Shown here: positions 1-64,000 of the stretch, piece by piece
Numbering within the stretch: position 1 is the stretch's first letter
Layout of the letters: the number at the start of each line of letters is the position of its first letter
NCBI GenBank assembly: GCA_007376395.1
Contig: VMGE01000007.1
Span: 8,037-72,036, forward strand
Origin: Microgenomates group bacterium Gr01-1014_5
GTDB taxonomy: Bacteria; Patescibacteriota; Microgenomatia; UBA8517; UBA10165
Direction: 5' to 3'
Length of the DNA: 64,000 nt
Notes under the pieces: generated by a model
Told to the model about the DNA's origin: nothing
What the model saw: the letters and a program-made list of their open reading frames with translations, nothing else
The model's database searches: none
Made by a program: the position numbers and the translations under genes

Positions 1-445
1 GGTAAACGTGACACGATAATAAAGTTCTTTCCGGGGAAAAAAATTCAAATCGAGGGAAAAAATCCTGTTAATTACGAAGAGTTTCTACAGGCTTATCCTG
101 ATTTCCCCTTGAAAGTTGGGTAACAACCATTTGTACTAATCTTGGATTTTCATTATTTATTCTTTTGAGATATGCTCGCTCTTCCGGAGTAGTTTCACCG
201 TTTTTAAAGTGTCCTAGTGCCCTTTCTATCTGAAAAACAACTCTTTCAAAGACCTCTTGCTCTCCCCCGGATTGCCTCCTTTCTGACCTTAACACTTTTT
301 TACTAACACCAAATATTCGTCTCTCCCCATCGGATATCCTGTGTGTTGTGGCTTGATTTGAGGAATGCTTAGGCCAAAAGCTTCCTTGCATTATCTGACG
401 GTAAGTCTCTGCCTTGCTTGACATAAAATGTTATTAGTACCAGAA

Positions 446-673
446 TTATATCTGGCTGACAGATGAAGCTTGAACTGAAATAATAGGTTTTTCACTTTTT
501 CTTAAAGCACGAAGACAATTAGAACAAAACTTAGCACGAACCTTTTTGCCTTTGACGCTAATCCAGTGGACATGTAAATTTGCCATAAATTTGCGGTGTG
601 TTCTAATTTTGGAATGCGAAACACGATTCCCTCGTTGGGCGCGTTTTTTGCAGTTGTGACAAACTAATGCCAT
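446..673 (-). CDS. rpmB: 50S ribosomal protein L28
   Basis: 75-aa basic protein with the L28 pattern GNRVSHS...RKF.ANLH and a CxxC...CxxC zinc-ribbon variant; typical L28 size. Confidence 0.7.
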   Translation of the reverse strand: MALVCHNCKKRAQRGNRVSHSKIRTHRKFMANLHVHWISVKGKKVRAKFCSNCLRALRKSEKPIISVQASSVSQI

Positions 674-695
674 TTCGGGTATAATTTTAACATAT

Positions 696-1373
696 ATGTT
701 CGATCTTAGCCAGCCGGCGTTTCTTTTCCAAATTATTGCATTTTTACTTGCTCTAACCTTCCACGAGTTTGCACACGCTCTTGCGGCAGACCGCTTAGGC
801 GACCCAACTCCACGGGTTCAGGGAAGATTAACCCTTAATCCAATTGCCCACATTGATCTTTTTGGAACGATTCTTCTACCGCTCTTTTTGCTTTTAACTC
901 GCGCACCGATTCTTTTTGGTTGGGCAAAGCCAGTAATGTTTGACCCTTATAATTTGGCAAATCCCAGACGGGACGCGGCCATAATCTCTTTTGCCGGACC
1001 TCTGGCCAACTTAATATTAGCCGCCGTGTCTGCTATTCTTTTGAACACTACTTTATTCTACGGCCTTGGTCAATTCCAGGAAGTTGGAGGCGGATTGCTT
1101 TCTGAATTCTTATACCAGTTTGTAATTCTTAATGTTGTTTTGGCAATCTTTAATCTTGTTCCGATTCACCCTCTTGACGGCGGAAAAATCCTGGTTGGGC
1201 TTTTGCCTGAAGATGTCGCGGATCAATGGGACAGGATTTTACGTCAATATGGGACTTTTATCCTCCTTTTTCTAATTTTTCCTATTTTTGGCGGACAAGC
1301 CATCGTCTGGAGTATAATTGGGCCGACAATTAGCTTCATTTTAGGCATGCTTCTGCCTGGCGGCTTAATTTAA
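696..1373 (+). CDS. site-2 protease family (peptidase M50) membrane zinc metalloprotease
   Basis: HEFAH (HExxH) motif inside a TM helix near the N-terminus. Multiple hydrophobic helices. NLVPIHPLDGGKIL (LDG) motif typical of S2P/SpoIVFB-like proteases. Confidence 0.75.
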   Translation: MFDLSQPAFLFQIIAFLLALTFHEFAHALAADRLGDPTPRVQGRLTLNPIAHIDLFGTILLPLFLLLTRAPILFGWAKPVMFDPYNLANPRRDAAIISFAGPLANLILAAVSAILLNTTLFYGLGQFQEVGGGLLSEFLYQFVILNVVLAIFNLVPIHPLDGGKILVGLLPEDVADQWDRILRQYGTFILLFLIFPIFGGQAIVWSIIGPTISFILGMLLPGGLI

Positions 1374-1564
1374 CCCCGATCACGTCAAGGTTGACCCTTT
1401 TCACACTTGCTCCTGTGAGGTAGAATATAAATGCCCTACCGATAGGATCAAAATCCGGAAAATTTTTCCTTACTAAGATTTTTCTCGGGAGGATAAGTTC
1501 TTTAAGCCCGTGGGTTTAGAGACAGTCCACCCACTTTAATGTGAGCGGGGAAAATCTTTCCGGA

Positions 1565-1587
1565 ACCCTTTAGGTAGGGTTTTTTTA
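1565..1587 (+). terminator. putative intrinsic terminator after the S2P gene
   Basis: ACCCT(ttaggt)AGGGT hairpin followed by a run of 7 T; the stem is short and GC-poor. Confidence 0.35.
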
Positions 1588-1597
1588 TCTTACCAGC

Positions 1598-1626
1598 TTC
1601 AAATTACCTTCAATTCTTGGTATAAT
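1598..1626 (+). promoter_or_regulatory. candidate sigma70-type promoter for the tRNA operon (TTCAAA-17-TGgTATAAT)
   Basis: Extended -10 TGgTATAAT at 1618-1626, 13 nt upstream of the tRNA-Thr 5' end. Weak -35 TTCAAA with a 17-nt spacer. Confidence 0.45.
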
Positions 1627-1639
1627 ACAAATACGGGAA

Positions 1640-1710
1640 GCCCCCTTAGCTTAACGGCAGAGCAGTGGTTTTGTAAACCTCAGACATCAGTTCAATTCTG
1701 ATAGGGGGCT
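1640..1710 (+). tRNA. tRNA-Thr (anticodon UGU)
   Basis: Manual cloverleaf: acceptor GCCCCCT/AGGGGGC, D-arm GCTT/GAGC, anticodon loop TTTGTAA, T-arm ATCAG-TTCAATT-CTGAT. One T-T mismatch in the anticodon stem. CCA not encoded. Confidence 0.7.
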
Positions 1711-1747
1711 CCGAGCTTAGCTCGGATTCAGTCACGCTTAGCGTGAC
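1711..1747 (+). other. two short perfect hairpins in the tRNA spacer (CCGAGC-TTA-GCTCGG and GTCACGC-TTA-GCGTGAC)
   Basis: Two adjacent stem-loops share the GCTTAGC centre, lying between tRNA-Thr and tRNA-Tyr. Confidence 0.5.
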
Positions 1748-1752
1748 TCCAG

Positions 1753-1835
1753 GCTGGCGTACCCAAGTGGCCAACGGGGCTTGACTGTAAATCAAGTGGC
1801 AATTGCCTACGAAGGTTCGAACCCTTCCGCCAGCA
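1753..1835 (+). tRNA. tRNA-Tyr (anticodon GUA)
   Basis: Acceptor GCTGGCG/CGCCAGC, 3-bp D-stem CCC/GGG, anticodon loop CTGTAAA, long variable arm with hairpin GGCAATTGCC, T-arm GAAGG-TTCGAAC-CCTTC. Architecture matches bacterial tRNA-Tyr. Confidence 0.85.
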
Positions 1836-1844
1836 CTTTTAAAC

Positions 1845-1916
1845 GCCTAGATGGCTCAGTGGTAGAGCACGTTCTTGGTAAGAACGGGGTCGCGGGTTCG
1901 ATTCCCGCTCTAGGCT
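1845..1916 (+). tRNA. tRNA-Thr (anticodon GGU)
   Basis: Acceptor GCCTAGA/TCTAGGC, D-arm GCTC/GAGC, anticodon stem CGTTC/GAACG with loop TTGGTAA, T-arm GCGGG-TTCGATT-CCCGC. Confidence 0.85.
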
Positions 1917-1940
1917 CAAATTTGCTATAATAAAATACTT

Positions 1941-2186
1941 ATGCCTGCCAAAAATAAAACTCGTATTACAAAAATCCGCTTCTTAAAAAGATTAAGAGAC
2001 TCCCATAATTCTCCTATCCACAAGCTCTTTGCGCTAATTGCTCTCATAGTTGTTTGGTGGGGTATTTGGACAATCCTTGATATTTTCTTCCTCGATAACC
2101 AACGTTTATTAAGTGCAATAATAGCAATAGCGATTGCATTGGTTTTTCTCTTGTTGGACGACTTCCACCTCAAAGAATTGGAATAA
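1941..2186 (+). CDS. hypothetical small membrane protein (2 predicted TM helices)
   Basis: ORF co-oriented with the flanking tRNA and rpmG genes, with hydrophobic segments. It overlaps a less protein-like antisense ORF. Confidence 0.35.
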   Translation: MPAKNKTRITKIRFLKRLRDSHNSPIHKLFALIALIVVWWGIWTILDIFFLDNQRLLSAIIAIAIALVFLLLDDFHLKELE

Positions 2187-2224
2187 ACTTCTCTTTGAAG
2201 CTCGTTTTTGTTATACTACTAAAC

Positions 2225-2398
2225 ATGGCTAAAAAAGGTGCAAGACAATTAATCGGTCTTATTTGTGCTGAGTGTAAATCTCAAAATTATGTTTCCGAAA
2301 AAAACAAGACTAATACCGTCGGAAAATTAGCTTTCTCAAAATATTGCAAAAGGTGCCGCAAGCATACGAAACACAACGAAACACTAAAATTAAAATAG
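2225..2398 (+). CDS. rpmG: 50S ribosomal protein L33
   Basis: MAKKGARQLIGLICAECKSQNYVSEKNKTNTVGKLAFSKYCKRCRKHTKHNE: L33 zinc ribbon (CxxC...CxxC) and NY..TKNK/KHT.H signature. Start taken at the internal Met of the tracked ORF. Confidence 0.8.
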   Translation: MAKKGARQLIGLICAECKSQNYVSEKNKTNTVGKLAFSKYCKRCRKHTKHNETLKLK

Positions 2399-2412
2399 TC
2401 ACTTGTTTTCAC

Positions 2413-2438
2413 TGTACAATATATTAATATATCGTACA
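2413..2438. promoter_or_regulatory. 26-bp palindrome copy 1 (TGTACAATATATTAATATATCGTACA; one mismatch to the perfect form), 2 nt upstream of the ATG at 2441
   Basis: Read directly; the same element recurs at 2857 and 14926. Confidence 0.6.
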
Positions 2439-2440
2439 TC

Positions 2441-2848
2441 ATGCCTCATTTATCAAAACGAAAACTAAATCCACAAGTAGAAATTGAACTCATTGACTCA
2501 CTTGAATATATCCTGTCGCACTCTAAGCCCGACGAATTGAAGAAGATCCTCTCCTCGCTCTTATCCAAGACAGAAAGATTAATGATGGCAAAAAGACTCG
2601 GAGTAGTATTGATGATTCAGGAGCAAGTATCTGCAACAGAAATTGATAATATTCTCAAAGTAACAAGGTCAACAATAGAAAAGATTGAAATGAAGTTGGA
2701 GACAAAGTTGGACGGATTTCTGATCGCTCTTAAAAAACTTGGGCAGAGAAAAACTGAAATTAAACTCAAAACCCTTCTTTTGGGTTTGACAAAATATGCT
2801 GTCGAATCTGCTTTGGGAAAAACCCCGACAAAATTACCAGGAACCTGA
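2441..2848 (+). CDS. TrpR/YerC-like helix-turn-helix DNA-binding protein
   Basis: 135 aa. The segment ERLMMAKRLGVVLMIQEQVSATEIDNILKVTRSTIEKI resembles the Trp-repressor/YerC HTH core. The gene is bracketed by two copies of the 26-bp palindrome. Confidence 0.5.
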   Translation: MPHLSKRKLNPQVEIELIDSLEYILSHSKPDELKKILSSLLSKTERLMMAKRLGVVLMIQEQVSATEIDNILKVTRSTIEKIEMKLETKLDGFLIALKKLGQRKTEIKLKTLLLGLTKYAVESALGKTPTKLPGT

Positions 2849-2856
2849 GCCCGTTG

Positions 2857-2882
2857 TGTACGATATATTAATATATCGTACA
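2857..2882. promoter_or_regulatory. 26-bp perfect palindrome copy 2 (TGTACGATATATTAATATATCGTACA)
   Basis: Perfect dyad; lies 40 nt upstream of tRNA-Trp and directly after the TrpR-like gene. Confidence 0.6.
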
Positions 2883-2922
2883 TTAGAAATTGGGTTCATT
2901 TTCAGGTATAATAGAAGCGTTC

Positions 2923-2993
2923 AGGGATGTCGTTCAGTGGTAGGACACCGGTCTCCAAAACCGGTAACGAGTGTTCGATTCACTCCACCCCTG
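2923..2993 (+). tRNA. tRNA-Trp (anticodon CCA)
   Basis: Acceptor AGGGATG/CACCCCT with one A-C mismatch at 5:68, D-arm GTTC/GGAC, anticodon stem CCGGT/ACCGG with loop CTCCAAA, T-arm GAGTG-TTCGATT-CACTC. A TATAAT box lies at 2907-2912. Confidence 0.8.
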
Positions 2994-4454
2994 CAAGTCC
3001 GAACGCACTTCGGGTTGAAGTAGTATATCGAAGGGCTTTCTGAAGCTAAACTCCAAGTTTTTATCCCTCAAAAGTAGGTTCCAACCGACACTTCTTATCA
3101 AATCTCGTTTTTTCTCATTATTCCCCTTCTCCATAATCTCTCGTGCCTGAAAAGCCGTTTCAAAGAAATTTTCAGCACGTTCCAACCAAGAATCTAAAGT
3201 TCCTTCTCTGTCGTTTGTCTTTTCTTCCAACTCCATTTTTTCTTCTATAAGTTTTTTCTTGTTATCAGCGTATTCTTCTTCTGTGATTCTTTCGTCTAGC
3301 CTCATATTTAGTAAAACTCCCAGTCTCTTGTCAACCTTAGTCTTTTGCTCTTCTAAACGCTTCCTTGTACTAATACTTTCTTCAATTTCTTGACCGTGTT
3401 TTGCTTTTAAAAGCTCTACGCCAAGTTCCCAAACTTCCTTATCAATCGTTATTCGAGACAAATTATTAAATAGCATTCCTTCTAACTCTTGTTCAGTTAC
3501 TCCAGGCTCTTTACAAACTCCCCTTCGCCTGGTGCAACGATAATAAGTGTAGCTTGCGTCTCTATTAGTTCGAGCGTAATGTTTTTCCTTTGTCTCTGCG
3601 GTTATGTAGCACCCACAGGGACACTTTATTAAGCCTTTGTAGGCATGAATCCAACTTTGCTTTCTAGGCACGCCTTTGCCCTTTAAAACAAGCTGAACTT
3701 GGTCAAATAATTCCTTACTTATCAATGGCTCATAACTTCCTTGGTGAAACTCGCCTCCGTGTTGAAATAAACCATAATACAAAGGTCTGGTTAACAATTT
3801 ATACATTGCGCTTTTAGGAATATTTATACCTGTTTTAGTTTTCAAACCCCATTCAACCGATTTTCTACATATCTCTAAAACCGAGGAGTTACCTTTTGCG
3901 TATTCTTCAAACAATCTTTTCACCAAAGAAGCAGTTTCAGGGTTAGGGGCAATATTTCTTGAATTTCCAGCTTTTACGTTTATATATCCCAAAGGTGAAG
4001 CTCCAACATATTCGCCTCTTGCACATTTCTGCCTATTCCCTCTTTTAACATTTGCACTAATTTGTCTTGAAAGGTCGTTTGACATTCCAAAATGCAAATA
4101 AAGCATTACCCTGTTGTCTTCCTGTTTAAATAATTCATAAGGGGTTCTTATTTCTTTTAAGAAGCCGTCATCAATTGCTTGTATAACTCTACCACCGTCT
4201 CTTGCGTTCCTTGCAAGCCTATCAACTTTCCAACACAAAATGCCGTCTGCAAGTTTCTGCTCATACATTACCATTAGCTTTTCAAATATAGGCCTGCCTG
4301 GTTTATATGCGCTCTGCGATTCTTCTAAAATGTCTATTACGCTTAAATTGTTTCTTTGAGCATATTCTTGTAACTCCCTCTTTTGTGCCTCAATTGAGAG
4401 TGCCTGACGGTCTTCACTTTCACTACTCTTGCGACAATAAATTATGTATCTCAT
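2934..4454 (-). CDS. large serine recombinase (resolvase catalytic domain + recombinase domain + zinc ribbon + coiled coil)
   Basis: N-terminus YCRKSSESEDRQALSIEAQ...VDRLARNARD (catalytic Ser). C-terminal CPCGC...YYRC..C zinc ribbon and a Glu/Lys-rich coiled coil. The 3' end (2934-2993) overlaps tRNA-Trp antisense. Confidence 0.85.
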   Translation of the reverse strand: MRYIIYCRKSSESEDRQALSIEAQKRELQEYAQRNNLSVIDILEESQSAYKPGRPIFEKLMVMYEQKLADGILCWKVDRLARNARDGGRVIQAIDDGFLKEIRTPYELFKQEDNRVMLYLHFGMSNDLSRQISANVKRGNRQKCARGEYVGASPLGYINVKAGNSRNIAPNPETASLVKRLFEEYAKGNSSVLEICRKSVEWGLKTKTGINIPKSAMYKLLTRPLYYGLFQHGGEFHQGSYEPLISKELFDQVQLVLKGKGVPRKQSWIHAYKGLIKCPCGCYITAETKEKHYARTNRDASYTYYRCTRRRGVCKEPGVTEQELEGMLFNNLSRITIDKEVWELGVELLKAKHGQEIEESISTRKRLEEQKTKVDKRLGVLLNMRLDERITEEEYADNKKKLIEEKMELEEKTNDREGTLDSWLERAENFFETAFQAREIMEKGNNEKKRDLIRSVGWNLLLRDKNLEFSFRKPFDILLQPEVRSDLQGWSESNTRYRFWRPVSYH

Positions 4455-4612
4455 AAACTAATTGTATTCCTTTTTTACAACAGTCTCCATAAATGCTAGC
4501 AAATTTTGCATTATCTCTTCTGCTTCTTGGTTAGATATCTCTCGACCGTATTTTTTACCAAAAACTAGTTTGGTTTTATTTATCAACGCTGTTTGTTTAT
4601 AAGATGAATTTA

Positions 4613-5101
4613 TCATTCCATGTTTTGGTGTTTGTGAATACCATTGGTACTTCTAAAAGATTTTCTCTTCTTTCGAAACCTGAGATCGTAAGTGAAATAT
4701 GCTGAAGGGTTAGTTCGTATTGCTCCACGTAAGTATTCTTTTTCTGTCTGTAGAAATGCCCAATTTAAAGCTCTTGGCGTATAAGTCTGAGCAATCCATA
4801 ACCAATGCCCATCTTTGCTAGCCCAAGGTTTAAAAAGTTCTTCTAAGAATGCGGAGACTTGGATTGGCGGGGTATCTGATGTACATTGTTTTAATAGGGA
4901 AATAACTTTGGATTTATCCCAACTTAACTCTGAATTAACTCCGTTTTTATAGGCACCATTAACACTTCCATTAACACTAACACTTCCCCATTCCTTCTCT
5001 GATTCTTCTTTTATGTTTTCCCATATCCATTGTTGGTCATCTAAAGATAACGCAGACGATTCGCAAAACCATTGAGGTCTGTTATTATTTTTCGGTTCCA
5101 T
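4613..5101 (-). CDS. hypothetical protein (island cargo)
   Basis: 162-aa ORF downstream of the recombinase on the same strand. No recognisable motif. Confidence 0.4.
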   Translation of the reverse strand: MEPKNNNRPQWFCESSALSLDDQQWIWENIKEESEKEWGSVSVNGSVNGAYKNGVNSELSWDKSKVISLLKQCTSDTPPIQVSAFLEELFKPWASKDGHWLWIAQTYTPRALNWAFLQTEKEYLRGAIRTNPSAYFTYDLRFRKKRKSFRSTNGIHKHQNME

Positions 5102-5286
5102 AAGTTCTGTTTAAAGCTTCCTCTACTAGGCTTTTAAGACTTTTTTTGGAGCTTGCACGAAGCAGTTGAAGCACTTTCCACCACCCGGTATCGATTCGAA
5201 CCTGGAATGACATTTTTTTGTCGACATTCTCTTTGTTCTCATGCATCTTTTTGTTAGTCATTATTATTTTTTAGGCACAAAAAAAC

Positions 5287-5309
5287 CGCCTGCATTTCTT
5301 TGCAGCCGG
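5287..5309 (-). terminator. hairpin flanked by an A/T run (terminator-like for minus-strand transcription)
   Basis: CGCCTGCA-tttctt-TGCAGCCGG, followed by a T-run on the minus strand. No obvious upstream minus-strand gene, so the role is uncertain. Confidence 0.2.
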
Positions 5310-5420
5310 TTCTCGCTTACAAGGCTAAACTCTGACTAACTCGTATTGTAACACAAAGTCGATTTGTCTACAATAAAATAATCGCATGTAGTTTTCAATT
5401 CGGGACTCCAAGGAATATAA

Positions 5421-6248
5421 TTGCTCATGTCCAAGAAAAAGTTATCATCAGAATCTCAAGAAAATAAATTTACCCTTGCTTCTGTATTTAATTCAATTAA
5501 ATACCTGTTTATTTTAATTCTTTTAATCCTTATTGGTTTTGTAAGTTCAGATATAATTAACAAAGAAAAGTCGCAACAAAACCAGTCATCATCGGTGACA
5601 ACAACTGCACCAATAGGTATTGTTTCGCCATCTCTAGAACCTACCTCTCAAATAGACTCCCCCTCAAATAAAATTACAAAAAAGGAAGCCGATCCTATTG
5701 TGAATTGCGGACCAGGATCAACATCGAAACAATATGTTAAAGACAGAAGTAGTAATTGTCCTAATTATGTAGATTGCGGTTTAAATAATAATTCTGTTTA
5801 CACCATGATGCTTAAAACTGAGTGTGCAAAAAAGCATGCTGAAGAAAATTCAGCAAAACAACCTTCTCGCACCGCATCTAATCTTGTTACTTGTGTTGGG
5901 AGTGGTGGAAAAGTTTATAAGTTACCACCTGAATACTGTGATAGAGTTGTTCAACTAAGATTATTGGTGGAACAATCTAAGATTTCTACTCAACAGTCAA
6001 TAGATAATTTAAAAAGGATTGTTGAAGACGGTCAAGCAGCCAACCAGCGCATGCTAGACGAAGTAAAATCTTATCCTACCCCAACTCCTCTACCTAATAA
6101 TTTGTTTGGGGATTGGAAACCCACACCGTTTGAGCCCCCAAAACAGAAATGCTATACAACCTGGGAAGAATACTGTATAGCGCATCCAACTGCCTGTAAT
6201 GCCCCAATATATGGAGATGTTACTTTGGGCTCTCCACCTTGTGATTAA
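5421..6248 (+). CDS. hypothetical membrane-anchored secreted protein, Cys-rich C-terminal half
   Basis: N-terminal TM/signal anchor (YLFILILLILIGFV), a Ser/Thr-rich linker, and many Cys in the C-terminal part. Confidence 0.4.
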   Translation: MLMSKKKLSSESQENKFTLASVFNSIKYLFILILLILIGFVSSDIINKEKSQQNQSSSVTTTAPIGIVSPSLEPTSQIDSPSNKITKKEADPIVNCGPGSTSKQYVKDRSSNCPNYVDCGLNNNSVYTMMLKTECAKKHAEENSAKQPSRTASNLVTCVGSGGKVYKLPPEYCDRVVQLRLLVEQSKISTQQSIDNLKRIVEDGQAANQRMLDEVKSYPTPTPLPNNLFGDWKPTPFEPPKQKCYTTWEEYCIAHPTACNAPIYGDVTLGSPPCD

Positions 6249-6257
6249 ATAAGTTTC

Positions 6258-6536
6258 TTATAATCCCTTTCCGTGAAGGCAATAATCATAATGGATTTTC
6301 ATTTTATCCCTAATGGTCTCACCAACATCACCATCGATAAAACCATCATTAATCACATCCCCTGTTCTGTCAGGATCGGCATCAGCCTTTTGAAAAGATT
6401 CTGAATAGAATTGACCTGTGCTTTTGGTGCAATCCTGTTTAGCCCAAGAAGGTCGAAGTTGAAACCAATAAAACAATCCAGCAACCAGAAACAAAATAAT
6501 TATTAAATACCTATGTTTAATTAGGATTTTCTGCAC
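6258..6536 (-). CDS. hypothetical small membrane-anchored protein
   Basis: 92 aa with an N-terminal hydrophobic helix. Confidence 0.35.
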   Translation of the reverse strand: MQKILIKHRYLIIILFLVAGLFYWFQLRPSWAKQDCTKSTGQFYSESFQKADADPDRTGDVINDGFIDGDVGETIRDKMKIHYDYCLHGKGL

Positions 6537-6555
6537 TGACTAAATTATATAATAT

Positions 6556-6924
6556 TTATACATTTGTTTTACTAATCTTTTCTTCTATTTCATCTAACCT
6601 TTTAACAACATTTGATGCGTCATAAGCATCTAACCAGCACCTTGTTAAAAATCCCATGGAGCTTCCCACAGGCACGGGCACACCTTCAGACCAAACGGCA
6701 TTAATCACTTTACCTAAGAACCTTTTAACATCTTCTGGTGTCTCTAGCTTAATAGTTGATCCGTAGAAGCCCTGTAAAGCTCTATTGCGACCACCTTTAA
6801 TGCTAGCTACCATTTTAGCTTCATTGTTTGCAGGATCATGCCTGAAACAATAATCCTTACCTCTTTGTGTATGGGCTTTGCAAGGGTTACTGTTAGATAG
6901 AGTTTGTTTGCAACTTGTTGGCAT
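6556..6924 (-). CDS. hypothetical protein with N-terminal Cys/His cluster (zinc-finger-like)
   Basis: CKQTLSNSNPCKAHTQRGKDYCFRHDP at the N-terminus. Confidence 0.35.
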   Translation of the reverse strand: MPTSCKQTLSNSNPCKAHTQRGKDYCFRHDPANNEAKMVASIKGGRNRALQGFYGSTIKLETPEDVKRFLGKVINAVWSEGVPVPVGSSMGFLTRCWLDAYDASNVVKRLDEIEEKISKTNV

Positions 6925-6927
6925 GAG

Positions 6928-7239
6928 TTATTTAGTTGACCGCATGCCTAGTATTGGAGGCTGCAACCCTGTTTTTCTAGTAATTTCCAGTAATTCTGGT
7001 ATTTCCTGCTCCTCTAAAATTGGTACACTTGTGCAATTCAAACCAGTCATAAATCTAATTACATTAGATGTCTTACATTCTGCACAAATTCCATGTTGGT
7101 ATTTTTTGCATTTACCCAGTTTATGCTCCTCTGTACACATACAAGGATCTTCACCGCAAAAGCAAAACCACATAACCTCATCCTTATTTATAATGCTAAC
7201 TTTCTTTTCAATATTTCTTAACCTAGTTGATGTATTCAT
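6928..7239 (-). CDS. hypothetical Cys-rich small protein (zinc-ribbon-like)
   Basis: CFCGEDPCMCTEEHKLGKCKKYQHGICAECK cluster; 103 aa. Confidence 0.35.
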   Translation of the reverse strand: MNTSTRLRNIEKKVSIINKDEVMWFCFCGEDPCMCTEEHKLGKCKKYQHGICAECKTSNVIRFMTGLNCTSVPILEEQEIPELLEITRKTGLQPPILGMRSTK

Positions 7240-7379
7240 AACTTAGTTGTAGGGGGTACCCAGATTTCCACCATTTTCCAACAATTTTGAAGCTACAAGT
7301 TTTTGTCTGATAGTTGGCAATTCAGATATTATCTCATAAGCATCAATGTTATAATTTGCCTTTGTCAGTATGAGCAGTT

Positions 7380-8129
7380 TTGTATATGAATTTTGACACA
7401 ACATTAGATTATAATTTCCAAAAATACCCGTGGTTTTCCCCACATCTTGTTGTGATAGCAACTAATAGGCTGGCTAAATTATACGGGAGCAACATTGAAA
7501 ACAAGCGAGAGTTCAAACTTGCCAGAGAAATGTTTATCGGAGCAGTTGCACTATTGGGTGCCTATGAATTACATATCGACAACAAATACATTATGCAGCC
7601 AAATTTACAAAGTGCTTCGCCTGATGTAGTTGCAGTTAAACAAACAGAAGCTCCTCCTTCACCTTTGTTATTAGAGGTAACCCAATTGGAAATAGTAGAT
7701 ATGAACGACTATTCGGATGTTTCAGATGTCGTCGAATTTTTAAAAAAGACAAAACTTTCTAAAAAAAAGAGTTATGACAACAAAACACTAATCGTTTGCG
7801 TGATAAATAAGCGAATACAAATAAATAGATTGAAAATTTCCGAAGAATTAGAGAAAGTTAAGCCTAAATCAACCATCTACGTTTTAGGCAAGATTCGAGG
7901 AGATAATGATAAATGGGCAATCTTTTCCCCATATCCTGACCCAACGAAGTTTGCAATTTACAGCGTCTCAGAAACAATGAAGAAATATAATATACCCACC
8001 CCTTTGAGGTTGCATAAAGGTACAGCAAGGAAAATATCTTACGAAAAAACTCATCCAGAGGTAACCACAATCTACGACATATTTAACCTTAAAGAGTCAG
8101 ACCTGGAAAAATATCGGAGAACCAGCTAG
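7380..8129 (+). CDS. hypothetical protein
   Basis: 249-aa ORF. It overlaps a 72-aa antisense ORF (7243-7461), and the true start may lie downstream. Confidence 0.3.
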   Translation: MYMNFDTTLDYNFQKYPWFSPHLVVIATNRLAKLYGSNIENKREFKLAREMFIGAVALLGAYELHIDNKYIMQPNLQSASPDVVAVKQTEAPPSPLLLEVTQLEIVDMNDYSDVSDVVEFLKKTKLSKKKSYDNKTLIVCVINKRIQINRLKISEELEKVKPKSTIYVLGKIRGDNDKWAIFSPYPDPTKFAIYSVSETMKKYNIPTPLRLHKGTARKISYEKTHPEVTTIYDIFNLKESDLEKYRRTS

Positions 8130-8252
8130 TGAATTTATATAATGTTAACTAGCATAAAACACACTGTTTGCCCGATAATAAGTTCCAACACTGTATACTA
8201 AGGCCTGCTAACGTAGTTAATGTACTCTACAAGTCCATGGTAAAATTGTTCT

Positions 8253-8861
8253 ATGCCTGAAGTCCCCGATTCTCTTGATTCTGCAGAAATGGCTAGGTCA
8301 TTTGCAGAAAGAATTTTCTCTAAATATCCCAACACGACTGAGTCTCTCAAATGGTTAAAGGAAAATGGGGCAGAATTTATAACCCGGGTTGTAGACTTTA
8401 ACGCTGTTGTCGCCAAATTAAATGAGGTTATTGAAAATCCCAGTTCGGTAAATGAGCAGTATAGGGGTGAGATTGACCAATTGGTTAGTGTTGCGGGTGG
8501 ACATATCCCCATGCTTCAAGAAGCTGAATTTGAAACCAATGAAAAATTTCGTCATTCTCCTGCTCTTAAAGCCTTCTTCCAAGGCAAAAGGGAGTTTGGA
8601 TGGGCTGATGAAGAATACGACCCTAATAGACCTGCCAGATCAGCAATGGGTATATTTCTAGAGGGATACGGGAGATACGTTGGCCTGCGACTAACAAAGG
8701 AGCCTGAACAGGTTGCAAAAATCCAAAAAGCGTTCGTTTATGCATTTGAAGCTGTTCTTTTAGCAGAACATCCAAATTCTGAACTACTTGGAGATATCAG
8801 AGAATGGATCAAGGGAGATGCCGACAAGTTTTCTGAACCCATCCGCCAGTTATTGAAATAG
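8253..8861 (+). CDS. hypothetical protein
   Basis: 202-aa ORF, acidic, no recognised motif. Confidence 0.4.
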   Translation: MPEVPDSLDSAEMARSFAERIFSKYPNTTESLKWLKENGAEFITRVVDFNAVVAKLNEVIENPSSVNEQYRGEIDQLVSVAGGHIPMLQEAEFETNEKFRHSPALKAFFQGKREFGWADEEYDPNRPARSAMGIFLEGYGRYVGLRLTKEPEQVAKIQKAFVYAFEAVLLAEHPNSELLGDIREWIKGDADKFSEPIRQLLK

Positions 8862-8922
8862 ATTCCAACATAGTTTACCAGGACCTGCTTTTCTGCCCTA
8901 TAGTTGACATACCTTCTTTTTA

Positions 8923-9309
8923 ATGTTAGTATTTTCCAATATGCTACGTGCGGAAAGAAATTTTGTTGTTCCTGAAGAGCTTGCAACTAGTGTGTATAGA
9001 GGTATACATACAGGCAGTGGAGTTGGTAGATCGTGGGAGCGCGAACTTAGAGAAGCTCTTAAAGAACATTTAGGTCTTGGACTTACGGCAACTACTTCTC
9101 CCGAATACACAGTAATAGGTGTTCTGCTTATTAGTTACATAACATCTTCAACACATTTAATTGGAATGTTGGAGGGGAGAAATCCTGAAGTTGTTCAGAC
9201 ACAAGTTCGTGAATATCTTCAGTTCAATCCATTAGAGACTCCCCAAGAAACAGTTGAAAGATTGTTAAATATTGCTATAGATAATAGTCAGAGGATTAAT
9301 TCTCGTTAA
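8923..9309 (+). CDS. hypothetical protein
   Basis: 128-aa ORF. Confidence 0.35.
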   Translation: MLVFSNMLRAERNFVVPEELATSVYRGIHTGSGVGRSWERELREALKEHLGLGLTATTSPEYTVIGVLLISYITSSTHLIGMLEGRNPEVVQTQVREYLQFNPLETPQETVERLLNIAIDNSQRINSR

Positions 9310-9349
9310 AAACTACGGGTGCATGATCCGGTTACTGTAATAAGTCCCG

Positions 9350-9850
9350 GTGCGGTTTACCAAACCCTGCTTAACCTTGAATGGTATACTTTCTTCTGTG
9401 AATAATTTATACAAAAATTCTAAATTTTTAACCCAAGCTGAGTTTGAAAAAATTGAAACAGCACTCGAAAGGGCTTGGGGCAGAGATACAACTTATCCTG
9501 ATACAAAAGACTCCTGGTCTGAAGAAAATAAAGCTTATGGCCAATGCGCCGTCACTTCATTAATTGTCAACGACCTATATGGCGGAAAAATGATTTATGA
9601 CAAAAATAACTTCCATATTTGGAACGAACTTCCTGACGGATCACAACAAGACTTCTCAAGAAAACAATTTTTGGATGAAAGAAATTTTGTGATTTATAAA
9701 TACAAAACAAAAGAAGACGTGCTGTTTGATGAAACCGGGACAAGGACACAAATCAGTGATAGATATAAACTTCTTAAGAAAAAATTTCAGGAAGAATATA
9801 AAACTCGTTTCAAAACTCACGCGCTAGCTTCGCTAACTTGTGTAAGGTGA
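9350..9850 (+). CDS. hypothetical protein (possible YunG-like fold)
   Basis: SW...NKAYGQCAVTSLIVNDLYGGKM resembles small conserved hypothetical proteins of the YunG type; weak. Confidence 0.35.
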   Translation: MRFTKPCLTLNGILSSVNNLYKNSKFLTQAEFEKIETALERAWGRDTTYPDTKDSWSEENKAYGQCAVTSLIVNDLYGGKMIYDKNNFHIWNELPDGSQQDFSRKQFLDERNFVIYKYKTKEDVLFDETGTRTQISDRYKLLKKKFQEEYKTRFKTHALASLTCVR

Positions 9851-9932
9851 GTTGAGAGAACCTGTTTTGAAACAGGTTCATAGTAAGTTGACTTATATCC
9901 TAGAGTAATGTAGACTACCTACTCTAGCTATT

Positions 9933-10619
9933 ATGATAACTGAAATTAGAAACGTTCAAGAGGATTATTTTATCAGAAGTAAAGAGGGCTTTGACCTTGC
10001 TTCTCCTCGAACACAACGCGCCTTGGAAGTTATGTGGAAACTGGCTTCTATTCCAGTGCCTCAAACTCCTCAGTTGAGTGGCGAAATAGACATTAAAGAC
10101 TTATTCACGGATTCGTCACTTATAGTTGACTTAGAAATATTAGAACAAGCTGGTCTTGTCACTCAAGACGCCGCACACCGAAGAAGAAAACGACTGGTCG
10201 AAGGGTTGGGTAAGGTTTTACACCCAGAGGGCACAGAAAATACTATTTTGATAGAACGTCTTCCCAAAGAACAAGGTTTGGGGTTTATTCTAACTGCAAG
10301 ATTTCTCGAAGTTGAAGATACTAACCAACTGAATTCTTCGGGCGTAGAAAGGCTTGATCACATCAAATGCGACAAAATGACTTTAATACTGATAGATAAA
10401 AAATATACCGTGTCTTTACAGCAAATAATTCTCGACCCGCGTTCACATCGCTATATCCACGGGACGGACAGAACATGGGTACCATTAGATTCAGTCGAAC
10501 CTGAATATAAAGATAAAAAAATTACATCAAAAGATATTAATATTATGTTGACTCTTTTAGCTGAAGGTCTTTTTTCGGGTTCTGTAGTTGGCAAAGCGCG
10601 GTCAATTCGGCTAGCATAA
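9933..10619 (+). CDS. hypothetical protein
   Basis: 228-aa ORF. Confidence 0.4.
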   Translation: MITEIRNVQEDYFIRSKEGFDLASPRTQRALEVMWKLASIPVPQTPQLSGEIDIKDLFTDSSLIVDLEILEQAGLVTQDAAHRRRKRLVEGLGKVLHPEGTENTILIERLPKEQGLGFILTARFLEVEDTNQLNSSGVERLDHIKCDKMTLILIDKKYTVSLQQIILDPRSHRYIHGTDRTWVPLDSVEPEYKDKKITSKDINIMLTLLAEGLFSGSVVGKARSIRLA

Positions 10620-10625
10620 CACTCA

Positions 10626-11171
10626 TCAGGCAACTGTCATTAACCTGTCCATACTTCTTTCAAATTTATGCACCTCAGCCTCCCCAACTTTCTTCGATAC
10701 TTTATTCCTCTCAAGAGCATAATGACTATTAAAAAATCCCAGTAAGGCCACCCTTGCGTCATTTGTTTTTTGCGGGAAGTCCCGTAATGCCTTCGTGTTA
10801 TCAACTCCAACAAGCTGAATTGCCGAGATCAAACACAAACGCAACCCTGCCAGTGTTTCAACTTCCGGGGTTACTCTTAAGCCTTGAATCCAATATTTAT
10901 TCAACACTGCCCTGCTTGCCTGAACCACCTCACTTTCTATGATGACATATCTTTTTACTGGAACCGCAACAGGCCAAGTGCTATTAGAGGAATCCATAAT
11001 AAATGAAGGGTTTTGGAGGAGAAGTTCTTGAGCCTTTGTAACAAAAAGTAAACAGGCTCCTTCAATTCGTCCCATTCGTCGTGTGTGGTCTACTCTTAGA
11101 CCTTGTAAATAGTACTCAGCAGAGGGAAAAGCCGGAAAACCTTTGAGGGTTACTCTTTCAGCTACGGCCAT
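10626..11171 (-). CDS. hypothetical protein with internal repeat (YYLQGLRV.../YWIQGLRV...)
   Basis: 181-aa ORF with two similar halves. Confidence 0.4.
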   Translation of the reverse strand: MAVAERVTLKGFPAFPSAEYYLQGLRVDHTRRMGRIEGACLLFVTKAQELLLQNPSFIMDSSNSTWPVAVPVKRYVIIESEVVQASRAVLNKYWIQGLRVTPEVETLAGLRLCLISAIQLVGVDNTKALRDFPQKTNDARVALLGFFNSHYALERNKVSKKVGEAEVHKFERSMDRLMTVA

Positions 11172-11235
11172 TTAAAAGCATTCTACCAGACTCTTGCTCT
11201 AAGTGCTATACTTGAGGAAAGGAGGCGATACATGG

Positions 11236-11433
11236 ATGGTTGTAGTCAAACCAAAACCAGGAGAATCACAAGACAAAATGATTTTACGCTTTCGCAAGAA
11301 AGTTGTTTCTTCGGGCTTATTGCTTGAACTTCGGGATCGCGAGAGGCATAAAACTGCCTCAGAACGTCGAAAACTTAAAAAATACGACATCATACACCAG
11401 CGCGAATTGGAGAAAAAGCGCGAGGCTGTATAG
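11236..11433 (+). CDS. rpsU: 30S ribosomal protein S21
   Basis: MVVVKPKPGESQDKMILRFRKKVVSSGLLLELRDRERHKTASERRKLKK matches the S21 consensus (RFKR...G.L.E.R.R..Y.KP..RK.K). GGAGG lies 10 nt upstream of the ATG. Confidence 0.7.
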   Translation: MVVVKPKPGESQDKMILRFRKKVVSSGLLLELRDRERHKTASERRKLKKYDIIHQRELEKKREAV

Positions 11434-11596
11434 AGATACAGTTAATCGAGCTGTAGATTTTTGAGAAATTCGCGGAAGTTCGCGCCCGCCTCATGCTTTA
11501 GGTAAAAAACGGGTTCCGAAGCCGGCAACAGGAATTACGGCCTTACGCACCTTTGACATTGTCTTTCAGTATATAGGTGTGATATAATACTTGACA

Positions 11597-11620
11597 AGAG
11601 CTGGTAAAAAAGCTCTTTTT
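11597..11620 (+). promoter_or_regulatory. hairpin plus T-tract immediately upstream of secE (attenuator/terminator-like), with TTGACA at 11591-11596
   Basis: AGAGCT-ggtaaaaa-AGCTCT followed by TTTTTCTTT, lying 8 nt before the secE ATG. Confidence 0.3.
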
Positions 11621-11627
11621 CTTTGCA

Positions 11628-11807
11628 ATGAATCCTGTTACTTTCCTGCGTGAAGTCAAGTCAGAAATGGAAAAAGTCGTCTGGCCTACCCGTAACCAGG
11701 CAGTTCAACTTACCGTCATGGTTATTGCCGTCTCGGTTTTAGTTGGAGCCTATATCGGAGGATTAGACTTTATCTTTACAAACGTACTTAATTCAATAGT
11801 AAAATAG
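11628..11807 (+). CDS. secE: preprotein translocase subunit SecE
   Basis: 59 aa. KVVWPTRNQAVQLTVMVIAVSVLVGAYIGGLD matches the SecE C-terminal TM region (WP.R.E). Conserved position before nusG. Confidence 0.8.
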   Translation: MNPVTFLREVKSEMEKVVWPTRNQAVQLTVMVIAVSVLVGAYIGGLDFIFTNVLNSIVK

Positions 11808-11814
11808 CTTAAAT

Positions 11815-12609
11815 ATGGCAGATCAAGATATAAGCAAACTCAACGAAGAAACAACACCCGAAGCACCTCAAACTGAGGAAACTCCGGTTGTGGAAAATCC
11901 TACAGATGTAGTAGCGCCGGTAGATGAACAACAAGAAAGCGCATCTGTAGAAGAAATTAGGCCAGTCGAAGATATAGACGAGCCGGCAGATGCAGGAGAA
12001 ATAGAAGCTCCTCCAGAAGCAATCGAAGAGCGCGGATCCGGAAAAAAGCTTAAAGGGCATATCGTTATCACCAAAAGCAATGATCCTAACGGCCGCTGGT
12101 ATGTCGTGCACACAACTTCAGGTCATGAAGCACGGATTGCTGAAAATTTAAGACAAAGAGTCGAAACAATGGGGCTTGAGGATAAAATCTTAGAAATTCT
12201 TATCCCCACCCAAGACCGCGTTGTTATCCGCTCAGGGAAAAAATATACCATCAAAGAAAAGATTTTTCCGGGGTATTTGATTATTAAAATGATTATTACC
12301 GACGAGGCGTGGCTTGCTGTCCGCACAACTCAAGGAATTACTGGATTCGTTGGAGCAGGTACAAAACCGACTCCTCTTTCTGAAACAGAAGTAGCCAATA
12401 TTGAAAAATTTGTTTCAGCCCCAGCGGCTCGCTATAAAGTCCGGTTTTCTGTTGGCGAGGCTGTTAAAATTACAGATGGACCTTTCTCGCAGTTTTTGGG
12501 AACAATCAACGAGATGGATGAAGCCCGCGGGAAAGTTAAAGTATTGGTTTCTATTTTCGGCCGTGAAACACCGGTTGAATTGGATTTCTTACAGATTGCA
12601 AAAGTTTAA
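11815..12609 (+). CDS. nusG: transcription termination/antitermination factor NusG (with ~90-aa acidic N-terminal extension)
   Basis: NGN domain (RWYVVHTTSGHE) and C-terminal KOW (GEAVKITDGPFSQFLGTINEMD). Conserved synteny. Confidence 0.9.
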   Translation: MADQDISKLNEETTPEAPQTEETPVVENPTDVVAPVDEQQESASVEEIRPVEDIDEPADAGEIEAPPEAIEERGSGKKLKGHIVITKSNDPNGRWYVVHTTSGHEARIAENLRQRVETMGLEDKILEILIPTQDRVVIRSGKKYTIKEKIFPGYLIIKMIITDEAWLAVRTTQGITGFVGAGTKPTPLSETEVANIEKFVSAPAARYKVRFSVGEAVKITDGPFSQFLGTINEMDEARGKVKVLVSIFGRETPVELDFLQIAKV

Positions 12610-12637
12610 ACTTGTTTCGAGGACGAAAGGACGAGAA

Positions 12638-13066
12638 ATGGCAGGTAAAAAAATTAAGGTTCAAATTAAATTAAGCTTAAAAGCGGGTGAAGCAACACCG
12701 GCTCCTCCTTTGGGACCAACTCTTGCCCAACACCAAGTCCCTATTATGGACTTTGTAAAAGAATATAACGAAAGAACCGCAGAGCAGAAAGGCAACATTA
12801 TTCCTGTCGTTTTAACCGTTTACGAAGACAGAACTTTTAGTTTTATTACCAAGCTTCCTCCGGTTTCGGCCATGATTAAAAAAATTTTAGGTCTCGAAAA
12901 AGGATCAGGAGCTACCCCTAAAGAAACAGCTGGAACGCTATCTAAAGCTCAAGTTCAGGAGATTGCCCAAAGTAAATTGCCGGATTTGAATACTACCGAT
13001 TTGGAAGCGGCCGTCAAAACCGTGGAAGGCACAGCTCGAAGCATGGGAGTGAAAATTCAAGAATAA
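12638..13066 (+). CDS. rplK: 50S ribosomal protein L11
   Basis: MAGKKIKVQIKLSLKAGEATPAPPLGPTLAQHQV...; canonical L11. Confidence 0.9.
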   Translation: MAGKKIKVQIKLSLKAGEATPAPPLGPTLAQHQVPIMDFVKEYNERTAEQKGNIIPVVLTVYEDRTFSFITKLPPVSAMIKKILGLEKGSGATPKETAGTLSKAQVQEIAQSKLPDLNTTDLEAAVKTVEGTARSMGVKIQE

Positions 13067-13839
13067 TGGGAAAAACAAAACTAAATATCATCGGACAAGA
13101 AGTTGAAAAGAAAGAAAAATCTTCTAAAAAAGATCAGAAGGTTCATCTAGCTGGACTAAAAGGCGGACAGCGCGTCAAAGTTATTGATGCCGAGCCAGTA
13201 GTAGCGCAAAATATACAAGAAGTAAATGAGGTACAAAGAGAAAACACAGAACACGCGAGAGGAAAGAAATATTTAGCAGCCCGCGCCAAAGTTGATCCTA
13301 AAAAAACTTACAACATAACAGACGCCGTAAAACTACTAAAAGAAACTTCCGTCTCTAAGTTTGACGGTTCGGTGGAATTACATCTAGTTCTAGCTAAAGA
13401 CTCTCTAAACACCAGTATCGAACTTCCCCATCCCACAGGAAAAACCAGAAAAATTGAAATTGCAAATGACGCAACCGTAGAAAAATTAAAAACAGGAAAA
13501 GTAGATTTTGACGTACTTTTGGCTTCTCCAGATATAATGCACAAGCTCGTTCCGTTTGCTAAACTTTTAGGACCAAAAGGTCTAATGCCAAATCCTAAAA
13601 ACGGAACTCTTCTTCCTGACCCTGAAAAAGCCAAAGACCAGTTTGGCGGAAATAACATCAACCTTAAAACTGAAAAATCGGCGCCTCTTATACACACGGT
13701 AGTTGCCAAAACAAGCCAACCGGAGAAAGAGATAGAAGAAAATATTAAAGCAGTATTAATAAATATTGGAGAAAAGAATATCAAAAAAGCAGTTGTTTCC
13801 GCATCGATGGGACCTGGAATTCAGGTTTCTGTTGCGTAA
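13066..13839 (+). CDS. rplA: 50S ribosomal protein L1 (N-terminal extension)
   Basis: Start overlaps the rplK stop (TAATG). L1 motifs DVLLASPDIMHKLVPFAKLLGPKGLMPNPKNGT. Confidence 0.9.
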   Translation: MGKTKLNIIGQEVEKKEKSSKKDQKVHLAGLKGGQRVKVIDAEPVVAQNIQEVNEVQRENTEHARGKKYLAARAKVDPKKTYNITDAVKLLKETSVSKFDGSVELHLVLAKDSLNTSIELPHPTGKTRKIEIANDATVEKLKTGKVDFDVLLASPDIMHKLVPFAKLLGPKGLMPNPKNGTLLPDPEKAKDQFGGNNINLKTEKSAPLIHTVVAKTSQPEKEIEENIKAVLINIGEKNIKKAVVSASMGPGIQVSVA

Positions 13840-13959
13840 ACGGTTGTTTTGAGTTAAAATACACTAATCCAAAGACAGTAGGTCGAGCGAAAGCGAGATA
13901 AATCCTACCGAGGGCAAATTTATATTCGCACCTCGTGTGCGTTTTTTTGTTTTATAAGC
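13840..13959 (+). promoter_or_regulatory. ribosomal protein L10 (rplJ) leader region with attenuator hairpin CGCAC-ctcgt-GTGCG + T7 at 13927-13948
   Basis: 120-nt untranslated spacer between rplA and rplJ, containing a GC hairpin followed by a T-run. The position matches the known L10 autoregulatory leader. Confidence 0.55.
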
Positions 13960-14490
13960 ATGAAAAAGAGCGACAAACCATTAATAGTTGATAGTTTGGC
14001 TAATCAAATTAAGGAAGCCAAGAGTGTTACCGTGCTTAATTACCAAGGCATGCCAAACAAACAACTCAACGAACTTCGCCAAAAGGTGCGTGAGGCAGGT
14101 GGAATTTTCGCTGTTTCTAAAAATACTCTTATTAAACGCGCTCTTGAAAAAGTCCACGACACTCTTAATAGTCTTAATATTCTTGATACCCTGCTTGTTG
14201 GCCCAACAGCAATTATCCTCTCCCAAAAAGATGAAGTCGCTCCTTTGCAAGTATTAGGTAAATCAATCGATGAGTCTGGGTTGCCTAAACTAAAATTTGG
14301 AATTTTCGACGGCGACGTCCTAGGTCTTGAAAAACTTCTCACCTTGTCTCACTTACCGGGAAAAAATGTTTTAGCTGCTCAGCTATTGGGAGCATTAATC
14401 GCGCCAAAATATAATATGGTAGAAGTATTAAATGGTAATTTACGAAAATTGGTGTATATTCTAGACCAAAAAGCAAAGGCGGTGAATTAA
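13960..14490 (+). CDS. rplJ: 50S ribosomal protein L10
   Basis: 176-aa L10 sequence in conserved position. Confidence 0.9.
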   Translation: MKKSDKPLIVDSLANQIKEAKSVTVLNYQGMPNKQLNELRQKVREAGGIFAVSKNTLIKRALEKVHDTLNSLNILDTLLVGPTAIILSQKDEVAPLQVLGKSIDESGLPKLKFGIFDGDVLGLEKLLTLSHLPGKNVLAAQLLGALIAPKYNMVEVLNGNLRKLVYILDQKAKAVN

Positions 14491-14493
14491 GAT

Positions 14494-14922
14494 ATGGCAG
14501 ATGATCAAGTAACACAAACAGAAGAGAAGGATACAAAAACACTTTCGGCAAAACTTGAAAAAATCGTAGAAGAGCTCGAAAAGCTGACGGTTTTAGAGCT
14601 TTCCGAAGTTGTTCAAGCACTCCAAGAACGCTGGGGAGTTAGCGCTACCCCGATAGCTGGGCCAGCAGTAAGCGCAGCGCCAGCCGAGGCAGCGCCACAA
14701 GCCACAGGTGGAGTACAAACAGTTGTTCTTACGAACTCTGGAGGAAATAAAATTGCAGTCATTAAAGCTCTTCGCGAAATCAATCCTAACCTAGGATTGA
14801 AAGAAGCAAAAGACATGTCTGAAAAACTTCCGGCAGAAATATTAAAAGATGTAAAAGCAGAAGAAGCAAAAAACGCACAAGAGAAACTAACTGCGGCCGG
14901 AGCAACTGTTGAAGTTAAGTAA
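14494..14922 (+). CDS. rplL: 50S ribosomal protein L7/L12
   Basis: Ala/Pro hinge and C-terminal domain VIKALREINPNLGLKEAKD. Confidence 0.9.
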   Translation: MADDQVTQTEEKDTKTLSAKLEKIVEELEKLTVLELSEVVQALQERWGVSATPIAGPAVSAAPAEAAPQATGGVQTVVLTNSGGNKIAVIKALREINPNLGLKEAKDMSEKLPAEILKDVKAEEAKNAQEKLTAAGATVEVK

Positions 14923-14925
14923 TTT

Positions 14926-14951
14926 TGTACGATATATTAATATATCGTACA
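14926..14951. promoter_or_regulatory. 26-bp perfect palindrome copy 3 (TGTACGATATATTAATATATCGTACA)
   Basis: Identical to copy 2; lies 3 nt after the rplL stop. Confidence 0.6.
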
Positions 14952-14956
14952 TTAAA

Positions 14957-14988
14957 CAAAAATCCTGGCTATTTAGTCAGGATTTTTG
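14957..14988. terminator. bidirectional intrinsic terminator between convergent rplL and the ATP-grasp cluster
   Basis: AAAAATCCTG-gctatttagt-CAGGATTTTT: a 6-8 bp stem flanked by an A-run on one side and a T-run on the other. Confidence 0.55.
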
Positions 14989-14990
14989 TG

Positions 14991-15317
14991 TTACACACCG
15001 TAAATCTTTGCTTCTAAAAACGTTTCGTCTTCATCCCGAATTTGAAAAAACATTTTTCCTTCACGCCGCTGGGTCACAAGTAACCCAAGTTTTGCCAGCT
15101 GTACCACCGCCCCTTCCAACTGGTCTTCCTCGCAAACATCACTTAACAAGCGGCAAATAACAACATAGCGCAACCCTGCAGGTTCGCCATTCACTCTTGG
15201 CGCTGAAGCATTAAATACCGTCTCCAAGATCTCTCTTTCTAATTCCCTTAAATTCCCGTATAACGCTTCGTCCAACACAGGGAAAGCTCCACCTATGTCT
15301 GCGTTAATTTCTCTCAT
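14991..15317 (-). CDS. hypothetical 108-aa protein, last gene of the ATP-grasp cluster (candidate substrate or partner)
   Basis: Start overlaps the stop of the upstream ATP-grasp gene (ATGA). No recognised domain. Confidence 0.45.
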   Translation of the reverse strand: MREINADIGGAFPVLDEALYGNLRELEREILETVFNASAPRVNGEPAGLRYVVICRLLSDVCEEDQLEGAVVQLAKLGLLVTQRREGKMFFQIRDEDETFLEAKIYGV

Positions 15318-16156
15318 ATCAATTTCTCTTCCCGTAAATCCTCAAGCATTTTTTCGTACAAAAGTAAAAGTTTATCTGTCCCGTTGTCGCGGACATAAAA
15401 ATCAAAAGCTGGTTTTGAGTTGATTTCTAGGAGCCACAATTTACCCGTACTGTCTTCTGCTATATCAAATCCGGCATACCCTATTGGAAGTTCGGAGAAT
15501 ACAGGCTTAAGAAAAACATTAAAACTCTCAAGACTTGTTGTGTCCTCAACTAAAACTGCTTTTGACCCTTCCCAGTGTAAAGGACTTAAGTTTCCTGCAA
15601 AAGTAGCGCCTTCCACGTCTTTAAGGTAAGCAAAAACTATTTCATTCTTAAAAACCACAACTCGATATTCTTTTACAACTGGTATATATTCTTGACCCAA
15701 TACTACATAGTCGTAATCTTTTGAAGTTTTGTCAAAAACATGTTTAACGGCAATCAAGCATTCGTCCTTATTGTTGCACTTAAAGACTCCCAAACCCCCT
15801 GCCCCTTTATTTTTTTTAATAATCACCGGTAAACCAAAGTTTTTTTGAATCTCATCGACAATTTTCTCACAACTAGAGGCGGTTAAGTATTCTTTCCTTT
15901 TCTCTTCAATGTCGGGATCTAGAAAACCTAAAGTACGCGGCATACGAATTTTATCTTTTAATAATTGGTAGGTAAATTCTTTGTCTTGAAAAATATAAGC
16001 TTCCGACTCTTTATTATAAGGAGTGGTCCAATTAGCGAAATAATATAGGTTGTTACCGGTGCTTATCTGAATTACGTTGTGGTTATTATCAATAAAACGA
16101 AAGTCGATATTTAACCTTTTGCAAACCTGAACCAAGCATTGAATATTAACGAGCAT
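15314..16156 (-). CDS. ATP-grasp family ligase (RimK/glutathione-synthetase-like fold)
   Basis: IIKKNKGAGGLGVFK and LLEINSKPAFDF motifs of the ATP-grasp superfamily. Start taken at the ATG of MLVNIQ; the tracked ORF begins at an upstream TTG. Confidence 0.7.
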   Translation of the reverse strand: MLVNIQCLVQVCKRLNIDFRFIDNNHNVIQISTGNNLYYFANWTTPYNKESEAYIFQDKEFTYQLLKDKIRMPRTLGFLDPDIEEKRKEYLTASSCEKIVDEIQKNFGLPVIIKKNKGAGGLGVFKCNNKDECLIAVKHVFDKTSKDYDYVVLGQEYIPVVKEYRVVVFKNEIVFAYLKDVEGATFAGNLSPLHWEGSKAVLVEDTTSLESFNVFLKPVFSELPIGYAGFDIAEDSTGKLWLLEINSKPAFDFYVRDNGTDKLLLLYEKMLEDLREEKLI

Positions 16157-16188
16157 ATTTATCCCCCTTCGCGAAACACTCAAGAGCG

Positions 16189-16293
16189 TTAGCTCGCGCC
16201 TCTGAGCGAAGTGTTTTTCGCTTCGGAGGGATTCTGCCTCCCTACGAAGCGTGGGGAGAAGATATCCTGACCGTTAGGTCGCGGGAGCTTCAT
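16189..16293 (-). CDS. candidate 34-aa micro-ORF (MKLPRPNGQDIFSPRFVGRQNPSEAKNTSLRGAS) between two ATP-grasp genes
   Basis: Its ATG overlaps the stop of the upstream RimK-like gene (ATGA). It coincides with a GC-rich imperfect inverted repeat, so it may equally be a structured RNA. Confidence 0.15.
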   Translation of the reverse strand: MKLPRPNGQDIFSPRFVGRQNPSEAKNTSLRGAS

Positions 16294-17174
16294 TTTGATA
16301 AACGTGTTTGTCTTTCTAAATACTGCACTATTTCCCGAGCAACGTTAATGCCGGTTGATTCCTCGAAGCCTTGAAATTGCGCACCGCGGTTGATTTCCAA
16401 AACATAAGGATTGCCTTCTGTATCGTACATAATATCTATTCCCGCGTAGTCGGCTTTAAAAACCTTTGCAGTGCGTTCTGCTAAATCCTGCATTTGGCTG
16501 TTTAAGGGGACGCCTTGCACAGCCCCACCTCGCGCAAAATTAGTTAAAAATTCTCCTTCTTGTGCGGTCTTTTTCATAACCTTCGGCAAAGCTTTACCGC
16601 CGATTACAATAACACGATAATCTTGTCTGGTTGTCAACATTTTTTGGAAAAGATAATTTGAAATCCCCTTCTCTTTTACTTTCGTCAACAACTCGTCTTT
16701 ATTTTCAATTTTAAATACTCCTTGACCGGAAGATCCGAAACTTGTTTTGGCAATTAAAGGGAATTCTAACTTGTCCCAATCGATAACTTCTTCGGAAGAA
16801 AACGAAACGCTGGGGACAACTGGGATTCCTGACCTAACCATGTCGTAGTGCTGCTCCAGTTTATTTAAACGAATCCAAGAAATGTACGTTTCTCTATTCA
16901 TTACGGGAATAGATTTAGAATAGTAGTTAATAAGAGCTACCCGCTGATATGCAAACAACGGCCCGACAAGTCCAGCGCCAGAGACGCGCAAAACCACAGC
17001 ACTTGGCATTTCTAAAGATTTGCCATGCATTAAAACCCTTACCTTGTTTGTAATTCCAACAACTAAGTCTTTATAGAAAAGGTTTTCAGCGCTATGACCA
17101 AGCAAATGTGCTTCCTCGGTAATCCGCCCAGGAGCATAATGTTCTGTTGATTTTGAAAAAATGTGGATACGCAT
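16290..17174 (-). CDS. RimK-like ATP-grasp alpha-L-glutamate ligase family protein
   Basis: PLIAKTSFGSSGQGVFK...YAGIDIMYDTEGNPYVLEINRGAQFQG: canonical RimK-type motifs. Confidence 0.8.
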   Translation of the reverse strand: MRIHIFSKSTEHYAPGRITEEAHLLGHSAENLFYKDLVVGITNKVRVLMHGKSLEMPSAVVLRVSGAGLVGPLFAYQRVALINYYSKSIPVMNRETYISWIRLNKLEQHYDMVRSGIPVVPSVSFSSEEVIDWDKLEFPLIAKTSFGSSGQGVFKIENKDELLTKVKEKGISNYLFQKMLTTRQDYRVIVIGGKALPKVMKKTAQEGEFLTNFARGGAVQGVPLNSQMQDLAERTAKVFKADYAGIDIMYDTEGNPYVLEINRGAQFQGFEESTGINVAREIVQYLERQTRLSK

Positions 17175-17178
17175 AATT

Positions 17179-18477
17179 TTAGTGTGGTTGGACTAAAAAT
17201 CCGGTAAGATCGCGCCTGCCAATGATTACTTTCTTTTTTAAATGGCCGCGGAAAGAGACGCCTGCGGCAGTACTTATCTTCTTCCCACCGAGCCAAAATG
17301 TCAAGCCAATAATTGGTCGCCTCTCCTCGCCCAAGGGATTTCTAACTTTTCTTGTCCCTAAAATATTAGACTCTTTTAACAATCCTAATTTTTCAGCAAG
17401 TGTCCAGTCGACAGATGTGCGCCAAGCGCCGCTATCCACTTTTGCCTGAACCTCAATTTTTTGTCCTTGATCGCCTAATATTTTTATCATTTCAAAAATA
17501 TTGACTGTTTTTCCTCCTTCTGCTTCAGCGCGGACGCGGGCGGCAAAGGAAGAGGCAAAAAGCGCTTTGGCAATTTGCACACCTTGCTGTGCGCTCTCCA
17601 CCCGCAAACCTTCAACCCGGTCAAGTCTGCGGCGCAGACCCGCAATGTTAGCAAGCTGAATTTCTAACCCGGGTTCGGCATTAACTTCAAGCACCATAGG
17701 TCCTTTTTCCGGGTGTAAAACAACATCTACGCCCAAATAACCTAAACCAATAGGTTCTGAGCACGTAGTGGCTATTTCCAATATCCTATTCCATTGCGGA
17801 ATTTTAATGCCATGTAATTTTCTTTTTGAACCAGGTTTAAAACGGATTAAGTTTCCGTGCCACACCGCGTGGGTTGTGACGCCCGTTGCAATATCTACCC
17901 CGACTCCAATGGCTCCTTGATGGATATTTGCACGCCCTCCTGACTCTCGTGTGGGAAGTCTTAACATCGCCATTATTGGCACTTTGTTATAAACAATGAC
18001 ACGGATATCAGGTGTTCCACGATATGCATACCTACGAAAAGCTTTATTCCGGCCGACAAATTCTTCAATAAAAGCATTGTCCGGTACGTTGCCGGCAGAA
18101 TATGCGCCTTCTAAAATATCCAAGCCGTGCAGTTTTAAATCCTCTATCCCCACCCTCGTTCTTTGCGTCGTAATCCACTCTACTTGTCCTGAAGAGCTAT
18201 GCCGCGCTTTTTTCCTTACTACCACTATTCCTTCTCCTCCTAAACCCTTACTGGGCTTAAAAGCAAAACGCTCGGGAAGTTTAGTCCAGTCAAAATTATA
18301 GATATCTTCCTGGGTTGTAAACTTGGCGTAGATTTCCGGAATGGGAATTTCTGCCTTCCGCAAAATTTTTTTAGTTAGCAGTTTTGAGCCAGCGATCTTT
18401 CTTCCGCGACGCGAATTTGAAGGATAAGAATAAAGCTGAAAACGAGCGTTAAGACCAAGGATTGAAGACAAGCGCAT
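17179..18477 (-). CDS. ATP-grasp (alpha-L-glutamate-ligase-related) domain fused to a C-terminal retropepsin-like (DSGA) aspartic protease-like domain
   Basis: N-terminal ATP-grasp motifs (KPSKGLGGEGIVVV, LEVNAEPGLEIQ). The C-terminal ~120 aa contain KVDSGAW, the D-S-G-A active-site signature of retropepsin-fold 'putative ATP-dependent zinc protease' domains. Confidence 0.7.
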   Translation of the reverse strand: MRLSSILGLNARFQLYSYPSNSRRGRKIAGSKLLTKKILRKAEIPIPEIYAKFTTQEDIYNFDWTKLPERFAFKPSKGLGGEGIVVVRKKARHSSSGQVEWITTQRTRVGIEDLKLHGLDILEGAYSAGNVPDNAFIEEFVGRNKAFRRYAYRGTPDIRVIVYNKVPIMAMLRLPTRESGGRANIHQGAIGVGVDIATGVTTHAVWHGNLIRFKPGSKRKLHGIKIPQWNRILEIATTCSEPIGLGYLGVDVVLHPEKGPMVLEVNAEPGLEIQLANIAGLRRRLDRVEGLRVESAQQGVQIAKALFASSFAARVRAEAEGGKTVNIFEMIKILGDQGQKIEVQAKVDSGAWRTSVDWTLAEKLGLLKESNILGTRKVRNPLGEERRPIIGLTFWLGGKKISTAAGVSFRGHLKKKVIIGRRDLTGFLVQPH

Positions 18478-18486
18478 ATAGTTAAA

Positions 18487-19218
18487 TTAATTTCTAATTA
18501 GTTTTCTAAATCTCCAAATCTCCAAAAGCCTGAGGCCAGAGTATGTTCCCAAGAAAAGATCCAGACCAAGCACTATAAGCAGATATATTTCTGGGTTTAG
18601 GAGGGCAAATTCCTGCAAGGCGCTTAAACTTAAGAAAACAAAAGAAAATAAAGCTAATATTAAAGTTTCTACAGTTAAGGAAGCGGCAATCCGGATGCTT
18701 TTTCCCAATTGCGCGCGGGTAAAATCTTCTGCCAATAAAACCAAAATCAACACCGGAAAAATAGAAACTTCAGCCAACTCCCGTCTGCCAAAAAATTGCG
18801 GGCCGACAAAAAGAATTGCCAAAACCGCTAAAACAACAACGAGTAAAATAAGTGCCATACGGGGTAGATATTGCAGCTTTACACGCAGCCGGCGCAATAA
18901 CATCCGGGAGAAAGTTGAAACGGAAACTATCACTAAAAATAAACCGATTCCGACAACCGGACCGGTCGCAACAAAGACCGCTGACAGCGCCGCGGGTAAA
19001 AAGATTCCAAATCCGCGCAAGCCGATTAAATGGCGCGATGCGGCAATGACAGCCGCAACCAAGGGTAGTAGCAAAAGAAGAACGATATTATCAATCGGTA
19101 CGCCTTGTGTTAGTGCGTTGCGGATAGCGTAACCAATTGGATGCAGCCAGGCAGAACCCAGGTCTTGCTGTCTGACTAAGTCCAACAAAGTACTTGCTTC
19201 GAAATTTGTACTAAACAT
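18487..19218 (-). CDS. polytopic integral membrane protein (7TM-like) heading the ATP-grasp cluster
   Basis: 243 aa with about 6-7 hydrophobic helices. First gene of the co-directional cluster, separated from the next gene by 9 nt. Confidence 0.6.
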   Translation of the reverse strand: MFSTNFEASTLLDLVRQQDLGSAWLHPIGYAIRNALTQGVPIDNIVLLLLLPLVAAVIAASRHLIGLRGFGIFLPAALSAVFVATGPVVGIGLFLVIVSVSTFSRMLLRRLRVKLQYLPRMALILLVVVLAVLAILFVGPQFFGRRELAEVSIFPVLILVLLAEDFTRAQLGKSIRIAASLTVETLILALFSFVFLSLSALQEFALLNPEIYLLIVLGLDLFLGTYSGLRLLEIWRFRKLIRN

Positions 19219-19251
19219 TCCACAAGTATACCAGGCTCAGAGGCTTAAATT

Positions 19252-19300
19252 CCAGATTGCCGGATAATCAGATTTCAGATTGCCAGATCGTCAGATTATC
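19252..19300. repeat. CAGAT-rich repeat, part 1 (similar to 35001-35040)
   Basis: ccagattgccgg...tttcagattgccagatcgtcagat matches ccagattaccgg...tttcagattaccagatttgtcagat in argS. Confidence 0.6.
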
Positions 19301-19474
19301 TCTTCTTAAAAGCGTACTCTTTCCAAGTTGTTCTTAAACGATTTAATTGCTTGGAAAGTTCTTTATACGACACAATCAAGTTTTCGCATTTATCTTTCGG
19401 TATACGAGGGAACCGTTTACAAAGAACTGTAACCTTCTTGAGATGAACGCAAGTCTCATCGCTTTCAACCATAG

Positions 19475-19684
19475 CTATTTCGTAATTCTGGCAGCATCTC
19501 GTGGATTTCTTTGCCTTGAAAAGCCTTCACTAATAAGCGGTGCGATTGCTTCTCCAGATTTTATTAGCTGAGTTCTTAAATTTAAATGTGGAACTAAATA
19601 TGCTATCTCATATAAGGGGTCTAGAAGGTCTATAGAAACTTTATAAACTCTCAGATCAGAAGCTCGTTTAATAGAAGTAGACAC
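19475..19684 (-). pseudogene. fragment of a four-helix-bundle (Avd / 23S-rRNA-IVS-protein family) gene
   Basis: LRTQLIKSGEAIAPLISEGFSRQ resembles the conserved core (SQL.RAA.SI..NIAEG..R) of the four-helix-bundle family; only 69 aa. Confidence 0.3.
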
Positions 19685-19696
19685 CAGTCTATCTTA

Positions 19697-19735
19697 TCAG
19701 ATCTGAGAGTCTGGTCATCTGATATCTGGTAATCC
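19697..19735. repeat. CAGAT-rich repeat, part 2 (39 bp; 2 mismatches to 35033-35071)
   Basis: tcagatctgagagtctggTcatctgatatctggtAatc against tcagatctgagagtctggCcatctgatatctggtCatc. Confidence 0.75.
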
Positions 19736-19748
19736 GACTGTCTGAAAC

Positions 19749-19964
19749 TTATTCTCCATCTGGCTGGATGCCAAGAAGCCAAAGTACTGCGGTTTTTTTG
19801 TAACGCCTGTCTCCACGCGAATTAATTCTAATCGGAGTTAGTTTTCCGCGCTTTCCCCAGCGCTTTATAGTTAAAGGAGAAACCCTCAAAATTTCGGCGA
19901 CTTCACGGACAGTGAGAAGGTCTGGGAGGTCATTTATTTTTAGTGCTTTTTTACCCTGAATCAT
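19749..19964 (-). CDS. excisionase/AlpA-family helix-turn-helix DNA-binding protein
   Basis: LLTVREVAEILRVSPLTIKRWGKRGKLTPIRI..RGDRRYKK: the Xis-family HTH_17 pattern. Confidence 0.6.
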   Translation of the reverse strand: MIQGKKALKINDLPDLLTVREVAEILRVSPLTIKRWGKRGKLTPIRINSRGDRRYKKTAVLWLLGIQPDGE

Positions 19965-20047
19965 GTGAGCAAGCCAGAAGAACTTACTGATACTGACTGT
20001 ATCAGACTACAACTTTTTGTCAAGCACCAATTTTCTCATTCATATGA

Positions 20048-20584
20048 TTAATTTATTTTGTATGTTCTGGCGTTTGGTTGCGGATTTGTTCCGCCTTTTC
20101 CAGAAACATACGCTTTACTCTCCGGATCAAACGAAATCTCGGTCTCTCCCTTCCTCAGCACTTGAAACTCAAGCCGTATTACTGACAACTCGGAATTCTC
20201 AGACTGTTCGACGGTTGGATTGGCGGTCAAAGAAAATCTTCCGGATTCTTGATTCCAGAGGACTCTCACCGGCTGGCTAAAAAACGGACCTTCTGTGGCT
20301 GAAACTAACTTCAGAGCTGTCGGATCATATTTCAAACGTATGTCTGCCGCGTTAACCTGACCCGCGTCGCGCCCGCGGAAATATACGCCAACCGACAAGG
20401 TCTTTCCTGCTTGGGCTTCCCCGTTGTCAGGCGTGAGAGCCAAGGCCACTTCGGGCAATCTATTTTGCCCGACCACTAAAAAGAGGGTAACGCAAAAAAT
20501 TAACACAGAAACAGAAAGAATCGCGATACTCCAGACATGATAAAAGGTATAACGCATAACTTCCCTATTTAAATATATACGCAA
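20048..20584 (-). CDS. membrane-anchored protein with cohesin-like domain
   Basis: N-terminal TM. TLSVGVYFRGRDAGQVNAADIRLKYDPTALKLVSATEG resembles a cohesin beta-sandwich segment. Adjacent to a dockerin-bearing gene. Confidence 0.4.
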   Translation of the reverse strand: MRIYLNREVMRYTFYHVWSIAILSVSVLIFCVTLFLVVGQNRLPEVALALTPDNGEAQAGKTLSVGVYFRGRDAGQVNAADIRLKYDPTALKLVSATEGPFFSQPVRVLWNQESGRFSLTANPTVEQSENSELSVIRLEFQVLRKGETEISFDPESKAYVSGKGGTNPQPNARTYKIN

Positions 20585-20604
20585 ACGCGATTAAATTCCA
20601 ATGC

Positions 20605-22044
20605 TCAACATCCATTGCGGCAAAGGTAATATCCAACGAATAAATTGTAATCAAAAATATCAACATCGTTATCTTTGTCTATATCGGCAGGGGTGACGCC
20701 AGATGGCTTCCGTTTACCAAAATGCGAAACGAGAACATTATAGTCAAAGATATCTAAATCACCATCAGCGTCCAAATCACCAGAGATAGAAACCGGCCAA
20801 GGTGTAGGTTGGGGCGAGGTAACAGGCGTAGGGCTTGGGGACGGGTTTGTTACAGGGGGTGGTTTTTTTGTCGGACTTGGCGAAGCTGTTGGTTGGGAAG
20901 TTAAGAAAAAACTTTTATTAGAACCCATAACCGCGTCAAAATCTCCATGCACGTCCCACCAATTCCTTAACTTTCTACCCTGATAATATTTCGTGTTTTG
21001 CCTACCCGGCATATTTTGCAGAACCCAAATTTGCGCGTTTAAGTGCGCATTATCGGCGTCTCCTGTCCCATCACAACCCCAGTTAGCACAACTAATTTGG
21101 CTCAACTGCCCAAGCCCGTCCGGATCCCAGTCCAAACAGTCAGACGTGTTTGGAGTTTTGTTGTCACGGTCGTATTCACTCCGTGCGTTGGGCGGATTGT
21201 GCACCGACCCGCACCTGCCCGGCACTTCCTGAGTTAAAGGATAATATGGCCCTTGAAATTTACCTCTAAACAAATCCCGGTCAATTTCGTCCATTTCCGC
21301 TTCCAGCTGGTGCCCCCAGGACTCTATCGCCTCAGCAGTTCCCCTACCATAATTAAGGGTATACACACGGTAGGTTTTGCTGCAAACAGGCATATCGTTA
21401 AAACGCCAGCTGTTGCTTATATCCCCGAACGGGCCAGACATCTTTGATTCGTTTATTCCTAAATAAGGCTGGCCGGTCTCCGGTATGTTTGGACCCTGAT
21501 ATGCCCAGAGCCATACCTCACGGACATTTTTATTGTCGACATAATCACAAATATTATTGTCAGACATAATCTTATTATAATCGGGGTAAGTAACTCTTTC
21601 TCCTCTGGTTTTTATGGGAACTTTTTGGGTATATTCTTTAGTGTCTACAATCGTATAGCGCAAAGAGGAGGGAGCAGAGGGATTTTTGTACCCCAGGTAA
21701 CGGGTAGATTTTTCCAAAGAATCTTTTAGATTGCGGGTTATGTCAATGGTTTTTTGACGGATAATGTCATAGGGTTCTCCAACGTCGCCCGTCACTAATA
21801 TATCGATACTCAACCCGTTTGAAGTCAGAGGGAAATATTTAACGACTAAAACTCCCAAGTCATAGGAAGTGTCTGTTGGATCAATATCTGAGGCTTCAGG
21901 AATTACATTTTGCTCACTTTTAAGAAGAGTTAGTGAGGCAAACACCCCGACAATTAATAAGGCAACTGCCGTTAAACCAAAAAGATTGTAGGGAAGTTTA
22001 GGTATTTTCAACATTTCAGGGTGTAGATATATTATAGTATACAT
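20605..22044 (-). CDS. secreted protein with Pro/Thr-rich linker and C-terminal dockerin repeats
   Basis: Signal/anchor at the N-terminus. C-terminus DLDADGDLDIFDYNVL and DIDKDNDVDIFDYNLF each have Asp at positions 1, 3, 5, 9 and 12 (calcium-binding dockerin consensus). Confidence 0.55.
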   Translation of the reverse strand: MYTIIYLHPEMLKIPKLPYNLFGLTAVALLIVGVFASLTLLKSEQNVIPEASDIDPTDTSYDLGVLVVKYFPLTSNGLSIDILVTGDVGEPYDIIRQKTIDITRNLKDSLEKSTRYLGYKNPSAPSSLRYTIVDTKEYTQKVPIKTRGERVTYPDYNKIMSDNNICDYVDNKNVREVWLWAYQGPNIPETGQPYLGINESKMSGPFGDISNSWRFNDMPVCSKTYRVYTLNYGRGTAEAIESWGHQLEAEMDEIDRDLFRGKFQGPYYPLTQEVPGRCGSVHNPPNARSEYDRDNKTPNTSDCLDWDPDGLGQLSQISCANWGCDGTGDADNAHLNAQIWVLQNMPGRQNTKYYQGRKLRNWWDVHGDFDAVMGSNKSFFLTSQPTASPSPTKKPPPVTNPSPSPTPVTSPQPTPWPVSISGDLDADGDLDIFDYNVLVSHFGKRKPSGVTPADIDKDNDVDIFDYNLFVGYYLCRNGC

Positions 22045-23646
22045 ATGCCCTCTTTAAGCGAATTAGCAACGAGGCGCAAGATATTAAAATATATAGGCAT
22101 TACGGCGGCGGTCGCTGCAATTCCCGCGGCCTTTGTACTTGGTCGGTCATCAGCTCCTCCCCCAGCTCCAGAAACTCCCAAACCTCTACCCGAAACACCA
22201 AAACCAGCGGAATCCACGCCGCCAGATGCAGTTTCTCAACCCAAACCAACTGCTAGACCAACAGCCTTCATCCCAGAACTCGCCATACCAACTCGTCCAC
22301 TTCCACCAACCCCGAAACCAACAGAAAAACCGCGCCCCACCGAACTTCCAAGCGGGAAAATTTGGGAAGTACCGCTGAGAGAAAACTTACGTCCTGATGG
22401 CGCTTTTACTATAGTTCAGAACAGATTATTTGCCGTAAATCCTGCAGGTACGCCGGTTGAATTAAATTTAAATACTGGGAAACCTGAATGGGAATGGGAA
22501 CGGAGAGGTATCATCTGCGGTAGAGGAAACGGCCTTGTCTATTTCCTAAACCTCGAATCGTTTAGAGTATATGCCGTAAATGCAGACACCAAGCAAGAAA
22601 AATGGAAGTATGCTCTCCCCAACACGCTTTTTGGCGGCAGTGCGCCAGGAGAAACTTCTGCTGCTATGGTTGGTTTGCACTTTTGGACAGCGGGTGAGTA
22701 TATTGCCTTTGAATCCACCGAAGGAATTGCAGTCGTCAATAATAGCGGAGAAACGAAGGTAATCACAAACAGGGGAGGGAAATTTTTACTTTTAACCGAA
22801 AACAAACTACTCTACAACAAGTGGGCAAACTACCAAAGTAGAATTATACGAGCAGAAAAACCAGTCGGAGACGACCTGGAAACCTGGGAAATTGAAAACG
22901 GTCCACAAGTTTCTGACCGAGAGATTGTTATCCACCAAGAAATAAACAGAAACTCCTTCTACGGAGCGTCCCAAATCTATGCCAGAGAGACAAAAACGGG
23001 TAAAATTGTCTGGAATCAAGAATTCCTTTCAAGTACGGTTCCTGTGTTCCTTTCGTCAGAAATTGTAATCTTAGAAGATCCAGATTGGAAGTCAAACCAG
23101 CAACTCTTCTATTATCTTTACTCTCGCAAAGACTGGAAAAAAATTGACGAGCTTCCCAAACAACCAGCAACACCTCTTAAATTTTTTTCTAAAGACAATT
23201 GGACTTTTGCTTCTCATCCGAGAAACGGGACAATGGCATTTTTAGACGGTAAATATGTTTGGCAGAACGAAGATACTCTTTCAGCGACGCATTGTCTGGG
23301 AGAAATAAACGGTACGCTAATACTCGCCCGAGAGAATATCCGTGGACAATCTTCAAACCCCGAGGGCGCAGTTTGGTGTGTAGATATTAAGACCGGGAAA
23401 AAATTTGCCTGGCCACCTGTTTATTTTGACCCTTTTATGACTGACCCTCTGCGCCTTGGCGACAAACTTATTGTCTCACATGGGGTAGGAGGCAAAAGGT
23501 TCGAGCTAGATGTACTTAACTTAATTACTGGTAAAAAAAGCAACCTTCTGTCTCCCAATCTTTCTGTTCAACGACTCTTAAACTCAGGCGTCGACAACAT
23601 CATTGTAGGGCTATATTCTTCTAAATTAGTTGCTTTGAGAGTTTAA
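22045..23646 (+). CDS. secreted PQQ-like beta-propeller repeat protein with Tat-type signal (RRKIL + hydrophobic) and Pro-rich linker
   Basis: Repeated ...TG/TK..W.. motifs (ADTKQEKWKY, ETKTGKIVWNQ, DIKTGKKFAW). Confidence 0.5.
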   Translation: MPSLSELATRRKILKYIGITAAVAAIPAAFVLGRSSAPPPAPETPKPLPETPKPAESTPPDAVSQPKPTARPTAFIPELAIPTRPLPPTPKPTEKPRPTELPSGKIWEVPLRENLRPDGAFTIVQNRLFAVNPAGTPVELNLNTGKPEWEWERRGIICGRGNGLVYFLNLESFRVYAVNADTKQEKWKYALPNTLFGGSAPGETSAAMVGLHFWTAGEYIAFESTEGIAVVNNSGETKVITNRGGKFLLLTENKLLYNKWANYQSRIIRAEKPVGDDLETWEIENGPQVSDREIVIHQEINRNSFYGASQIYARETKTGKIVWNQEFLSSTVPVFLSSEIVILEDPDWKSNQQLFYYLYSRKDWKKIDELPKQPATPLKFFSKDNWTFASHPRNGTMAFLDGKYVWQNEDTLSATHCLGEINGTLILARENIRGQSSNPEGAVWCVDIKTGKKFAWPPVYFDPFMTDPLRLGDKLIVSHGVGGKRFELDVLNLITGKKSNLLSPNLSVQRLLNSGVDNIIVGLYSSKLVALRV

Positions 23647-23695
23647 ATAATTATGGAAAAAGATAGTAGAAATGAAAAATATTTAAGTAAATAAA

Positions 23696-23983
23696 ATGAC
23701 AGATTCAACTTTTGACAAAATAATGAAAAGTTTATGCCTTGTGTTGCTCAGTTGGATCTTGGGACTTCCAATTTTTTTGATTTTTCTTGAAATTGATAAT
23801 ATGGCGCCAATCGGAATATTGGGAATAGTAATTATTTTTATTTTTGTTGGCCGAGTCGGGTATTACTGGATCAACGATTCTAAAAAGGGAAAAATCTTTT
23901 ATGCAGTTTTACCTGCAATACTTAGCTTCTTATTGCTTCTGGTCTTCTTTATCATCACTCTTGGAGGATGGACTGTCGGGTAG
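23696..23983 (+). CDS. hypothetical small membrane protein (3 TM)
   Basis: 95 aa, strongly hydrophobic. Confidence 0.35.
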   Translation: MTDSTFDKIMKSLCLVLLSWILGLPIFLIFLEIDNMAPIGILGIVIIFIFVGRVGYYWINDSKKGKIFYAVLPAILSFLLLLVFFIITLGGWTVG

Positions 23984-26363
23984 CTCTAAGTTCGTCCAAC
24001 TGCCTACCAATTACTGCTCTCAAAATTGCTCGTCCAATTTCTGATTTAAAGAAGCGGTCATGTCCAAACCCCTCTATTGCTCCCAAAAATCTCCCAATAT
24101 TTATTGCCCCCGGAATTTCCTGACTAAGCATATCTTCTAATCTTGACGGGTTTGTTAAAAAGAGAATTTCGACCAGCTCTTCTGGCATTAAACAAATGTT
24201 TAATGAAATTACACAGTCTTGGTAATTTATCAAAGCATAAACTCCAATCCCCTGTGCTTTCATCCAGGAAACAATCTCGTTAATTTCCTGTTTCCTTGCT
24301 ACTCGATTTTTACCGTAATTAATTAAGTTTTTACCTGCATCAAAATTCAGAAGTGAGGGTTGGGGCATACTGTCCCAGATAATTTTACATGCGTCCGAGC
24401 TCGCATCCCGAAACACGCGATTATAAATATCAATAACACTTTCCCCAACACCTTGAGCCGGCGCGTCAACAAAGATAAACTTTATTCCTTGTAAATTAAT
24501 ATTTAACTTTTTATCTCTTATCTTTTGCATCGCCGTAAGCCAAGGTATTGCACCTTCTGAGTGTGTGACAACTACTATTTCCCTATCTGAGTCTGCCTCG
24601 CGTAGGGCGATGATCGACTCTACAAATCTATCAGCTCTCCATTCAGGGGAAGACAAACTGTCATCACAGCTAGAAGTTCTAGAAAGCCACCTCCCTGTTT
24701 TTTCGTCCCAATAAATTCCCCTAGGACTAAAACGCATAAAGTCGGTTCTCTCAAAACCGTCTTCTTGTATTAGTTCCGTTTGTAGCTCGTCTGTCAGGCC
24801 GCTTGTTTCCAAACTTACGCCCTCCCCAACAATTTCAGTTGTCAGCCCCGGAGAAAAACCAACTAGTTTTCTTTTAGGGACAAAAACTTTTGGCTGGACT
24901 GTAAGTTCATAAATGGCAAAATCTCTTTCAAAAAGGCGGTGGGTTGGTATGTGCTCTTTGGGCTGTTGGGCAATTACTGTAGCAAAACCACCGTCTGAAA
25001 TAGAGGTAATAATCCAATTTCCGTCCGGAGTAATCGAAACTCCTCGCCAGGTATTAATTAACAAACTTTCAACTTTACCTGAGGAAACCTCGGTCCTAAA
25101 TAATAGAGGGTAAGCTTCATCTTCTGCGCCCGAAGTGTAAAGCCATCTTCCGTCAGGCGACCAAAACAAAGGCCCTCCGTGAATTAACCTTGGTAATTTC
25201 TCAGGATTGAAATTTTTCAGTTGGTCACGAGGATAAATTACAGTACCTGAAGGCCCGTGTCGACCAGAAATATATGTTCCAATAGCGATTTGTTTTCCGT
25301 CAGGACTTGGTGTAGGGCAACTTTCGGCACTACTAACCTTGTCTGACGTTATTTGCTCAACTCTTTTGGTTCTTAAGTCGACTGAATAAACATTTTCGAA
25401 AGATTCTACAAAATTCTTACCTGCTTCTATTCGGTGAAATTTTACAGTGTTATCAACATCGGACGAGGGACAAAGATCCAAGCCCTGATCTCCCCCGAGA
25501 CTGGTTAAATATTCTTCTTTCCCTGTATGTATATTTAGCTTGACGATACCTCTTTTGGAATCTTTAACACTCTTCGACTTAGGTCCTAAATCAGCATAAA
25601 CTACTTCTTCGTTATTTATAAACTTTACATCCTGCTTTGACCTATCATCATTCGTTAATCGTTTTTCCTCTGAGCCGTCTAAGTTGGCAACATAGATATC
25701 TCCCTGCTCGCCCTTTGCACCGATATAAACAACTTTTGTCTTTGCAAATGATGTCGGGTATTCAGATTCTGTGAAGTAATTTTTACATGGCTTCAGCCCG
25801 GCGAGAGTTTGCGGCAAATCCTTTTTAGGGATTTCTTCTACTCTTGTAGGCATAAACGCTATAAATCGAGGATTAAAGTGGAAAATTACACCTGAATATC
25901 CACTGAGTTCAGAAAACCCAAGCGCGGATAAATTTTTAAAAACAACTCTTAACTCCATCCCTAATGTATAGCCCACACATTCCGGTGCCGTTTTAGAAAA
26001 CGAAGTCTTTAAAAGTTCAATCATTTGACTTTCGTTTTTGAATGGGCTTGAGGAGACTCCTTGTACTTTCCAATGAAATCTGGCGTCGATCCCTTGTATG
26101 CCTATACGCCTAGCAATTTCTGCTATATCCCTACCTTCGATGATTTTTTGATATTTAGCAGCGGCCCTTGCTGCGGCGGGAGATAAATCGTTTAATACTT
26201 GCTCTCGCGCAAGATATAGCTCCGTAGCGGATGCAGTTTGTAAATTTCGGCCAAAATTTCTGGGGCTCTCAAATGCCCCAGGATGTCCGGCAAGAAGAAC
26301 ACCCGCAGTAACACCTCGGACAACATTAGAAACTCGTCTCCAATGCTCGGCAGTTAAAGACAT
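23955..26363 (-). CDS. 802-aa multidomain protein with TolB-like beta-propeller repeats and a possible alpha/beta-hydrolase segment
   Basis: PSPDGKQIAIG, WSPDGRWLYTS and ITPDGNWIITS repeats. THSEG is a lipase-like nucleophile-elbow candidate. Confidence 0.5.
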   Translation of the reverse strand: MSLTAEHWRRVSNVVRGVTAGVLLAGHPGAFESPRNFGRNLQTASATELYLAREQVLNDLSPAAARAAAKYQKIIEGRDIAEIARRIGIQGIDARFHWKVQGVSSSPFKNESQMIELLKTSFSKTAPECVGYTLGMELRVVFKNLSALGFSELSGYSGVIFHFNPRFIAFMPTRVEEIPKKDLPQTLAGLKPCKNYFTESEYPTSFAKTKVVYIGAKGEQGDIYVANLDGSEEKRLTNDDRSKQDVKFINNEEVVYADLGPKSKSVKDSKRGIVKLNIHTGKEEYLTSLGGDQGLDLCPSSDVDNTVKFHRIEAGKNFVESFENVYSVDLRTKRVEQITSDKVSSAESCPTPSPDGKQIAIGTYISGRHGPSGTVIYPRDQLKNFNPEKLPRLIHGGPLFWSPDGRWLYTSGAEDEAYPLLFRTEVSSGKVESLLINTWRGVSITPDGNWIITSISDGGFATVIAQQPKEHIPTHRLFERDFAIYELTVQPKVFVPKRKLVGFSPGLTTEIVGEGVSLETSGLTDELQTELIQEDGFERTDFMRFSPRGIYWDEKTGRWLSRTSSCDDSLSSPEWRADRFVESIIALREADSDREIVVVTHSEGAIPWLTAMQKIRDKKLNINLQGIKFIFVDAPAQGVGESVIDIYNRVFRDASSDACKIIWDSMPQPSLLNFDAGKNLINYGKNRVARKQEINEIVSWMKAQGIGVYALINYQDCVISLNICLMPEELVEILFLTNPSRLEDMLSQEIPGAINIGRFLGAIEGFGHDRFFKSEIGRAILRAVIGRQLDELRATRQSILQE

Positions 26364-26724
26364 TATTTACCTACTCTACCTTGTCAAATTTTTCTCAAAA
26401 TATCAAGTGCTTATTTTCCAGCTTCGCAAGTGCCTTACAACACGTAAGGAAATAAACTAAAAAACCAGAATTGAATTGGTCATATGTAGTTTTAAGTCCG
26501 GTAAAAATAAGATTATTTAACGCACCAATATCTTCTAAATGAGTTGTCTTTTATAATTCAAATTCATATCTATTAAAATGATTTTATATGCCTGTATAAA
26601 GCATTAAACGCCACCTGTTGCATGAATGGATATAAAATTTACTCGGGGGGAGTAAAATTGAACAAGCGGGTAAAAAATACAAAATAAGAAGTCAAACTGA
26701 TAATTAAGAATTAATGAAATTTGC

Positions 26725-27546
26725 CTATCGGTTGTTAAATTTCCAAAAAAGTACTTGGCACGGAAAAACGACAACTGCGGTCAAAATCCTGCCCAGTCTG
26801 GCTGGTTGAGTAATTAATCTCCAGAGCCACTCAAAACCGAGTTCGCTAAAAGCCCTGGGAGGCAGGGGTAAAATTCCGGCAGTATAGTCAATCATCCCTC
26901 CAACAACCATTGCCGCTGAAACATTGATTTTTCCAAGGTGTCGCGCTAACCATTTTTCTTGTTTTGGAGCGCCGAAGCCAACTAACAGCAAATCTGGCTT
27001 AAAATCATTAATACTTCTAACAACTTCTTTTTCAATTTGCTCCTGAACCTCGTCGACCGGTTTACCGTCCATACTTAGTCGAGGACCTTCTATTCCCATA
27101 ATTCGTAATTCATGATTCATGCTTCTGTTTTTAAGATTTTTAACCGCAAGTTCAGCCGCCCCTGGCGCCCCACCCAAGAGAAATACCTTTTTATTGTGTT
27201 TTGAGCACAATTTAACTAATTCCTCGGCGAATAGACGACCAGGGATGCGAACCATCATGCTATTAGGGTGCAAAACCCAGGCTGCAGCCACGATCCCTAT
27301 TCCGTCAGGCACGGCCAAGTCGGCACTATTAAGGATATATGCCAGCTCATGGTCAGATTGTGCCCTTGACACAATCTCTGGGTTTGGTGTTACAATTAGG
27401 CTCGGCACAGCCTCGCGTTCGGTAGAAATAAGACTCCAGGCACGATTTAGCACTTCCCCTCTCAGACCGCTATCTATGCCTATACCCAAAACCGGAACGA
27501 TATTTCGAGCAGTATTGCTTATAGAGTTTTTGTTTATTTTTGTCAT
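26725..27546 (-). CDS. WecB/TagA/CpsF-family glycosyltransferase
   Basis: VFLLGGAPGAAELA...GFGAPKQEKWLARH matches the TagA/WecG family. Confidence 0.75.
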   Translation of the reverse strand: MTKINKNSISNTARNIVPVLGIGIDSGLRGEVLNRAWSLISTEREAVPSLIVTPNPEIVSRAQSDHELAYILNSADLAVPDGIGIVAAAWVLHPNSMMVRIPGRLFAEELVKLCSKHNKKVFLLGGAPGAAELAVKNLKNRSMNHELRIMGIEGPRLSMDGKPVDEVQEQIEKEVVRSINDFKPDLLLVGFGAPKQEKWLARHLGKINVSAAMVVGGMIDYTAGILPLPPRAFSELGFEWLWRLITQPARLGRILTAVVVFPCQVLFWKFNNR

Positions 27547-27888
27547 ATTTTCTTGCGAACTTAAGTTTCTTGCTATTATTTTCTCACATAACCTATAACC
27601 ATGTAAATACCAACTTATAATATTGCGCTTTAACGGCTCTTTAATAACTTATTTTACCCTTATAAGGTTATTCTTAATTATTAGCTGGCACTCCCCTATT
27701 TGATTTACCTATTTTACTACAAGTTGATTGGTGGTGCCCATTATTTTCACCCTTAACTAGCTTCTGTACACAGATTATCCCCAAAATTTTAAGCCTCAAT
27801 TAAACCTGGAAACTATATCGTGTCCACAATTTATTTGCTAAAAATACACTGTATACTATCGATGGCGAACAAAAGGCGAAAATCTATT

Positions 27889-29097
27889 TTACACAACAAG
27901 TTTTTGTATAATTTTTAATGTGTTATAAGCTGTATTGCGCCATGACATATTCTTTGCGTTTTCAACACCTTTCTTAACTAAAACACCGACAAAGGTTTTA
28001 TCCTCTAAAACCCGGTTAATCGCGCGGGTAATTTCAAAAGTGTTAAGGGGATTAATAAAAATTGCCGCGTCTCCAGCAACTTCTCTTAAGGCACCCTTGT
28101 CCGAGCAAACGACAGGTACGCCTGCGGCTTGTGCCTCGAGCACGGGAAGACCAAAACCCTCAGTTAAAGACGGCAATACAAACGCCTGAGCGCCTTTGTA
28201 GAGCCCAGGAAGGTCTGGTTCGTCAATTCTACCGGTGAAAACAACCTTGTCTTTTATTCCAAAGCGAAATGGCGCCTGCATGATTTCATCGTATAACCAA
28301 CCTGCCTTACCGGCAATTACCAATTTTCCATTATGTTTTACCTTTGAATAAGCCTCTATCAAACGAACAAGGTTTTTTCTAGGCTGTAAAGTCCCGACAA
28401 ACAGTATATAGTTTTCGCCGGTATGGTATTTGTCGCTTAACTGTTTACGGTTTAGGGGCACGTTGTGATATTTTTCGAATTCAACACCCTCGTGTACTAC
28501 TTCAATACTATTGCGATGTATATTGTATGTATTAAGTACTTCTTTGAGTGTGTCGTTTGAGACCGCGATTAGATGGTTAGCAAACCTCACCGACCAACTG
28601 ATAGACCAATTGCGGTGAATATGAGATAAAAAGCTACCAGCTTGCGGTAAATATTTTCCCTCCAGTCCATGGATTGTAACCAATATTGGCATTTGCGGTA
28701 ATAATTTAACCTTAGACCCTATACCAAAAACCGCTCTTGTTATTAATGGCAATGTATGTGCGGGAATAAATAAAATACCAGGTGGGTCTGTTAAAGTCTC
28801 CCACGCTAATCCCAGCTGTGTCCAAAAGCGACCAGGATAGATTGTCTTTGTCTTGAAATTTTGCGGCAATGGGAAGTTTGGCCTTTGTTTTGGTCTTAAA
28901 TAGAGCACATAGCGGTTTTTATGGTCAATTTCGGCTAAATTCTTTATTAAATGCCAACTGTAGTACTCAGGACCAGCAGGGTCTTTTACAAAAGCACGAC
29001 TAGCGTCAACACCGATAGTAAACCGCCTTTTTGGCGAAATTTTCAATTTTAAATTTTCAATTTTCAATGTAGTAGACGCTCTTAAATTATTAGGCAT
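27889..29097 (-). CDS. GT4-family glycosyltransferase
   Basis: C-terminal E.FG..VLEA.A.G.PVV motif (TEGFGLPVLEAQAAGVPVVCS). Confidence 0.8.
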   Translation of the reverse strand: MPNNLRASTTLKIENLKLKISPKRRFTIGVDASRAFVKDPAGPEYYSWHLIKNLAEIDHKNRYVLYLRPKQRPNFPLPQNFKTKTIYPGRFWTQLGLAWETLTDPPGILFIPAHTLPLITRAVFGIGSKVKLLPQMPILVTIHGLEGKYLPQAGSFLSHIHRNWSISWSVRFANHLIAVSNDTLKEVLNTYNIHRNSIEVVHEGVEFEKYHNVPLNRKQLSDKYHTGENYILFVGTLQPRKNLVRLIEAYSKVKHNGKLVIAGKAGWLYDEIMQAPFRFGIKDKVVFTGRIDEPDLPGLYKGAQAFVLPSLTEGFGLPVLEAQAAGVPVVCSDKGALREVAGDAAIFINPLNTFEITRAINRVLEDKTFVGVLVKKGVENAKNMSWRNTAYNTLKIIQKLVV

Positions 29098-29105
29098 TTA
29101 AAAAA

Positions 29106-29951
29106 TTATCTCTTTATAATCGAACGCTTATACAAATCAAGATTTTCCAAAGCTATTCCTGTCCCCCGGACAACACAAAGAAGCGGATCTTCTGCTAAGT
29201 GCGCAGGGACTCCTGTTTCTTCAGTAATTAACCGGTCAAAATTGCGCAAAAGGCTTGTTCCTCCAGACATAGTGATTCCACGCTCAATAATGTCGGACGC
29301 CAGCTCAGGCGGAGTATCTTCCAAAACTCCTTTAACAGCGCCAATAATAGAAAGGAGGGTTTGCTTAATCGCCTCTGTAATCTCAGACGAAGTTAAAACT
29401 ATGGTTCTGGGTAAGCCCAATACCTGGTCACGGCCTGATACCTCCATCGTTTCCTCTTTAGCAAGATGAATTGCTGATCCTATTTTAATCTTTATGGCTT
29501 CTGCTGTTTGATCACCGATAATCAAATTATGCTTCCTGCGCATGTGATTGGCTATTGCCTCATCGATTAAGTAGGCGGCCCGGGCTCCAGCCGACAAAGT
29601 CGCGTCCAATACAGCCCTACGTTCTACTTGGGTACAGCCGGCAGGCACGCAAATCATAACCTCAGGCTTGAAAAAAGCAATCCTGGGAGCAACTTTGGAG
29701 ATAAAATAACGCAGCATTGCTTCTGTCACCTGGTAATCTGCAATCACCCCTTCGCGCATAGGACGCATAGCTACAAGGTTTTCCGGGGTACGGCCAATCA
29801 TGCGTTTAGCCTCGTTGCCCACTGCCACAACCCGGTTTTCTTCAGTGATAGCAACAACTGTCGGCTCGTTAGCGACAATTCCCTCGCCAGCAACCCAGAC
29901 AAGGGTGTTTGCCGTACCTAAATCTATAGCGATACGTTGGGATAGCAGCAT
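29106..29951 (-). CDS. mreB: MreB-like actin homolog with ~55-aa internal deletion removing the phosphate-2 (DxGGGTT) segment
   Basis: N-terminal IDLGTANT and C-terminal halves align to MreB. The sequence jumps from ...GARAAYLIDE directly to AIANHMRRKHN..., which corresponds to DEAIINYVRRNYG in E. coli MreB. 281 aa against ~340. Confidence 0.7.
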   Translation of the reverse strand: MLLSQRIAIDLGTANTLVWVAGEGIVANEPTVVAITEENRVVAVGNEAKRMIGRTPENLVAMRPMREGVIADYQVTEAMLRYFISKVAPRIAFFKPEVMICVPAGCTQVERRAVLDATLSAGARAAYLIDEAIANHMRRKHNLIIGDQTAEAIKIKIGSAIHLAKEETMEVSGRDQVLGLPRTIVLTSSEITEAIKQTLLSIIGAVKGVLEDTPPELASDIIERGITMSGGTSLLRNFDRLITEETGVPAHLAEDPLLCVVRGTGIALENLDLYKRSIIKR

Positions 29952-30184
29952 TTTATATTAATAGAACCAAAAAACGTTAAACGGTTACGAAACGCGTATC
30001 GTTTAGCGGTTACTGCAAAGCAGTAAGTTTCTTACGCCTTTCCTTACCGATACTAGCCTCGTTACCGAATAACGACTTACTATACTATGGTTTGATATCT
30101 TTAGTACTATTACTGAGACAAAAGTTGGGGCAGATTACTTAAAGAGTATAAACTCATTTAACTCGAATTTGCAACTCTCTTTAA

Positions 30185-31324
30185 TTGATTTTGAACCCAA
30201 AATTCTATCCTAAAAATTGCAAGCTTGACACTAAAAATCTTGGTCTTAAACCAACAGGATTATTGGTCGCGACTTCTTCTCCGGACGGCGCCCAAATATT
30301 GATTAATACTATTCTTGAATCAGCCACAAACGCCACGCTCTCCCTACCCCCTGACAGCTATGATGTAGAAATTAAGAAAGAGGGCTTTTTAACCTGGCGC
30401 AAGCGTTTAACTATTAAAAAAGAAGAAGTAACTAAGGTCGATGCCGCCCTTTTCCCTGCAGCCCCTTCGCTTTCTGCGCTTACTTTTGGAGGTGCAATTA
30501 TGCCTGTAACCTCTCCTGACGGAACGCGGATTGTTTTCGGCGTGCCAAAATCAGCCGACAACACCAAACTCGGGCTTTGGGTTATGGATCTTGGTAATTT
30601 ACCAATCGGCTTTTCGTCAGATCCCAGACAAATCACGAACCTCTCCCCTGAAACCTCTTCCTGGAGCTGGTCACCTGATTCGCGGCAGGTCCTAGTTACA
30701 ACGCAAGCCGCAGGCGGCACATATCTTCTTCCGGCAGGATCTTACACTGCAGACCGGGATTTGGTAAATATCCGCGGGGCCCGGCTTGAGAAAGTACTTG
30801 CCCAGTGGCAGGTAGAAAAGACAAACCGCCGGGAAGATGACCTTGATCTCTTACCGAGCGAAATGCGGGATTTTCTAGAAAGAAAGGCCCAAGATTTCGT
30901 TTTTTCTCCCGATGAAAACAAAGTCCTTTATATTGCATCTGCCTCTGCAAGCTTGAAAGAAGAGCTTAGATCTCAAATTCCGGGCTCTTCTACGCAAAAA
31001 CAAGAACGTGGTATCAAACAATCACAAACCTATGTATACGATATAAAAGAAGATCGTAATTTTTACATTACTGACCAGAAAGTAATTTTAAATTCTGCGC
31101 TGAGCACAATAGGCTGGTTCCTGACAGAAAATATCGTACTCGCCGAACAAAATAATGTAACTATCATGGACTACGATGGAACTAACAGACAGGTTGTTTG
31201 GTCAGGCCCTTATATTGCTCCTTACGCAATTCCTGCACCTAACGGCCAGCGATTATTCTTACTTACTCCTCTTGGGGCAGGTAGTCCAAGCTTCGCAAAC
31301 ATTTATGCGTTGGGTTTGAAGTAA
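30185..31324 (+). CDS. PEGA-domain plus beta-propeller (TolB-like) repeat protein
   Basis: PDGAQILINTILESATNATLSLPPDSYDVEIKKEGF is PEGA-like. SPDGTRIVFG and SPDSRQVLV repeats. The true start may be internal. Confidence 0.45.
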   Translation: MILNPKFYPKNCKLDTKNLGLKPTGLLVATSSPDGAQILINTILESATNATLSLPPDSYDVEIKKEGFLTWRKRLTIKKEEVTKVDAALFPAAPSLSALTFGGAIMPVTSPDGTRIVFGVPKSADNTKLGLWVMDLGNLPIGFSSDPRQITNLSPETSSWSWSPDSRQVLVTTQAAGGTYLLPAGSYTADRDLVNIRGARLEKVLAQWQVEKTNRREDDLDLLPSEMRDFLERKAQDFVFSPDENKVLYIASASASLKEELRSQIPGSSTQKQERGIKQSQTYVYDIKEDRNFYITDQKVILNSALSTIGWFLTENIVLAEQNNVTIMDYDGTNRQVVWSGPYIAPYAIPAPNGQRLFLLTPLGAGSPSFANIYALGLK

Positions 31325-31343
31325 TTGCTACAATTAGAATGGT

Positions 31344-31928
31344 ATGGATAGTTGGGATGGTAAGAACAATCCAAAGAAAGCAGGATATGAATATCTTCTA
31401 GCCTACAAGATTACTATCCCTATTTACGATTACACTGTAAGCTTTTGCAAAAAATACCGCGGATTACTTTCCTCGCATCGAACTTATGATCAAATGGTTC
31501 AAGCCGGAAGATCTGGCTCAAACAACATTCCAGAAGGAAATAAACAGGCAAGTCTAGAGGGCTATATTAAATTAACAGGGGTAAATCTTGCTTCTTTAGA
31601 AGAACTCTTAAAAGATTATTTAGCTTTTTCTCGACAAAACAAAACTCCAATTTGGGGAAAAGAAGAAACAGTAAGGAATGTAAGGGAGGTTGGGTTGGTG
31701 TGGGAAGTAATTCGAAAAACTTCAACCCTCCCCGACTCCCCTAACTTCCCCGACCTTCCCGATAATCTTGCCAAAGCTGTTAACTTAATGATTACACTTG
31801 TTAACCAAGCTATTTATTTGCAAAAAAGGCTCAGGGAGTCTTTAGAAAAGAAATTTGTCGAACAAGGTGGATTTCGGGAAAACCTTTTTAAGAGACGGTT
31901 AGACTACAGAAGAAAGAATGGTTGTTAA
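31344..31928 (+). CDS. four-helix-bundle protein (Avd / 23S rRNA intervening-sequence protein family), paralog of 61370-61930
   Basis: Shares NIKLTGV and EGGFRENLF.RRL with 61370-61930. MVQAGRSGSNNIPEG resembles the family core. Confidence 0.5.
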   Translation: MDSWDGKNNPKKAGYEYLLAYKITIPIYDYTVSFCKKYRGLLSSHRTYDQMVQAGRSGSNNIPEGNKQASLEGYIKLTGVNLASLEELLKDYLAFSRQNKTPIWGKEETVRNVREVGLVWEVIRKTSTLPDSPNFPDLPDNLAKAVNLMITLVNQAIYLQKRLRESLEKKFVEQGGFRENLFKRRLDYRRKNGC

Positions 31929-31955
31929 GCTCGGTTGTGGTAAAATAGAACTCAA

Positions 31956-32027
31956 GCTCCCATAGTTCAACGGATAGAACAGTCCCGTCCTAAGGGATAG
32001 ATCCGGGTTCAATTCCTGGTGGGAGCA
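31956..32027 (+). tRNA. tRNA-Arg (anticodon CCU)
   Basis: Acceptor GCTCCCA/TGGGAGC, D-arm GTTC/GAAC, anticodon stem GTCCC/GGGAT with loop GTCCTAA, T-arm CCGGG-TTCAATT-CCTGG. Confidence 0.7.
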
Positions 32028-32097
32028 CCCTTTGACTGGCTCAGGGTAAACACGGGGTGTAGTGAATCGGTATCACGCCGTTCGCCCCGTAAAATTT

Positions 32098-32169
32098 CGG
32101 AGAGTGGTGCAACGGCGGCACGCCGCGTTCGGGACGCGGAGGTAGAGGGTTCGAGTCCCTCCTCTCCGA
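32098..32169 (+). tRNA. tRNA-Pro (anticodon CGG)
   Basis: Acceptor CGGAGAG/CTCTCCG, D-arm GTGC/GCAC, anticodon stem CCGCG/CGCGG with loop TTCGGGA, T-arm GAGGG-TTCGAGT-CCCTC. Confidence 0.8.
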
Positions 32170-32327
32170 CTGAAATTAACGGGGTAAAGGACGAAGGGTT
32201 CAATGGCGCTCTTCGCCATATACAATAATGTTCACTTTAGAGCGAAGTAAGCCATATGAATCTGCGATTCATATTCCCAGCACCCCGACTTTGACTTCAG
32301 AGAGTGCCTGGAATATAATTACCACAA

Positions 32328-32852
32328 ATGGCAATTGCAGAATTTGCAAGATTACATTTACCCTCTCGAATGGTAATTGGTTTTCTGGAAACTGATATCA
32401 GCGATCACCTAAAAAGAGACGAGTCTCGTCATTCTGAAGCCGAAAGTCGGGCAAGGCAAAATCTAGCTGTTTGGGGCGCCAAGCTTGTCAAAGAAGGTGT
32501 TATGTCAGAAGGACCGGTGACCATAGACGCAGTTAGTCTAGGTCGACATAGAGAAGGATATATGGAAATAGCAACTACAGGCAGTGAAAGACCACTCTAT
32601 GGCGCGTTCAAAGCAAGAAGAGTCGTAGTTATGCATACCTCAGGCAGGTTGTTTAAAATAGATAGGGTTTTTAATGGTAACGATCTAAATAAGAGTGCTT
32701 TGTTCTTTCAGTTCGTTGATCGTCCTAAAGAGTTGACAGGAGAAAACTACATCCGTGCAGCTTACTATGCCTACGAAGCAATTAATCGCGCGCTTGAGAA
32801 AAGGCCGTTTACTTCTCCCCAAATATCTCTTCCTCGCGGAACCACAGTTTAA
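32328..32852 (+). CDS. hypothetical protein
   Basis: 174-aa ORF. Its 3' end overlaps the frameshifted ndk tail on the opposite strand. Confidence 0.35.
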   Translation: MAIAEFARLHLPSRMVIGFLETDISDHLKRDESRHSEAESRARQNLAVWGAKLVKEGVMSEGPVTIDAVSLGRHREGYMEIATTGSERPLYGAFKARRVVVMHTSGRLFKIDRVFNGNDLNKSALFFQFVDRPKELTGENYIRAAYYAYEAINRALEKRPFTSPQISLPRGTTV

Positions 32853-33359
32853 TTTCAAACTCCGCCTCTTCGGCAGTGCCTGAGGAGTGAACCATATTGT
32901 AAACTGCGCGTTTGTTAAGAGCGGATAGACCCGGAGAATCATAATGATAATCTCCTCTTATGGTCCCTGGAGGAGCGTCAAGTGGATAGGTCGGCCCGAC
33001 ATGTTTTCTGACGAGTTCTACCGCATGGGGTCCTGATAAAACAACGGCTAAAACGGCCCTTCTTTTAAATAATCAAATAACCAGCCTTGGATTTTCTGTC
33101 CAATCTCTACCGGGTCTGAGGTGCCCAAATCCTCGTTAGGATCCTTGCCATTCTCCTCCCAAAATTTAATTGTGGACTCCCCCACTTTGCGGAACCACGC
33201 CTCGTCTTTGTTATAGTGCTTTTCGAGAAGCACGTCATTAACTCTTAACATTTTGGCTCCAACAATCTGCAAACCAATTCGCTCAAAGCGCGTTAGGATT
33301 GCTCCAACAAGACCGCGTCTTACTCCGTCGGGTTTAACTACAAGAAGTGTTTTTTCCAT
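32809..33359 (-). pseudogene. ndk: nucleoside diphosphate kinase, reading frame broken at a TTTT run (~33051-33057)
   Basis: N-terminal frame [22 protein letters not shown]...HY...LKEGP then a stop. The adjacent frame continues [37 protein letters not shown]...HSS, matching the NDK C-terminal half. Confidence 0.65.
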
Positions 33360-33362
33360 AAA

Positions 33363-34724
33363 TTACAGTTTTAAGAGCTTTTGGAATTTTACAGTATCAA
33401 CAAAAGGTCCGACAACCGCCAAATTAAGCTTTGGAGTGGTAAAAAAGCCATTGGCAAGACTGTGAACGTCGCTCATCGTGACAGCGTCAATTCCAGCCAT
33501 AACCTGCTCGACTGTGCGCACTTCTTCCTCAAAAAGCTCCTGGTCGCCAAAGAATTCTGAGACAGAATGGGTGTCTTCTAATCCCAAAGCCAGTCTGCCT
33601 TTCAAATATTCCTTAGCTTTTGTAAGCTCCCGGTCTTTGACCTTACCGGGCGTGGAAATTTTGTTAAATTGCGCCAGTATTACCTCTATGGCCTCCTCAA
33701 CACTATCTAATTTAACCCCCGCCCTCGCGGCTATATACCCTGTATCTTTGTAATGGTCGATGTCGCAGCGAACATAATATGCAAGCCCTCTTTTCTCACG
33801 GATCTCATTCCAAAGCCAGGAAGACATTCCCCCACCGAGAATTGAAGCTAAAACTGCCTCTTTATAGCGGTCAGGGTGCCCCAAACGGTTGCCGCGCACA
33901 CCAAGCACAATATGTGCCTGCTCGGTTTTTTTATTTACCATTCTAATCTCGGGCTTTTTGGAAGGGTTCAACTTGGAAATGCGAGGTGAGAAGTGTGAAA
34001 CTGGATTCGCTTCGCTCTGACGTGCGAGGTGAGATTTCCCACTTCCCATTTCATTATCCAGCTTCCCATTTCTCACGTCCAACTTCGATCTACCAAGTTT
34101 CCCAAAATACTTTTGAGCCAGCTTAAGTACCTCGCTCTGGTCAAATTTACCCGCAACCGACAAAACCATGTTTTCTGGCTGGTAATAATCAGCGATAAAG
34201 CCTTCAAAATCTTTTTTCTCCATTGTGCGGATGGTTTCAGGGGTTCCGGCAACATCCCAACCGAGAGACGTCTTGTCAAATAAGAGCTCTTCAAAAAGAT
34301 AAGGGGCTTTATACATCGGCAAGTCCTCGTACATAGCAATTTCCTCTATAATTACCCCTTTTTCCTTCTCGATCTCACGTTCTTTTAATATCGGTGCCGA
34401 AATAAATTGCGATAATATATCAAACGCTAAAGAAAGATATCGTTCCCACGCTTTAATATAATATCCCGTGCGCTCTTTCCCGGTTGAAGCATTAATCTCT
34501 CCGCCTATCCCGTCAACTGCGGCTGAAATTACTGCAGAAGTAGGATATTTTTTTGTCCCCTTAAAAACCATGTGCTCCAAAAAGTGAGCCAGGCCTTGTT
34601 TTTTAACATTTTCATCACGGGAGCCTGAACCAATCAAAATTTGCACCGTTGCCGATTCCATGGCAGACATGGGAGCGGTAACTACGCGGAGACCATTATT
34701 AAGAGTGTGTTTTTGAAAATCCAT
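33363..34724 (-). CDS. M16-family (pitrilysin/insulinase-like) zinc peptidase
   Basis: Inverzincin HxxEH motif (GLAHFLEHMVFKGT); 453 aa. Confidence 0.8.
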   Translation of the reverse strand: MDFQKHTLNNGLRVVTAPMSAMESATVQILIGSGSRDENVKKQGLAHFLEHMVFKGTKKYPTSAVISAAVDGIGGEINASTGKERTGYYIKAWERYLSLAFDILSQFISAPILKEREIEKEKGVIIEEIAMYEDLPMYKAPYLFEELLFDKTSLGWDVAGTPETIRTMEKKDFEGFIADYYQPENMVLSVAGKFDQSEVLKLAQKYFGKLGRSKLDVRNGKLDNEMGSGKSHLARQSEANPVSHFSPRISKLNPSKKPEIRMVNKKTEQAHIVLGVRGNRLGHPDRYKEAVLASILGGGMSSWLWNEIREKRGLAYYVRCDIDHYKDTGYIAARAGVKLDSVEEAIEVILAQFNKISTPGKVKDRELTKAKEYLKGRLALGLEDTHSVSEFFGDQELFEEEVRTVEQVMAGIDAVTMSDVHSLANGFFTTPKLNLAVVGPFVDTVKFQKLLKL

Positions 34725-34730
34725 TAAGGT

Positions 34731-36478
34731 TTACATTTTACTCGGAGCTTCGATTCCAAGCAAGTGGAGACCGGTTTTAAGGATAATTCCGGTCGCCTGA
34801 GTAAGGGCAAGACGGAAAGAGCTTGCTGTGTTCTGTGCGCTATCTGCTAATATCCTGTGTTTTGCATAAAAAGTGTTGTAGCGCTGGGCAAGCTCAAAAA
34901 GATAAGTACAAACCGTGTTTGGAGCAAAGTTTAAGGCGGCTTCTTCAACCACCTCGGGAAAACGGTAAATCCATCTCAAAAGAGCAAGTTCTTCAGATGC
35001 CAGATTACCGGGTTTCAGATTACCAGATTTGTCAGATCTGAGAGTCTGGCCATCTGATATCTGGTCATCTGATAATCTGGATTTCGCGATTACGCTTTCT
35101 GTTCTCGCATATGTGTACTGCAAATAAGGAGCAGAATTCCCTTCTAGAACAAACATTTTCTCCCAATCAAAAATAATATTTGATTCAGGGAATACTTTAT
35201 TGCCCCAATCCCCACTGCTTTGGCCTGCCCATCTCCTCCGTGAGCAAGCTTTTGTGCTCTTTCTATTGCCTCTTCTAAAACTTCTTCCAGTCTTACAATA
35301 TCCCCTCTCCTGGTTGAAAATTTTTTACCGGAAGGCGAGAGATATAAACCGTGCTTGATATGGACAAATTTTGTAATGTCTTCCGGGTGCAGAAGACGGT
35401 AAGCGGCAAAAACCTGCCGGAAGTGCAATTCTTGCTCTGCTCCAACTTCGTAGGCGATTAAATCCGGTTTCCACTCGTTTTTCCTGTATTCGATTGTCGC
35501 CAAATCCCGTGTGAGATAGGTTGACGCTCCATCTGATTTTCTTAACATGGCAGGCGTCATCTCCTCATTTGGAAAATGAATTACTAAAGCGCCTTGGTCT
35601 TCGGCTGCAATTTCTTTCTGTTCATATTCTTCGATAATGCCGTCGAGCGCTGTTTCATAAAAACTCTCTCCGTGCGCAAAGTCTATTTCAACACCCAAAA
35701 GTTTATAGATTCGCTCGTATTCCTGAAGCGATATATCTTTGACTTTTTTCCAAATATCACGTGCCTGAACATCTCCGTCTTCCAGCTTCTTAAACCAAAG
35801 CCTTGCCTCTTCTTTTAAGTCTGGATTTTCCTGGGATTTTGTGTTGAATTCGACATATAACTCCTGTAATTTTTCAATATCCAGAGTATCGGGGTCTAAG
35901 TTTTTATCAGTTATTTGGTATAAAAGAGTACCAAACTGCGTACCCCAATCTCCCAAATGGTTGTCGCCTATTGTCTGCCAGCCTAAAAATTTATATAGAT
36001 TGTAAAGCGCTTGTCCTATTATTGTCGATCTTAGGTGTCCAATTCCAAAAGGTTTAGCCACGTTGGGGGCAGAATAATCGATTACCATAGTCTTGCCATT
36101 ACCCAAATCGGACGAACCATATCGCTCACCTTTTTCCGTAATCAAAGACATTTCCTGACAAAGCGCGTCCTTGGAAAGCCAGAAGTTAATAAATCCGGGC
36201 TGAGCAACCTCAACTTTCTCAACATAATCTTTTAATTCTTCGTTCTTCTCTAGCTGTTCTACTATGGCTTTAGCAAATTCTAACGGGCTATTCAATTTCA
36301 AATTTAAAATTTCAAATTTAAAATTCCCAAACATCGTCATCGCGATGTTTGTAGAGTAGTCTCCATGCGCTTCCTCGGCAGGATGCTCGAGCTTAATCTC
36401 TCTGCCAGCAGGTGAATTACCCGTTATCTGAGTTACTGATAACTCGAGTGACTGTTTTATCTTCTCCTTTGCCTGCAT
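34731..36478 (-). pseudogene. argS: arginyl-tRNA synthetase, split by a 1-nt frameshift at an A/T run (~35178-35186)
   Basis: Upstream ORF has the catalytic HIGH-class motif (GIGHLRSTIIGQ) and ends at ...AIKYSLNQ. The downstream ORF begins ...IIFDWEKMFVLEGNSAPYLQYTYAR and carries the DALR anticodon-binding domain. The start is probably at Met38 (36478). Confidence 0.7.
35001..35085. repeat. CAGAT-rich repeat inside argS coding sequence (contiguous copy of the two halves seen at 19252 and 19697)
   Basis: Translated in-frame as ISDDQISDGQTLRSDKSGNLKPGNLA. Confidence 0.7.
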
Positions 36479-36551
36479 ATCTTTGAGTATACAGGCTTGA
36501 TCTTCTAAGTTCCAGTTGACGACCAAGTAATGGGTAATGTTAAAATTCCCT

Positions 36552-36926
36552 ATGGCATTAACGAAACAGGATCTTACGGCTATCGACAAACTTTTAACAG
36601 GAAGATTAAACGAGACGCAAAAATCTTTTAGCCAACTCTTGGATATACGGCTAAAAGATCAAGACAAACGCTTTGATGAAAAGCTCTTAGGGCAAGACAG
36701 TAGATTTGATAAAAAGCTTTCAGATCAAGACAAACGCTTTGATGAAAAGCTCTTAGGGCAAGACAGTAGATTTGATAAAAAGCTTTCAGATCAAGACAAA
36801 CGCTTTGATGAAAAGCTTATATCCTTACGCAAGCAAATCCATGGCGATATAGCCACCACCCTTAGTATCGGCTTAGCTGCAGTCGACAAAAGAATCGACA
36901 AGTTAGAAAAACAAATACAAAACTAG
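36552..36926 (+). CDS. hypothetical small protein with 22-aa tandem repeats (DQDKRFDEKLLGQDSRFDKKLS)
   Basis: The ORF contains 2.5 perfect copies of a 66-bp repeat. Start may be 36537 or 36552. Confidence 0.4.
   Translation: MALTKQDLTAIDKLLTGRLNETQKSFSQLLDIRLKDQDKRFDEKLLGQDSRFDKKLSDQDKRFDEKLLGQDSRFDKKLSDQDKRFDEKLISLRKQIHGDIATTLSIGLAAVDKRIDKLEKQIQN
36655..36820 (+). repeat. 66-bp perfect tandem repeat, ~2.5 copies
   Basis: aagacaaacgctttgatgaaaagctcttagggcaagacagtagatttgataaaaagctttcagatc begins at 36661 and 36727, with a partial copy from 36793. Confidence 0.85.
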
Positions 36927-36991
36927 CGTCATTTAACTTGCCAAGTTTTTCCACCACGCCCGCCAAAGCTACGCTTGGCGTTGCGAGTGGG

Positions 36992-37876
36992 TCAGTCACT
37001 CTTCACAAACCAAGTCTGGCCATCGCTCACAATTTCTATCTCCCCCTCCTGGTCTGTCCGTAAAGTTTTTACCCTCAAATCCCTCAACATTTCTAAAGTC
37101 TCTTTATGCGGATGACCATAGCGGTTATTGCGGCCTGCAGAAATTATTGCTAATCCCGGCGAGGATACCTCTAACATTCCAAGGGTAAGACCATTCTTTG
37201 AACCATGGTGTGGAACCTTCAAAACCTCTACTGTGCCCCTGATCCTCTCTGCCATAGTATCTGTAGCCGGAGGAACTATGTCCCCTGTTAAAAGGGCGTC
37301 AAACTCGCCGTACGAAAGTTTTAAAACTAAAGAAAAAGGATTAACTTTTTCTTCCACTCTAGCCCCCAAAACCTTACTCCCGAGAGCTGGAGTATCAAGA
37401 GCTGAGACTTGATCTTTGTCCGGCCAAAGCGCGGCTAGTTTTAATTTCGCAAACGCGATCGTCTGTCCAGAATTAAGGCCAGCTGTTTTGATTTTGGCTT
37501 TCTCAATCTCTTTTTCCAAAGTCTCGAAGGCTAGGTCATTTTTGCCAACCATATTCGCGGCAAAAGCGCCTATTTTATACCGCCTGACAATATCTATAAA
37601 CCCACCGTAATGATCCAAATCTGCATTGGTAATTACCGCCATTTCTATTCTCCTGTCCCAAAAAGGCATATGGCCGGAAAGACAGCTTAAAATTTTGGCG
37701 TCAGCCCCTGCGTCAACAAGGATTTGAACCTGTTTTTGATAAATTAAAATCCCGTCGCCTTGCCCGACATCGCAAAAAACCAAATGCAGACGGTTGTCAA
37801 AAAGCGGAGCAAGAGCAAAAACGAGGAGTAATAAAGAAGCTAGAAAAAAGATTAAAAGATAGTGCCAATAACGCAT
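36992..37876 (-). CDS. ComEC/Rec2-type metallo-beta-lactamase domain protein (C-terminal module of ComEC as a separate gene)
   Basis: HLVFCDVGQGDGILI...LVDAG and ...KVPHHGSKNG MBL motifs, with an N-terminal TM anchor. Confidence 0.7.
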   Translation of the reverse strand: MRYWHYLLIFFLASLLLLVFALAPLFDNRLHLVFCDVGQGDGILIYQKQVQILVDAGADAKILSCLSGHMPFWDRRIEMAVITNADLDHYGGFIDIVRRYKIGAFAANMVGKNDLAFETLEKEIEKAKIKTAGLNSGQTIAFAKLKLAALWPDKDQVSALDTPALGSKVLGARVEEKVNPFSLVLKLSYGEFDALLTGDIVPPATDTMAERIRGTVEVLKVPHHGSKNGLTLGMLEVSSPGLAIISAGRNNRYGHPHKETLEMLRDLRVKTLRTDQEGEIEIVSDGQTWFVKSD

Positions 37877-37982
37877 AATAATTCAAAAATCAAAAGGCAA
37901 AATTTAAAATTGCAATTAAAAAGTCAAAAGTTTTGCCACTTTTAAGTTTTAATTTGTACTTTTGACCTTTGAATTTTAACTT

Positions 37983-39131
37983 TTAACTTCCAAATAGTCT
38001 TACTATTTGGATAAAGTATTCTAAAGGCAGCCACAAAAACCAAGCAAGAATTTGCCCGAGCATTTCCCCTGAGCTTAGCGCGGGTCCTGGCACGCTAAGC
38101 GTGCCCCATAATCCCCCCAAGACGCCCAATATCCCTAATAAAAATCCGCCAAGCATAATAAAAGGCACGGTCCAGAGCACCAGCGTGTTTACCAAAGGGC
38201 TGACGAGCGACACTTCGCCGAAAGTAATAAACAGCAAGGGGGTTACCGCAACTTGGGCCGCAAGAGTTACCGACAAGGCAGACTTAAAAACAGCCGGCAG
38301 ATATTTAATTTTGTCTACCAAATCTTGAGTTTTCTTCCCCAGCCCTACAATGCCGGCAGTCGCCAAAAAGGATAGTTGAAAACCCAGGTCAAATAACCAA
38401 AGCGGGTAAATAAAGAGCATTATGGCTCCTGCAATTACCAGGGCACGCCAAACATCGAACTCGCGTCCCAAAGATTGAGCGAAGATGAGGATACTGCCCA
38501 TGACAGCCGCTCTTACTATCGGTGGGTCTGCGCCGATTAAGAGGACATAAGACCAAACTAGTATAAAACATAACAAAACAGCTCTCTTTCTCCCCCAAAT
38601 AAAAGCCGTAATATTTATAATCAGTCCCGAAAAAAAGGCGATATTAGAACCCGAGGCAACAACAATATGTAGAGTACCAGTTTTACGCAAAGCTTCTAAA
38701 AAGTTTGAATCGAGGCTGGATTTTGTACCCAAAACAACACCTGATAATAGCCCCGAGTGGGGTTCGGGAAGAAATTTCTTAAAAACACCAAACACTCTCT
38801 CGCGTATTTCACCCAAGACCCCCAACTCCCCTATTTTTCTCACTACAGGACTTTCCAGGTAATACCCGCTCTTCCCTTTGCCAATGACCCCTTCGGCTAT
38901 TATTCGCTCGCTATACGACAGTTCCGGAAACCGGTCAGTATAGAAAGTGAAGTCACTAAGGGTAATCCTTTGCTGTGCACCTGCAACCTGGGGTTGATTA
39001 CTTATCTGTCCCGAGACACGAACTTTGTCTCCTACCTGGTAACTAGGTCTTACTAAAACAAACCTAATCACCCAAACCGTTGTTAGTCCAATACCTAAGA
39101 GTGCTAAGAAAAATAACTTGCGAATTGGCAT
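37983..39131 (-). CDS. comEC: ComEC/Rec2 competence membrane channel (N-terminal and competence domains)
   Basis: Polytopic membrane protein. HIVVASGSNIAFFSGL matches the ComEC competence domain. Confidence 0.75.
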   Translation of the reverse strand: MPIRKLFFLALLGIGLTTVWVIRFVLVRPSYQVGDKVRVSGQISNQPQVAGAQQRITLSDFTFYTDRFPELSYSERIIAEGVIGKGKSGYYLESPVVRKIGELGVLGEIRERVFGVFKKFLPEPHSGLLSGVVLGTKSSLDSNFLEALRKTGTLHIVVASGSNIAFFSGLIINITAFIWGRKRAVLLCFILVWSYVLLIGADPPIVRAAVMGSILIFAQSLGREFDVWRALVIAGAIMLFIYPLWLFDLGFQLSFLATAGIVGLGKKTQDLVDKIKYLPAVFKSALSVTLAAQVAVTPLLFITFGEVSLVSPLVNTLVLWTVPFIMLGGFLLGILGVLGGLWGTLSVPGPALSSGEMLGQILAWFLWLPLEYFIQIVRLFGS

Positions 39132-39275
39132 GATAAATCGAACAACACAAAACTCTAAGCACTAAACTCTAAATTCTAAATAAATTACAAATGGTAAATT
39201 CGAATATTGAAACATTGGGGCATTAGAAATTAAATATTGTTTAGGATTTAGAAATTAGGATTTAGGATTTTTGAA

Positions 39276-39932
39276 CTAAGGCGCTGTTATCTGCTCTTTA
39301 ATCTCGTCCAACAGTTTCTTGCCAATGACTTTTTTGGAAACAAGTTCATCAATCGCAGCATAGGGTCTGTTTTCGATAATTGCCGCCGCTCTTGCCGGTC
39401 CAATCCCTTTTAGTTTTTCCAACTCCGATTGAGTTGCAGAGTTGATGTTTATCAAGCCAGTTTGTACTCCCAACAATTTACCTGCGCTACTTGATCCACC
39501 ACCCACAACCGATAATTCACCCTCAGCCGGTATATATATCTTTTGTCCATCGAGAAGTTTGGCAGCACGGTTAACATACTTCTCTACCCACTCCCGATCC
39601 GCCGTGGCGGACAAACCTCCTGAGGCTATTAGCAAGCGCTCTACCCGATCGCTTGCTAACAACTCATATACCCCAGGCTTGACGACTGCCCCCGAAACCT
39701 CAACCGTAATTTTACTCTCATCACCTTCAACCCCACTAACTCCCTCATTTCCCCCACCACTTTCCAAGATTTCCACCTTAGGCTGTTCAAAAACGCCCGA
39801 CAGAAAAGAGAAACCACCAAAAAGAAGAAATAGTCCGCCCAAACCTGCTATCAAGAGAAGACGATACTTCTCAAACCAAGCTTGAATCTTGGCTTTCCAC
39901 TCACTTTCTTCAGACAGGAAAAACTCTGACAT
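39276..39932 (-). CDS. comEA: ComEA DNA receptor (helix-hairpin-helix)
   Basis: N-terminal TM; C-terminal INSATQSELEKLKGIGPARAAAIIENRPY HhH motif. Confidence 0.8.
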   Translation of the reverse strand: MSEFFLSEESEWKAKIQAWFEKYRLLLIAGLGGLFLLFGGFSFLSGVFEQPKVEILESGGGNEGVSGVEGDESKITVEVSGAVVKPGVYELLASDRVERLLIASGGLSATADREWVEKYVNRAAKLLDGQKIYIPAEGELSVVGGGSSSAGKLLGVQTGLININSATQSELEKLKGIGPARAAAIIENRPYAAIDELVSKKVIGKKLLDEIKEQITAP

Positions 39933-40034
39933 AAATTAACCTAATTTCTAATTACTAATTAACCTAAATAAGCACTAATGCCCAATTATTAGAAATTAGA
40001 TCAATTAGGTCAATTAGAAATTTAAATTTTGGCG

Positions 40035-42713
40035 TTATACGACAAAATTAATCGTCTTACCGGGCACAAAAATTACCTTTTTCGGCTCAGAAGTTAAATA
40101 CTTAGCCACAAACTCAAAGCTTCTGGCGCGCTCCTCTACTACTTTCTGATTATTTGCCTCGTCGGCAGAGACAACAACAACCCCCCTGTATTTACCATTT
40201 ACCTGAACAGATATGGAAACAACCTCATCAATTACCAAAACAGGGTCGTACTCTGGCCACGGGGCAAAATGAATCGACTCTTTGTGCCCCAACTCATTCC
40301 ATAGTTCCTCTGTCATGTGCGGCGCAAACGGAGCAAACAGCTTCAGTAGAGTTTCACCCGCTTCCTTAGATATTCCGTTTTCCACTTTTGAATTTTGAAT
40401 TTTGAATTTTGAATTCAATTCCTCTAAGGAATTGACGTACTCCATAATCCCTGAAATTGCTCTGTTGTAACGCAAGCCTTCTAAATCCTCTGTCACTCTT
40501 TTTATAGCCTTATGAATTAAGCGTTCTTGTTCATTGGAAATTGAAAATTGTGAATTAGAAATTGATTTTTGTACGAGTCGCCAGACTCTGTTCAAAAATT
40601 TAAACATTCCTTCCATGCCTGTGTCCCGAAAGTCGCCACCCTGGTTAAATGGTGATAAAAACATCAAATATAATCTTAAAGTATCAGCTCCGTATTTTTT
40701 GATGTAGGCGTCCGGCACAATCACGTTTCCTTTACTTTTACTCATTTTCGTTCCCTCGCAGATTAAAAGTCCGTGAGCAAAAAATCTAGTGAACGGCTCT
40801 TCAAAATCAAGGTGTCCCCAGTCATGCAAAGCCATAGTGACAAAACGGGAATACATAAGATGCAAAACTGAATGTTCTGCTCCGCCAATATACATATCGA
40901 CGGGTAACCAGTGTTTAGTTATTTCCTCGTCCCAGGGTAGACTCTCGACGTTTTCTTCCTTCGATTTGCTCTTTAATTTTAAATTTGAAATTTTAAATTT
41001 TAAATTCTTCGTTACGGAAGGGTAACGAAGGAAGTACCAAGCAGAATCTAAAAATGTATCTGAAACATCAGTCTCCCGCCGCGCATCAGAGCCGCACCCG
41101 GGGCATTTAACATTTATAAACTTCTCGTCTTGGGCTAATGGGGATTTGCCAGTTCCAGTGGGACGATAATTCTCAATATATGGAAGTTCTACCGGAAGTT
41201 GGTCTTCGGGCGCCGGGTACCAGCCTGCTGCCGATGCAGCGGAATTTGAAATTTCAAATTTTAAATTTTTAATTCCATTCCCCTCAACCATTCTTTCGGC
41301 CTCATCAGTGATAAACCATGAATCCCCTCTATCTGCACAAGCCTGGCAATATATCATAGGGATAGGTGGTCCCCAATATCTTTGGCGCGAAATTAACCAA
41401 TCGCGAAGGTGATAAGTCGTCATTTTCTTACCCCAGCCATTTTCTTCTAATGAACTTAATATTTTTTCCCGATCGCGAGGCCACGATAGTCCATTCCAGT
41501 CTCCCGAATTTATTATCGTCCCCTCGCCAACATACGCCTCTTGCAAGTCTTGATCAGTTTCTTTTTCAGACTTGATTGTAGAAACAATATCGAGATTATA
41601 TTTACTAGCCATCTCGAAATCCCTCTGGTCGTGCGCAGGAACACCCATAACCGCTTCAGAACCATATCCGGAAACCACATAGTTTGATATATACACCGGA
41701 ATATCTTTATTGTTGGCCGGATTAACCACATATGCTCCAGTAAAAACTCCAGACTTGTCTTGATTTTGGCTTCGCAAGGTCTCTCCTTGCGAACCTAAAT
41801 TCGGTGCAGATATGGTTTGTTGTTGTTTAATATAGTCTGATACGACTTCTTTTTGCGCCTCCGTTGTTAGCGTAACAACTAGCGGCGAGTCTGGGGCAAT
41901 CACCATGAATGTCGTACCGTAAAGCGTATCCGGCCTTGTAGTGAAACAGGTTAAGGTGTCGGTAGTTAGTTGTTTGGCCTCCCTACTCGCTACTTTAAAC
42001 TTAACCTCTGCGCCATAAGATCGCCCTATCCAATTTCTCTGGGCAATCTTAATTTTTTCTGTCCAATTAATTTTTTCTAAATTATCTAACAATCTATCAG
42101 CATAATCTGTAATCTTAAAAAACCATTGCTCGAGATCGCGTTGCTCGACAACACTTTTACACCTCTCGCACTCTCCGGCTATAACCTGCTCGTCTGCCAA
42201 AACCGTCAAACAAGACGGGCACCAGTTAACTTTGGCTTTTTGCCTGTAAGCTAGGCCATGCTTAAACATTTGGATAAATATCCACTGTGTCCATCTGTAA
42301 TAATCCGGATCATACGTCTCCAAAGTTCTTGTCCAATCAAATGCATTACCTGTTGCTTGAAGTTGTGAGTAAAACCGCTCTTCTGTGCGTTTCGAGACTT
42401 CAGTCGGATGTTCATTGATCTTAATTGCATAATTTTCAGAATGGATTCCAAATCCATCAAGCCCCATAGGTTCAAATACGTCATTACCTTTCATTCTTTG
42501 GTATCTCCCCCAAATATCTGCACCCGTAAAAGCATACATATTCCCGGCATGCAGACCTTCAGCCGAGGGATACGGGAACATCATCAGGTTGTAGTAGGGT
42601 TTCTTCGACTTGCCCAAGTCAGGAGAAAAGAGTTTTTGCTTCTGCCACACAGATTGCCACTTGGGTTCAATTACGGCTGGATTATAACTCACGGTTACCT
42701 TTTTTGCGGCCAT
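40035..42713 (-). CDS. leuS: leucyl-tRNA synthetase
   Basis: PYPS..GLHAGN (HMGH-type) and KMSKSKGN motifs; 892 aa. Carries three in-frame AT-rich low-complexity inserts. Confidence 0.9.
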   Translation of the reverse strand: MAAKKVTVSYNPAVIEPKWQSVWQKQKLFSPDLGKSKKPYYNLMMFPYPSAEGLHAGNMYAFTGADIWGRYQRMKGNDVFEPMGLDGFGIHSENYAIKINEHPTEVSKRTEERFYSQLQATGNAFDWTRTLETYDPDYYRWTQWIFIQMFKHGLAYRQKAKVNWCPSCLTVLADEQVIAGECERCKSVVEQRDLEQWFFKITDYADRLLDNLEKINWTEKIKIAQRNWIGRSYGAEVKFKVASREAKQLTTDTLTCFTTRPDTLYGTTFMVIAPDSPLVVTLTTEAQKEVVSDYIKQQQTISAPNLGSQGETLRSQNQDKSGVFTGAYVVNPANNKDIPVYISNYVVSGYGSEAVMGVPAHDQRDFEMASKYNLDIVSTIKSEKETDQDLQEAYVGEGTIINSGDWNGLSWPRDREKILSSLEENGWGKKMTTYHLRDWLISRQRYWGPPIPMIYCQACADRGDSWFITDEAERMVEGNGIKNLKFEISNSAASAAGWYPAPEDQLPVELPYIENYRPTGTGKSPLAQDEKFINVKCPGCGSDARRETDVSDTFLDSAWYFLRYPSVTKNLKFKISNLKLKSKSKEENVESLPWDEEITKHWLPVDMYIGGAEHSVLHLMYSRFVTMALHDWGHLDFEEPFTRFFAHGLLICEGTKMSKSKGNVIVPDAYIKKYGADTLRLYLMFLSPFNQGGDFRDTGMEGMFKFLNRVWRLVQKSISNSQFSISNEQERLIHKAIKRVTEDLEGLRYNRAISGIMEYVNSLEELNSKFKIQNSKVENGISKEAGETLLKLFAPFAPHMTEELWNELGHKESIHFAPWPEYDPVLVIDEVVSISVQVNGKYRGVVVVSADEANNQKVVEERARSFEFVAKYLTSEPKKVIFVPGKTINFVV
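40386..40420. repeat. (TTTTGAA)x4 microsatellite inside leuS coding sequence
   Basis: ttttgaattttgaattttgaattttgaattcaattcc, translated on the minus strand as ...LNSKFKIQNSKVEN. Confidence 0.8.
40975..41010. repeat. AATTT/AAATT-type AT-rich microrepeat inside leuS (encodes KNLKFKISNLKLKSK)
   Basis: taattttaaatttgaaattttaaattttaaattc. Similar elements lie at 41241-41277, 40538-40575, 36286-36325 (argS) and 29041-29069 (GT4 gene). Confidence 0.75.
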
Positions 42714-43089
42714 ACCGATATTGTAGTTGAATTAAGAAGAAAGAATCAAGAAATACGGGTAAAAGTCCACAAAATCGCTCCAATCTCGCGTCATTAATTC
42801 TTGTCAACCCGAAAGTACGACCGCTAGCAGACGAACTTTTACCAAACAATAGTAAATTTCTAAAAAATAACCTAACCAACCGGGATTTTGCTCACTTATG
42901 CGCCTAGTTTCGAATTTCTAGCACAAACTATATCATGTACCAATATTGCCACCAATGTCCGGTTTGATATATTTAGGTAAGCTAAAATTTAGCGACTTGT
43001 TCCGTGTGTAGTTCTGTGAAAACTGATTTTAGTTAAGTTTCTGTTCTTTTCAGACTATATCATACCCCTTAATAGGTAAAAATTGGGGG

Positions 43090-43119
43090 TTGACAAGGGT
43101 TTGGCGCTATTAATATAGT
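43090..43119 (+). promoter_or_regulatory. candidate promoter (TTGACA ... TAATAT/TATAGT) upstream of the 43237 gene and the giant gene
   Basis: Perfect -35 hexamer TTGACA at 43090-43095. -10-like TAATAT at 43111-43116 (15-nt spacer) and TATAGT at 43114-43119 (18-nt spacer). Confidence 0.35.
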
Positions 43120-43236
43120 GAATATGTTCAGTATAACCGCGTATAATTTTGTATAATCGAACCTGCGGTTCTCATATGTTCACTTGTGTTTCACGCAAGT
43201 TATAAAAGGACATAATCCGAAGCTAAATTAAAAATT

Positions 43237-43752
43237 ATGAATACCCTGCCTAAACAATTTGAGATTTATCTTGCCGAAACACTTGGTGTTTCTGGAAAAA
43301 CTCTGAGAAACTACAGAGCTGATCTTGGGCATTTTATCCGTTGGTCAAAGGTTCATTTGGAAAGCAAAGAAATTGCCATTAACGACTTGGAGTCTTTACT
43401 TCCTCACTTCTCCGGATATCTAGTTGCCACTTACAGAACTCATCAAGTGCATTTCGGGGTTCCGCAGTCAACAACGAATCGCAGGTTATCGACACTTCGC
43501 AATTTTGGAAAATTTTTGAGTGCTTCAGGCATCACAGAAAACAATCCCACCCAACTTATCACCAATCTCAAGGAAGAATTAACCTTGGAGCAGGAACTGG
43601 AAGGAATCGTGCGTGAATACGCTAAAACTTTGGAAAAGGAAGGCATTTCTGCGGTGACTTGCAAAAACTACTTGTCAGACATAAAACATTTCGTCAACTG
43701 GTTAAAGCTAAATCAAGAAGTCTGGATAGACAAAGCAATTCAGACAAGCTAA
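43237..43752 (+). CDS. protein made of tyrosine-recombinase N-terminal core-binding (SAM-like) domain repeats, with no catalytic domain
   Basis: FEIYLAETLGVSGKTLRNYRADLGHFIRWS and VREYAKTLEKEGISAVTCKNYLSDIKHFVNWL both fit the XerD/integrase N-terminal pattern (Y..L...G.S..T...Y..DL..F..W). A middle segment STTNRRLSTLRNFGKFLSASGITENNP fits the second half of the domain. Confidence 0.5.
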   Translation: MNTLPKQFEIYLAETLGVSGKTLRNYRADLGHFIRWSKVHLESKEIAINDLESLLPHFSGYLVATYRTHQVHFGVPQSTTNRRLSTLRNFGKFLSASGITENNPTQLITNLKEELTLEQELEGIVREYAKTLEKEGISAVTCKNYLSDIKHFVNWLKLNQEVWIDKAIQTS

Positions 43753-43757
43753 AAAGG

Positions 43758-43840
43758 CACGGGTAGCCAAAAATTACATCTGGGGGGATAATAATTTTTA
43801 GTTAATTCCGATTTAATCGGTATTAAGGCTACCCGCTCCT
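43758..43840 (+). other. structured intergenic element (nested inverted repeats) in the 155-nt gap before the giant gene
   Basis: GGGTAGCC (43758-) pairs with GGCTACCC (43828-), enclosing an inner hairpin CCGATT-TA-AATCGG. Confidence 0.3.
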
Positions 43841-43907
43841 TCGAGTATACCACCACAAACAAGAGGTTTGTAAAGAGTCACTTTGCTTCCCCCGGCTGTG
43901 CCCGAAA

Positions 43908-46900
43908 ATGAGTAACCTGCCCAACATTAGCCCTGAGCTCCTTGCTAAATATCAAAGCGAGATAGAGAACCTGCATTCTTCTGCTACAATCCGCCGCAAA
44001 ATGTCCTCCCTTGGCCGCTTTCTGCGCTGGGGAAGCGCTAACGGCCACTTCCCCTCGGCAGCTGCCGGCGTGGTTGTGGTTTCTCCTTCCACTGGCGAAA
44101 CAACCTTTACTCCCCCGATTAAAGACGTGGAAAGTTTTGTCAAAGAGGCTGGAAACCAGGCAACCCGGAAACCAGGCAACCCGACAACCGGAAAAGCTGA
44201 GTTTTGGTGGGAAAAGAATCAGGGGGTCGGAAAACTTAGCACTTCAGAGAATCAGCAGAATGGGTCTGGAAATCAGGGTGTCGGCTTTTCTGCCAAAGCC
44301 TATTTCAAGGTTGGCTTATTCACACTCACCGGCCTTACGGCGGTCGCGCTCGCTTTTTTCCTTCTCAAAGAACTTCCCAAGGGCAATAAGTCGGTATTTG
44401 TGGCGCTCTCCGGGTTTGCGCAAGGACTGCTCGGGGTGTCGGAAGGTCAGAATACCAGTGATTCCGGCGGTCAGGAAACCAGTACTTCAGGAAATCAGGA
44501 CACCGGCACTTCTGATACACCGGCTGACGGATCCACCGATACACCGACTACTGACACCCAGACCTCCGATACCCTCACCGCACGCATCCTTAATTTAATC
44601 GGTAGCGATCCCCTCATTCGAGCGCTAGGTGGTCCCCTTCTGCTAAACAGTCTTGGTATCACTCTCAAAACCGATACAGGCTCGGACGGAAACATCACCT
44701 TAGCTCCAGATGGCGAAGGTCAAGTACTCCTTCGTTCCTCTACAACAAGCAAAGATTCGTTTTCAGTGACCAACTCTAACCTGACATCTGGTAACCTGAT
44801 CTCTGGTTTAGTAGGTCATGATGGATCAAACTATAACCTTTTTTCCCTTTCTTCCGGTTCTGAACCTGTAGAACGATTTACGGTTGATTCACACGGAAAC
44901 ACAGTTATTGGAGGGACAGTACAAACCGGAGGACAACTTACCTCCCCTTCGGTCGTTACCCAGCAACTGTCGGTTGAGCGCGATATCAGTCTCACCGGCA
45001 ATCTGCTAGTCGGAGGCGTAACCCGTTTGAATTCTGCCGGCCGACTTGCTTCTATCACGGGCTTCTACCAAGATTCAGGATTATTTGAAATTGACCAAGG
45101 CTCGGCCGACTCTGCCCGGATTACCAAATATCCAACTGCCGCCCAAGGCCCGTCAACTGCCGACTCTGTCACTTACAAAGTCGATGAATCCCGCACCACC
45201 AATTCTGCCTACGACACGCTTGTCCTCTACCGCACAGGCGGAACTTCATCGGCCTACGCTTTGGATATCAGAGACGGCAACTTGCATGTTGCCGACAACT
45301 CTACTTTTGACGGAGACGTAACCGTCAGCGGTACGCTCACGGCCAACATCAACAGCAGTACCCTTACTGCCGGAGCGCTTACTGTTACCGGCAACACTAC
45401 CATGGGCGGAGATTTGGCTATCAATGGCGGGGATTTAACTTCAACAGCCTCAACCTTTAACTTTTTAACTTCAAACGCAACAACTGTCAACCTCGCAACA
45501 GCCGCAACTTCGTTATCAGTCGGGGCCTCAACCGGAACTACTACTGTCAACAACGCACTCACCGTTACCGGAGCTTTTACCGCCAACGGACCGGTTTCCT
45601 TGGGCGATGGCGACGACACAGTCACCATCAACGGCACGACTTTTACCTCAACCGAAACCTCCCCGATTACTTTTAACATCGCCGACGGTATCGTTGACGC
45701 CTGGGATTTGCAGGAAGGCACGCGGAACTATATCAATGTCAATACTACTAATACGTCTGAGGCTGTGCAATTTGGCAACGCTACCACTAATCCCAGCTTC
45801 GGATTTTTAGGAACAGGCGCGGTAACCATAGCAGGATCTGCTGAAGGAACGAACGCACTTGTGATAACCGCCGGTGACATCACGGCAACTGCCGGAGATA
45901 TTAACTTAAACTCCTCAACTCCTGACATTAAAACGAGCGCCACCGGCACTGGCTCACTCTTCAACGCAAACTTAACTACCCTCAACATTGGCGGGGCCCT
46001 AACCACTCTCAATATCGCTGATTCAACCACTACCAAAACTATTGACATCGGCGGAGTGACAGCCTCTGGAACTGACACCATAAATGTCGCGACAGAAGGA
46101 ACACTAGCCGACGTCATCACCATAGGCAACACCAACGCCTCAACGACTCTAGCCCTCACCGGCGGGGATGACTGGAATCTAGCGGCAACTGGTGTACTTA
46201 CGCTCTCTGCATCGGCAGCTCAGACAACAGCCATAGTTATCACCGATACTGACTACACCAATGCCTTATCAATTGCCGACAATAACATCACTGGCACTAC
46301 CTACTCGCTTATCGGCACTGCAGCCTCTATTGATTTCTCAGAGTTTGATGTGTCTGCCTCAACCGGAAGCGTAACAATTAATGACACAGCAGATGCCGGA
46401 GCGTTCTTGGTCGAAGGCACAAATTTAGACATCAATTCTCTTGACTTTGTTGCCGCTGGAACAATCACAGCAGCCTCCGGACAGGGTCTAACCCTGTCAA
46501 CGACAAGTGCAGATATAGCTTTGACAACCGCTACTTCTGGCAATATCAACCTAACAACTGGTGCTGCCACGGGTTTAGCCAACATTCTTACAGGAAATTT
46601 AAAGGTGGGTAATGGGACGCCAACTGTTTCTTTGGACGGAGAAGATGCCTATGTTGAAGGGACGCTTGAAGTTGATGGAGCAACGACTTTAGATGGCGCC
46701 CTCACTGTTGCAGGAACTTTAACCGCTAATGGAACAGTTGCAATTGGCGACGGCGGAGACGCGATTACATTAAGCGGAACAACAATTACTTTAACTGCCA
46801 ATACTTCAGGCAATGATATTACCTTAAACCTGACAGATAACAATGCCGATGCGTTAGATATCCAGGAAGGGGCCAACAACTACCTCAATGTTGGAACTTT

Positions 46901-49900
46901 AGACGCGGGAGCCACCATGGTGTTTGGAAACGCAACTACCAACCCAACCTTTGGCTTTCTTGGCACCGGTCTCATCACCATAGCCGGAGCAGGAGCTGAA
47001 ACCAACTCTCTCACCCTTACAACAGGAAACATTACCTTAACTGATGGAGACCTTACTCTCTCAGGTGGTGAAATCTCCGCCACGGCGGATGATACGACAG
47101 GAACTTCCTTTTCGTTTACAGGAGTCAACACCACAGGCGACACCCTTGGGGTGACCGCTAATTCTCTAAGTTCTGGAAATGCTTTAAACATTGGGGTTAA
47201 CTCAACAGGAGCAGCTTCCAATACCCAAAAAGGATTAAACATTGCGCTGTCAGGAACTAACAGCACAACAACTCAAACAACGTACGGCGCACATATCTCC
47301 AACACCCATGCTGGTACTCTATCAACCAATGTAGGCCTGTATGCCACTGCCACAGGCGGAACCACTGCAAACTATGCTGCTATATTTGAAGCTGGTAATG
47401 TTGGGATTGGCGACACCACTCCAGATGCCTTTCTGGAAGTCTTAGGAATCACGGAACAGTTAAGACTGACTTACACTGACGGGACTGTTGACTCCAGATT
47501 TACTGTTGATTCTTCAGGTAATTTAACAATTAATCAAACAGGTACGGCTGGATATGTCCGTATCGGAGACTCTGGTACTCCTGGAGTTGCAACAGGAGAT
47601 GATGATTTGTATGTTGAGGGAGATTTAGAAGCAGATGGGACATTGACTGTAGCAGGAGCAGCAACATTTGCATCTTCTGGTTCGTTTGACTCCCTCACTG
47701 TTGGTGGAGGGTATGGGGCAACTGGGGTAACAATTAGCAATGCTGGAGCAATCTCTGCTAATGGGGCTTTAATTGTTGACTCTACTTCCCTGCTTACCGG
47801 AGCAGTCACCATCACCGGTGTTGCGGAAGGAACCGCTTCTCTCACTCAAACTCTGGGAGACCATGTTATTACTGATGGAGACCTTACTCTCTCAGGTGGT
47901 GAAATCTCCGCCACGGCGGATGACGCAACAGGGACAAGCTTCTCCTTTACAGGAGTAAGTACAACTGGCGATACTCTTGGTATAACGGCTAATTCTTTAA
48001 CGTCAGGAACAGCGTTAACTATTGCTTCTACGGGAACTGCTTTCAACGGCGAACTCTTAACCTTGAGCAAGACAGGCGCTTCAGGTTCAACCGCTTTCAC
48101 TTCAGATATAGCCAATGTTACCTATTCTCAAACCTTTAATGGCGGGGTTGGCCTTGCCTCAACAGGAAATGTCCTGGATGTTTCTCGCGCGATCATCCTG
48201 GACAACGCAGGTAACACCCACACCATCTCGGGAGCTTTAGTTGCTCTGTCTTCAAATGGAACCCAAACCGCGGGAACGTTAACTGATACGGCAAATGTCC
48301 TCTCACTAACTCAGTCTTACGCTTCCGCAACAGGAGCAGTACTTTCCTTTGCTAATTCCGGAGCTGGAGTTGATATCTTGGGAACTTCTTCTACCTGGCA
48401 GGTAACCAAAGCAGGAGCTGGAACCTTTGCTTCCCTCTCAACCGGTGCTGGAGCAATCTCTGGAGGAGCAGGAAGCTTTACCACCTTAACTTCATCTGGA
48501 GCATCAACTATTGGGACTGGATCTTCTTTGACCAACACCTTTGGATCTGGGGCTTCTTCAATAAACACCATTGGAGCAGTTACTACCCCGGGAGCGCTCA
48601 CTTTGCACGGGGCAACTACCTTGGACAATACCTTTACTGTTTCAGGCAGTAACTTAACCTCACTGGGCGGAAACCTAACCGTAACAGGAACTGCCTGGAC
48701 AGCTACCCCTACTATCTCAGGACTGATTACTGCTACTTCAGGATTGACTGCAAATGGAACACTCACTGCCAATACTGATGTAGACTTTGTTTTCGCTTCT
48801 ACTGAGAACTTTACCATTGCCAATACTACAGCAGGAGCAGGAGATGTGTTGGGATTATCATTTACTTCTGCCAACTCAACAGATGGAATTGACATAGCTT
48901 TTACCGACACAGCCGACGCGGCAGCAGACACGATTTCCGGATTAAATATCTCTTTAACTTCGGCAGCTGACGCCAACGATACACTTTCTGCAATAAACAT
49001 TGCCGCATTGACCGGAAACACTGCTTTGGAATATGCGATAAACATCGGTTCTGGTTGGGATACGGATATTAACGCTACTACAAGTCTTGAAATAGGTATT
49101 GGCGGGACAAATGAATTAACTCTCACTACTACAGCTTTCTCTCCTTCAACCAGTGATGGCAGTGCTTTAGGAACCGGCTCTCTCATGTGGTCTGATTTGT
49201 TCTTGGCTAACCTCTCTGTCATCAACTTTAACAATGGAGATGTAACTATTACCCATGCGACAGACGCTCTGACTATAGCTGGCGGAGCAGTAACCATCAC
49301 AGGTGTTGCCGAAGGAACAGCTTCTCTTACCCAAACTCTTGGGGATCATGTGATTACCGATGGAGATTTGACTCTTTCTGGCGGTGAAATCTCCGCCACG
49401 GCGGACGACGCGACTGGCACCAACTTCTCTTTCACCACAGGCGGACTCACCACCGGAACAGGACTTGGAGTTAGTACGACCGCGTCTGCTTCTACTGCCT
49501 TTACTGGCGACACTCTATCTGTATCTCTATCTCAGAACTGGACAGCTGCCTCCTCCCCTACCAATACTGGAAATATTCTTGACCTTTCCCGCGCACTTAC
49601 TGTTGGTGTAGCAGGCCAAACTGTCACCCAGTCCGGAGCTTTAGCCAAGCTCTCCTCTTCCGGAACTGAAACAACAGGAGACATTGCCGATTCTTCCAAT
49701 ATCTTGCTTTTAGAACAAAATTGCGGAACCGGTGTTACTTGCTCGGGAGCAGTTTTAAAAATTACCAATTCCGGCACAGGAGCCGATATTGCTCTTAAAA
49801 ACGATGAAACAATTTCAAATTCAACTAACGGCACAATTGCCTTTGGCGCAGATAAATTAACTCTTGCAACTGCCGCAGTTGGTGGAAACCTAGTAACTGC

Positions 49901-52900
49901 AAATTATGCGGGTGCGGCAACCCAAACTTCAGCCCTTTTTGGCTTAAATTTTGACATCTCAACTAACGTTACGGTCCCTAACACTGCTTCAGGCAACCAA
50001 ACCGGGCTTTCCTTAACTGTAAAAGACGGCGGATCCTCGGCAACTGCAATAGGCGTAAATCTTGCAGGAACTTTTGACCGGGGATTAGACTTTTCAAGTT
50101 CTACTATTTCTTCCGGAGGCTCAATAATCTTTAACGACACCTCCTCAACTATTGATTTAGCTGCGGTTGCCGATAATGTTTTGGAAATTACCAATTCTTT
50201 GGGCACAACGGCCAATGACAATCTGATCACTCTGGAGATTGACGCAAACACCGATGCTTCAGACAAGATCTTATTGCGTGTTGTCTCTGAGGTTGGAGGC
50301 GTAGAACAAACTAAATTCTCGGTCGACTCAGACGGAGACGTGATAGCTGGTGGTACATTCTCTGCTGTAGAAATTAACTGTACAGACTGTTTGGATTTTA
50401 CAGACCTTGAAGACACGCTCGACCTTGACGCGGCACTGGTCCTTAACCAAACCACTAACACTTGGTCCCAAACCTTTACCGGGGACACAACTGTTGGTCT
50501 TACTTACACCGCAAACTCCCTGACAACCGGCACTGCAGTTCGCCTGACTTCCTCCGGGACTATCACTACAGGAGGAGAAATTCTGGATTTGGTTGGAAAT
50601 GGGATAACGACCGGAAATTTAGTAACCGGCAGTACAACTGCCCTTACTTCCGGCTCAGCTTTATCCCTAACTGGACCATCAGCAGCAACTGTCGGCATAA
50701 CCGGCTCTTTTGTCAATCTCACATCTGATGTGGGAGCCTCGGGCAAGGTTTTAAGTTCAACTGCAACTATTGACTCTACGGGTGTCGGGGCAGAAGCCTA
50801 CAACCTTTATGCGGCAACTACCAACTCAAATTCCACAAATACAAATACCGTCAACGGCATTTACTCTACTCTAACTGACGCGGTTGCTCTAGGAAATACT
50901 AATTACGGTATCCGCTCTGTGTTAAGTAATACCGGAGCAAATACAGCAGGAACTAAAAAAGCATATGGTCTCTATTCAAACGTAACTAACACCTCAGCAG
51001 GTATTGGAGGGTCTGCAGAGACCTATGGCGGATATTTTAGTGTTACCCCTGATACCGCAGGTTCAGCAACAGCTTATGGTTTGTACGTAACTACTACCGC
51101 GGCGGCAGATACGTCTTATGGTATTGATATAGAAGGAGCCGGTAATTTTACTTATGATATAGATCTCCAGTATGACGAGACTATTTCCAACGCCACAGAC
51201 GGCACAATTGCCTTTGGTGTTGGCGGATCGGCAGAAGTTAATTTAACAGCAACTGATCTTTCTCCCGCCGTCAGTGACGGTAATGCTCTTGGTACCACAG
51301 CCCTGATGTGGTCTGACCTCTTCTTGGCAAACCTCTCTGTCGTCAACTTTAACAATGGCGATGTGACACTAACCCATTCAACTGACCTTCTGACAATTGC
51401 AGGGGGTGGGGTAACTTTTGATGGCGCAGTCACTGCCAATACAGATGTTGATTTTGTGTTTGCCGGAAATGAGAATGCGACTATTACGAATACTACTAAT
51501 ACTCTGGGAGCTTCCGGAATGCTAGACCTTGCTTCAACTGGTTCTACCACAGATACCAGAACCCTTGATCTTTCGACAACCTTTAGCTCAACAGGAGCTA
51601 CTACGTCGTATGGGCTATACAATGCCTGGACATCAAGCGCAGTAGTAACAGGAGCGTCTGTTTCCCAAACCGCGTATGGGAGTTACAACACTGCTGCCAA
51701 AACAGGAGCAGACGATGCGACGGGAACATATACTCTCTACGGCACTTACAATACTGCTTCAAATACAGGCAGAACAGCAGTGGGAACAGTGAATACGTAT
51801 GGGGGGTACTTCTCGGCAACAGGAGATACCGCAGGAACCTCAAGTACCTACGGTCTCTACTCCATTGCCTTATCAGGAGACACGGGTTATGGATTATATA
51901 TTGGTGATGGGACTGCCACAACAGACTATGGTATCTACCAATCAGCCACAACAGATGACAACTACTTTGCAGGCAATGTCGGCATCGGCGATACCACTCC
52001 CGACGCGTTATTGGAAATAAACCAAGGCGATATGTTTTTCTATGGAAATACTCACGGAGCGGCTGCAGGAACAGACTATAACGCATTTAATAATGGTATT
52101 GCATTTATTGATGGTAATAGTGGAACGGGAGCAGGAAATTACTCCTCGCTCATAACAGGCGTCGCAAATGGAACATGGGGTGCAGATCTGCAATTTATTA
52201 CAAGAGCGGCGGCCGGCGGAGCTGCAACTGAAAAGATGAGAATAAGAGCAGATGGCAATGTTGGCATCGGTGACACAACGCCTGCGGCTCTTTTTACCGT
52301 CGGCAATACCGATCTCTTCCAAGTATCCTCAACCGGAGGCGCGGTAACTATCGCTGGCGTTGCAGAGGGCACTGCCTCTCTTACCCAAACTCTGGGAGAT
52401 CATGTAATTACCGATGGAGATTTGACTCTTTCAGGTGGAGAAATTGCCGCTACTTCAGATGATGCCACCGGAACCAATTTCAGCTTTACCACAGGCGCGC
52501 TTTCCACAGGTCTTGGAATAGGAATTGTTTCAACTTCTCAAGCCATAACTTCCGGAGGACTCTTGTCTGGCACTCTCACCTCTTCTTCTGCTACTGGTTC
52601 GTTTAGTGGTGACATTGGCCTGCTTTCAACTTCCCGAACTAACGCTACAGCTTTGCAAACACTAACTGACTCTGGGAATATATTAGACTTGGGAAGAACC
52701 ACTATTACCAACCATGCAAGCGCCACTACTAATGTCACAGGTTCAATCCTTAACATTTCCAATATCGCAACCCAAACTCTGGGAACACTTACCGACTCTG
52801 CTAACTTGGTTGTTGTTACCCAGGACGCAGATGCAACAGGAGCTCTACTCCACCTTGTTTCAAATAGAAGCTCTACCAACTACTCGCTGTTAATCGAGCA

Positions 52901-55900
52901 AACAAGCGGCGGGACAGATACGCTTTCTTTAACTGACGCAGGCAATTTGGCAATTCTTGGAGATTTAACCATTACAGGAGGCAATATCACTTCAGCCCTA
53001 ACTCTTGATTCAACTTTAACAGTTACAGGAACAACAACACTCAACGGCATAGCTAATATAGGCGACGGGGGCGACGCGATAACGCTTTCCGGAACGACAA
53101 TTACTTTAACTGCTAATGGGGTTGGAAATGATATAACCTTTAACTTGGTTGACAATAATGCCGATGCGCTGGATATTCAGGAAAGTACAAACAATTACAT
53201 TAATATTGGAACCTTAGACGCAGGCGCGGCTATGGTATTTGGAAACGCAGGCACCAATCCTACTTATTCTTTCTCGGGCAGTGGCGCGGTAACAATTACA
53301 GGTTCTGCGGAAGGCACTGCCTCTCTTACCCAAACAACTGGCGATCACGTAATCACTGACGGAGATTTAACTTTATCCAGTGGTGAAATTACAGCTACCA
53401 GCGACGATACAACAGGAACCTCTTTCTCGTTTTCCGGCACTAACCAATCAGGAGATCTCATGGGGATCACCGCAAATTCCCTCACAACAGGGACAGCCTT
53501 GTCCCTGTCCTCTACCTCTACCGCAGGAGGAGCTTCCGGTGTATCAAAAATGATCGATATAAATCGAACCGGTACAAATGCTCAACTTGCCCATACCGCT
53601 TACGGCATTTACTCTGCGGTATCCACCGGCAACGTCACCAGTGGAACTAACATCGCGGGTTATTTCTCGGCAAGTAACGCAACCACAGCCAACTATGGAT
53701 TGATTGTTGAAAATGGCAGTGTGGGTATTGGGATAACCGCACCAGCAACCACCTTAGACATAGACTCAAACAGCAATACTCAAAACTTAAGGCTAAGGGG
53801 TACTGCGGGAACAACCGAAATTGCAGATATGTTTATCAGAGCATCTGGAGCCTTGGTCTTGGGAACAGAAAACACAGGAGCGGCGCTAGCATACGTTGAA
53901 ATAGATCCTGAAGACAATGAGTACGGACTTATTTTAAGAGATTCTAATACAGGGGCAGGTACTAGCGCAACTTACGCCAACCTTTATACCACCGACGCAA
54001 CTGTTGATTACTTAAATATTGTGGTTGGCGCAACAACTGCTACAGCAGGGCTGGTAATTGATGATGATAATCAAGTCGGTATAAATACCGTAACTCCTGA
54101 ATTTCCACTTGATGTCTACACTGCTACCGATGTCTATGCAGTTGCATTCGGAGACAACACAAGTAGTAATTCCAACCTTCGAATCGCTGGTACGGCTGGT
54201 GGAGCTACTGGATATGGGTTAATTCAAATGTTCCAAGGCAACACAACGGGGGGAAACTTGGTACTCCAAAGTGCTGCTGGAAGTGTCGGTATCGGCACAA
54301 CTGCTCCGGATGCGGCACTGGAAATAAACCATGCAACTGGGGATTCTTTAAGATTGACATACAATGATTCAAACGGAACGGCTGCCAATTACACTGACTT
54401 CTCTCTCTCCTCCACCGGAGCATTGACTTTGACAGGTAGCGCGGCGACTCTTGGAGCCAGCGCAACAGCAGAAAAAACTTTCTTCACCTTAACTCCTGGG
54501 ACTATTACACTCACTGCTCCAACTGCCGTAACCTCCCTCATGGAAACGGCAGTTATTACCGGATCAACTATTGCCGCTTCTGCGGCAACCACCGTTAATA
54601 ACGCGGCAGGTCTTTCCATCTCTGCTCCCATAGATAGTACCAATGCTACCCTCACCACTTCCTCTGCTCTAAGAATTTTAGATATCACTTCAGGAGCAGG
54701 AACATTAACAACTCAATATGGAATTTATATAGATGCCCCAACCGGCGGAGCCACCTCAAATATTGGCCTCTACAACGCAGGGACGACCACACTGGTGGGA
54801 GCGGTTACCAATGCTGGTGGAATCTCCGGAGGAGCAGGTAGCTTTACAACTCTTGCTGCTTCTTCAACTTTAGCCGTAACCGGAGATACCACTCTAACAG
54901 GAGATTTAGCAGTCAATGGCGGAGATTTAACAACAACGGCCACAACATTTAATTTATTAAACGCAATGACCGGCACGCTCAATTTCGGGGGTGGAGTTGA
55001 CACTGTAAATATTGGCGCGGCGGGCGGAGCGGCGACAACTATAAACGTTGTAGGTGCGGTGGCGTTTAGTGGGTCAACAGGTGTTGGTCTTTCTATCGCA
55101 ACTGGTGGCCTCACCGTCACTGCTGGCGGGGCAACAATTACGGCTGGAAATTTGGGAATTGGAGTAGCAGTAAACACAGCTATTAGCGCCCGAGCGAATT
55201 CAACAGCCCTTCTCACTGCCGACCAGATTGGTTTTTACTCCGACCCGATTTTCACAACTGCGGCAACAACAAAAGGAGCTGGTTTTCTCTCATCCTTTAG
55301 AACAGCAGGTTCTACAACCATGACTGATGGGTATGGATATCTCGTAGAAAGCCCCGCTATTGGAGCTCTTTCTGCTATCACCAACTTCTATGGCGTTTAT
55401 GTAAAGAATCAAAACAGTGCCCTGATAACCAATGCTTATGGTGTCTACATTGCAGCACAAACAACGGCCGTCACCACCAACATCGGCCTCTACAATGCAG
55501 GGACAACGACTTTGGTGGGGGCGACCTACATCAACGACACATCAAATGCCAACTCCACCACAGGCCTCACCATCAACCAAGGAGCAAGTGATGATCAAAT
55601 TTTTGCACTGAAATCATCTGATGTTCTTCATGGAATGACAGCCGTTGTGGAAACGGATACGTTCGCAGCATTCTATAAGACAAGCGCTGGTGGCGGTGGA
55701 CTAGAAATAGATTCAACAACTGACGCAGATACCGAGGCCAATCGACCGGCATTTCTTGTACAAGCAACGTCGGGTGTGGCCGCAGATACTACCAAAACAA
55801 CCTCTGGACGTGGAGTCTTTGAAATCCGATCTGGTCTAGTTTCCGGAACTGGTCGCGCTGATGTCGGAACGAATGGCAGCCTTATGGCTGTACTCAATAA

Positions 55901-58900
55901 CGCCACAGCTCGATTCATCATCGATGCAGAAGGAGATACCTGGCAAGATGGAGATGTTTCTTTAAATGGCGGAGATGTTACCACTGCCGCCACAACCGCC
56001 ACTCTCTTTAACACCACTGCAACTACCCTTTCTCTGGGAGGCGGGGCAACAACTGCTTTGAACTTGGGTAATGGTACCTCTTCTTACACTGCTATCAATC
56101 TCGGCGCAGGAGCAGCAGCAGTCAATGGAATTAACATTGGCGGAACAGGAGCAAATGTTATTGCTATTGGCAATACCCAAACCGCTGGATCTGTGGCTAT
56201 TGGCGCAGCCATGACAGGAGGAACTATCACTATTGGCGGAACAGGATTACAAACAGGAACGATAGCTTTGGGAACAGGCACAGGAGCGCAAGCAATTAAT
56301 TTAGGAACAGGGGGTACAGGAACAAAAACAGTTATCTTGGGGGGATTAGATGGTAACTCTGTCACCACCATAAATTCCGGCGCGGGAGCGATAAATATAG
56401 GCACAGCTATTGGCAAAACTATAAATATTGGTAATATAGGAGTCACTCTTAACGTAACTTCCGGCACGGGCAGTCAAACCTATGCTTCATCAGTTGCCAC
56501 CACCGCTACTACATCTTCTGCCTTTGTCTTTACCGGTAATTCTCTGACCACTGGAACAGGATCATACTTTAATTCATCCTCTCTGACTACAGGAAAATTA
56601 GTTGATATCAATACAGGTTCTGCCAACACCTTCACCACAGGCACATTATTAAATATAGCTTCCACCTCCACTGCTCTGACTTCTGGCAAGTTCTTGAACA
56701 TCTCCAACGGCTCAGACATCTTTACGGTAACCAACACCGACTTTACCACTTCCCTCCCTGCCAACTTCACCTCAGCAGGAGATGTGGGGATAGCATATGA
56801 CATCAATTTCACTAATCCGACGGCTTCATACATCAAATCGCTTGCACCATTATATATACAGGCAGGAGAGAGTTTTGCTTCCCAGGACTTGACTTTGAAA
56901 ACATATAACCAGGGGTCAGTCGTAATTGATAGTTCGGTAACAACAGGAACTGGGGTAAATATGACAAACATCGGCTTAACTACTGGCACTGGTATGCTTC
57001 TTGCACATACCACTTCAGTAATTGCTGCCGGTGGATCACTTGCAAGAATATCATCAACTGGAATTGATACTTCTACCACAACTGGAGTTCTTCTTGATCT
57101 CTCCTCTACTGCCTCTACTGCAGGCACACAATTCCTGCAAACATACTCTGGACTAACTACAGGAATTGGTCAATCAATAGTGGCGAATGCACTGACTACA
57201 GGTGAGGCTTTCATCATTCCTCATACCACCTCGGTTATCGCTGATGGCGGATCATTGGCTAGAATTACCTCTTCCTCGGTGGATACAGGGGGTGCAACAA
57301 ATGGAGTACTGCTTGACTTAGCTTCTACCGGGTCAACGGCGGGTACTCAATTCCTGCAGACCTATTCAGCTTTAACTACGGGAATTGGACAGTCTATAGT
57401 AACTAACGCTCTGGCTGGCGGATCAGCGCTTAGTCTTGCCTCCTCCTCTACAGCCTTTACCGGAGATATGATAGCTGTAACGCTCTCGGGATCAAACGCT
57501 GCAAATACAGGAAATCTTCTCGACCTCACCAACTCCGGCACGTCAAACACCAACACAACTGCATATATCAAACACTATGCGACCGGCACAAACAACCTCG
57601 CGTTTAGAATTGATGATGTATCAGGAGACACCACCCCATTTGCCGTTGACGGAACAGGAAGTGTGGGTATTGGAACCACTGCTCCCCAAGGTAACCTAGA
57701 AATATATAACAACACAAATGCCGCCACCACTCCGCTATTTTCTATCCGTTCGGATTTTAACATAATCGGTAACTACGGTATGATCCGTTTTGGAGACTAT
57801 ACCCAAACTACCGCATATCAAAAAGGTGCGATTATCTATGAAAGTGTTTCTGGTGCTGCCAGAGGCAAGTTCCATATTGCCCTAGAAAATACTGATGGCG
57901 CGGGAACCGTGGCTCTCACTGATGCCAGACTTACTGTTTTATCAAGCGGGGCTATAGGTATTAACGACGTAACTCCCGATGCCTTCCTGGAAGTCTTGGG
58001 AACTACTGAACAATTAAGACTGACCTACACCGATGGTACTGTTGATACCAGATTCACGGTGGGATCAGGAGGAGACTTAACCATTGATGCATCAACAGAT
58101 GGATCAGGAAGTGAGACGCTGACCTTGACTGGATTTACTACCCTGACTGCCACTGGCGTTGCAGGTTCCTTTGACTCCCTCACTGTTGGCGGGGGGTATG
58201 GGAGTACGGGAGTAACAATTAGCAATGCGGGGGCGATATCTGCTGATGGTGATGCGATAATCGCCGGAGGTCAGACAACTGTTGGCGCAGGTGGAGCTGG
58301 AGCTATTGGTGTATCTCTTGGAACAACCAGCCTAACTGCCGCGCAATCCTCTGTCCTTAATCTTCAAGGATATGGTCAAGAGAATGAATGGGTTGGTATG
58401 GGTATGTATTACAGCGGGTCTGCTTGGACTGCAGCTGCTATCAGCGCTTTCCAACTCCAACACTCAGGATCTAACTTTCAAATATATGGCGATGCAAGTT
58501 TGACCGTTGGCGGTACTTACACTCCCACACTCAGATTTACAATAGCCGCGGCAACAGGAAATATAACCTCCACAGGAGACCTAGCGCTAAACGGCGGAGA
58601 CTTAACCACCACCGCCACCACTGCCACTTTGTTTGATACTACCGCCACTACCCTTTCTCTGGGAGGAGCTGCGACCACACTATTAAACTTGGGTAATGGT
58701 ACCGGTAACTATACGGCAATCAATTTGGGTTCTAGTACGGGAACCCACACTATCAACATCGCAGGAACAGGAGCAACTGGAATTGATACTATTAATATCG
58801 GTACTGGCGGCACAGCAGCCGATACTATTAACATAGGAAACGGGGCAACCGCCAATACCATCGCTATTGGATCAAGCTCCTCTACCACAGTCTCAATTAC

Positions 58901-60830
58901 AGATAACAACTGGAGTGTTACCGCGGCAGGAGTTGCAACTTTTGCTTCGTGTTCGGGATGCGGCAGTAGCGGACCTTGGAATAACATAACAGATCCAACC
59001 GGCACACAAACACTCGCTTTCGGTGATGCAGAGCTTACTGCGTGGACAACCGCTTCTGACACCGAAACATTCTTGACCATGACTGCCAGCGCATTAACCA
59101 CTGGCAAGATTTTGGATATTGCGACAAGCAACAATACCTTTACCACCGGAACACTTGTTAACATAGCTTCCACCTCCACCGCTCTGACCAGCGGTAAGTT
59201 CCTGAACATCAACAATGGCTCGGACATCTTCTCTGTTTCCAACACCGACTTTACTACCGCGCTTCCTGCCAACTTCACCGCTTCAGGCGACGTATCTATC
59301 GCTTACGACATCAACTTCACCAACCCAACAGCGTCTTATATCAAAAGTTCTGCTCCCCTCTCTATAGAAGCGGGAGAAACCTTTAATTCATCCAATTTGA
59401 CATTGAAAACGTACAATTCCGGACTTTTGAATGTGGACGCGGCAGGCGGATCACTCTTTACCAAAAGCGCGGGAACAGTTGCCTCGATTAACCGCACCAC
59501 CAGCGACGGTACTATTATAGATTGGCAACGGGACGGCGCATCAGTGGGTGTAATCTCTGTTGCTAGTGGTGTTCTTACTTATGGAACATTTACCGGTTCC
59601 CACTACGCGTGGACTGACGAAACAATTGAAAAAGGAATGCTGGTGAGCTTAACTGGAAACAATAGAAGCCTGAATAACAACAGTAATTCCGAAATACTCT
59701 ATGGCATTACGAAAACCCCTACTGCAAACGATTCAAAAATACTAGGTTCTTACCTAAGTATTCTTGAATCAGACCAACCCGCTTCAAATACCAATCCGCA
59801 CCTGGTTATGGCTGCCGGAAACGGCGATATGTGGGTAGCTGATTATGGGTCAAATCTGGAAAATGGCGACTACCTCATTTCTTCGGGCACGGCTGGACAC
59901 GCTATGAAGGACGACGGAACCTACAAACCGGCCTACATCATCGCCAGAGTCGCCCAGCCGGTTGACTGGAATGAGATTTCAGAAACAATTGACGACAATG
60001 GCACGCCAAGAAAACACGCCAGAATTTCCATTACTTTTGAAATGTACAAAGAAAATAACCTCACCGAGCTTTTTGCTTCTCTTGGTAGTTCGGTCGAGCA
60101 ATTACTCGCGCTCACCAGCACGATAACCAAAGACCTCGCGGGCAGAATACACATCCCGTCATTGATAGCTAACCTCATCCAAACCGACACGCTTATTTCA
60201 CCGGTTGTTGAAACAACCGAAATCAAGACCGGCGGCGCCGACTTAACTGTAAATTTGGCCAATCCAGCTTCTAACCTCCAACCTCCAACCTCTGCCTTTG
60301 GCAAGCTTCTTGTCAAAGGCAACCTCGAAGTTACCGGCGACGCCACTATTTCCGGAACCCTCTATGCAGATAAGATCAAAGCAAATCAAATCGAAGGGCT
60401 AACGGGTACGTTTAGCGAGCTCATCGCCTCACAGTCTGCAGTCCAAAATCTGGCGTTCGAGAGGGCTACCCAAACCACCCAATCGGTAGTTGAGCGTATA
60501 AGGGGACGCCTTGAACAACTGGAAGGCTCGGTTGCCGCCTCAGCCGCCAGCAGTCAGGCCAGACAACAAATTAAGGATATGCTAACAGAAACTGCTCAAA
60601 CTTCCCCGCTCTTGTCCTTTAGCCCCGGCACTTGGGACACTGCCGCGGCTACTGATTCGGCAAATTTGGCTTCCCTTGATACCCTTGGTACTCTTGATAC
60701 ACTTGCCACTCTCAACCTTGCCGGTGACTTTAACGTCTACGGCTCAACCCGCCTCTCAAACACTTTTGTCTATGACGGCGCAGTTACTATCGCGAACACG
60801 GCAACTAACGAATCTCTTTACATCCCTTGA
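43908..60830 (+). CDS. giant (5640-aa) membrane-anchored surface repeat protein: N-terminal SAM-like segment, one TM helix, then a Thr/Gly/Ser/Ala/Asn-rich beta-helix/fibre-like region with long internal repeats and a C-terminal coiled coil
   Basis: Single uninterrupted ORF. TM helix YFKVGLFTLTGLTAVALAFFLL at ~aa 150-172. Recurring modules (IGDGGDAITLSGTTITLTAN...DIQEG.NNY.N.GTLDAGA.MVFGNATTNPTFGF, ITGVAEGTASLTQTLGDHVITDGDLTLSGGEISATADDATGT.FSFT, GNVGIGDTTPDAFLEVLG...LRLTYTDGTVD). GC content is visibly higher than the flanking DNA. Confidence 0.8.
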   Translation: MSNLPNISPELLAKYQSEIENLHSSATIRRKMSSLGRFLRWGSANGHFPSAAAGVVVVSPSTGETTFTPPIKDVESFVKEAGNQATRKPGNPTTGKAEFWWEKNQGVGKLSTSENQQNGSGNQGVGFSAKAYFKVGLFTLTGLTAVALAFFLLKELPKGNKSVFVALSGFAQGLLGVSEGQNTSDSGGQETSTSGNQDTGTSDTPADGSTDTPTTDTQTSDTLTARILNLIGSDPLIRALGGPLLLNSLGITLKTDTGSDGNITLAPDGEGQVLLRSSTTSKDSFSVTNSNLTSGNLISGLVGHDGSNYNLFSLSSGSEPVERFTVDSHGNTVIGGTVQTGGQLTSPSVVTQQLSVERDISLTGNLLVGGVTRLNSAGRLASITGFYQDSGLFEIDQGSADSARITKYPTAAQGPSTADSVTYKVDESRTTNSAYDTLVLYRTGGTSSAYALDIRDGNLHVADNSTFDGDVTVSGTLTANINSSTLTAGALTVTGNTTMGGDLAINGGDLTSTASTFNFLTSNATTVNLATAATSLSVGASTGTTTVNNALTVTGAFTANGPVSLGDGDDTVTINGTTFTSTETSPITFNIADGIVDAWDLQEGTRNYINVNTTNTSEAVQFGNATTNPSFGFLGTGAVTIAGSAEGTNALVITAGDITATAGDINLNSSTPDIKTSATGTGSLFNANLTTLNIGGALTTLNIADSTTTKTIDIGGVTASGTDTINVATEGTLADVITIGNTNASTTLALTGGDDWNLAATGVLTLSASAAQTTAIVITDTDYTNALSIADNNITGTTYSLIGTAASIDFSEFDVSASTGSVTINDTADAGAFLVEGTNLDINSLDFVAAGTITAASGQGLTLSTTSADIALTTATSGNINLTTGAATGLANILTGNLKVGNGTPTVSLDGEDAYVEGTLEVDGATTLDGALTVAGTLTANGTVAIGDGGDAITLSGTTITLTANTSGNDITLNLTDNNADALDIQEGANNYLNVGTLDAGATMVFGNATTNPTFGFLGTGLITIAGAGAETNSLTLTTGNITLTDGDLTLSGGEISATADDTTGTSFSFTGVNTTGDTLGVTANSLSSGNALNIGVNSTGAASNTQKGLNIALSGTNSTTTQTTYGAHISNTHAGTLSTNVGLYATATGGTTANYAAIFEAGNVGIGDTTPDAFLEVLGITEQLRLTYTDGTVDSRFTVDSSGNLTINQTGTAGYVRIGDSGTPGVATGDDDLYVEGDLEADGTLTVAGAATFASSGSFDSLTVGGGYGATGVTISNAGAISANGALIVDSTSLLTGAVTITGVAEGTASLTQTLGDHVITDGDLTLSGGEISATADDATGTSFSFTGVSTTGDTLGITANSLTSGTALTIASTGTAFNGELLTLSKTGASGSTAFTSDIANVTYSQTFNGGVGLASTGNVLDVSRAIILDNAGNTHTISGALVALSSNGTQTAGTLTDTANVLSLTQSYASATGAVLSFANSGAGVDILGTSSTWQVTKAGAGTFASLSTGAGAISGGAGSFTTLTSSGASTIGTGSSLTNTFGSGASSINTIGAVTTPGALTLHGATTLDNTFTVSGSNLTSLGGNLTVTGTAWTATPTISGLITATSGLTANGTLTANTDVDFVFASTENFTIANTTAGAGDVLGLSFTSANSTDGIDIAFTDTADAAADTISGLNISLTSAADANDTLSAINIAALTGNTALEYAINIGSGWDTDINATTSLEIGIGGTNELTLTTTAFSPSTSDGSALGTGSLMWSDLFLANLSVINFNNGDVTITHATDALTIAGGAVTITGVAEGTASLTQTLGDHVITDGDLTLSGGEISATADDATGTNFSFTTGGLTTGTGLGVSTTASASTAFTGDTLSVSLSQNWTAASSPTNTGNILDLSRALTVGVAGQTVTQSGALAKLSSSGTETTGDIADSSNILLLEQNCGTGVTCSGAVLKITNSGTGADIALKNDETISNSTNGTIAFGADKLTLATAAVGGNLVTANYAGAATQTSALFGLNFDISTNVTVPNTASGNQTGLSLTVKDGGSSATAIGVNLAGTFDRGLDFSSSTISSGGSIIFNDTSSTIDLAAVADNVLEITNSLGTTANDNLITLEIDANTDASDKILLRVVSEVGGVEQTKFSVDSDGDVIAGGTFSAVEINCTDCLDFTDLEDTLDLDAALVLNQTTNTWSQTFTGDTTVGLTYTANSLTTGTAVRLTSSGTITTGGEILDLVGNGITTGNLVTGSTTALTSGSALSLTGPSAATVGITGSFVNLTSDVGASGKVLSSTATIDSTGVGAEAYNLYAATTNSNSTNTNTVNGIYSTLTDAVALGNTNYGIRSVLSNTGANTAGTKKAYGLYSNVTNTSAGIGGSAETYGGYFSVTPDTAGSATAYGLYVTTTAAADTSYGIDIEGAGNFTYDIDLQYDETISNATDGTIAFGVGGSAEVNLTATDLSPAVSDGNALGTTALMWSDLFLANLSVVNFNNGDVTLTHSTDLLTIAGGGVTFDGAVTANTDVDFVFAGNENATITNTTNTLGASGMLDLASTGSTTDTRTLDLSTTFSSTGATTSYGLYNAWTSSAVVTGASVSQTAYGSYNTAAKTGADDATGTYTLYGTYNTASNTGRTAVGTVNTYGGYFSATGDTAGTSSTYGLYSIALSGDTGYGLYIGDGTATTDYGIYQSATTDDNYFAGNVGIGDTTPDALLEINQGDMFFYGNTHGAAAGTDYNAFNNGIAFIDGNSGTGAGNYSSLITGVANGTWGADLQFITRAAAGGAATEKMRIRADGNVGIGDTTPAALFTVGNTDLFQVSSTGGAVTIAGVAEGTASLTQTLGDHVITDGDLTLSGGEIAATSDDATGTNFSFTTGALSTGLGIGIVSTSQAITSGGLLSGTLTSSSATGSFSGDIGLLSTSRTNATALQTLTDSGNILDLGRTTITNHASATTNVTGSILNISNIATQTLGTLTDSANLVVVTQDADATGALLHLVSNRSSTNYSLLIEQTSGGTDTLSLTDAGNLAILGDLTITGGNITSALTLDSTLTVTGTTTLNGIANIGDGGDAITLSGTTITLTANGVGNDITFNLVDNNADALDIQESTNNYINIGTLDAGAAMVFGNAGTNPTYSFSGSGAVTITGSAEGTASLTQTTGDHVITDGDLTLSSGEITATSDDTTGTSFSFSGTNQSGDLMGITANSLTTGTALSLSSTSTAGGASGVSKMIDINRTGTNAQLAHTAYGIYSAVSTGNVTSGTNIAGYFSASNATTANYGLIVENGSVGIGITAPATTLDIDSNSNTQNLRLRGTAGTTEIADMFIRASGALVLGTENTGAALAYVEIDPEDNEYGLILRDSNTGAGTSATYANLYTTDATVDYLNIVVGATTATAGLVIDDDNQVGINTVTPEFPLDVYTATDVYAVAFGDNTSSNSNLRIAGTAGGATGYGLIQMFQGNTTGGNLVLQSAAGSVGIGTTAPDAALEINHATGDSLRLTYNDSNGTAANYTDFSLSSTGALTLTGSAATLGASATAEKTFFTLTPGTITLTAPTAVTSLMETAVITGSTIAASAATTVNNAAGLSISAPIDSTNATLTTSSALRILDITSGAGTLTTQYGIYIDAPTGGATSNIGLYNAGTTTLVGAVTNAGGISGGAGSFTTLAASSTLAVTGDTTLTGDLAVNGGDLTTTATTFNLLNAMTGTLNFGGGVDTVNIGAAGGAATTINVVGAVAFSGSTGVGLSIATGGLTVTAGGATITAGNLGIGVAVNTAISARANSTALLTADQIGFYSDPIFTTAATTKGAGFLSSFRTAGSTTMTDGYGYLVESPAIGALSAITNFYGVYVKNQNSALITNAYGVYIAAQTTAVTTNIGLYNAGTTTLVGATYINDTSNANSTTGLTINQGASDDQIFALKSSDVLHGMTAVVETDTFAAFYKTSAGGGGLEIDSTTDADTEANRPAFLVQATSGVAADTTKTTSGRGVFEIRSGLVSGTGRADVGTNGSLMAVLNNATARFIIDAEGDTWQDGDVSLNGGDVTTAATTATLFNTTATTLSLGGGATTALNLGNGTSSYTAINLGAGAAAVNGINIGGTGANVIAIGNTQTAGSVAIGAAMTGGTITIGGTGLQTGTIALGTGTGAQAINLGTGGTGTKTVILGGLDGNSVTTINSGAGAINIGTAIGKTINIGNIGVTLNVTSGTGSQTYASSVATTATTSSAFVFTGNSLTTGTGSYFNSSSLTTGKLVDINTGSANTFTTGTLLNIASTSTALTSGKFLNISNGSDIFTVTNTDFTTSLPANFTSAGDVGIAYDINFTNPTASYIKSLAPLYIQAGESFASQDLTLKTYNQGSVVIDSSVTTGTGVNMTNIGLTTGTGMLLAHTTSVIAAGGSLARISSTGIDTSTTTGVLLDLSSTASTAGTQFLQTYSGLTTGIGQSIVANALTTGEAFIIPHTTSVIADGGSLARITSSSVDTGGATNGVLLDLASTGSTAGTQFLQTYSALTTGIGQSIVTNALAGGSALSLASSSTAFTGDMIAVTLSGSNAANTGNLLDLTNSGTSNTNTTAYIKHYATGTNNLAFRIDDVSGDTTPFAVDGTGSVGIGTTAPQGNLEIYNNTNAATTPLFSIRSDFNIIGNYGMIRFGDYTQTTAYQKGAIIYESVSGAARGKFHIALENTDGAGTVALTDARLTVLSSGAIGINDVTPDAFLEVLGTTEQLRLTYTDGTVDTRFTVGSGGDLTIDASTDGSGSETLTLTGFTTLTATGVAGSFDSLTVGGGYGSTGVTISNAGAISADGDAIIAGGQTTVGAGGAGAIGVSLGTTSLTAAQSSVLNLQGYGQENEWVGMGMYYSGSAWTAAAISAFQLQHSGSNFQIYGDASLTVGGTYTPTLRFTIAAATGNITSTGDLALNGGDLTTTATTATLFDTTATTLSLGGAATTLLNLGNGTGNYTAINLGSSTGTHTINIAGTGATGIDTINIGTGGTAADTINIGNGATANTIAIGSSSSTTVSITDNNWSVTAAGVATFASCSGCGSSGPWNNITDPTGTQTLAFGDAELTAWTTASDTETFLTMTASALTTGKILDIATSNNTFTTGTLVNIASTSTALTSGKFLNINNGSDIFSVSNTDFTTALPANFTASGDVSIAYDINFTNPTASYIKSSAPLSIEAGETFNSSNLTLKTYNSGLLNVDAAGGSLFTKSAGTVASINRTTSDGTIIDWQRDGASVGVISVASGVLTYGTFTGSHYAWTDETIEKGMLVSLTGNNRSLNNNSNSEILYGITKTPTANDSKILGSYLSILESDQPASNTNPHLVMAAGNGDMWVADYGSNLENGDYLISSGTAGHAMKDDGTYKPAYIIARVAQPVDWNEISETIDDNGTPRKHARISITFEMYKENNLTELFASLGSSVEQLLALTSTITKDLAGRIHIPSLIANLIQTDTLISPVVETTEIKTGGADLTVNLANPASNLQPPTSAFGKLLVKGNLEVTGDATISGTLYADKIKANQIEGLTGTFSELIASQSAVQNLAFERATQTTQSVVERIRGRLEQLEGSVAASAASSQARQQIKDMLTETAQTSPLLSFSPGTWDTAAATDSANLASLDTLGTLDTLATLNLAGDFNVYGSTRLSNTFVYDGAVTIANTATNESLYIP
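47041..47092 (+). repeat. 52-bp segment identical to 47871-47922 inside the giant gene (one of many internal repeats; related copies near 49330, 52390 and 53340)
   Basis: ctgatggagaccttactctctcaggtggtgaaatctccgccacggcggatga occurs twice verbatim. Confidence 0.8.
56630..56900 (+). repeat. ~270-bp internal repeat of the giant gene (paralogous copy at ~59140-59410, roughly 90% nucleotide identity)
   Basis: Encodes FTTGTLLNIASTSTALTSGKFLNISNGSDIFTVTNTDFTTSLPANFTSAGDVGIAYDINFTNPTASYIKS; the paralog encodes FTTGTLVNIASTSTALTSGKFLNINNGSDIFSVSNTDFTTALPANFTASGDVSIAYDINFTNPTASYIKS. Confidence 0.75.
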
Positions 60831-61363
60831 TTATCAATGGTGATGGTTTAGTACTAATTAACAATTTGACAGTTAACGGAACGCTCGCCGTCTCAACAAT
60901 TACGCCAAACGGCGGTGATTTGACCTTAGATCTTTCCCCCCAAAACCCTCAACTCCCTCAATCCGCCTTCGGCAGCCTTTTGGTAAAAGGCGCCGACGGC
61001 TCGACCGTCGCCTCAATTGACGCCTCGGGCTCGGCGACTCTGCGGAAGCTAATCATCGCCGCTCCCTCATTACCCTCAACTCCCTCAGCTCAAATCGCAG
61101 GCGAAGTCGCGAGCAACGCCACCGCCGGCCATGCAATTATCCCGGCTGGATACGCAGATTTGAAGATTTACAATAAGAATGTCACCAGCGATACTTTAGT
61201 GTATGTTACCGCCACTTCCCAAACCGGAAACCAGGTTATCTATGTCAAGAACAAAACAGCTCATACCGGAATAGTTGACGGTTATTTTACAGTTTCAATT
61301 GACCTTCCCTACGGCTCAGATATCGAATTTAACTGGTGGATAATAGATTTGAAGGAAAATTAG
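60827..61363 (+). CDS. 178-aa ORF with no ATG, in the -1 frame abutting the giant gene stop; homologous to the giant C-terminal region (possible continuation or TTG-initiated paralog)
   Basis: No Met codon anywhere in the ORF (TTG at 60827). NGGDLTLDLSPQNPQLPQSAFGSLLVKG parallels GADLTVNLANPASNLQPPTSAFGKLLVKG near the giant C-terminus. Confidence 0.4.
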   Translation: MIINGDGLVLINNLTVNGTLAVSTITPNGGDLTLDLSPQNPQLPQSAFGSLLVKGADGSTVASIDASGSATLRKLIIAAPSLPSTPSAQIAGEVASNATAGHAIIPAGYADLKIYNKNVTSDTLVYVTATSQTGNQVIYVKNKTAHTGIVDGYFTVSIDLPYGSDIEFNWWIIDLKEN

Positions 61364-61369
61364 TCAAAT

Positions 61370-61930
61370 ATGTCAAATTTGTCCAATAAGTCTAATTCTA
61401 ATGGAGGTTACCGCAACCTAGTTGCCTATCAACTAGCGGTGGTTATTTTCGACCTGAATGATCTTTTTGTTAAAAGCTATATCGATCCCCGCTCAAGAAC
61501 CAAAGACCAAATGGAACAAGCCGCGCGCTCCGGAAAGCAAAACATTGTCGAAGCTTCGCTTCTTCGCAGTCTGGAAGGGAATATCAAACTAACCGGCGTT
61601 GCGCGGGGAAGTTTTGGAGAGTTACTCGAAGATTACGAAGATTTCTTGAGAACTCGTGGCTTAAAACTTTGGGGAAAGGACGATCCTCGAGTTCTGGAAA
61701 TCCGAAGAATTCGGGTTTCCTCGAATAAGTCTAATTTGTCTAATTGGACTAATTCACCGGAGAGTTTTTGTAATTTGATGATCACTCTACTTCACCTTGA
61801 AAATTACCTTTTAGACCAGCTTTTAAGAAAGCTTGAGGAAAAGTTCGTTAACGAAGGCGGCTTCCGGGAAAACCTTTTCCGCCGCCGTTTAGAAAGGAAA
61901 TTTGGCAATGGTCTTACCGCCAGAAAGTAA
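61370..61930 (+). CDS. four-helix-bundle protein (Avd-like family), paralog of 31344-31928
   Basis: YRNLVAYQLAVVIFDL..., NIKLTGVARGSFGELLEDY, EGGFRENLFRRRLE. Confidence 0.5.
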   Translation: MSNLSNKSNSNGGYRNLVAYQLAVVIFDLNDLFVKSYIDPRSRTKDQMEQAARSGKQNIVEASLLRSLEGNIKLTGVARGSFGELLEDYEDFLRTRGLKLWGKDDPRVLEIRRIRVSSNKSNLSNWTNSPESFCNLMITLLHLENYLLDQLLRKLEEKFVNEGGFRENLFRRRLERKFGNGLTARK

Positions 61931-61937
61931 AACTATT

Positions 61938-62501
61938 ATGAAAAAGGCTAAAAATCCGAAAAATACCAACTATCAAATCGATATGTCTGGGAAAATTGAA
62001 CAAACTAATAAAGATACTGTATTGGCTTACTCAAACGCAGAGCAATATTCCGTTGCCATTCCTAAAAAAGTTAAAAGGCAAGTCCAGGAATTTTTCAGAC
62101 GCCAGGGGCTTACAAGGCTGTATGTTTATACCCTATTCTCTTTAGGAATTTTCTACCTATTAAAAAATATTAAAGGCAGGCACGACATAATCATAGATCT
62201 TGAGTATCCTGGAAGAGACAAGCTTATCAAAAGTCTCATAAAAGCATTCATGGAATCTCGCAATAGGGATATCTCTTACATAAAATTCTCACGAATCGGC
62301 AATCGGCCAAAGGCCCACTACGCTGCTAAAAATGTATTTGATAAAAAAGTGAAGCCGAACTATACAATTAAACTTGAAGATGTAAATAATGCACTAAAAA
62401 AGGCTGGTGGGCGTTTAAGAGAGTGTTTTTCAACTCTGGTCGACGCTCAGTCCCAGCCTATGACAAAAAGTATACCAAAAAAGAGGAATAAAGTCAAATG
62501 A
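61938..62501 (+). CDS. hypothetical protein X (one TM), first unit of a diverged tandem duplication
   Basis: Start taken at the ATG of MKKAKNPKN. Paralogous to 62788-63270 (both have YQID.SGK.EQT...TVLA). Confidence 0.4.
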   Translation: MKKAKNPKNTNYQIDMSGKIEQTNKDTVLAYSNAEQYSVAIPKKVKRQVQEFFRRQGLTRLYVYTLFSLGIFYLLKNIKGRHDIIIDLEYPGRDKLIKSLIKAFMESRNRDISYIKFSRIGNRPKAHYAAKNVFDKKVKPNYTIKLEDVNNALKKAGGRLRECFSTLVDAQSQPMTKSIPKKRNKVK

Positions 62502-62791
62502 AAAAGCTAATAAGTCAAGTCAACCCATTCAAGCCATTACTGGTTCTCTACCCTCTCCTTTGGAGGTTCGTTCCTGGCTTTAAAAAACTACCCATTATCC
62601 TCCAAAAAACTCTGTCGGCTGTTTTGTCTTTAACTATCACTATCACTAGCTTCTATTCACTGTCGTTTTTGTTTGCAAAAACGACGTCCGCTGCCTGGTT
62701 TGACGACTCCTGGTCTTACCGCCAGCGGGTGGACATCACCAACTCTGGTACCGCCCAAACCGACTATACTAATAAGAAAAGGCTCTTATGA
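62498..62791 (+). pseudogene. truncated DUF2341-type gene fragment (N-terminal 90 aa only), paralog of 63329->64000
   Basis: The N-terminus matches 63329 onward (PLLWRFVPGFKKLPIILQKTL...AAWFDDSWSYRQRVDITNSGTAQTDY) and then ends after TNKKRLL. Confidence 0.4.
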
Positions 62792-63270
62792 TCAATAGAA
62801 AAAGCAAAAAATACCAAATTGACCAGTCAGGGAAAGTCGAGCAAACAGAAAGACACACTGTTTTAGCTTGCACTAACGGCAATAGCATGACTATTCTTCT
62901 GAAGAAAACTGAAAAAAGAAAACTGCAGAGGCTTTTCAAAACCGTAGGTATTTCAAAGCTGTTCCCTTATCTTACTTTCACTGCACTATTAGCTATACAG
63001 ATTAAGGTTTTCAAGCCTAAGTATAAACTTATTATAGACAGGGAGTATCTGGGACACGAGAGTTTAATTGAGGATAAATTGAAGGCATATTTAGAGGACT
63101 TGGGAGTAAAACAAACTGTGCATATTGAATTTAGCCATGTTGGTAAGTTATCAGCTGCTCATAATTTAGCCTATCTTGTAGCAATAGGTAGGAAGAAACC
63201 GGACATTACAGTTGGGGCTCAAGAGGTAATGAAGGTAATTTTAGGCACAAAAAAGATCGGAACCGTTTAA
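62788..63270 (+). CDS. hypothetical protein X' (paralog of 61938-62501)
   Basis: 160-aa ORF. Confidence 0.4.
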   Translation: MINRKSKKYQIDQSGKVEQTERHTVLACTNGNSMTILLKKTEKRKLQRLFKTVGISKLFPYLTFTALLAIQIKVFKPKYKLIIDREYLGHESLIEDKLKAYLEDLGVKQTVHIEFSHVGKLSAAHNLAYLVAIGRKKPDITVGAQEVMKVILGTKKIGTV

Positions 63271-63328
63271 CTCAGGAATGGATACCTGGCGATCGACGAT
63301 CTACCGACCTATGAAAGAAATATAGCAT

Positions 63329-64000
63329 ATGAATAAACTTTTGTCAACCCCGTTAGAAAAAATAAACAGCGTTTTTTCAATGCTTTTGAAAGCTAAATTT
63401 CTAACGGGGTCAAGAATATTTAAACCATTATTGCTACTCTACCCACTCCTGTGGCGCTTTGTGCCTGGGTTTAAGAGGTTGCCTATTATCCTTCAAAAAA
63501 CCCTGGCAATAGTTTTGTCTTTAACCATAATTCTTAATTCATCATTCTTAATTCTCACCTTTGGCCCCTGGGCCAAGAAGGTGGAGGCCGCCTGGTTTGA
63601 CGATTCCTGGGGCTACCGCCAAAGGGTGGACATCACCAACAGCGGCACCGCCCAAACTGACTATCAGGTCTCCATAACTCTGGACACCGCCACCCTAGTC
63701 ACTGCAGGAAAAGTCCAAAGCGACTGCGATGATATTCGAATTACCGATACCAACGGTAAACTACTGCCCCATTGGGTAGAAGAAAGCAATCCGGGATGCA
63801 ATAGCGCGACGACTAAAATCTGGACCAAAGCGCCTTCCATCACCACAAGTGGCGCGACTGTCTATCTCTACTATGGCAACCCTTCCGCGTCAAATGTCGA
63901 AAATCCCACTCAAGTTTTCGTCTTTTACGATAATTTCTCGGGCGACCTCTCCCGCTGGACTAACCCCTCAGGTTGCGCGGGCGCCATCTCCTCAGGGGTT
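63329..64000 (+). CDS. DUF2341-domain protein, 5' partial (runs off the window end)
   Basis: ATG at 63329; the frame stays open to position 64000. AWFDDSWGYRQRVDITNSGTAQTDYQVSITLD...DCDDIRITDTNGKLLPHWVEE...ATVYLYYGNP fits DUF2341. N-terminal signal/TM. Confidence 0.55.
   Translation, partial: MNKLLSTPLEKINSVFSMLLKAKFLTGSRIFKPLLLLYPLLWRFVPGFKRLPIILQKTLAIVLSLTIILNSSFLILTFGPWAKKVEAAWFDDSWGYRQRVDITNSGTAQTDYQVSITLDTATLVTAGKVQSDCDDIRITDTNGKLLPHWVEESNPGCNSATTKIWTKAPSITTSGATVYLYYGNPSASNVENPTQVFVFYDNFSGDLSRWTNPSGCAGAISSGV

Follow-up and report, generated by a model that had tools for sequence, protein, structure and literature searches.

What does a 26-bp palindrome do that occurs three times around a TrpR-like regulator gene, a tRNA gene, and a ribosomal-protein block? 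The palindrome, TGTACGATATATTAATATATCGTACA, lies in a 64-kb stretch of DNA (the window) from the Microgenomates, a lineage of the candidate phyla radiation (CPR).

Three copies of a palindrome in the window

A scan of the window located two perfect copies of the palindrome, at 2857–2882 (copy 2) and 14926–14951 (copy 3), and a third copy, TGTACAATATATTAATATATCGTACA, at 2413–2438 (copy 1), which carries one mismatch, A for G at position 6. These positions and the distances between the copies and their neighbouring genes agree with a preliminary description of this DNA. The palindrome is centred on TTAA, and G or C occupies 6 of its 26 positions; it is not AT-only, as had been stated. The same description had taken a 26-mer in triplicate to be non-random, and 0 matches were indeed expected by chance in 100 shuffles. 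No further match with 3 or fewer mismatches was found in the 64-kb window, and extending the search to half-sites and to degenerate copies (up to 9 mismatches) added a single match, at 31035, which is inside a coding region and looks like chance.

All three copies are located 3–14 nt 3′ of plus-strand stop codons; the genes concerned are rpmG, the regulator gene, and rplL. Between the end of copy 1 and the regulator ATG (2441) there are 2 nt. Copy 2 starts 8 nt past the regulator stop codon (2848) and ends 40 nt before tRNA-Trp (CCA; 2923–2994, plus strand). Copy 3 starts 3 nt past the stop codon of rplL (L7/L12, profile match; 14494–14922, plus strand), the last gene of the secE-nusG-rplKAJL block, and a strong hairpin lies 5 nt beyond it. 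The profiles identified SecE, NusG, L11, L1, L10, and L7/L12, so the gene identities given earlier for the region between the copies stand; the description of that 12.5 kb was incomplete, as it also contains an insertion of about 6.9 kb (2996–9886) between copies 2 and 3, which carries a serine recombinase and is missing in a close relative. Segmental duplication as the source of the copies was rejected because, apart from the palindrome, no direct repeats surround the island and homology does not extend beyond the copies.

The regulator gene encodes a TrpR-family protein

The regulator gene (2441–2848, plus strand), whose start codon is fixed by the conserved N-terminus MPHVS, encodes a 135-aa protein. 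The protein matched Trp_repressor (PF01371) at 39.2 bits, above the gathering score of 27 (E = 7e-10), which confirmed the TrpR-like identity assumed at first, and it also gave profile matches to PDB 3frw, 3kor, and 3g1c (E about 1e-10). The AF2 model (pLDDT 88.5) consists of 7 helices and has the all-helical, helix-turn-helix (HTH) fold of the TrpR family; the best PDB structures in Foldseek were 3frw, 3kor, and 3g1c (target TM 0.72–0.80, probability 1.00), followed by E. coli TrpR. The score against TIGR02531 (YerC/YecD, that is, HisR) was 17.3 bits, and those of other family members ranged from 17.6 to 35.1 bits, all below the cut-off of 42.2; the window protein was also far under the cut-off of the NCBIfam TrpR model. 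We designate these proteins a new CPR subfamily. The family has a weak HTH similarity to the N-termini of IS630/Tc1-type transposases.

The 64-kb window encodes no family member besides the 2441–2848 gene. Homologues were gathered by an exhaustive search of representatives, as a word-indexed search gave 3 proteins only. A distant homologue in locus L005 (PF01371, 45.7 bits) was missed by tblastn with the window protein and was recognised through Pfam. A back-translation scan was run on a 15-sequence alignment, a 45-sequence alignment being too diverse.

A site–gene–site unit recurs across the family

We compared the 70 nt before the ATG with the 70 nt after the stop codon of the TrpR-like gene (about 130 aa) at 61 non-redundant loci with both flanks. 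An exact repeat of at least 12 nt was common to both flanks at 42/61 loci, and one of at least 14 nt at 36/61, versus 1/243 and 0/243, respectively, for control ORFs of the same loci. The family consensus is TGTAyc-ATATAT-TA/CG-ATATAT-gr-TACA. With a site defined as a score above 12 bits against the family matrix (TGTAtcATATAT-TA/CG-ATATATgaTACA), sites were present upstream at 53/72 loci and downstream at no fewer than 38/61, and a recognisable flanking pair is missing in about a quarter of the family loci. The rest of the locus sequence, outside the gene flanks, contained 5 matches in 356 kb, and a relaxed palindrome pattern gave 5 matching stretches in 185,579 genomes. The motif is rare in both respects, which speaks against the generic repeat that the preliminary description had named as the outcome contradicting its reading. 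Two copies from one genome share 24/26 palindrome positions on average, compared with 17.6/26 between genomes; the copies are alike within but not between genomes, and a genome-specific factor that reads the sequence is therefore required.

The two members of the pair have different settings. The upstream copy lies between a TTGACA −35 element and the ATG, at a median of 4 nt from the latter and without a Shine-Dalgarno sequence, whereas the downstream copy lies at a median of 7 nt past the regulator stop codon. A TTGACA-type −35 element (at least 5/6) directly precedes 22/53 upstream copies versus 2/38 downstream copies. The downstream copy is kept in 14/25 loci with a co-directional next gene and in 7/15 with a convergent one; as it occurs regardless of the orientation of the next gene, it goes with the 3′ end of the regulator gene rather than with a promoter further downstream. 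Where a site is asymmetric, its orientation with respect to the gene is preserved (20:1), and G-U-compatible mismatches are commoner on the sense strand (50 versus 19). These two features would also fit a role at the RNA level or gene conversion. Additional sites in a Levyibacteriota metagenome-assembled genome are located 50–100 bp upstream of promoters rather than on them, and one lineage (L069) has an array of 7 sites.

The unit is found in many genomic neighbourhoods, in which the neighbours are housekeeping and heterogeneous genes, and the examined loci showed neither trp nor his genes. Palindromes typically number two per 10 kb, and the regulator gene is present in one copy per 64 kb. 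A search of 2.9 million viral contigs for family members returned no proteins and one DNA match at chance level; a phage origin of the unit was therefore rejected. The family with its lineage-specific palindrome is large, undescribed, and spread across CPR bacteria: in the literature on Patescibacteria and TrpR, CPR leaderless promoters, and PF01371, neither the family nor the motif is described, and the HisR paper alone was relevant.

Regulator and sites differ together in a close relative

Comparison between the window and locus L092 (Candidatus Blackburnbacteria) revealed that (i) rplL was 94% identical and the flanks were collinear, with 81–92% nucleotide identity; (ii) the regulators were 39% identical and gave no blastn alignment; (iii) the L092 palindrome (TGTTACATATATCGATATATGTAACA) differed at all three homologous positions, with TGTTAC/TGTAAC...GTAACA/GTTACA; and (iv) the hyper-divergent segment was bounded by two palindromes. 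In L092, 15 nt separate rplL from the palindrome that follows it, and 2 nt separate this palindrome from the terminator; L091, L093, and L094 likewise have their own type of palindrome directly before the terminator after rplL. Judged from these alignments, L092 is a natural specificity swap, in which the regulator and all three sites changed in concert. Among the fetched loci, no other pair combined conserved flanks with a swapped regulator.

The sites can also be related to the protein. Arg76 is the first residue of the predicted recognition helix (H76–88), and the aligned residue tracks base 2 of the half-site, a correlation partly confounded by shared ancestry: base 2 is G in 100/106 arms where the residue is Arg and in 6/6 where it is Lys, and it is A in 16/16 where the residue is Gln. 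Thr, Ser, Glu, or His occupies this position at six loci, with T as base 2 in 16/16 arms; at the ten loci with Pro, base 2 is mostly A, C, or T, with G in 4/38 arms. The pairing of site and regulator proposed at the outset thus gains support from both the concerted change in the relative and the Arg/Lys-G and Gln-A correlation.

L092 also bears on a possibility raised in the preliminary description, that the neighbouring large serine recombinase (2934–4454, minus strand) uses the palindromes for attachment or crossover. Serine-recombinase sites are imperfect inverted repeats about a central dinucleotide, and the palindrome has a central TTAA, with copy 2 only 52 nt from the end of the recombinase ORF. 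However, the palindromes lie outside the 2996–9886 insertion, and L092, which does not have this insertion, still has palindromes at the three positions. Moreover, the palindrome pair occurs without a recombinase at almost every family locus, copy 1 is outside any such element, and the segment between copies 2 and 3 would take in the essential genes secE to rplL. The probability left to this alternative is negligible.

The unit might instead be a small mobile or exchangeable cassette, with the palindromes as its recombination ends (REP/RAYT- or attC-like) and the HTH protein serving for DNA recognition. Its presence in many different neighbourhoods, the ends of the hyper-divergent segment at two palindromes, and the HTH likeness to IS630/Tc1-type transposases would be expected of such a cassette. 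Against this, the 135-aa protein has an all-helical TrpR fold without a catalytic domain, the viral contigs hold no family member, and one gene per 64 kb with typically two sites per 10 kb differs from REP-type elements, which number in the hundreds. The swap happened in situ between conserved flanks, and the post-rplL site, 7–12 kb away, changed with the regulator, which fits selection for binding and not cassette ends. We consider a cassette very improbable.

Predicted promoters and hairpins at the palindromes

The candidate core promoter of the regulator gene lies at 2396–2435 (plus strand); a pattern scan gave TAGTCA-18-TATATT (9/12), and by family geometry an alternative is TTTTCA (2406–2411)-18-TATCGT (2430–2435). 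The latter would probably place the start of transcription at or a few nucleotides from the ATG, giving a leaderless transcript with no Shine-Dalgarno sequence. The hexamers TATATT, TAATAT, and TATCGT were found by pattern scan inside the palindrome, where −10-like cores had been noted before. A promoter-like site, TAGAAA-17-TATAAT (2884–2912, plus strand; 10/12), starts 1 nt after copy 2 and precedes tRNA-Trp, and a TATAAT 25–30 nt 3′ of the palindrome is also present in L008 and L092.

These hexamers, together with the −35 element before the upstream copy in the family, could indicate that the palindrome is an AT-rich bidirectional promoter or UP-like element without a dedicated binding protein. 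Such an element would have no need for a 26-bp perfect dyad repeated past a stop codon. Copy 3 and the downstream copies do not have a −35 element and often lie between convergent genes, and the outer bases, where they vary, do so symmetrically and in step with the recognition helix. A plain promoter element is accordingly most improbable.

The remaining alternative is that the palindromes form RNA hairpins in the 3′ ends of the rpmG, regulator, and rplL transcripts, where they would act as terminators, processing sites, or stabilisers independently of the protein. The position of every copy 3–14 nt past a plus-strand stop codon agrees with this, as do the sense-strand G-U bias, the fixed orientation of asymmetric sites, and the predicted fold of the perfect copies (−13.3 kcal/mol, z = −5.3), but the hairpin of copy 1 is weakened by its mismatch to only −6.2 kcal/mol. 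Intrinsic terminators combine a G+C-rich hairpin with a T-run, whereas the stem of the palindromes is AT-rich and none of the copies is followed by a T-run. Beyond copy 3 lies a separate terminator of much greater strength (14956–14989), which is bidirectional and intrinsic (A-run, stem, and T-run), common to rplL and a convergent 108-aa gene, and not called by a simple terminator scan; the 78-nt stretch with the copy 3 hairpin and the terminator hairpin folds with −33.2 kcal/mol (z = −10). Both the missing T-run and the separate terminator had been noted correctly in the preliminary description. The Rfam matches in the window were all to tRNAs, and none coincided with a palindrome. Across the family, the −35 element precedes the upstream copy and the ATG follows it, and the regulator transcript would therefore not include this copy. 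In addition, the sequence itself is conserved (the ATATAT core) beyond pairing, and the copies track the regulator allele and the recognition-helix residue, for which a free-standing hairpin would have no reason. RNA hairpins that act without the protein are improbable. The readings of the palindrome as a terminator, a recombination site, and a generic repeat were rejected.

Proposed mechanism

The sites are non-random, are tied to the regulator family, co-vary with its protein, and are located at promoters or 3′ ends. From this sequence evidence we consider it likely that the 26-bp palindrome is the operator of the 135-aa TrpR-family protein encoded at 2441–2848, as had been suggested for the adjacent TrpR-like protein and as the family-wide palindrome–gene–palindrome arrangement supports. 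For this protein we infer binding to the palindromes and repression, possibly with a small-molecule ligand. The upstream copy covers the promoter spacer and the −10 element, which indicates autorepression; autoregulation through promoter–operator overlap had been proposed, and the −35 element directly before the upstream copy in the family is in line with it. Copy 1, the proposed autoregulatory operator, would lie over the spacer and −10 element of the regulator's own core promoter, with a transcript that would probably begin on the ATG or only a few nucleotides from it. The protein bound to copy 1 would block RNA polymerase and turn off its own synthesis.

Copies 2 and 3 would be extra sites for the same protein, just past the regulator and rplL stop codons and without promoters of their own. 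Copy 2, the proposed second operator, abuts the −35 element of the putative tRNA-Trp promoter and could modulate it. Copy 3, between the rplL stop codon and the terminator, is a proposed distal site of the regulator. The 3′-end sites would most likely be roadblocks or insulators for transcription leaving or entering the unit; alternatively, they may be auxiliary sites that raise the occupancy of copy 1 by cooperativity or by looping over 444 bp. Two features would sit less well with an operator: a classical repressor would have no target at copy 3 and at several downstream copies, which are placed between convergent genes, and the TGTA and TACA centres are about 22 bp apart, so that one compact TrpR-type dimer may not reach across the 26-bp span, which exceeds that of TrpR/HisR operators by 6 bp.

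A broader reading, which we put forward tentatively and hold to be rather unlikely as a whole, is that the site–gene–site unit is a self-contained, fast-diversifying specificity module and that the protein at post-stop sites forms a factor-dependent transcription boundary. Beyond self-repression, the protein bound past stop codons, at the regulator gene, at rplL, and between convergent genes, would act as a roadblock, terminator helper, or insulator; the replacement of regulator and sites together between close relatives would keep the specificity private; and the seven-site array of L069 would be an elaboration of a boundary or nucleation function.

CPR bacteria have tiny genomes and few regulators, and experiments have so far said very little about their transcription control. 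The analysis provides a predicted regulator–operator pair for a large unnamed TrpR branch (615 clusters at 50% identity). It also predicts an operator for each lineage and a leaderless promoter, and yields a simple rule of recognition (Arg/Lys-G, Gln-A). A conserved second site past the stop codon has no place in the textbook pictures of TrpR and HisR, nor does the apparent concerted swap of regulator and three sites between near-identical genomes. The family offers a clean natural system for protein–site co-evolution and may point to protein-dependent transcription boundaries beside a ribosomal-protein and tRNA-Trp cluster.

Comparison with known systems

TrpR-family factors bind palindromic operators as dimers, often at their own promoters, and need an amino acid (Trp or His) as corepressor for DNA binding. 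E. coli trpR is autoregulated by an operator over its own promoter, and TrpR operators are found at trpR, trpEDCBA, and aroH. Small, all-helical, and of the HTH type, the window protein shares with E. coli TrpR its Pfam family (PF01371) and fold; in addition, a palindrome with TGTA...TACA ends is located at the regulator's own promoter. Such ends are common to the operators of TrpR, with the motif TGTAcTnGTnnACnAgTACA, and of proteobacterial HisR (PMC9413887). The window protein exceeds TrpR by about 30 residues, with two extra C-terminal helices, and its proposed site spans 26 bp, against 20 bp for TrpR, and has an ATATAT-NN-ATATAT core. No trp genes lie near the window regulator, its promoter is probably leaderless, and a second site directly past the stop codon is the rule in its family.

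HisR (YerC/YecD) is the closest characterised relative, and 3g1c, 3frw, and 3kor are of this type. HisR likewise has lineage-specific palindromic motifs; that of Firmicutes is the 20-bp cacTTTAnnnnnnTAAAgtg, and about half of the hisR genes are preceded by their own site (PMC9413887). By contrast, the window protein reaches 17.3 bits against the TIGR02531 cut-off of 42.2. The HisR regulon comprises his genes, with the site upstream of them, and transporters; none of these was seen around the window sites, which flank the regulator gene, tRNA-Trp, and rplL, and the neighbours in the family are housekeeping and heterogeneous. The flanking-pair architecture is not described for hisR.

As in REP/RAYT systems, a single-copy gene is bracketed by a genome-specific palindrome that is also found in other intergenic regions. 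REP/RAYT systems have a high copy number and a Y1 transposase, whereas here an HTH gene without a transposase domain is accompanied by 2–3 copies rather than hundreds (3 per 64 kb in the window, and the 5 extra matches per 356 kb in the family), and the palindrome overlaps a promoter.

The pair of sites has a further parallel in LacI O3/O1 and other roadblock operators at 3′ ends or within genes. A repressor bound at the 3′ end of its own gene can stop elongating polymerase and loop to the main operator. The lac 3′-end site is a weak auxiliary operator of the neighbouring operon. In the family described here, by contrast, the 3′ copy is at least equal in quality to the promoter copy and occurs family-wide, whatever the downstream gene.

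Palindrome copies and their gene context

The 26-mer TGTACGATATATTAATATATCGTACA is perfect at 2857–2882 (copy 2) and 14926–14951 (copy 3) and carries 1 mismatch at 2413–2438 (copy 1). The window contains no further match at ≤3 mismatches, and a relaxed search (9 mismatches, or half-sites) returned only one extra, chance-like match within an ORF. With 0 matches in 100 dinucleotide-preserving shuffles, the three copies exceed chance, as the preliminary description held; its positions and its gene map around the copies were also confirmed, but the element that it called AT-only has G or C at 6 of its 26 bases.

The map begins with tRNA-Thr/Tyr/Thr and continues with rpmG (ending at 2398), copy 1, the gene of a 135-aa Trp_repressor-family regulator (2441–2848), copy 2, and tRNA-Trp (2923–2994). 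A large serine recombinase gene, many unknown small ORFs, and then an S21-like gene lie between tRNA-Trp and secE, which is followed by nusG, rplK, rplA, rplJ, and rplL, whose end is at 14922. Next come copy 3, directly past it the strong hairpin of a bidirectional terminator, and then convergent genes. The 135-aa regulator matches a protein of Microgenomates group bacterium Gr01-1014_5 at 100% identity, which places the window in a CPR bacterium. The window NusG (11815–12609; 264 aa) carries ~90 acidic, proline-rich residues ahead of the NusG domain as an N-terminal extension; gene calls in relatives give 180–264 aa.

A palindrome pair flanks the genes of a regulator family

The relaxed pattern GTACNATATATNNATATATNGTAC, scanned against one genome per species (185,579 species), matched only 5 stretches, 3 of them in CPR MAGs, a rarity at odds with the generic repeat that the preliminary description had set against its operator reading. 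A Moraniibacteriota contig carries two related palindromes 509 bp apart on either side of a 135-aa ORF, which encodes a Trp_repressor-family protein too divergent for tblastn. The two closest homologs of the window protein (54–57% identity) both have a palindrome pair, directly 5′ of the ATG and directly 3′ of the stop codon, with a sequence unlike that of the window (for example, TGTACAATGCATTAATGCATTGTACA). An exhaustive HMMER search (E ≤ 1e-3) yielded 615 clusters of ~130-aa family proteins, whose nearly invariant MPHVS N-terminus places the start codon of the window gene at 2441.

From metagenomes, we took 80 further family loci, with 61 non-redundant genes having both flanks. The two 70-nt flanks of a gene had an exact repeat of ≥12 nt in common for 42 of the 61 family genes versus 1 of 243 control ORFs from the same loci, and one of ≥14 nt for 36/61 versus 0/243. 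An iterated position matrix gave the family consensus TGTAtcATATAT-(TA/CG)-ATATATgaTACA; matches above 12 bits occurred upstream in 53 of 72 loci and downstream in 38 of 61, and the other 356 kb of locus sequence contained only 5, mostly extra sites close to the gene. The motif is therefore rare and gene-linked rather than a generic repeat. A REP/RAYT-like or mobile cassette would be another reading of such a gene-linked element; against it, the regulator lacks a catalytic domain, copies are few, and viral contigs contained no family member.

Additional sites were observed at several loci. Extra family sites at L045 (667–696 and 1879–1908) and L018 (82–111), two family loci, surround neighboring transcription units of unknown function. 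One of these sites overlaps the beginning of a convergent operon of two genes, which at its 3′ end meets the downstream site of the regulator; this arrangement resembles window copies 2 and 3. At L069 (4881–5680), the locus of a distant family member, seven copies of the 20-bp palindrome TTGTTCGATATATCGAACAA, two upstream of the gene and five spaced 52–70 bp apart in a ~330-bp downstream non-coding stretch, resemble an array of operators or a cluster of the iteron/centromere type. In the Levyibacteriota MAG JAUSNA01, window-type palindromes with a CG center (TGTACGATATATCGATATATCGTACA; L002 6101–6128 and L004 1351–1378) lie ~58 nt upstream of tgt and ~90 nt upstream of an xerC-like integrase gene. 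No TrpR-like gene was present within the 8 kb examined per locus; these palindromes are possible regulon members, and neither overlaps a core promoter.

Concerted replacement of regulator and sites in a close relative

Relatives of the window, gathered via rplL, included three Candidatus Blackburnbacteria contigs (L091–L093) with rplL 94% identical to that of the window. These contigs are collinear with the window at 81–92% nucleotide identity on either side of the regulator gene, whereas their regulator has 39% identity to the window's, without DNA-level alignment, and is thus further from it than those of more distant genomes (54–57%). Given this divergence amid conserved flanks, one lineage has replaced or radically changed its regulator. 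The palindromes at all three homologous positions also differ from the window's: TGTTACATATATCAATATATGTAACA at the copy-1 position overlaps the ATG, TGTAACATATATCAATATATGTTACA at the copy-2 position lies 8 nt past the stop codon, with the tRNA-Trp TATAAT 30 nt further on, and TGTTACATATATCGATATATGTAACA at the copy-3 position lies 15 nt past rplL, with the terminator following after 2 nt. The post-rplL site is the same in a third lineage (L094; rplL 86% identical); in more distant relatives, whose rplL identity is 75% and 64%, this place has only a terminator. Against a background of 91% overall identity in the region, the post-rplL site has 8 of its 26 positions changed, in a symmetric pattern. 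Copy 3 thus belongs to the same set of sites as a conserved and selected member, and it tracks the regulator's specificity. Past the rplL terminator, a 494-aa MATCAP-domain gene is present in the Blackburnbacteria contig L092 (10525–12009) and in L094 (6351–7835) and missing from the window (14990). The palindrome and terminator persist, as do the convergent 107/108-aa and ATP-grasp genes.

The comparison also bears on the alternative that the palindromes are serine-recombinase sites. The recombinase sits in a ~6.9-kb insertion (2996–9886) that is absent from the close relative, which nevertheless retains palindromes at all three positions, and this alternative was not borne out. The insertion adjoins tRNA-Trp (2934–9886 including the recombinase end) and carries, besides some ten small ORFs lacking Pfam matches, the gene of a large serine recombinase (506 aa; Resolvase, Recombinase, and Zn-ribbon domains), which overlaps tRNA-Trp at its 3′ end; a YunG-like ORF (9350–9850) lies just at or beyond the insertion's edge. 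At this position, L092 has 1.35 kb of different sequence. The insertion is probably an integrated element with tRNA-Trp as its target. In another relative (L008, 1071–1390), a 5′ tRNA-Trp fragment is followed by an insertion with a GIY-YIG-like peptide and then by a second, complete tRNA-Trp, which may represent a homing-endonuclease or intron-type insertion.

A proposed sequence-specific factor and its predicted recognition helix

Palindromes are on average identical at 24/26 positions between two copies of one genome versus 17.6/26 between genomes, and between-lineage changes are symmetric across both arms. Symmetry of this kind is on its own compatible with a dimeric protein or with a hairpin, but a hairpin gives no reason for one sequence to recur at 2–3 places within a genome and for another to take its place in the next. 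An RNA hairpin or terminator keeps a low probability: G-U-compatible mismatches are in excess on the sense strand and asymmetric sites hold a conserved orientation, but sequence rather than pairing is conserved and the gene's own predicted transcript would not contain the upstream copy. In agreement with the earlier doubt about a terminator, the copies have no T-run behind them, and a separate terminator lies past copy 3.

The predicted recognition helix (H76–88; AF2 model, pLDDT 88.5) begins with Arg76, and the residue aligned with Arg76 tracks half-site base 2. This base is G in 100/106 arms with Arg and 6/6 with Lys, A in 16/16 with Gln, and T in 16/16 with Thr, Ser, Glu, or His; with Pro, A, C, or T predominate and G occurs in 4/38. 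This is the classical pairing of Arg or Lys with guanine and of Gln with adenine; shared ancestry is a partial confounder. More speculatively, the invariant basic N-terminal arm (MPHxSKRKL) might contact the conserved AT core through its minor groove, with the variable recognition helix reading the variable outer bases.

Promoter geometry and proposed mechanism

Many family loci, aligned at the ATG, follow the arrangement TTGACA-N1-[26-bp palindrome]-N3–5-ATG, and a TTGACA match of at least 5/6 stands directly 5′ of 22/53 upstream versus 2/38 downstream copies. A 17–18-nt spacer places the −10 in the right arm (most loci have TATGAT, the window TATCGT or TAATAT), with the predicted transcription start 0–4 nt ahead of the ATG and no Shine-Dalgarno sequence. 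The upstream palindrome would thus span the spacer and −10 of a probably leaderless gene; the promoter–operator overlap proposed earlier accords with this geometry and with a −10-like hexamer found within copy 1 by pattern scan. rpmG also seems leaderless (2205–2227; TATACT ends 7 nt before the ATG, no Shine-Dalgarno sequence), and leaderless starts could be a frequent feature of the organism. Against a pure promoter element, downstream copies have no −35 and often lie between convergent genes.

Downstream copies begin a median of 7 nt past the stop codon and are equally frequent whether the next gene is co-directional (14/25 loci) or convergent (7/15), and are therefore a feature of the regulator's 3′ end, not of a downstream promoter.

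The flanking pair, the promoter geometry, the swap, and the helix–base pattern together support the original proposal of an autoregulated operator. In the best-supported reading, the regulator would bind the palindromes and, on copy 1, occlude the −10 and spacer of the predicted leaderless promoter, giving autorepression. For the 3′-end copies, we favor a role as protein roadblocks or boundary sites, or as auxiliary sites that would raise copy 1 occupancy through cooperativity over ~440 bp. A candidate tRNA-Trp promoter (TAGAAA-17-TATAAT, 10/12 match by pattern scan) starts one base past copy 2, which, abutting the −35, would be positioned to affect it.

Relation to TrpR and HisR

The system is a new, widespread variant whose basic mechanism is ordinary. 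Its unusual features are the conserved operator pair around the regulator gene, the likely leaderless promoter, and the regulator and sites swapped in concert between close relatives, which are relevant to CPR biology and to the evolution of transcription-factor specificity. We found no paper describing the family in the literature searched.

The window regulator passes the Pfam Trp_repressor threshold and scores well under the cut-offs of the YerC/YecD and TrpR NCBIfam models. The family profile matches the TrpR-like/HisR-type structures 3frw, 3kor, and 3g1c (E ~1e-10) and E. coli TrpR weakly; the same three best match the predicted structure (target TM 0.72–0.80), in which two additional helices lie at the C-terminus. 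YerC of B. subtilis has been recognized as HisR, which represses in a histidine-dependent manner. The motifs of TrpR and of proteobacterial HisR are palindromes of 20 bp that end in TGTA...TACA, and roughly half of the hisR genes have a site of their own (PMC9413887). The CPR family site shares the TGTA...TACA ends but, unlike those operators, is 6 bp longer and has a conserved ATATAT-NN-ATATAT core. No his or trp genes were seen near family genes in the loci examined. On these grounds, we assign the family to a new TrpR-family subfamily distinct from both HisR and TrpR.

Follow-up and report, generated by a model that had tools for sequence, protein, structure and literature searches.

The DNA analysed here, referred to as the window, is a stretch of 64,000 nt from contig VMGE01000007.1 of Microgenomates group bacterium Gr01-1014_5, a tiny groundwater bacterium. 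Window positions 2996-9886 hold an island of 6.9 kb with approximately 13 ORFs, among them a gene for a large serine recombinase (LSR) (Table 1). The LSR gene closes an operon of four genes, preceded by those for a possible ribbon-helix-helix (RHH) regulator, a primase-polymerase C-terminal-domain protein and a two-helix partner protein. An earlier note on this locus had proposed an integrated element at tRNA-Trp, and the evidence bears this out: the left edge of the island is the tRNA 3′ end to the base, its GC content (0.371) is the lowest among 115 sliding 6.9 kb windows (mean 0.431), the nearest relative lacks it, and sister LSRs lie at tRNA-Trp genes.

Table 1. Genes and junctions of the island, in window coordinates
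Feature	Position	Strand	Basis or remark
tRNA-Trp (CCA anticodon), intact; putative attachment target	2923-2993/2994	+	ARAGORN; Rfam tRNA 60.3 bits
Left junction (putative attL region): overlap of LSR 3′ end and tRNA, plus first ~50 nt of island	2934-3045		blastn, alignment
LSR, 506 aa; last 20 codons antisense to tRNA-Trp	2934-4454	-	Pfam domains, family alignment
Conserved partner, 52 aa; two-helix hairpin predicted	4458-4616	-	stop 3 nt ahead of LSR start
Stand-alone version of Prim-Pol/PriCT_1 primase-polymerase C-terminal domain, 162 aa	4613-5101	-	family of 172 representatives
Possible RHH regulator, 58 aa; first gene of LSR operon	5085-5261	-	Antitox_RHH E=0.094 only
Protein with N-terminal membrane anchor and Cys-rich extracytoplasmic part, 275 aa	5421-6248	+	translation
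Protein with N-terminal membrane anchor, 92 aa	6258-6536	-	translation
Protein with N-terminal CxAxTxxGxxCxxH knuckle, 122 aa	6556-6924	-	translation; no family match
Cys-rich protein, 103 aa	6928-7239	-	translation; no family match
Conserved Patescibacteria hypothetical protein, 249 aa	7380-8129	+	38 homologues
Hypothetical protein, 202 aa; 33-nt repeat copy before gene	8253-8861	+	
Hypothetical protein, 128 aa; 33-nt repeat copy before gene	8923-9309	+	
YunG-domain protein; last island gene	9350-9850	+	PF24585 7.5e-27
Right junction interval, with hairpin GAACCTGTTT-TG-AAACAGGTTC	9851-9886		blastn, alignment

In a blastn comparison with the closest relative (locus L022, 85-92% nucleotide identity), homology was lost at position 2995 and returned at 9887, at the promoter of the host gene 9933-10619; the interval between is a single uninterrupted block specific to the window. 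None of the island genes was present in any of ten more distant relatives. Among close relatives the island thus shows a presence/absence polymorphism, with a sharp edge at the target gene. These comparisons indicate that 2996-9886 is horizontally acquired DNA with tRNA-Trp as its attachment point. The right boundary had previously been placed too far out, in an island of ~8 kb reaching rpsU, whereas homology to the relative already resumes at 9887. The ORFs 9933-10619 and 10626-11171 are 80% and 71% identical at the amino acid level in an LSR-less relative, in which rpsU is 100% identical, and on this measure all three are host genes outside the island. The adjacency of tRNA-Trp and secE, assumed earlier to be the norm, does not hold in this clade: every relative with both genes has rpsU and 2.4-4.5 kb of variable genes between them, and no genome of the clade has the two genes abutting, the arrangement that had been suggested as the empty site. 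The interval from tRNA-Trp to secE is hypervariable throughout the clade.

The tRNA-Trp gene matches that of L022 at 70 of 72 aligned positions. As described previously, the last 60 nt of the LSR ORF are antisense to it. The ORF stops at a TGA in the tRNA D-loop. By chance, 20 antisense-tRNA codons in a row would be free of stops with a probability of ~0.38, and such a run is not significant alone; the register of the left junction is conserved in sister loci. An A5:C68 mismatch is present in the acceptor stem, but the proposal that it is a scar supplied by the recombinase was rejected, as both L022 and L011 have G5:C68. The odd base is A5, a G5-to-A change on the host side, which is not element-derived because no element could supply the 5′ half of the tRNA.

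The identification of the 506 aa protein as an LSR stands. Pfam searches found a Resolvase domain (PF00239, 4e-19, residues 4-148) and a Recombinase domain (PF07508, 7e-14), and the Zn_ribbon_recom domain (PF13408) scored 24.6 bits, slightly below the cut-off of 25.3; relatives carry PF13408 in the precomputed annotation. In a 39-member alignment, the motif Y-C-R-K-S-S with the catalytic S10 was near-invariant, the zinc-ribbon residues C278, C280 and C314 were invariant, and C307 was near-invariant. The protein therefore combines a catalytic-serine resolvase domain with a Recombinase domain and a zinc ribbon with conserved cysteines. It is 100% identical to the NCBI protein ‘recombinase [Microgenomates group bacterium Gr01-1014_5]’ and less than 30% identical to any cultured-phage integrase. 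Among solved structures the N-terminal domain alone matched, to TP901-1 Int (E=4e-6), and matches to Ccr were weak and far below threshold.

Of the three genes upstream of the LSR, the first has a start/stop overlap with the second. The second gene product belongs to a family in which Prim-Pol was found in 4 of 39 aligned members and PriCT_1 in 4 of 39; the long family members tested align to the query through their C-terminal ~110 residues only, and a homologue adjoins an LSR in locus L127. This protein is likely to be the remnant of a replication module. Homologues of the partner protein (~55 aa) were found at 68 of 80 LSR loci, and at 43 of these the distance to the LSR is no more than 150 nt. 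The family has more than 211 database members and no Pfam domain, and the AF2 model of the partner (pLDDT 91.4) had no match in the PDB. It is probably an accessory or directionality factor.

Beyond the operon, the membrane anchors and Cys clusters pointed out earlier are visible in the translations, and the stated lack of recognizable functions holds, save for one YunG domain. The 275 aa protein had no match in Pfam, PHROGs, PADLOC or NCBIfam, and the 92 aa protein had a weak N-terminal match in LSR locus L121. The 249 aa protein has a homologue (43% identity) within the LSR element L112 and others in non-LSR contexts (L190 and L192); its AF2 model (pLDDT 86.7) matched no PDB fold. The YunG gene also has the 33-nt repeat, here overlapping with its annotated GTG start. 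At E<=0.01, no island ORF beyond the LSR and YunG genes had any Pfam or PHROG match, and no virion, packaging or lysis gene was detected; the earlier label of prophage remnant is possible but unproven. The defence functions suspected in the cargo came down to two non-significant PADLOC matches (E=0.004 and 0.019). Of the features expected of a satellite, the island has an integrase, a replication-associated domain and, as regulator, the weak RHH hint only.

The LSR belongs to a clade that is large, widespread and uncharacterized, with members from Patescibacteria, from other environmental bacteria and from phages of these hosts. In 32-40 of ~80 related loci the LSR gene ends within an antisense tRNA gene, where ~0.7 would be expected by chance, and at least 13 tRNA isotypes are found at LSR 3′ ends across the family. 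The recurrence of this overlap is far beyond chance. The C-terminal tails of the family correspond to the antisense T-loop (D/E-S-N-P) and the Trp anticodon loop (F-W-R). Sister LSRs (66% identity) overlap tRNA-Trp in antisense beside rpmG in two other Microgenomates (L011 and L013), with different cargo. Sister elements encode Cro/CI-type HTH and Phage_rep_O genes, and small-terminase-like genes (GP3_package in L013, Terminase_2 in the P0008 locus). No TerS-like gene was found in the island by Pfam, PHROG or comparison with the L013 protein, to which the 122 aa knuckle protein shows no similarity.

The two ends of the island are not joined by the imperfect inverted repeats once proposed as attL and attR, nor by direct ones, and repeat searches at the right end revealed no recognizable attR. 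Within the window, the 16- or 25-nt tRNA end had no further match with up to three mismatches, direct or inverted repeats of the left junction did not exceed shuffled controls, and neither an attL/attR pair nor a displaced tRNA 3′ direct repeat of the Islander class was found. Because serine-integrase attachment sites need only 2 bp in common, the missing pair is weak evidence. As no attR or junction repeat was found, the right end is defined only by comparison with one relative population. L022 is not an empty site: it has its own LSR-less insert of 1.35 kb, at whose boundaries the tRNA end is repeated exactly over 16 nt, and a 33-nt trailer of L022 is missing at the island. If an LSR made the L022 insert, the crossover would fall inside the tRNA. 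Among 39 family loci, including L013 and L112, where host genes place the far end of the element inside the locus, no stretch of 11 nt or longer from the tRNA end recurred as a direct repeat. This fits a short serine-recombinase core, and the missing long repeats are consistent with, and no proof of, attP x attB recombination with a 2-bp crossover.

Our data probably reflect a small integrative element, possibly degenerate, which was inserted by its own LSR at the 3′ terminus of the tRNA-Trp gene. In this model, the LSR clade would have taken up tRNA-gene 3′ ends as attachment sites. The attP core would lie inside the last codons of the recombinase gene, with strand exchange at, or a few bases from, the tRNA 3′ end, near ...G73-C-A, and the tRNA would remain host-encoded and intact after insertion. 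In the integrated state, the recombinase ORF would run through the antisense tRNA to a chance stop, here the D-loop TGA. The genes beyond the LSR operon would represent accessory cargo. Because virion and packaging genes and a recognizable attR are missing, this copy would be either non-autonomous, of satellite or mobilizable type, or no longer mobile. Weighing against the model are the missing attR and junction repeats, the occupied site in L022 and signs that the island may be composite; neither an excised form nor an empty site was encountered, and recombination activity was not observed.

The same locus could be the decayed stump of a temperate phage of 30-60 kb that used the LSR and has since lost its structural genes and attR. 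Related LSRs (~30% identity) do end IMG/VR viral contigs of that size against tRNA-Gly, neither attR nor the L022 trailer is recognizable, and in place of a complete regulatory or replication module there is just the stand-alone primase domain. We nevertheless regard such decay as unlikely: no ORF matches virion, lysis or packaging families in PHROGs or Pfam, the LSR and partner are intact, and the closer LSR relatives (58-66% identity) occupy similarly small elements (L013, ~7 kb; L189, ~5.6 kb; P0008 locus, ~5 kb). Somewhat less doubtful, though still rather improbable, is a composite origin, in which an LSR element at ~2996-7300 adjoins a separate accessory Patescibacteria block at 7380-9850 that was acquired independently or is variable host DNA of greater age. 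Gene orientation flips at 7240-7380, the right-hand genes have a slightly higher GC content than the left (0.389 vs 0.366), the 33-nt repeat is confined to sites ahead of the three right-hand genes, and the non-LSR homologues of the 249 aa protein and the clade-wide variability of the region would suit two arrivals. Yet the L112 homologue of that protein sits inside an LSR element, the whole 6.9 kb is one window-specific block, and a second boundary is not marked by any junction, tRNA fragment or repeat inside it.

An ancestral region that relatives lost by deletion, with a recombinase domesticated, for example, for programmed rearrangement, appears highly improbable. The comparison draws on one LSR-less relative population and attR is undetectable, but a boundary at the exact tRNA 3′ end, the deviant GC content, the absence of every island gene from ten more distant relatives, and an LSR clade that occurs with unrelated cargo at no fewer than 13 different tRNAs and also turns up in viral contigs all argue against it.

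We put forward a broader proposal tentatively: the locus may be one member of a large, undescribed LSR clade, abundant among Patescibacteria, other uncultured bacteria and the phages of both, which would have converged on the 3′ ends of tRNA genes of at least 13 isotypes, with attP in the 3′ coding end of the LSR, a swap of the C-terminal tail and a dedicated partner of ~55 aa. Integration would replace the tail with residues encoded by the antisense tRNA, so that the free and integrated forms would make different proteins and the gene would come under convergent tRNA transcription. The two-helix hairpin partner may act as a directionality or accessory factor of a new type. In mycobacteriophage BPs, attP lies inside the repressor gene and a phage protein is remodelled upon integration; if true, the tail swap would be the second example of such remodelling known to us.

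For unidirectional insertion of DNA, genome engineering relies chiefly on serine integrases, and a natural clade that recognizes tRNA 3′ ends, which are conserved across life, would widen the catalogue of attB specificities and provide a system in which to examine the reading of a structured, near-universal target by an LSR. The locus also illustrates how accessory genes enter very small Patescibacteria genomes, the hotspot here lying between tRNA-Trp and the ribosomal cluster with secE-nusG, and the LSR and its small partner represent a marker pair for detecting Patescibacteria mobile elements and prophages.

The LSR resembles phage-type LSRs (phiC31, Bxb1, TP901-1, A118, SPbeta SprA and staphylococcal Ccr) in its Resolvase, Recombinase and zinc-ribbon architecture with a long charged helical insert, its position at the element edge and the absence of long direct flanking repeats; unlike theirs, its ORF ends within the target gene. 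A small serine recombinase reportedly integrates the filamentous phage phiRSM into tRNA-Ser, again with the 3′ end of a tRNA gene as attB. However, phiRSM Int is said to be a short resolvase-like ‘S-Core’ protein that lacks Recombinase and zinc-ribbon domains, and its core of ~13 nt is said to be identical to the tRNA end, unlike the present case; phiRSM is an inovirus, and a Zot-like morphogenesis gene is absent from the island. Phage satellites such as PICI (phage-inducible chromosomal islands) and PICI-like tycheposons resemble the island in its small size (~7 kb), its integrase, possible regulator and replication-related gene, its lack of capsid genes and the small-terminase-like genes of its sister elements. 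The integrase here is a serine and not a tyrosine enzyme; TerS, capsid and redirecting genes are not detectable in this copy, and a helper phage is not known.

The 3′ end of tRNA genes is the classic niche of tyrosine integrases, a different enzyme class. The tRNA islands of that class (P4-like, pSAM2, ‘Islander’) share with our locus integration at the tRNA 3′ end, an integrase gene beside the tRNA, an intact tRNA and variable cargo, whereas the present enzyme is from a different superfamily. Tyrosine-integrase elements duplicate a tRNA 3′ segment as a far-end direct repeat, which was not found here or in 39 sister loci. Serine integrases have been described as not targeting tRNA genes (PMC7192596). 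In the TIGER survey, S-Int islands in t(m)RNA genes were rare (14/297), and ‘experimental proof will be required’ (Mageeney et al. 2020, PMC7192596); LSRs were carried by 27 of 937 tycheposon-type elements (bioRxiv 10.1101/2020.12.28.424599). A dedicated clade, the ORF-tRNA overlap and a conserved partner are described in neither report, and the island joins both sets as a predicted LSR-mobilized element tied to a tRNA gene.

The DNA inserted beside tRNA-Trp is probably a small integrative element, mobilised by its large serine recombinase (LSR) to the 3′ terminus of the tRNA gene and now possibly immobile. Its limits were set by comparison with the closest relative population, reached by exact-protein look-up with rpsU (loci L021-L024 and L026-L028) and represented by at least six assemblies with identical proteins. 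The gene order there is M50, tRNAs, Fuseless, rpmG, TrpR-like, tRNA-Trp, genes for proteins of 134, 247/253, 228 and 182 aa, rpsU, NTP-transferase, secE and nusG. In blastn comparisons the window is 85-92% identical to this relative on both sides of the island; homology ends at 2995, the final tRNA base, and restarts at 9887. ORFs 9933-10619 and 10626-11171 have 80% and 71% aa identity to the 228- and 182-aa genes of the relative, and are resident genes, not cargo. The homology break and these resident ORFs together place the island at 2996-9886 (6.9 kb). The earlier note had drawn it from 2923 to 11235; the foreign block adjoining tRNA-Trp stands, and the right edge moves to 9886. No other 6.9-kb window of the 64 kb has a GC content as low as its 0.371 (mean 0.431).

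The order on which the earlier note relied, tRNA-Trp directly followed by secE, proved inapplicable in this clade, as rpsU and a variable gene set always intervene in ten genomes retrieved via NusG (71-81% aa identity). Nor did the empty sibling site that it envisaged appear: the NusG scan of genome contigs yielded only distant relatives with other filler genes, and exact-protein look-ups (TrpR-like, SecE, rpsU, Fuseless, L11) revealed none among the strains found, namely the same strain, one 92%-identity strain on a contig too short (L019), and the one relative population with another insert.

The neighbourhood varies at other points. The rpsU-secE spacer (window 11434-11627, L022 of the relative population 10198-11085, L019 148-1300) is polymorphic too, holding an NTP-transferase gene in L022 and a 360-aa FHA-domain gene in L019; the window has neither and retains only ~120 nt of the common flank. 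Between rplL and the ATP-grasp/7TM-transglutaminase cluster, the relatives have a gene for a 494-aa MATCAP-domain protein (L021 14500-15984, L027 5880-7364) that is absent from the window (14970-14991). The TrpR/YerC-like gene beside the island (2441-2848) has only 39% aa identity to its positional counterpart in L022 and no DNA-level homology to it, with surrounding genes 88-97% identical, and looks like an allele or cassette swap. It lies between two copies of a perfect palindrome of 26-27 nt (TGTACGATATATTAATATATCGTACA; 2413-2439, 2857-2883, 14926-14951), found immediately downstream of rpmG, the TrpR-like gene and rplL and present as a diverged copy in the same place in L022; possible roles are those of a bidirectional terminator and of an operator-like element particular to the Gr01-1014_5 genome. 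NusG (11815-12609) has an acidic, low-complexity N-terminal extension of ~90 aa, and its alignment with relatives starts only at residue 54-70.

The recombinase is 100% identical to an NCBI entry of 'Microgenomates group bacterium Gr01-1014_5', a Patescibacteria/CPR metagenome-derived genome. According to ARAGORN and Rfam, tRNA-Trp occupies 2923-2993/4 of the plus strand, and the final 20 codons of the LSR (ending …LQGWSESNTRYRFWRPVSYH*) are the reverse complement of this tRNA from its 3′ end to the D-loop, where the TGA stop lies; tRNA positions, ORF translation and domains thus bear out the antisense overlap already described. The A5:C68 acceptor mismatch, previously suggested to be a recombination scar, is better explained otherwise. 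The stem reads 5′-AGGGATG…CACCCCT-3′ in the window, AGGGGTG…CACCCCT with perfect pairing in the sister LSR locus L011, and AGGGGTG…CTCCCCT with a U6:U67 mismatch instead in L022. C68 is common to all three, and the odd base is A5, in the host-side 5′ half; the mismatch is a point change, not a scar of recombination. The tRNA-Trp of the distant LSR-bearing host L011 (6948-7019) is ~90% identical to that of the window, D-arm included, and tRNA-Trp is much more divergent in phylogenetically closer LSR-free hosts (L005/L006/L008/L010); target-sequence filtering by the recombinase and tRNA exchange are both possibilities.

The overlap is a property of the recombinase family, which has >1,200 relatives in a large protein database. 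An alignment of 39 members showed a conserved motif, …KP(F/Y)D(I/V)LL(Q/K)P..R(S/T)(D/N)(V/M/L), after which the C-termini read (D/E)-S-N-P, which is the T-loop GGTTCGAAT in antisense; many also read F-W-R-P, the Trp anticodon loop in antisense. In the sister loci L011 and L013 (LSR 66% identical) the gene runs 61 and 52 nt into an antisense tRNA-Trp adjoining rpmG before it stops, with cargo quite unlike the window's. Among 160 metagenomic and IMG/VR loci retrieved by searching with the family profile, the LSR stop codon fell within an antisense tRNA in 30 of the 79 having a complete LSR 3′ end, and ~8 further loci read straight through. By an independent criterion an antisense tRNA was found at 32/84 loci, against 0.7 expected from tRNA density. 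The tRNAs concerned are Trp, Gln, Gly, Asn, His, Ser, Pro, Asp, Arg, Leu, Val, Lys, Ala, Tyr and Thr, and in those Trp, Gln and Asn loci that were inspected by eye, the junction (^) keeps one codon phase with respect to the end of the tRNA (…NT^G-C/…, i.e. tRNA …N73-C-A^). Several family loci are 30-60 kb viral contigs terminating at LSR and tRNA-Gly, one then continuing with further host tRNAs. The clade is not exclusively tRNA-directed, since the LSR of L189 (10001-11587, 58% identical) ends inside a 179-aa protein-coding gene beside recA, with no tRNA. This element of ~5.6 kb includes a Cro-type HTH gene and a gene for a 942-aa SMC_N-like protein. An unintegrated attP form was sought in L189 and in L029 (40% identity, viral contig), both with non-tRNA C-termini; L189 was rejected as integrated into a protein-coding gene, and L029 is without an interpretable site.

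An identical core of 2 bp is all that serine integrases need, and the junctions can therefore do without repeats. Searches with 25-mers and 16-mers, allowing up to 3-6 mismatches, found no distal copy of the tRNA 3′ end in the window or in L011 and L013-L015, and exact 11-mers revealed no tRNA-end repeat ≥11 nt in 39 sister loci, including L013 and another LSR element, L112, whose far end lies within the locus as host genes show. Imperfect inverted repeats, proposed in the earlier note as attL/attR, did not emerge either, Smith-Waterman comparison of the left junction with the whole island, direct and inverted, being no better than shuffles. This absence of repeats in the window and the sister loci speaks for a crossover at the very 3′ end of the tRNA; on that model the tRNA would be encoded by the host, which would also supply the distal 10-100 nt of the LSR ORF.

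One finding points in the opposite direction. In L022, 1.35 kb with two ORFs (134 and 247/253 aa) occupies the island's place right after tRNA-Trp, flanked by a perfect direct repeat, 16 nt long, of the tRNA 3′ end (TTCACTCCTCCCCTGC; L022 7276-7291 and 8593-8608); L021, L023, L024, L026 and L028 have the same arrangement. This segment is a second, independent insertion at the same site, and its repeat counts against a terminal crossover. It would be either another kind of element or the work of an LSR clade able to carry a short tRNA segment. Its tRNA-proximal flank, in register with LSR 3′ ends, is identical to L011 at 18/36 nt, which is suggestive only; a retained LSR stump was rejected, as family HMM scores are negative past the tRNA. 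Because the 33-nt trailer after the distal repeat in L022 is missing from the window, the right junction can be narrowed down no further than 9851-9886, and the window may have lost attR. An independent Logan assembly of the same sample (SRR8863434) splits into two contigs at 9838-9843, a few bases before this junction, a possible sign of population heterogeneity there. Elsewhere, an 86-nt segment after tRNA-Thr in the relative (L022 6125-6210) matches window 32194-32279, just past tRNA-Pro, at 91%, and may be a short mobile or repeated element tied to tRNA 3′ flanks.

A compact operon on the minus strand ends with the LSR gene.

Features of the recombinase operon (window coordinates)
Feature	Position	Strand	Remarks
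Ribbon-helix-helix hint	5085-5261	minus	weak, E=0.094
Primase-polymerase C-terminal-domain-type ORF	4613-5101	minus	family of 172 representative clusters
Small partner	4458-4616	minus	stop 3 nt ahead of LSR start
LSR ORF	2934-4454	minus	506 aa; Resolvase, Recombinase and near-threshold Zn_ribbon_recom domains

Prim-Pol and PriCT_1 domains each occur in 4/39 aligned members of the primase-polymerase-type family. The long members tested align with the window's product only via their C-terminal ~110 residues, and it is thus a stand-alone form of the C-terminal domain, pointing to a former replication module. The small partner recurs with the recombinase: an iterative search found relatives in 68/80 LSR loci, 43 of these <150 nt from the LSR. 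Its family comprises >211 proteins of 55-66 aa from several phyla by profile search, none with a Pfam domain. AlphaFold models it as a confident two-helix hairpin (pLDDT 91.4) with no PDB counterpart by sequence or fold. As the directionality factors known for LSRs target the integrase coiled-coil and include several small proteins, the most economical reading is that the partner may be a dedicated accessory or directionality factor.

The remaining island ORFs encode two membrane-anchored, two Cys-rich small and two further hypothetical proteins, a YunG-domain protein, and a 249-aa protein conserved in Patescibacteria, whose good structure model has no fold match and which has a copy in LSR element L112 as well as copies outside LSR elements. 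Nothing significant came from PHROGs, PADLOC or NCBIfam. Promoter and terminator scans were not above shuffled expectation. Three consecutive genes of the island are each preceded, at a distance of 30-65 nt, by a copy of a 33-nt repeat (8177-8209, 8857-8889, 9339-9371; 70-76% identity, common …TTTACC/TATACT…CCTGCT), which could serve them as a common promoter, operator or cassette boundary. Sister elements carry, within 5-7 kb, Cro/CI-type HTH, Phage_rep_O, wHTH and small-terminase-like genes (GP3_package, Terminase_2), a pattern like that of phage satellites; the window copy, by contrast, is without a packaging gene, TerS identity for 6556-6924 being rejected on present evidence.

That the island is the stump of a larger prophage seems unlikely. 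An inovirus was rejected, no ORF having Zot/pI size or such a match. A composite island, its right third acquired separately, merits slightly more credence, though still well short of an even chance, and is compatible with the small integrative element that we favour. An ancestral region with a domesticated recombinase is highly improbable; the ten NusG-retrieved genomes contain none of the island genes.

Computational work by Mageeney et al. placed 14 of 297 S-Int islands at t(m)RNA genes and called for experimental proof (PMC7192596), a tycheposon preprint reported LSRs in 27/937 elements (bioRxiv 10.1101/2020.12.28.424599), and in a 2026 provirus survey RNA targets were again preferred by tyrosine integrases (PMC13626063). 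In the literature searched, no LSR clade specialised for tRNA genes is described; an earlier description elsewhere is possible. Among cultured phages, no integrase exceeds 30% identity to this LSR. As an object the element is of an ordinary kind, being a small integrative island whose cargo is uncharacterised. The enzyme system behind its insertion is unusual and apparently an undescribed variant, defined by tRNA-end targeting, an ORF ending inside its target and a conserved hairpin partner. Its nearest characterised analogue is reportedly phiRSM, with a small serine recombinase that uses tRNA-Ser and, unlike the window's LSR, is without the LSR C-terminal domains.

Follow-up and report, generated by a model that had tools for sequence, protein, structure and literature searches.

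What do three ATP-grasp ligases, one of them fused to a protease-like domain, do next to a membrane protein in a Patescibacterium, and which genes of the cluster belong to one system? The question is raised by five same-direction genes at positions 14991-19218 of the window, i.e. the whole stretch of 64,000 nucleotides analyzed here. Iyer, Abhiman, Burroughs and Aravind (Mol Biosyst, 2009) reportedly predicted neighborhoods of ATP-grasp, 7TM-inactive-transglutaminase and retropepsin genes by comparative genomics, a three-way association that is said to have been predicted to make or modify peptides; the families PF14397, PF14400 and PF14402 presumably derive from that analysis. We consider it probable that the locus encodes an Rlo/Rim peptide-tail system, a membrane ligase and protease machine, in the form that it takes in Patescibacteria (Microgenomates, Candidatus Blackburnbacteria-like).

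Gene layout

All five genes described in the earlier note are present, and all lie on the minus strand. The first encodes a 243-aa 7TM protein of the 7TM_transglut family (PF14402; 19218..18487), and the second a 432-aa fusion of an ATP-grasp domain (PF14397) with a C-terminal domain carrying KVDSGAW (18477..17179); these are followed by a RimK-like ATP-grasp ligase gene (17174..16290; 294 aa, PF08443), a third ATP-grasp ligase gene (16156..15314; 280 aa, several ATP-grasp families) and the gene of a 108-aa protein that lacks a family match (15317..14991). From the 7TM gene to the 108-aa gene the spacings are gaps of 9, 4 and 133 nt and then an ATGA overlap; for the third ligase, the ATG at 16156 was adopted from close relatives in place of the TTG at 16183 given in the mechanical ORF list. 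Profile searches of Pfam and NCBIfam bear out the domain assignments made earlier, and the D...E-x-N metal/ATP motif, read from the sequence, is kept by all three ligases. Upstream of the 7TM gene, in the same orientation, lies a gene for a small DNA-binding protein of 71 aa (19749..19964, minus strand; PF13411, 6.7e-11; PF12728, 4.9e-9). Of 80 loci, 14 have a homologous HTH gene of 71-86 aa (cluster 10) upstream of their 7TM gene, as do L001-L003, L006 and L007; this recurrent MerR/HTH_17 neighbor is a candidate regulator of the operon.

The ligase-protease fusion

The RloC-type ligase domain of the fusion (residues 1-305; 17563..18477, minus strand) matches PF14397 at 3.5e-65. The fusion protein also matches TIGR02291 at 3e-79, where its 266 bits fall short of the 314-bit cut-off, making the ligase a relative and not an equivalog. 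Identity to a Legionella rloC-like 'alpha-L-glutamate ligase-like protein' (297 bits against PF14397) is 40%, and residues E264 and N266 are invariant in the homologue alignment.

The C-terminal residues 318-432 (17182..17526, minus strand) make up a retropepsin-like aspartic protease domain. Its match to PF05618 is sub-threshold (19.7 vs 27 bits), but PF05618 is a precomputed Pfam match in many homologues. A profile of the domain finds PDB entries 9g59 (RloA2, E = 1e-5) and 9g58 (RloA, 6e-4), as well as 2pma; an AF2 model of the domain has a pLDDT of 89, and the best 50 Foldseek matches to that model are all retropepsins, with 2pma, RloA and RloA2 first. The catalytic residue is Asp348 in KVDSGAW (codon 17434-17436): D[ST]GA occurs in 120/120 homologues examined, and an alignment of 64 sequences shows no variation at D348, G350 or A351. 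These matches and the modeled fold assign the domain to the retropepsin fold of clan AA (PF05618 branch), a group marked by a hydrophobic-hydrophobic-D-[ST]-G-A active-site loop on dimerizing beta-barrel half-domains, so that the earlier prediction of a C-terminal retropepsin stands, with the AF2 fold in agreement and the Asp kept in every homologue examined.

Inspection of the 432-aa sequence revealed no N-terminal hydrophobic segment. The retropepsin domain is net basic (K+R = 20 vs D+E = 12). RloA is reported to bind polyglutamate through K46, R114 and R137 (PMC12239564); K29, R70 and R93 of our domain align with what we infer to be these same numbered residues. K29 and R93 are invariant and R70 nearly so, and the R70-to-R93 distance of 23 residues equals the R-to-R distance of RloA. 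The domain is compact: RloA-like proteins have some 26 residues that it lacks, among them a portion of the segment that links the active site to the RP motif. RloA requires at least 8 Glu in vitro (PMC12239564; PMC11957791); with these residues missing, the specificity of our domain could differ.

The 7TM protein and the conserved core

The 243-aa protein matches PF14402 at 4.4e-24, with model positions 58-247 covered, and its hydropathy profile contains about seven hydrophobic segments, the N-terminal tail being acidic and the C-terminal one basic (RLLEIWRFRKLIRN). Its match to the NCBIfam RloB model NF052267 is confined to positions 314-507 of 508, and residues 314-505 of a Legionella 'inactive transglutaminase family protein' align with it at 33% identity; the Pfam and NCBIfam profiles gave no match to PF14400, the inactive transglutaminase domain. 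Judged from these alignments, it is an RloB-like 7TM module that lacks the inactive transglutaminase domain, and it could act as a sensor or anchor, not a conduit.

In a gene-neighborhood census, every one of the 78 informative genome loci has the 7TM gene directly 5' of the fusion gene, and the pair is present in at least 80 species-level genomes. The conserved core is thus two genes only, 7TM then ligase-protease fusion. The association of 7TM, ATP-grasp and retropepsin modules is strongly co-conserved, as the earlier note had supposed; the extra ligases, the 108-aa protein and the intergenic inverted repeat with its small ORF are not part of the core.

The same modules occur elsewhere in other arrangements. 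P0323 is a TM anchor-retropepsin-7TM protein followed by a separate PF14397 ligase, P0343 has anchor-retropepsin-7TM-ligase in one chain, and P0256 is a tandem retropepsin-7TM protein, an arrangement that fits the need of retropepsins for dimers; the orders seen among metagenomic proteins include anchor-retropepsin-7TM, retropepsin-7TM-ligase and ligase-retropepsin-MATCAP. Fusion in such varied orders makes it very probable that the three modules work as a single complex. A MATCAP-family gene (PF08014, named after tubulin carboxypeptidase) adjoins the operon in the closest relatives, and 13 more distant loci have one 3' of the fusion; MATCAP is itself fused to the ligase-retropepsin in another locus and in a single metagenomic protein, an association compatible with chemistry on C-terminal tails. 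The fused ligase-protease layout is common among these tiny bacteria, and we found no description of it in the searchable literature.

Proposed mechanism

In the peptide-tail system that we favor, the ATP-grasp domain of the fusion would spend ATP on joining amino acids, most likely glutamate in an alpha-linked acidic chain, to an acceptor carboxylate located where the 7TM protein faces the cytoplasm. To our knowledge, no RloC-type (PF14397) ligase has a known biochemical product, and we draw the glutamate specificity from the protease side only. The retropepsin domain, dimerizing via the oligomeric ligase, would cut the acidic chain and in this way restrict or free the product, a part that RimB plays for RimK. 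Priming, extension or diversification of the chain could fall to the two ligases encoded downstream (RimK-like and third), and the 7TM protein could carry the product across the membrane or link its synthesis to envelope state. A physiological role in envelope or osmotic homeostasis would follow by analogy with the phenotypes of rloABC. The pairing of a ligase with a trimming protease, which the earlier note had put forward, agrees with the logic of RimK/RimB and RloABC, since characterized: RimB and RloA cut Glu runs of at least 8, RimB stimulates RimK, and deletion of rloB or rloC suppresses the defects of a triple rloA deletion (PMC11957791, PMC12239564).

Accessory ligases and the envelope

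The 294-aa RimK-like ligase matches PF08443 at 2.7e-28 (99 bits) and comes just under the cut-offs for Rimk_N (2.5e-5; 24.9 vs 26.4 bits) and TIGR00768 (138.1 vs 143.4 bits). An ATP-grasp paralogue lies 3' of the fusion gene in 50/50 Microgenomates-type loci at ≥53% identity, with 1-3 extra ligases per locus that are mutually divergent (24-39% identity); the extra ligases, once singled out as a special feature of this cluster, are therefore the Microgenomates norm. Close homologues of the third ligase occur in only three clusters (85-97% identity), its next-best matches being stand-alone cyanobacterial genes at 44-49% identity, a pattern that marks it as a lineage-specific accessory addition.

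So many divergent ligases would also suit an envelope peptide or polymer pathway, in which varied ATP-grasp enzymes build a short peptide or polyamide stepwise in a Mur/Ddl- or cyanophycin-like manner; we regard this as possible though unlikely, and give no better chance to its further elements, a 7TM protein that flips the product to the surface and a protease that matures the product and does not erase it. Methyltransferase and GNAT genes are co-located with the operon, and distant loci contain a membrane-anchored transglutaminase-core protein and a holin-like protein; however, these accessory genes differ from locus to locus and hence do not make up a fixed conserved pathway. The cell-shape and beta-lactam phenotypes of rlo mutants (PMC12239564) and the Pfam label of PF14397, 'sugar-transfer associated', point to the envelope, as do the anchor-retropepsin-7TM fusions with their protease outside the cell, but in our window the protease is predicted to be cytoplasmic, and its conserved basic residues match the polyGlu-binding set of RloA.

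Genomic position and the ribosome

According to the earlier note the operon sits where rpoB and rpoC follow rplL. The rplL gene (14494..14922) is on the plus strand and thus convergent with the operon; no rpoB- or rpoC-sized ORF adjoins it in the 64-kb window, where the sole ORF above 900 aa is one of 5640 aa at 43908-60830. Between rplL and the converging 108-aa gene, a hairpin with flanking A and T runs can be read from the sequence (14955..14988; AAAAATCCTG-N10-CAGGATTTTT), likely a bidirectional terminator, which the automatic scan missed because its loop exceeds 8 nt. At ≥53% identity, nearly every locus has the operon beside nusG-rplK-rplA-rplJ-rplL; once identity drops under about 50%, this adjacency is gone, and the neighbors are uvrA, the transglutaminase-core protein, the holin-like protein and mnmA. 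The rplL-adjacent position reflects synteny within a single lineage, in convergent orientation.

This bears on ribosome modification of the RimK/RimB kind, with Glu tails added to a ribosomal protein (S6, or a neighbor such as L7/L12) and trimmed by the fused protease, which would explain the placement beside rplJ-rplL that recurs in nearly all of the closer loci. The RimK-like 294-aa protein speaks for it, as does RimB, which is a retropepsin of the cytoplasm and shortens the tails of RpsF (PMC11957791). We nevertheless hold it to be improbable: the operon is convergent with the ribosomal genes and therefore transcribed separately, the adjacency disappears in the more distant loci, the invariant partner is a membrane protein and no ribosomal gene, L7/L12 ends in VEVK with no Glu, and the fused ligase is RloC-type, not RimK-type.

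The 108-aa protein and the 136-nt insertion

Pfam, NCBIfam and PDB sequence searches gave no match for the 108-aa protein, whose homologues occur in only five closely related clusters (64-95% identity). Its AF2 model (pLDDT 49.5) has an H-H-H-beta-beta pattern, and Foldseek returned no significant match to it, the list being dominated by wHTH regulators, a weak hint that it may be a winged-helix protein. With so narrow a distribution it cannot be a general substrate or carrier, the role once suggested for it.

Between the second and third ligase genes lies a GC-rich structured insertion of 136 nt (16157..16292, minus strand), which overlaps the stop codon of the upstream ligase gene, holds a 34-codon ORF (16293..16189) and has at its 3' end a Shine-Dalgarno-like run, GGGGGA, 7 nt 5' of the third-ligase ATG. 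The RNA has a predicted minimum free energy of -57.5 kcal/mol (z = -4.1), equaled by 0 of 200 shuffles; an Rfam search gave no match at E ≤ 10. The insertion is missing from 97%-identical relatives and from relatives at about 90% nucleotide identity, and L001 and L003, which lack it, have the flanking ligase genes 5 nt apart; copies of 92% identity, in which the ORF is 30 codons long, are present in L088 and L089, contigs that are unrelated in other respects. The repeat pointed out earlier is thus a real structure, but since the insertion is absent from close relatives and present in unrelated contigs, it is not a conserved precursor peptide or riboregulator.

RiPP-like maturation, as suggested in the earlier note, would have either the 34-aa ORF product or the 108-aa protein as substrate of the ligases and protease. 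It is very improbable, for although the cluster does set a short ORF and a small-protein gene beside genes for ATP-grasp enzymes and a protease, and the graspetide maturase model TIGR04187 weakly matches the RimK-like protein, its 31.7 bits are far under the cut-off of 350, the ORF is confined to an insertion missing from the closest relatives and found in unrelated contigs, the 108-aa protein occurs in 5 clusters vs at least 80 species-level genomes for the core, and no conserved leader/core-like peptide adjoins the core in the loci compared. Neither small product is conserved with the core; like the third ligase and the 136-nt element, the 108-aa protein was added at strain or clade level and stands outside the mechanism.

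Comparison with known systems

Graspetide/microviridin-type systems pair a conserved precursor gene with a dedicated maturase, whereas the sole micro-ORF here lies in a non-conserved insertion. Haloarchaeal 'RimK/LysX family' proteins, for example Salinirubellus WP_338918009 (449 aa; 30% identity over residues 208-430), have the domain order of our fusion, an N-terminal ATP-grasp and a C-terminal retropepsin domain, the latter equally compact; their ligase is PF08443 RimK-type, not PF14397, and no 7TM gene is adjacent in the annotated region.

The RimK/RimB (RimABK) system, which polyglutamylates ribosomal protein S6 at a C-terminal Glu, and its RimBK hybrid (Thompson et al., JBC 2025; PMC11957791; PMC7343187) share with our locus, as predicted from sequence, a cytoplasmic ATP-grasp ligase and a cytoplasmic retropepsin that trims its product. 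RimBK is a natural ligase-protease fusion as well, and the operon here contains a RimK-like paralogue; in RimBK, however, the protease is N-terminal and the RimK-type ligase C-terminal, while the order is reversed here and the ligase is RloC-type PF14397. The 7TM partner of our fusion has no counterpart in the Rim systems.

The rloABC operon was described in Pseudomonas aeruginosa/fluorescens (Lormand et al., mBio 2025; PMC12239564); our comparator was its annotated copy on a plasmid of Legionella adelaidensis (NZ_LR134414). Both loci have a PF14397 ATP-grasp, a PF14402 7TM module and a PF05618 retropepsin in tightly linked genes, and the basic residues proposed for polyglutamate binding are conserved. 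What are three genes in RloABC are two here, with a protease domain shorter by about 26 residues and with extra RimK-like ligases. The Legionella comparator has both PF14400 and PF14402, whereas the 7TM protein of our window has PF14402 alone and lacks the periplasmic PF14400 domain; RloA is a separate, secreted protein with a signal peptide, whereas our retropepsin is fused to the C-terminus of a cytoplasmic ligase and has none. The protease would therefore be cytoplasmic here and is outside the cell in RloA and in the anchor-retropepsin-7TM fusions, so that the role of cleavage may differ. Neither the PF14400-PF14402 fusion of RloB nor the secreted retropepsin of RloA is found, whereas the cytoplasmic PF14397/TIGR02291-type ATP-grasp of RloC is present in the form of a relative. 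RloB matches are 96% Proteobacteria (PMC12239564), whereas the host here is a Patescibacterium. The 7TM and fusion core is a rearranged relative of Pseudomonas rloABC.

Operon layout and surroundings

The segment from 14991 to 19218 reads as five co-directional ORFs on the minus strand, which encode a 243-aa membrane protein (19218..18487), a 432-aa ligase::protease fusion (18477..17179), a 294-aa RimK-like ligase (17174..16290), a 280-aa divergent ATP-grasp protein, the third ligase (16156..15314), and a 108-aa protein (15317..14991); in that order they are spaced by 9 nt, 4 nt and 133 nt, and then by an ATGA overlap. The mechanical ORF list starts the 280-aa ORF at a TTG at 16183, and the ATG at 16156 used here is the start seen in close relatives. 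On the plus strand lie nusG, rplK, rplA, rplJ and rplL, of which rplL ends at 14922; the operon therefore converges on rplL, and a AAAAATCCTG...CAGGATTTTT hairpin sits between the two. An automatic promoter and terminator scan returned background level only; direct reading of the sequence finds an extended -10-like motif, TGGTATACT (19219-19232), missed by the consensus scan, that stops 6 nt short of the 7TM gene's ATG. Because the motif lies so close to this ATG, with no Shine-Dalgarno sequence between them, the operon mRNA may be leaderless. None of the five operon proteins matches a PADLOC defence model. The host is a near relative of Candidatus Blackburnbacteria (Microgenomates, Patescibacteria), and its 432-aa protein is 97% identical to one that NCBI lists from a Blackburnbacteria MAG.

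Just upstream of the operon start, at 19246-19751, is a 404-nt cassette between 51-nt imperfect inverted repeats (75% complementary, with ATCTG/CAGAT motifs), which contains a 23S_rRNA_IVP-like gene (PF05635) split by a frameshift into ORFs of 69 aa and 58 aa. At the related loci L001 and L003 this segment is reversed and only 74% identical, with flanks ~90% identical, and in L003 the gene is intact (128 aa); the cassette may be invertible or replaceable. Next to it is a 71-aa MerR/HTH_17 gene (19964..19749, minus strand) that 14 loci likewise have upstream of the 7TM gene, and whose product is a better candidate regulator than the 108-aa protein. Cohesin- and dockerin-domain genes lie further upstream (20048-20584 in the window, 390-4414 in L001); relatives have an additional 400-aa cohesin/Big-domain gene that is absent from the window at the junction near 20048-20051. 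Elsewhere in the window, one 5,640-aa ORF spans 43908-60830 on the plus strand, coinciding with a climb in G+C from about 0.40-0.43 to 0.46-0.52 near 44 kb.

Domains of the membrane protein, the ligases and the protease

The 243-aa protein matches PF14402 "7TM_transglut" (4e-24), aligns with the NCBIfam RloB model over its C-terminal third alone, and is 33% identical to a Legionella "inactive transglutaminase family protein" of 508 aa (residues 314-505) that carries both PF14400 and PF14402. Taken together, these matches show by homology that it corresponds to the 7TM half of RloB and lacks the transglutaminase-like domain. Its hydropathy profile has about seven hydrophobic segments, and the charge distribution, with an acidic N-tail and basic cytoplasmic loops and C-tail, suggests a topology with the N-terminus outside and the C-terminus inside.

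Residues 1-305 of the fusion protein match PF14397 (3.5e-65), fall below the cut-off of TIGR02291 "alpha-L-glutamate ligase-like protein" (266 bits against 314), and share 40% identity with the rloC-like gene of the same Legionella operon. The 294-aa protein scores 99 bits with PF08443 and 138.1 with TIGR00768, for which the cut-off is 143.4. All three ligases retain the D...E-x-N motif. Close homologues of the third ligase (85-97% identity) occur in three clusters only, and its next-best matches are in filamentous cyanobacteria (Pseudanabaena, Microcoleus; 44-49% identity), where the relatives are stand-alone genes, two examples adjoining alaS or argS; these matches suggest horizontal transfer between cyanobacteria and a Patescibacterium.

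In the remaining part of the fusion protein the earlier note had recognized the Asp-Ser-Gly-Ala signature of a putative retropepsin-like protease, to be refuted if the domain did not fold as a retropepsin or lacked a conserved catalytic Asp; the domain passes on both counts, with a retropepsin fold and a conserved Asp. PF05618 gives a sub-threshold 19.7 bits; a word-based search returned more than 4,466 matches, of which the best 120 are all full-length and all carry D[ST]GA in the tail, and an alignment of 64 sequences shows no variation at D348, G350 or A351. A profile built from residues 318-432 and 36 homologues finds the PDB entries 9g59 (E = 1.3e-5), 9g58 (E = 6e-4) and 2pma, with foamy-virus protease, Ddi1 and ApRick among later matches. 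The AlphaFold2 model of the domain has a mean pLDDT of 89, and the best 50 Foldseek hits in the PDB are all retropepsins, headed by 2pma, Pseudomonas RloA and RloA2. In RloA, polyglutamate is reported to be coordinated by K46, two residues before the catalytic Asp, and by R114 and R137 (PMC12239564); we infer that these map onto K29, R70 and R93, as numbered within the domain. K29 and R93 do not vary among homologues and R70 hardly does, and the two arginines are 23 residues apart in the domain and in RloA alike. The domain is ~26 residues shorter than RloA-like proteins and is net basic (20 K+R versus 12 D+E). Since it is attached to an ATP-using cytoplasmic enzyme, the window protease is cytoplasmic.

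A two-gene core with variable neighbors

When one genome per GTDB species was scanned, relatives of the ligase turned up at no fewer than 593 loci, and the best 80 of these all span the protease domain, at 37-66% identity. A 7TM homologue lies immediately upstream of the fusion gene on the same strand in every one of the 78 loci that have upstream DNA. Given this invariant pairing, and the variety of the other neighbors, the conserved core is a two-gene unit, 7TM plus ligase::protease. The earlier note had named a lack of co-conservation in other genomes as a refuting outcome; the 7TM gene and the fusion are conserved together, and the third ligase and the 108-aa gene are limited to particular clades. 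The operon itself and the family assignments that the earlier note made for it stand.

Many MAG records (L008, L010, L013 and others) are titled "uncultured Gammaproteobacteria" or "Pseudomonadales", and their loci have Microgenomates-type gene order and 55-66% identity to the window protein; these titles probably do not reflect the true taxonomy.

In all 50 loci with at least 53% identity, the next gene downstream encodes another ATP-grasp ligase, and the number of extra ligases per locus is one in 20, two in 24 and three in 6, so that the extra ligases of the window, which had been taken as unusual, are typical. That several ligases together carry out the stepwise synthesis of an envelope peptide is an unlikely alternative reading. 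Below 53% identity, a MATCAP-family gene (PF08014) lies directly downstream in 13 loci, with gaps of 8-193 nt (22 nt or less in 12 of the 13); it is second downstream of the fusion gene in locus L055 and fused to the ligase-protease gene in L077. Other neighbors in this more distant group are uvrA, a membrane-anchored transglutaminase-core protein, a holin_4-like protein and mnmA. In the closest relatives, L001-L003, a 494-aa MATCAP-family gene (PF08014; L001 9401-10916) lies between the 108-aa gene and rplL, where the window has 22 bp (14969-14992), and the 64-kb window contains no MATCAP homologue.

Convergent rplL-rplJ-rplA-rplK-nusG genes accompany the operon in nearly all of the 50 closer loci, and the question arises whether the ligases modify a ribosomal protein, as RimK does; we regard this as improbable. 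A functional linkage to rplL is rejected, because the two transcription units converge and the more distant loci no longer place them side by side: the association is lineage synteny. The earlier note had placed the operon where rpoB and rpoC normally follow rplL; in the window no ORF of rpoB or rpoC size follows rplL.

Fusions of the same modules elsewhere

Searching 1.84 billion representative proteins with the protease-domain profile gave 1,384 matches at E<=1e-3 and 431 at E<=1e-10, and the best 150 include the following fusions of ligase, protease, 7TM and MATCAP modules. At least 17 proteins of ~370-414 aa, by length and domain position, combine an N-terminal hydrophobic anchor, a retropepsin and a PF14402 7TM module, five of them Pfam-confirmed; the gene for one, P0323, overlaps by 4 nt a stand-alone PF14397 ligase gene just downstream, and P0343 joins anchor, retropepsin, 7TM module and PF14397 ligase in a single chain of 657 aa. 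There are also a tandem-retropepsin-7TM protein (P0256) and PF14397-retropepsin-MATCAP proteins (P0356 and that of L077). Rosetta-stone fusions of this kind speak for a single complex in which ligase, protease and 7TM module work together. The profile search also gave an unexpected architecture from outside the window, P0295, a 539-aa protein with a class I lysyl-tRNA synthetase domain (PF01921) and a C-terminal retropepsin of the type found in the window fusion.

Because the protease of the anchored fusions takes the place of the RloB periplasmic domain, it is probably outside the cell; with the window protease inside, the same type of protease would operate on both faces of the membrane in different lineages. 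Such a two-sided protease is most simply explained if the product of the ligase passes through the 7TM protein or resides in it.

Peripheral features of the window operon

The earlier note had also pointed to an inverted repeat with a 34-aa ORF, as a precursor peptide or regulatory RNA, and to the 108-aa protein, as substrate or carrier. Neither is a conserved part of the system, and these features, like the supposedly unusual extra ligases, are peripheral. The repeat belongs to 136 extra bases at 16157-16292; in L001 and L003, at ~90% nucleotide identity, the RimK-like stop and the following ATG are 5 nt apart. Copies at 92% identity occur in two metagenome contigs, L088 (3755-3890) and L089 (899-1036), that share nothing else with the window; no further copy was found elsewhere in the window, and one locus has an 18-nt match at chance level. 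All three copies overlap the 3' end of an ORF. The element opens with ATGA and closes with GGGGGATAAA, which resembles a Shine-Dalgarno sequence; in the window its 3' end contributes a GGGGGA run that lies 7 nt ahead of the downstream ATG, and the 34-codon ORF (30 codons in the other copies) lies wholly within the element. It is a small repeated or mobile element, perhaps one that inserts at gene junctions, and neither a precursor peptide nor a regulator conserved with the system. RiPP maturation, with this ORF or the 108-aa protein as substrate, is very hard to credit.

The element is GC-rich and is predicted to fold strongly (-57.5 kcal/mol, z = -4.1); the three copies differ at too few positions for covariation, and the metagenome copies break two pairs of one predicted helix. 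An Rfam scan of the whole window at gathering threshold found six tRNAs only, and a permissive scan over 16100-16400 had no match at E<=10, so the structured stretch is not a known riboswitch or ribozyme.

The 108-aa protein has homologues in five clusters only (64-95% identity) and no match in Pfam, NCBIfam or PDB sequences. Its AlphaFold2 model is poor (pLDDT 49.5), and Foldseek gives nothing significant (best E = 0.14); winged-helix regulators dominate the list, which is only a hint of that fold.

Proposed mechanism

We favor a membrane-associated ligase-protease complex, in which the ligase would work where the 7TM protein faces the cytoplasm, adding an acidic alpha-linked chain, probably of Glu, and the fused protease would dimerise and trim or release what has been added. 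Editing of the chain would fall to the accessory ligases and, in relatives, also to a MATCAP-family carboxypeptidase, and the 7TM protein would either translocate the product or sense the state of the envelope. A more specific proposal, which we offer tentatively and consider rather doubtful, is that 7TM_transglut is a dedicated conduit for non-ribosomal peptides made by RloC-type ligases: the chain would be built inside, threaded outward and cut by the retropepsin, outside in RloA and the anchor-retropepsin-7TM fusions, and inside in the Patescibacteria studied here. If so, the side-switching of the protease and the single-chain protease-7TM-ligase protein would mark an unrecognized machine for poly-amino-acid synthesis and secretion, widespread in ultra-small bacteria.

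For the favored complex, natural fusions in several orders, including the single chain, are strong genomic evidence of physical association, and together with the compact form they supply minimal constructs for reconstitution, making the question of the Rlo product directly approachable. For the biology of the candidate phylum radiation, the system is a conserved, ATP-costly and membrane-associated one in bacteria whose genomes are very small.

Comparison with known systems

The P. aeruginosa operon comprises rloA, encoding a secreted retropepsin, rloB, an inactive transglutaminase plus 7TM, and rloC, an ATP-grasp protein; RloA cuts runs of at least eight Glu, the defects of a triple rloA mutant are suppressed by deletion of rloB or rloC, and the product of RloC is unknown (PMC12239564). 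Pseudomonas rlo affects osmotic tolerance, biofilm formation, cell shape and antibiotic resistance, and RloB has been reported as almost confined to Proteobacteria (PMC12239564). RimB, a cytoplasmic homologue, trims the Glu tails that RimK makes on S6 and stimulates RimK, and a RimB-RimK hybrid with the protease at the N-terminus is known (PMC11957791). In the literature searched we found no description of a rearranged Rlo-type module from Patescibacteria, and nothing relevant for Patescibacteria with RimK.

With Rim the window system shares a cytoplasmic protease linked to a ligase, but it differs in its reversed domain order, its ligase subfamily and its 7TM partner. The domain order of the window fusion recurs in haloarchaeal RimK/LysX proteins, whose ligase is RimK-type. 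All three module families of rloABC are present; however, two defining features are not, since the transglutaminase domain is missing and the protease is neither secreted nor separate. The window system is a rearranged Rlo-type module typical of Patescibacteria, where the three Rlo modules are common in a compact two-gene form.
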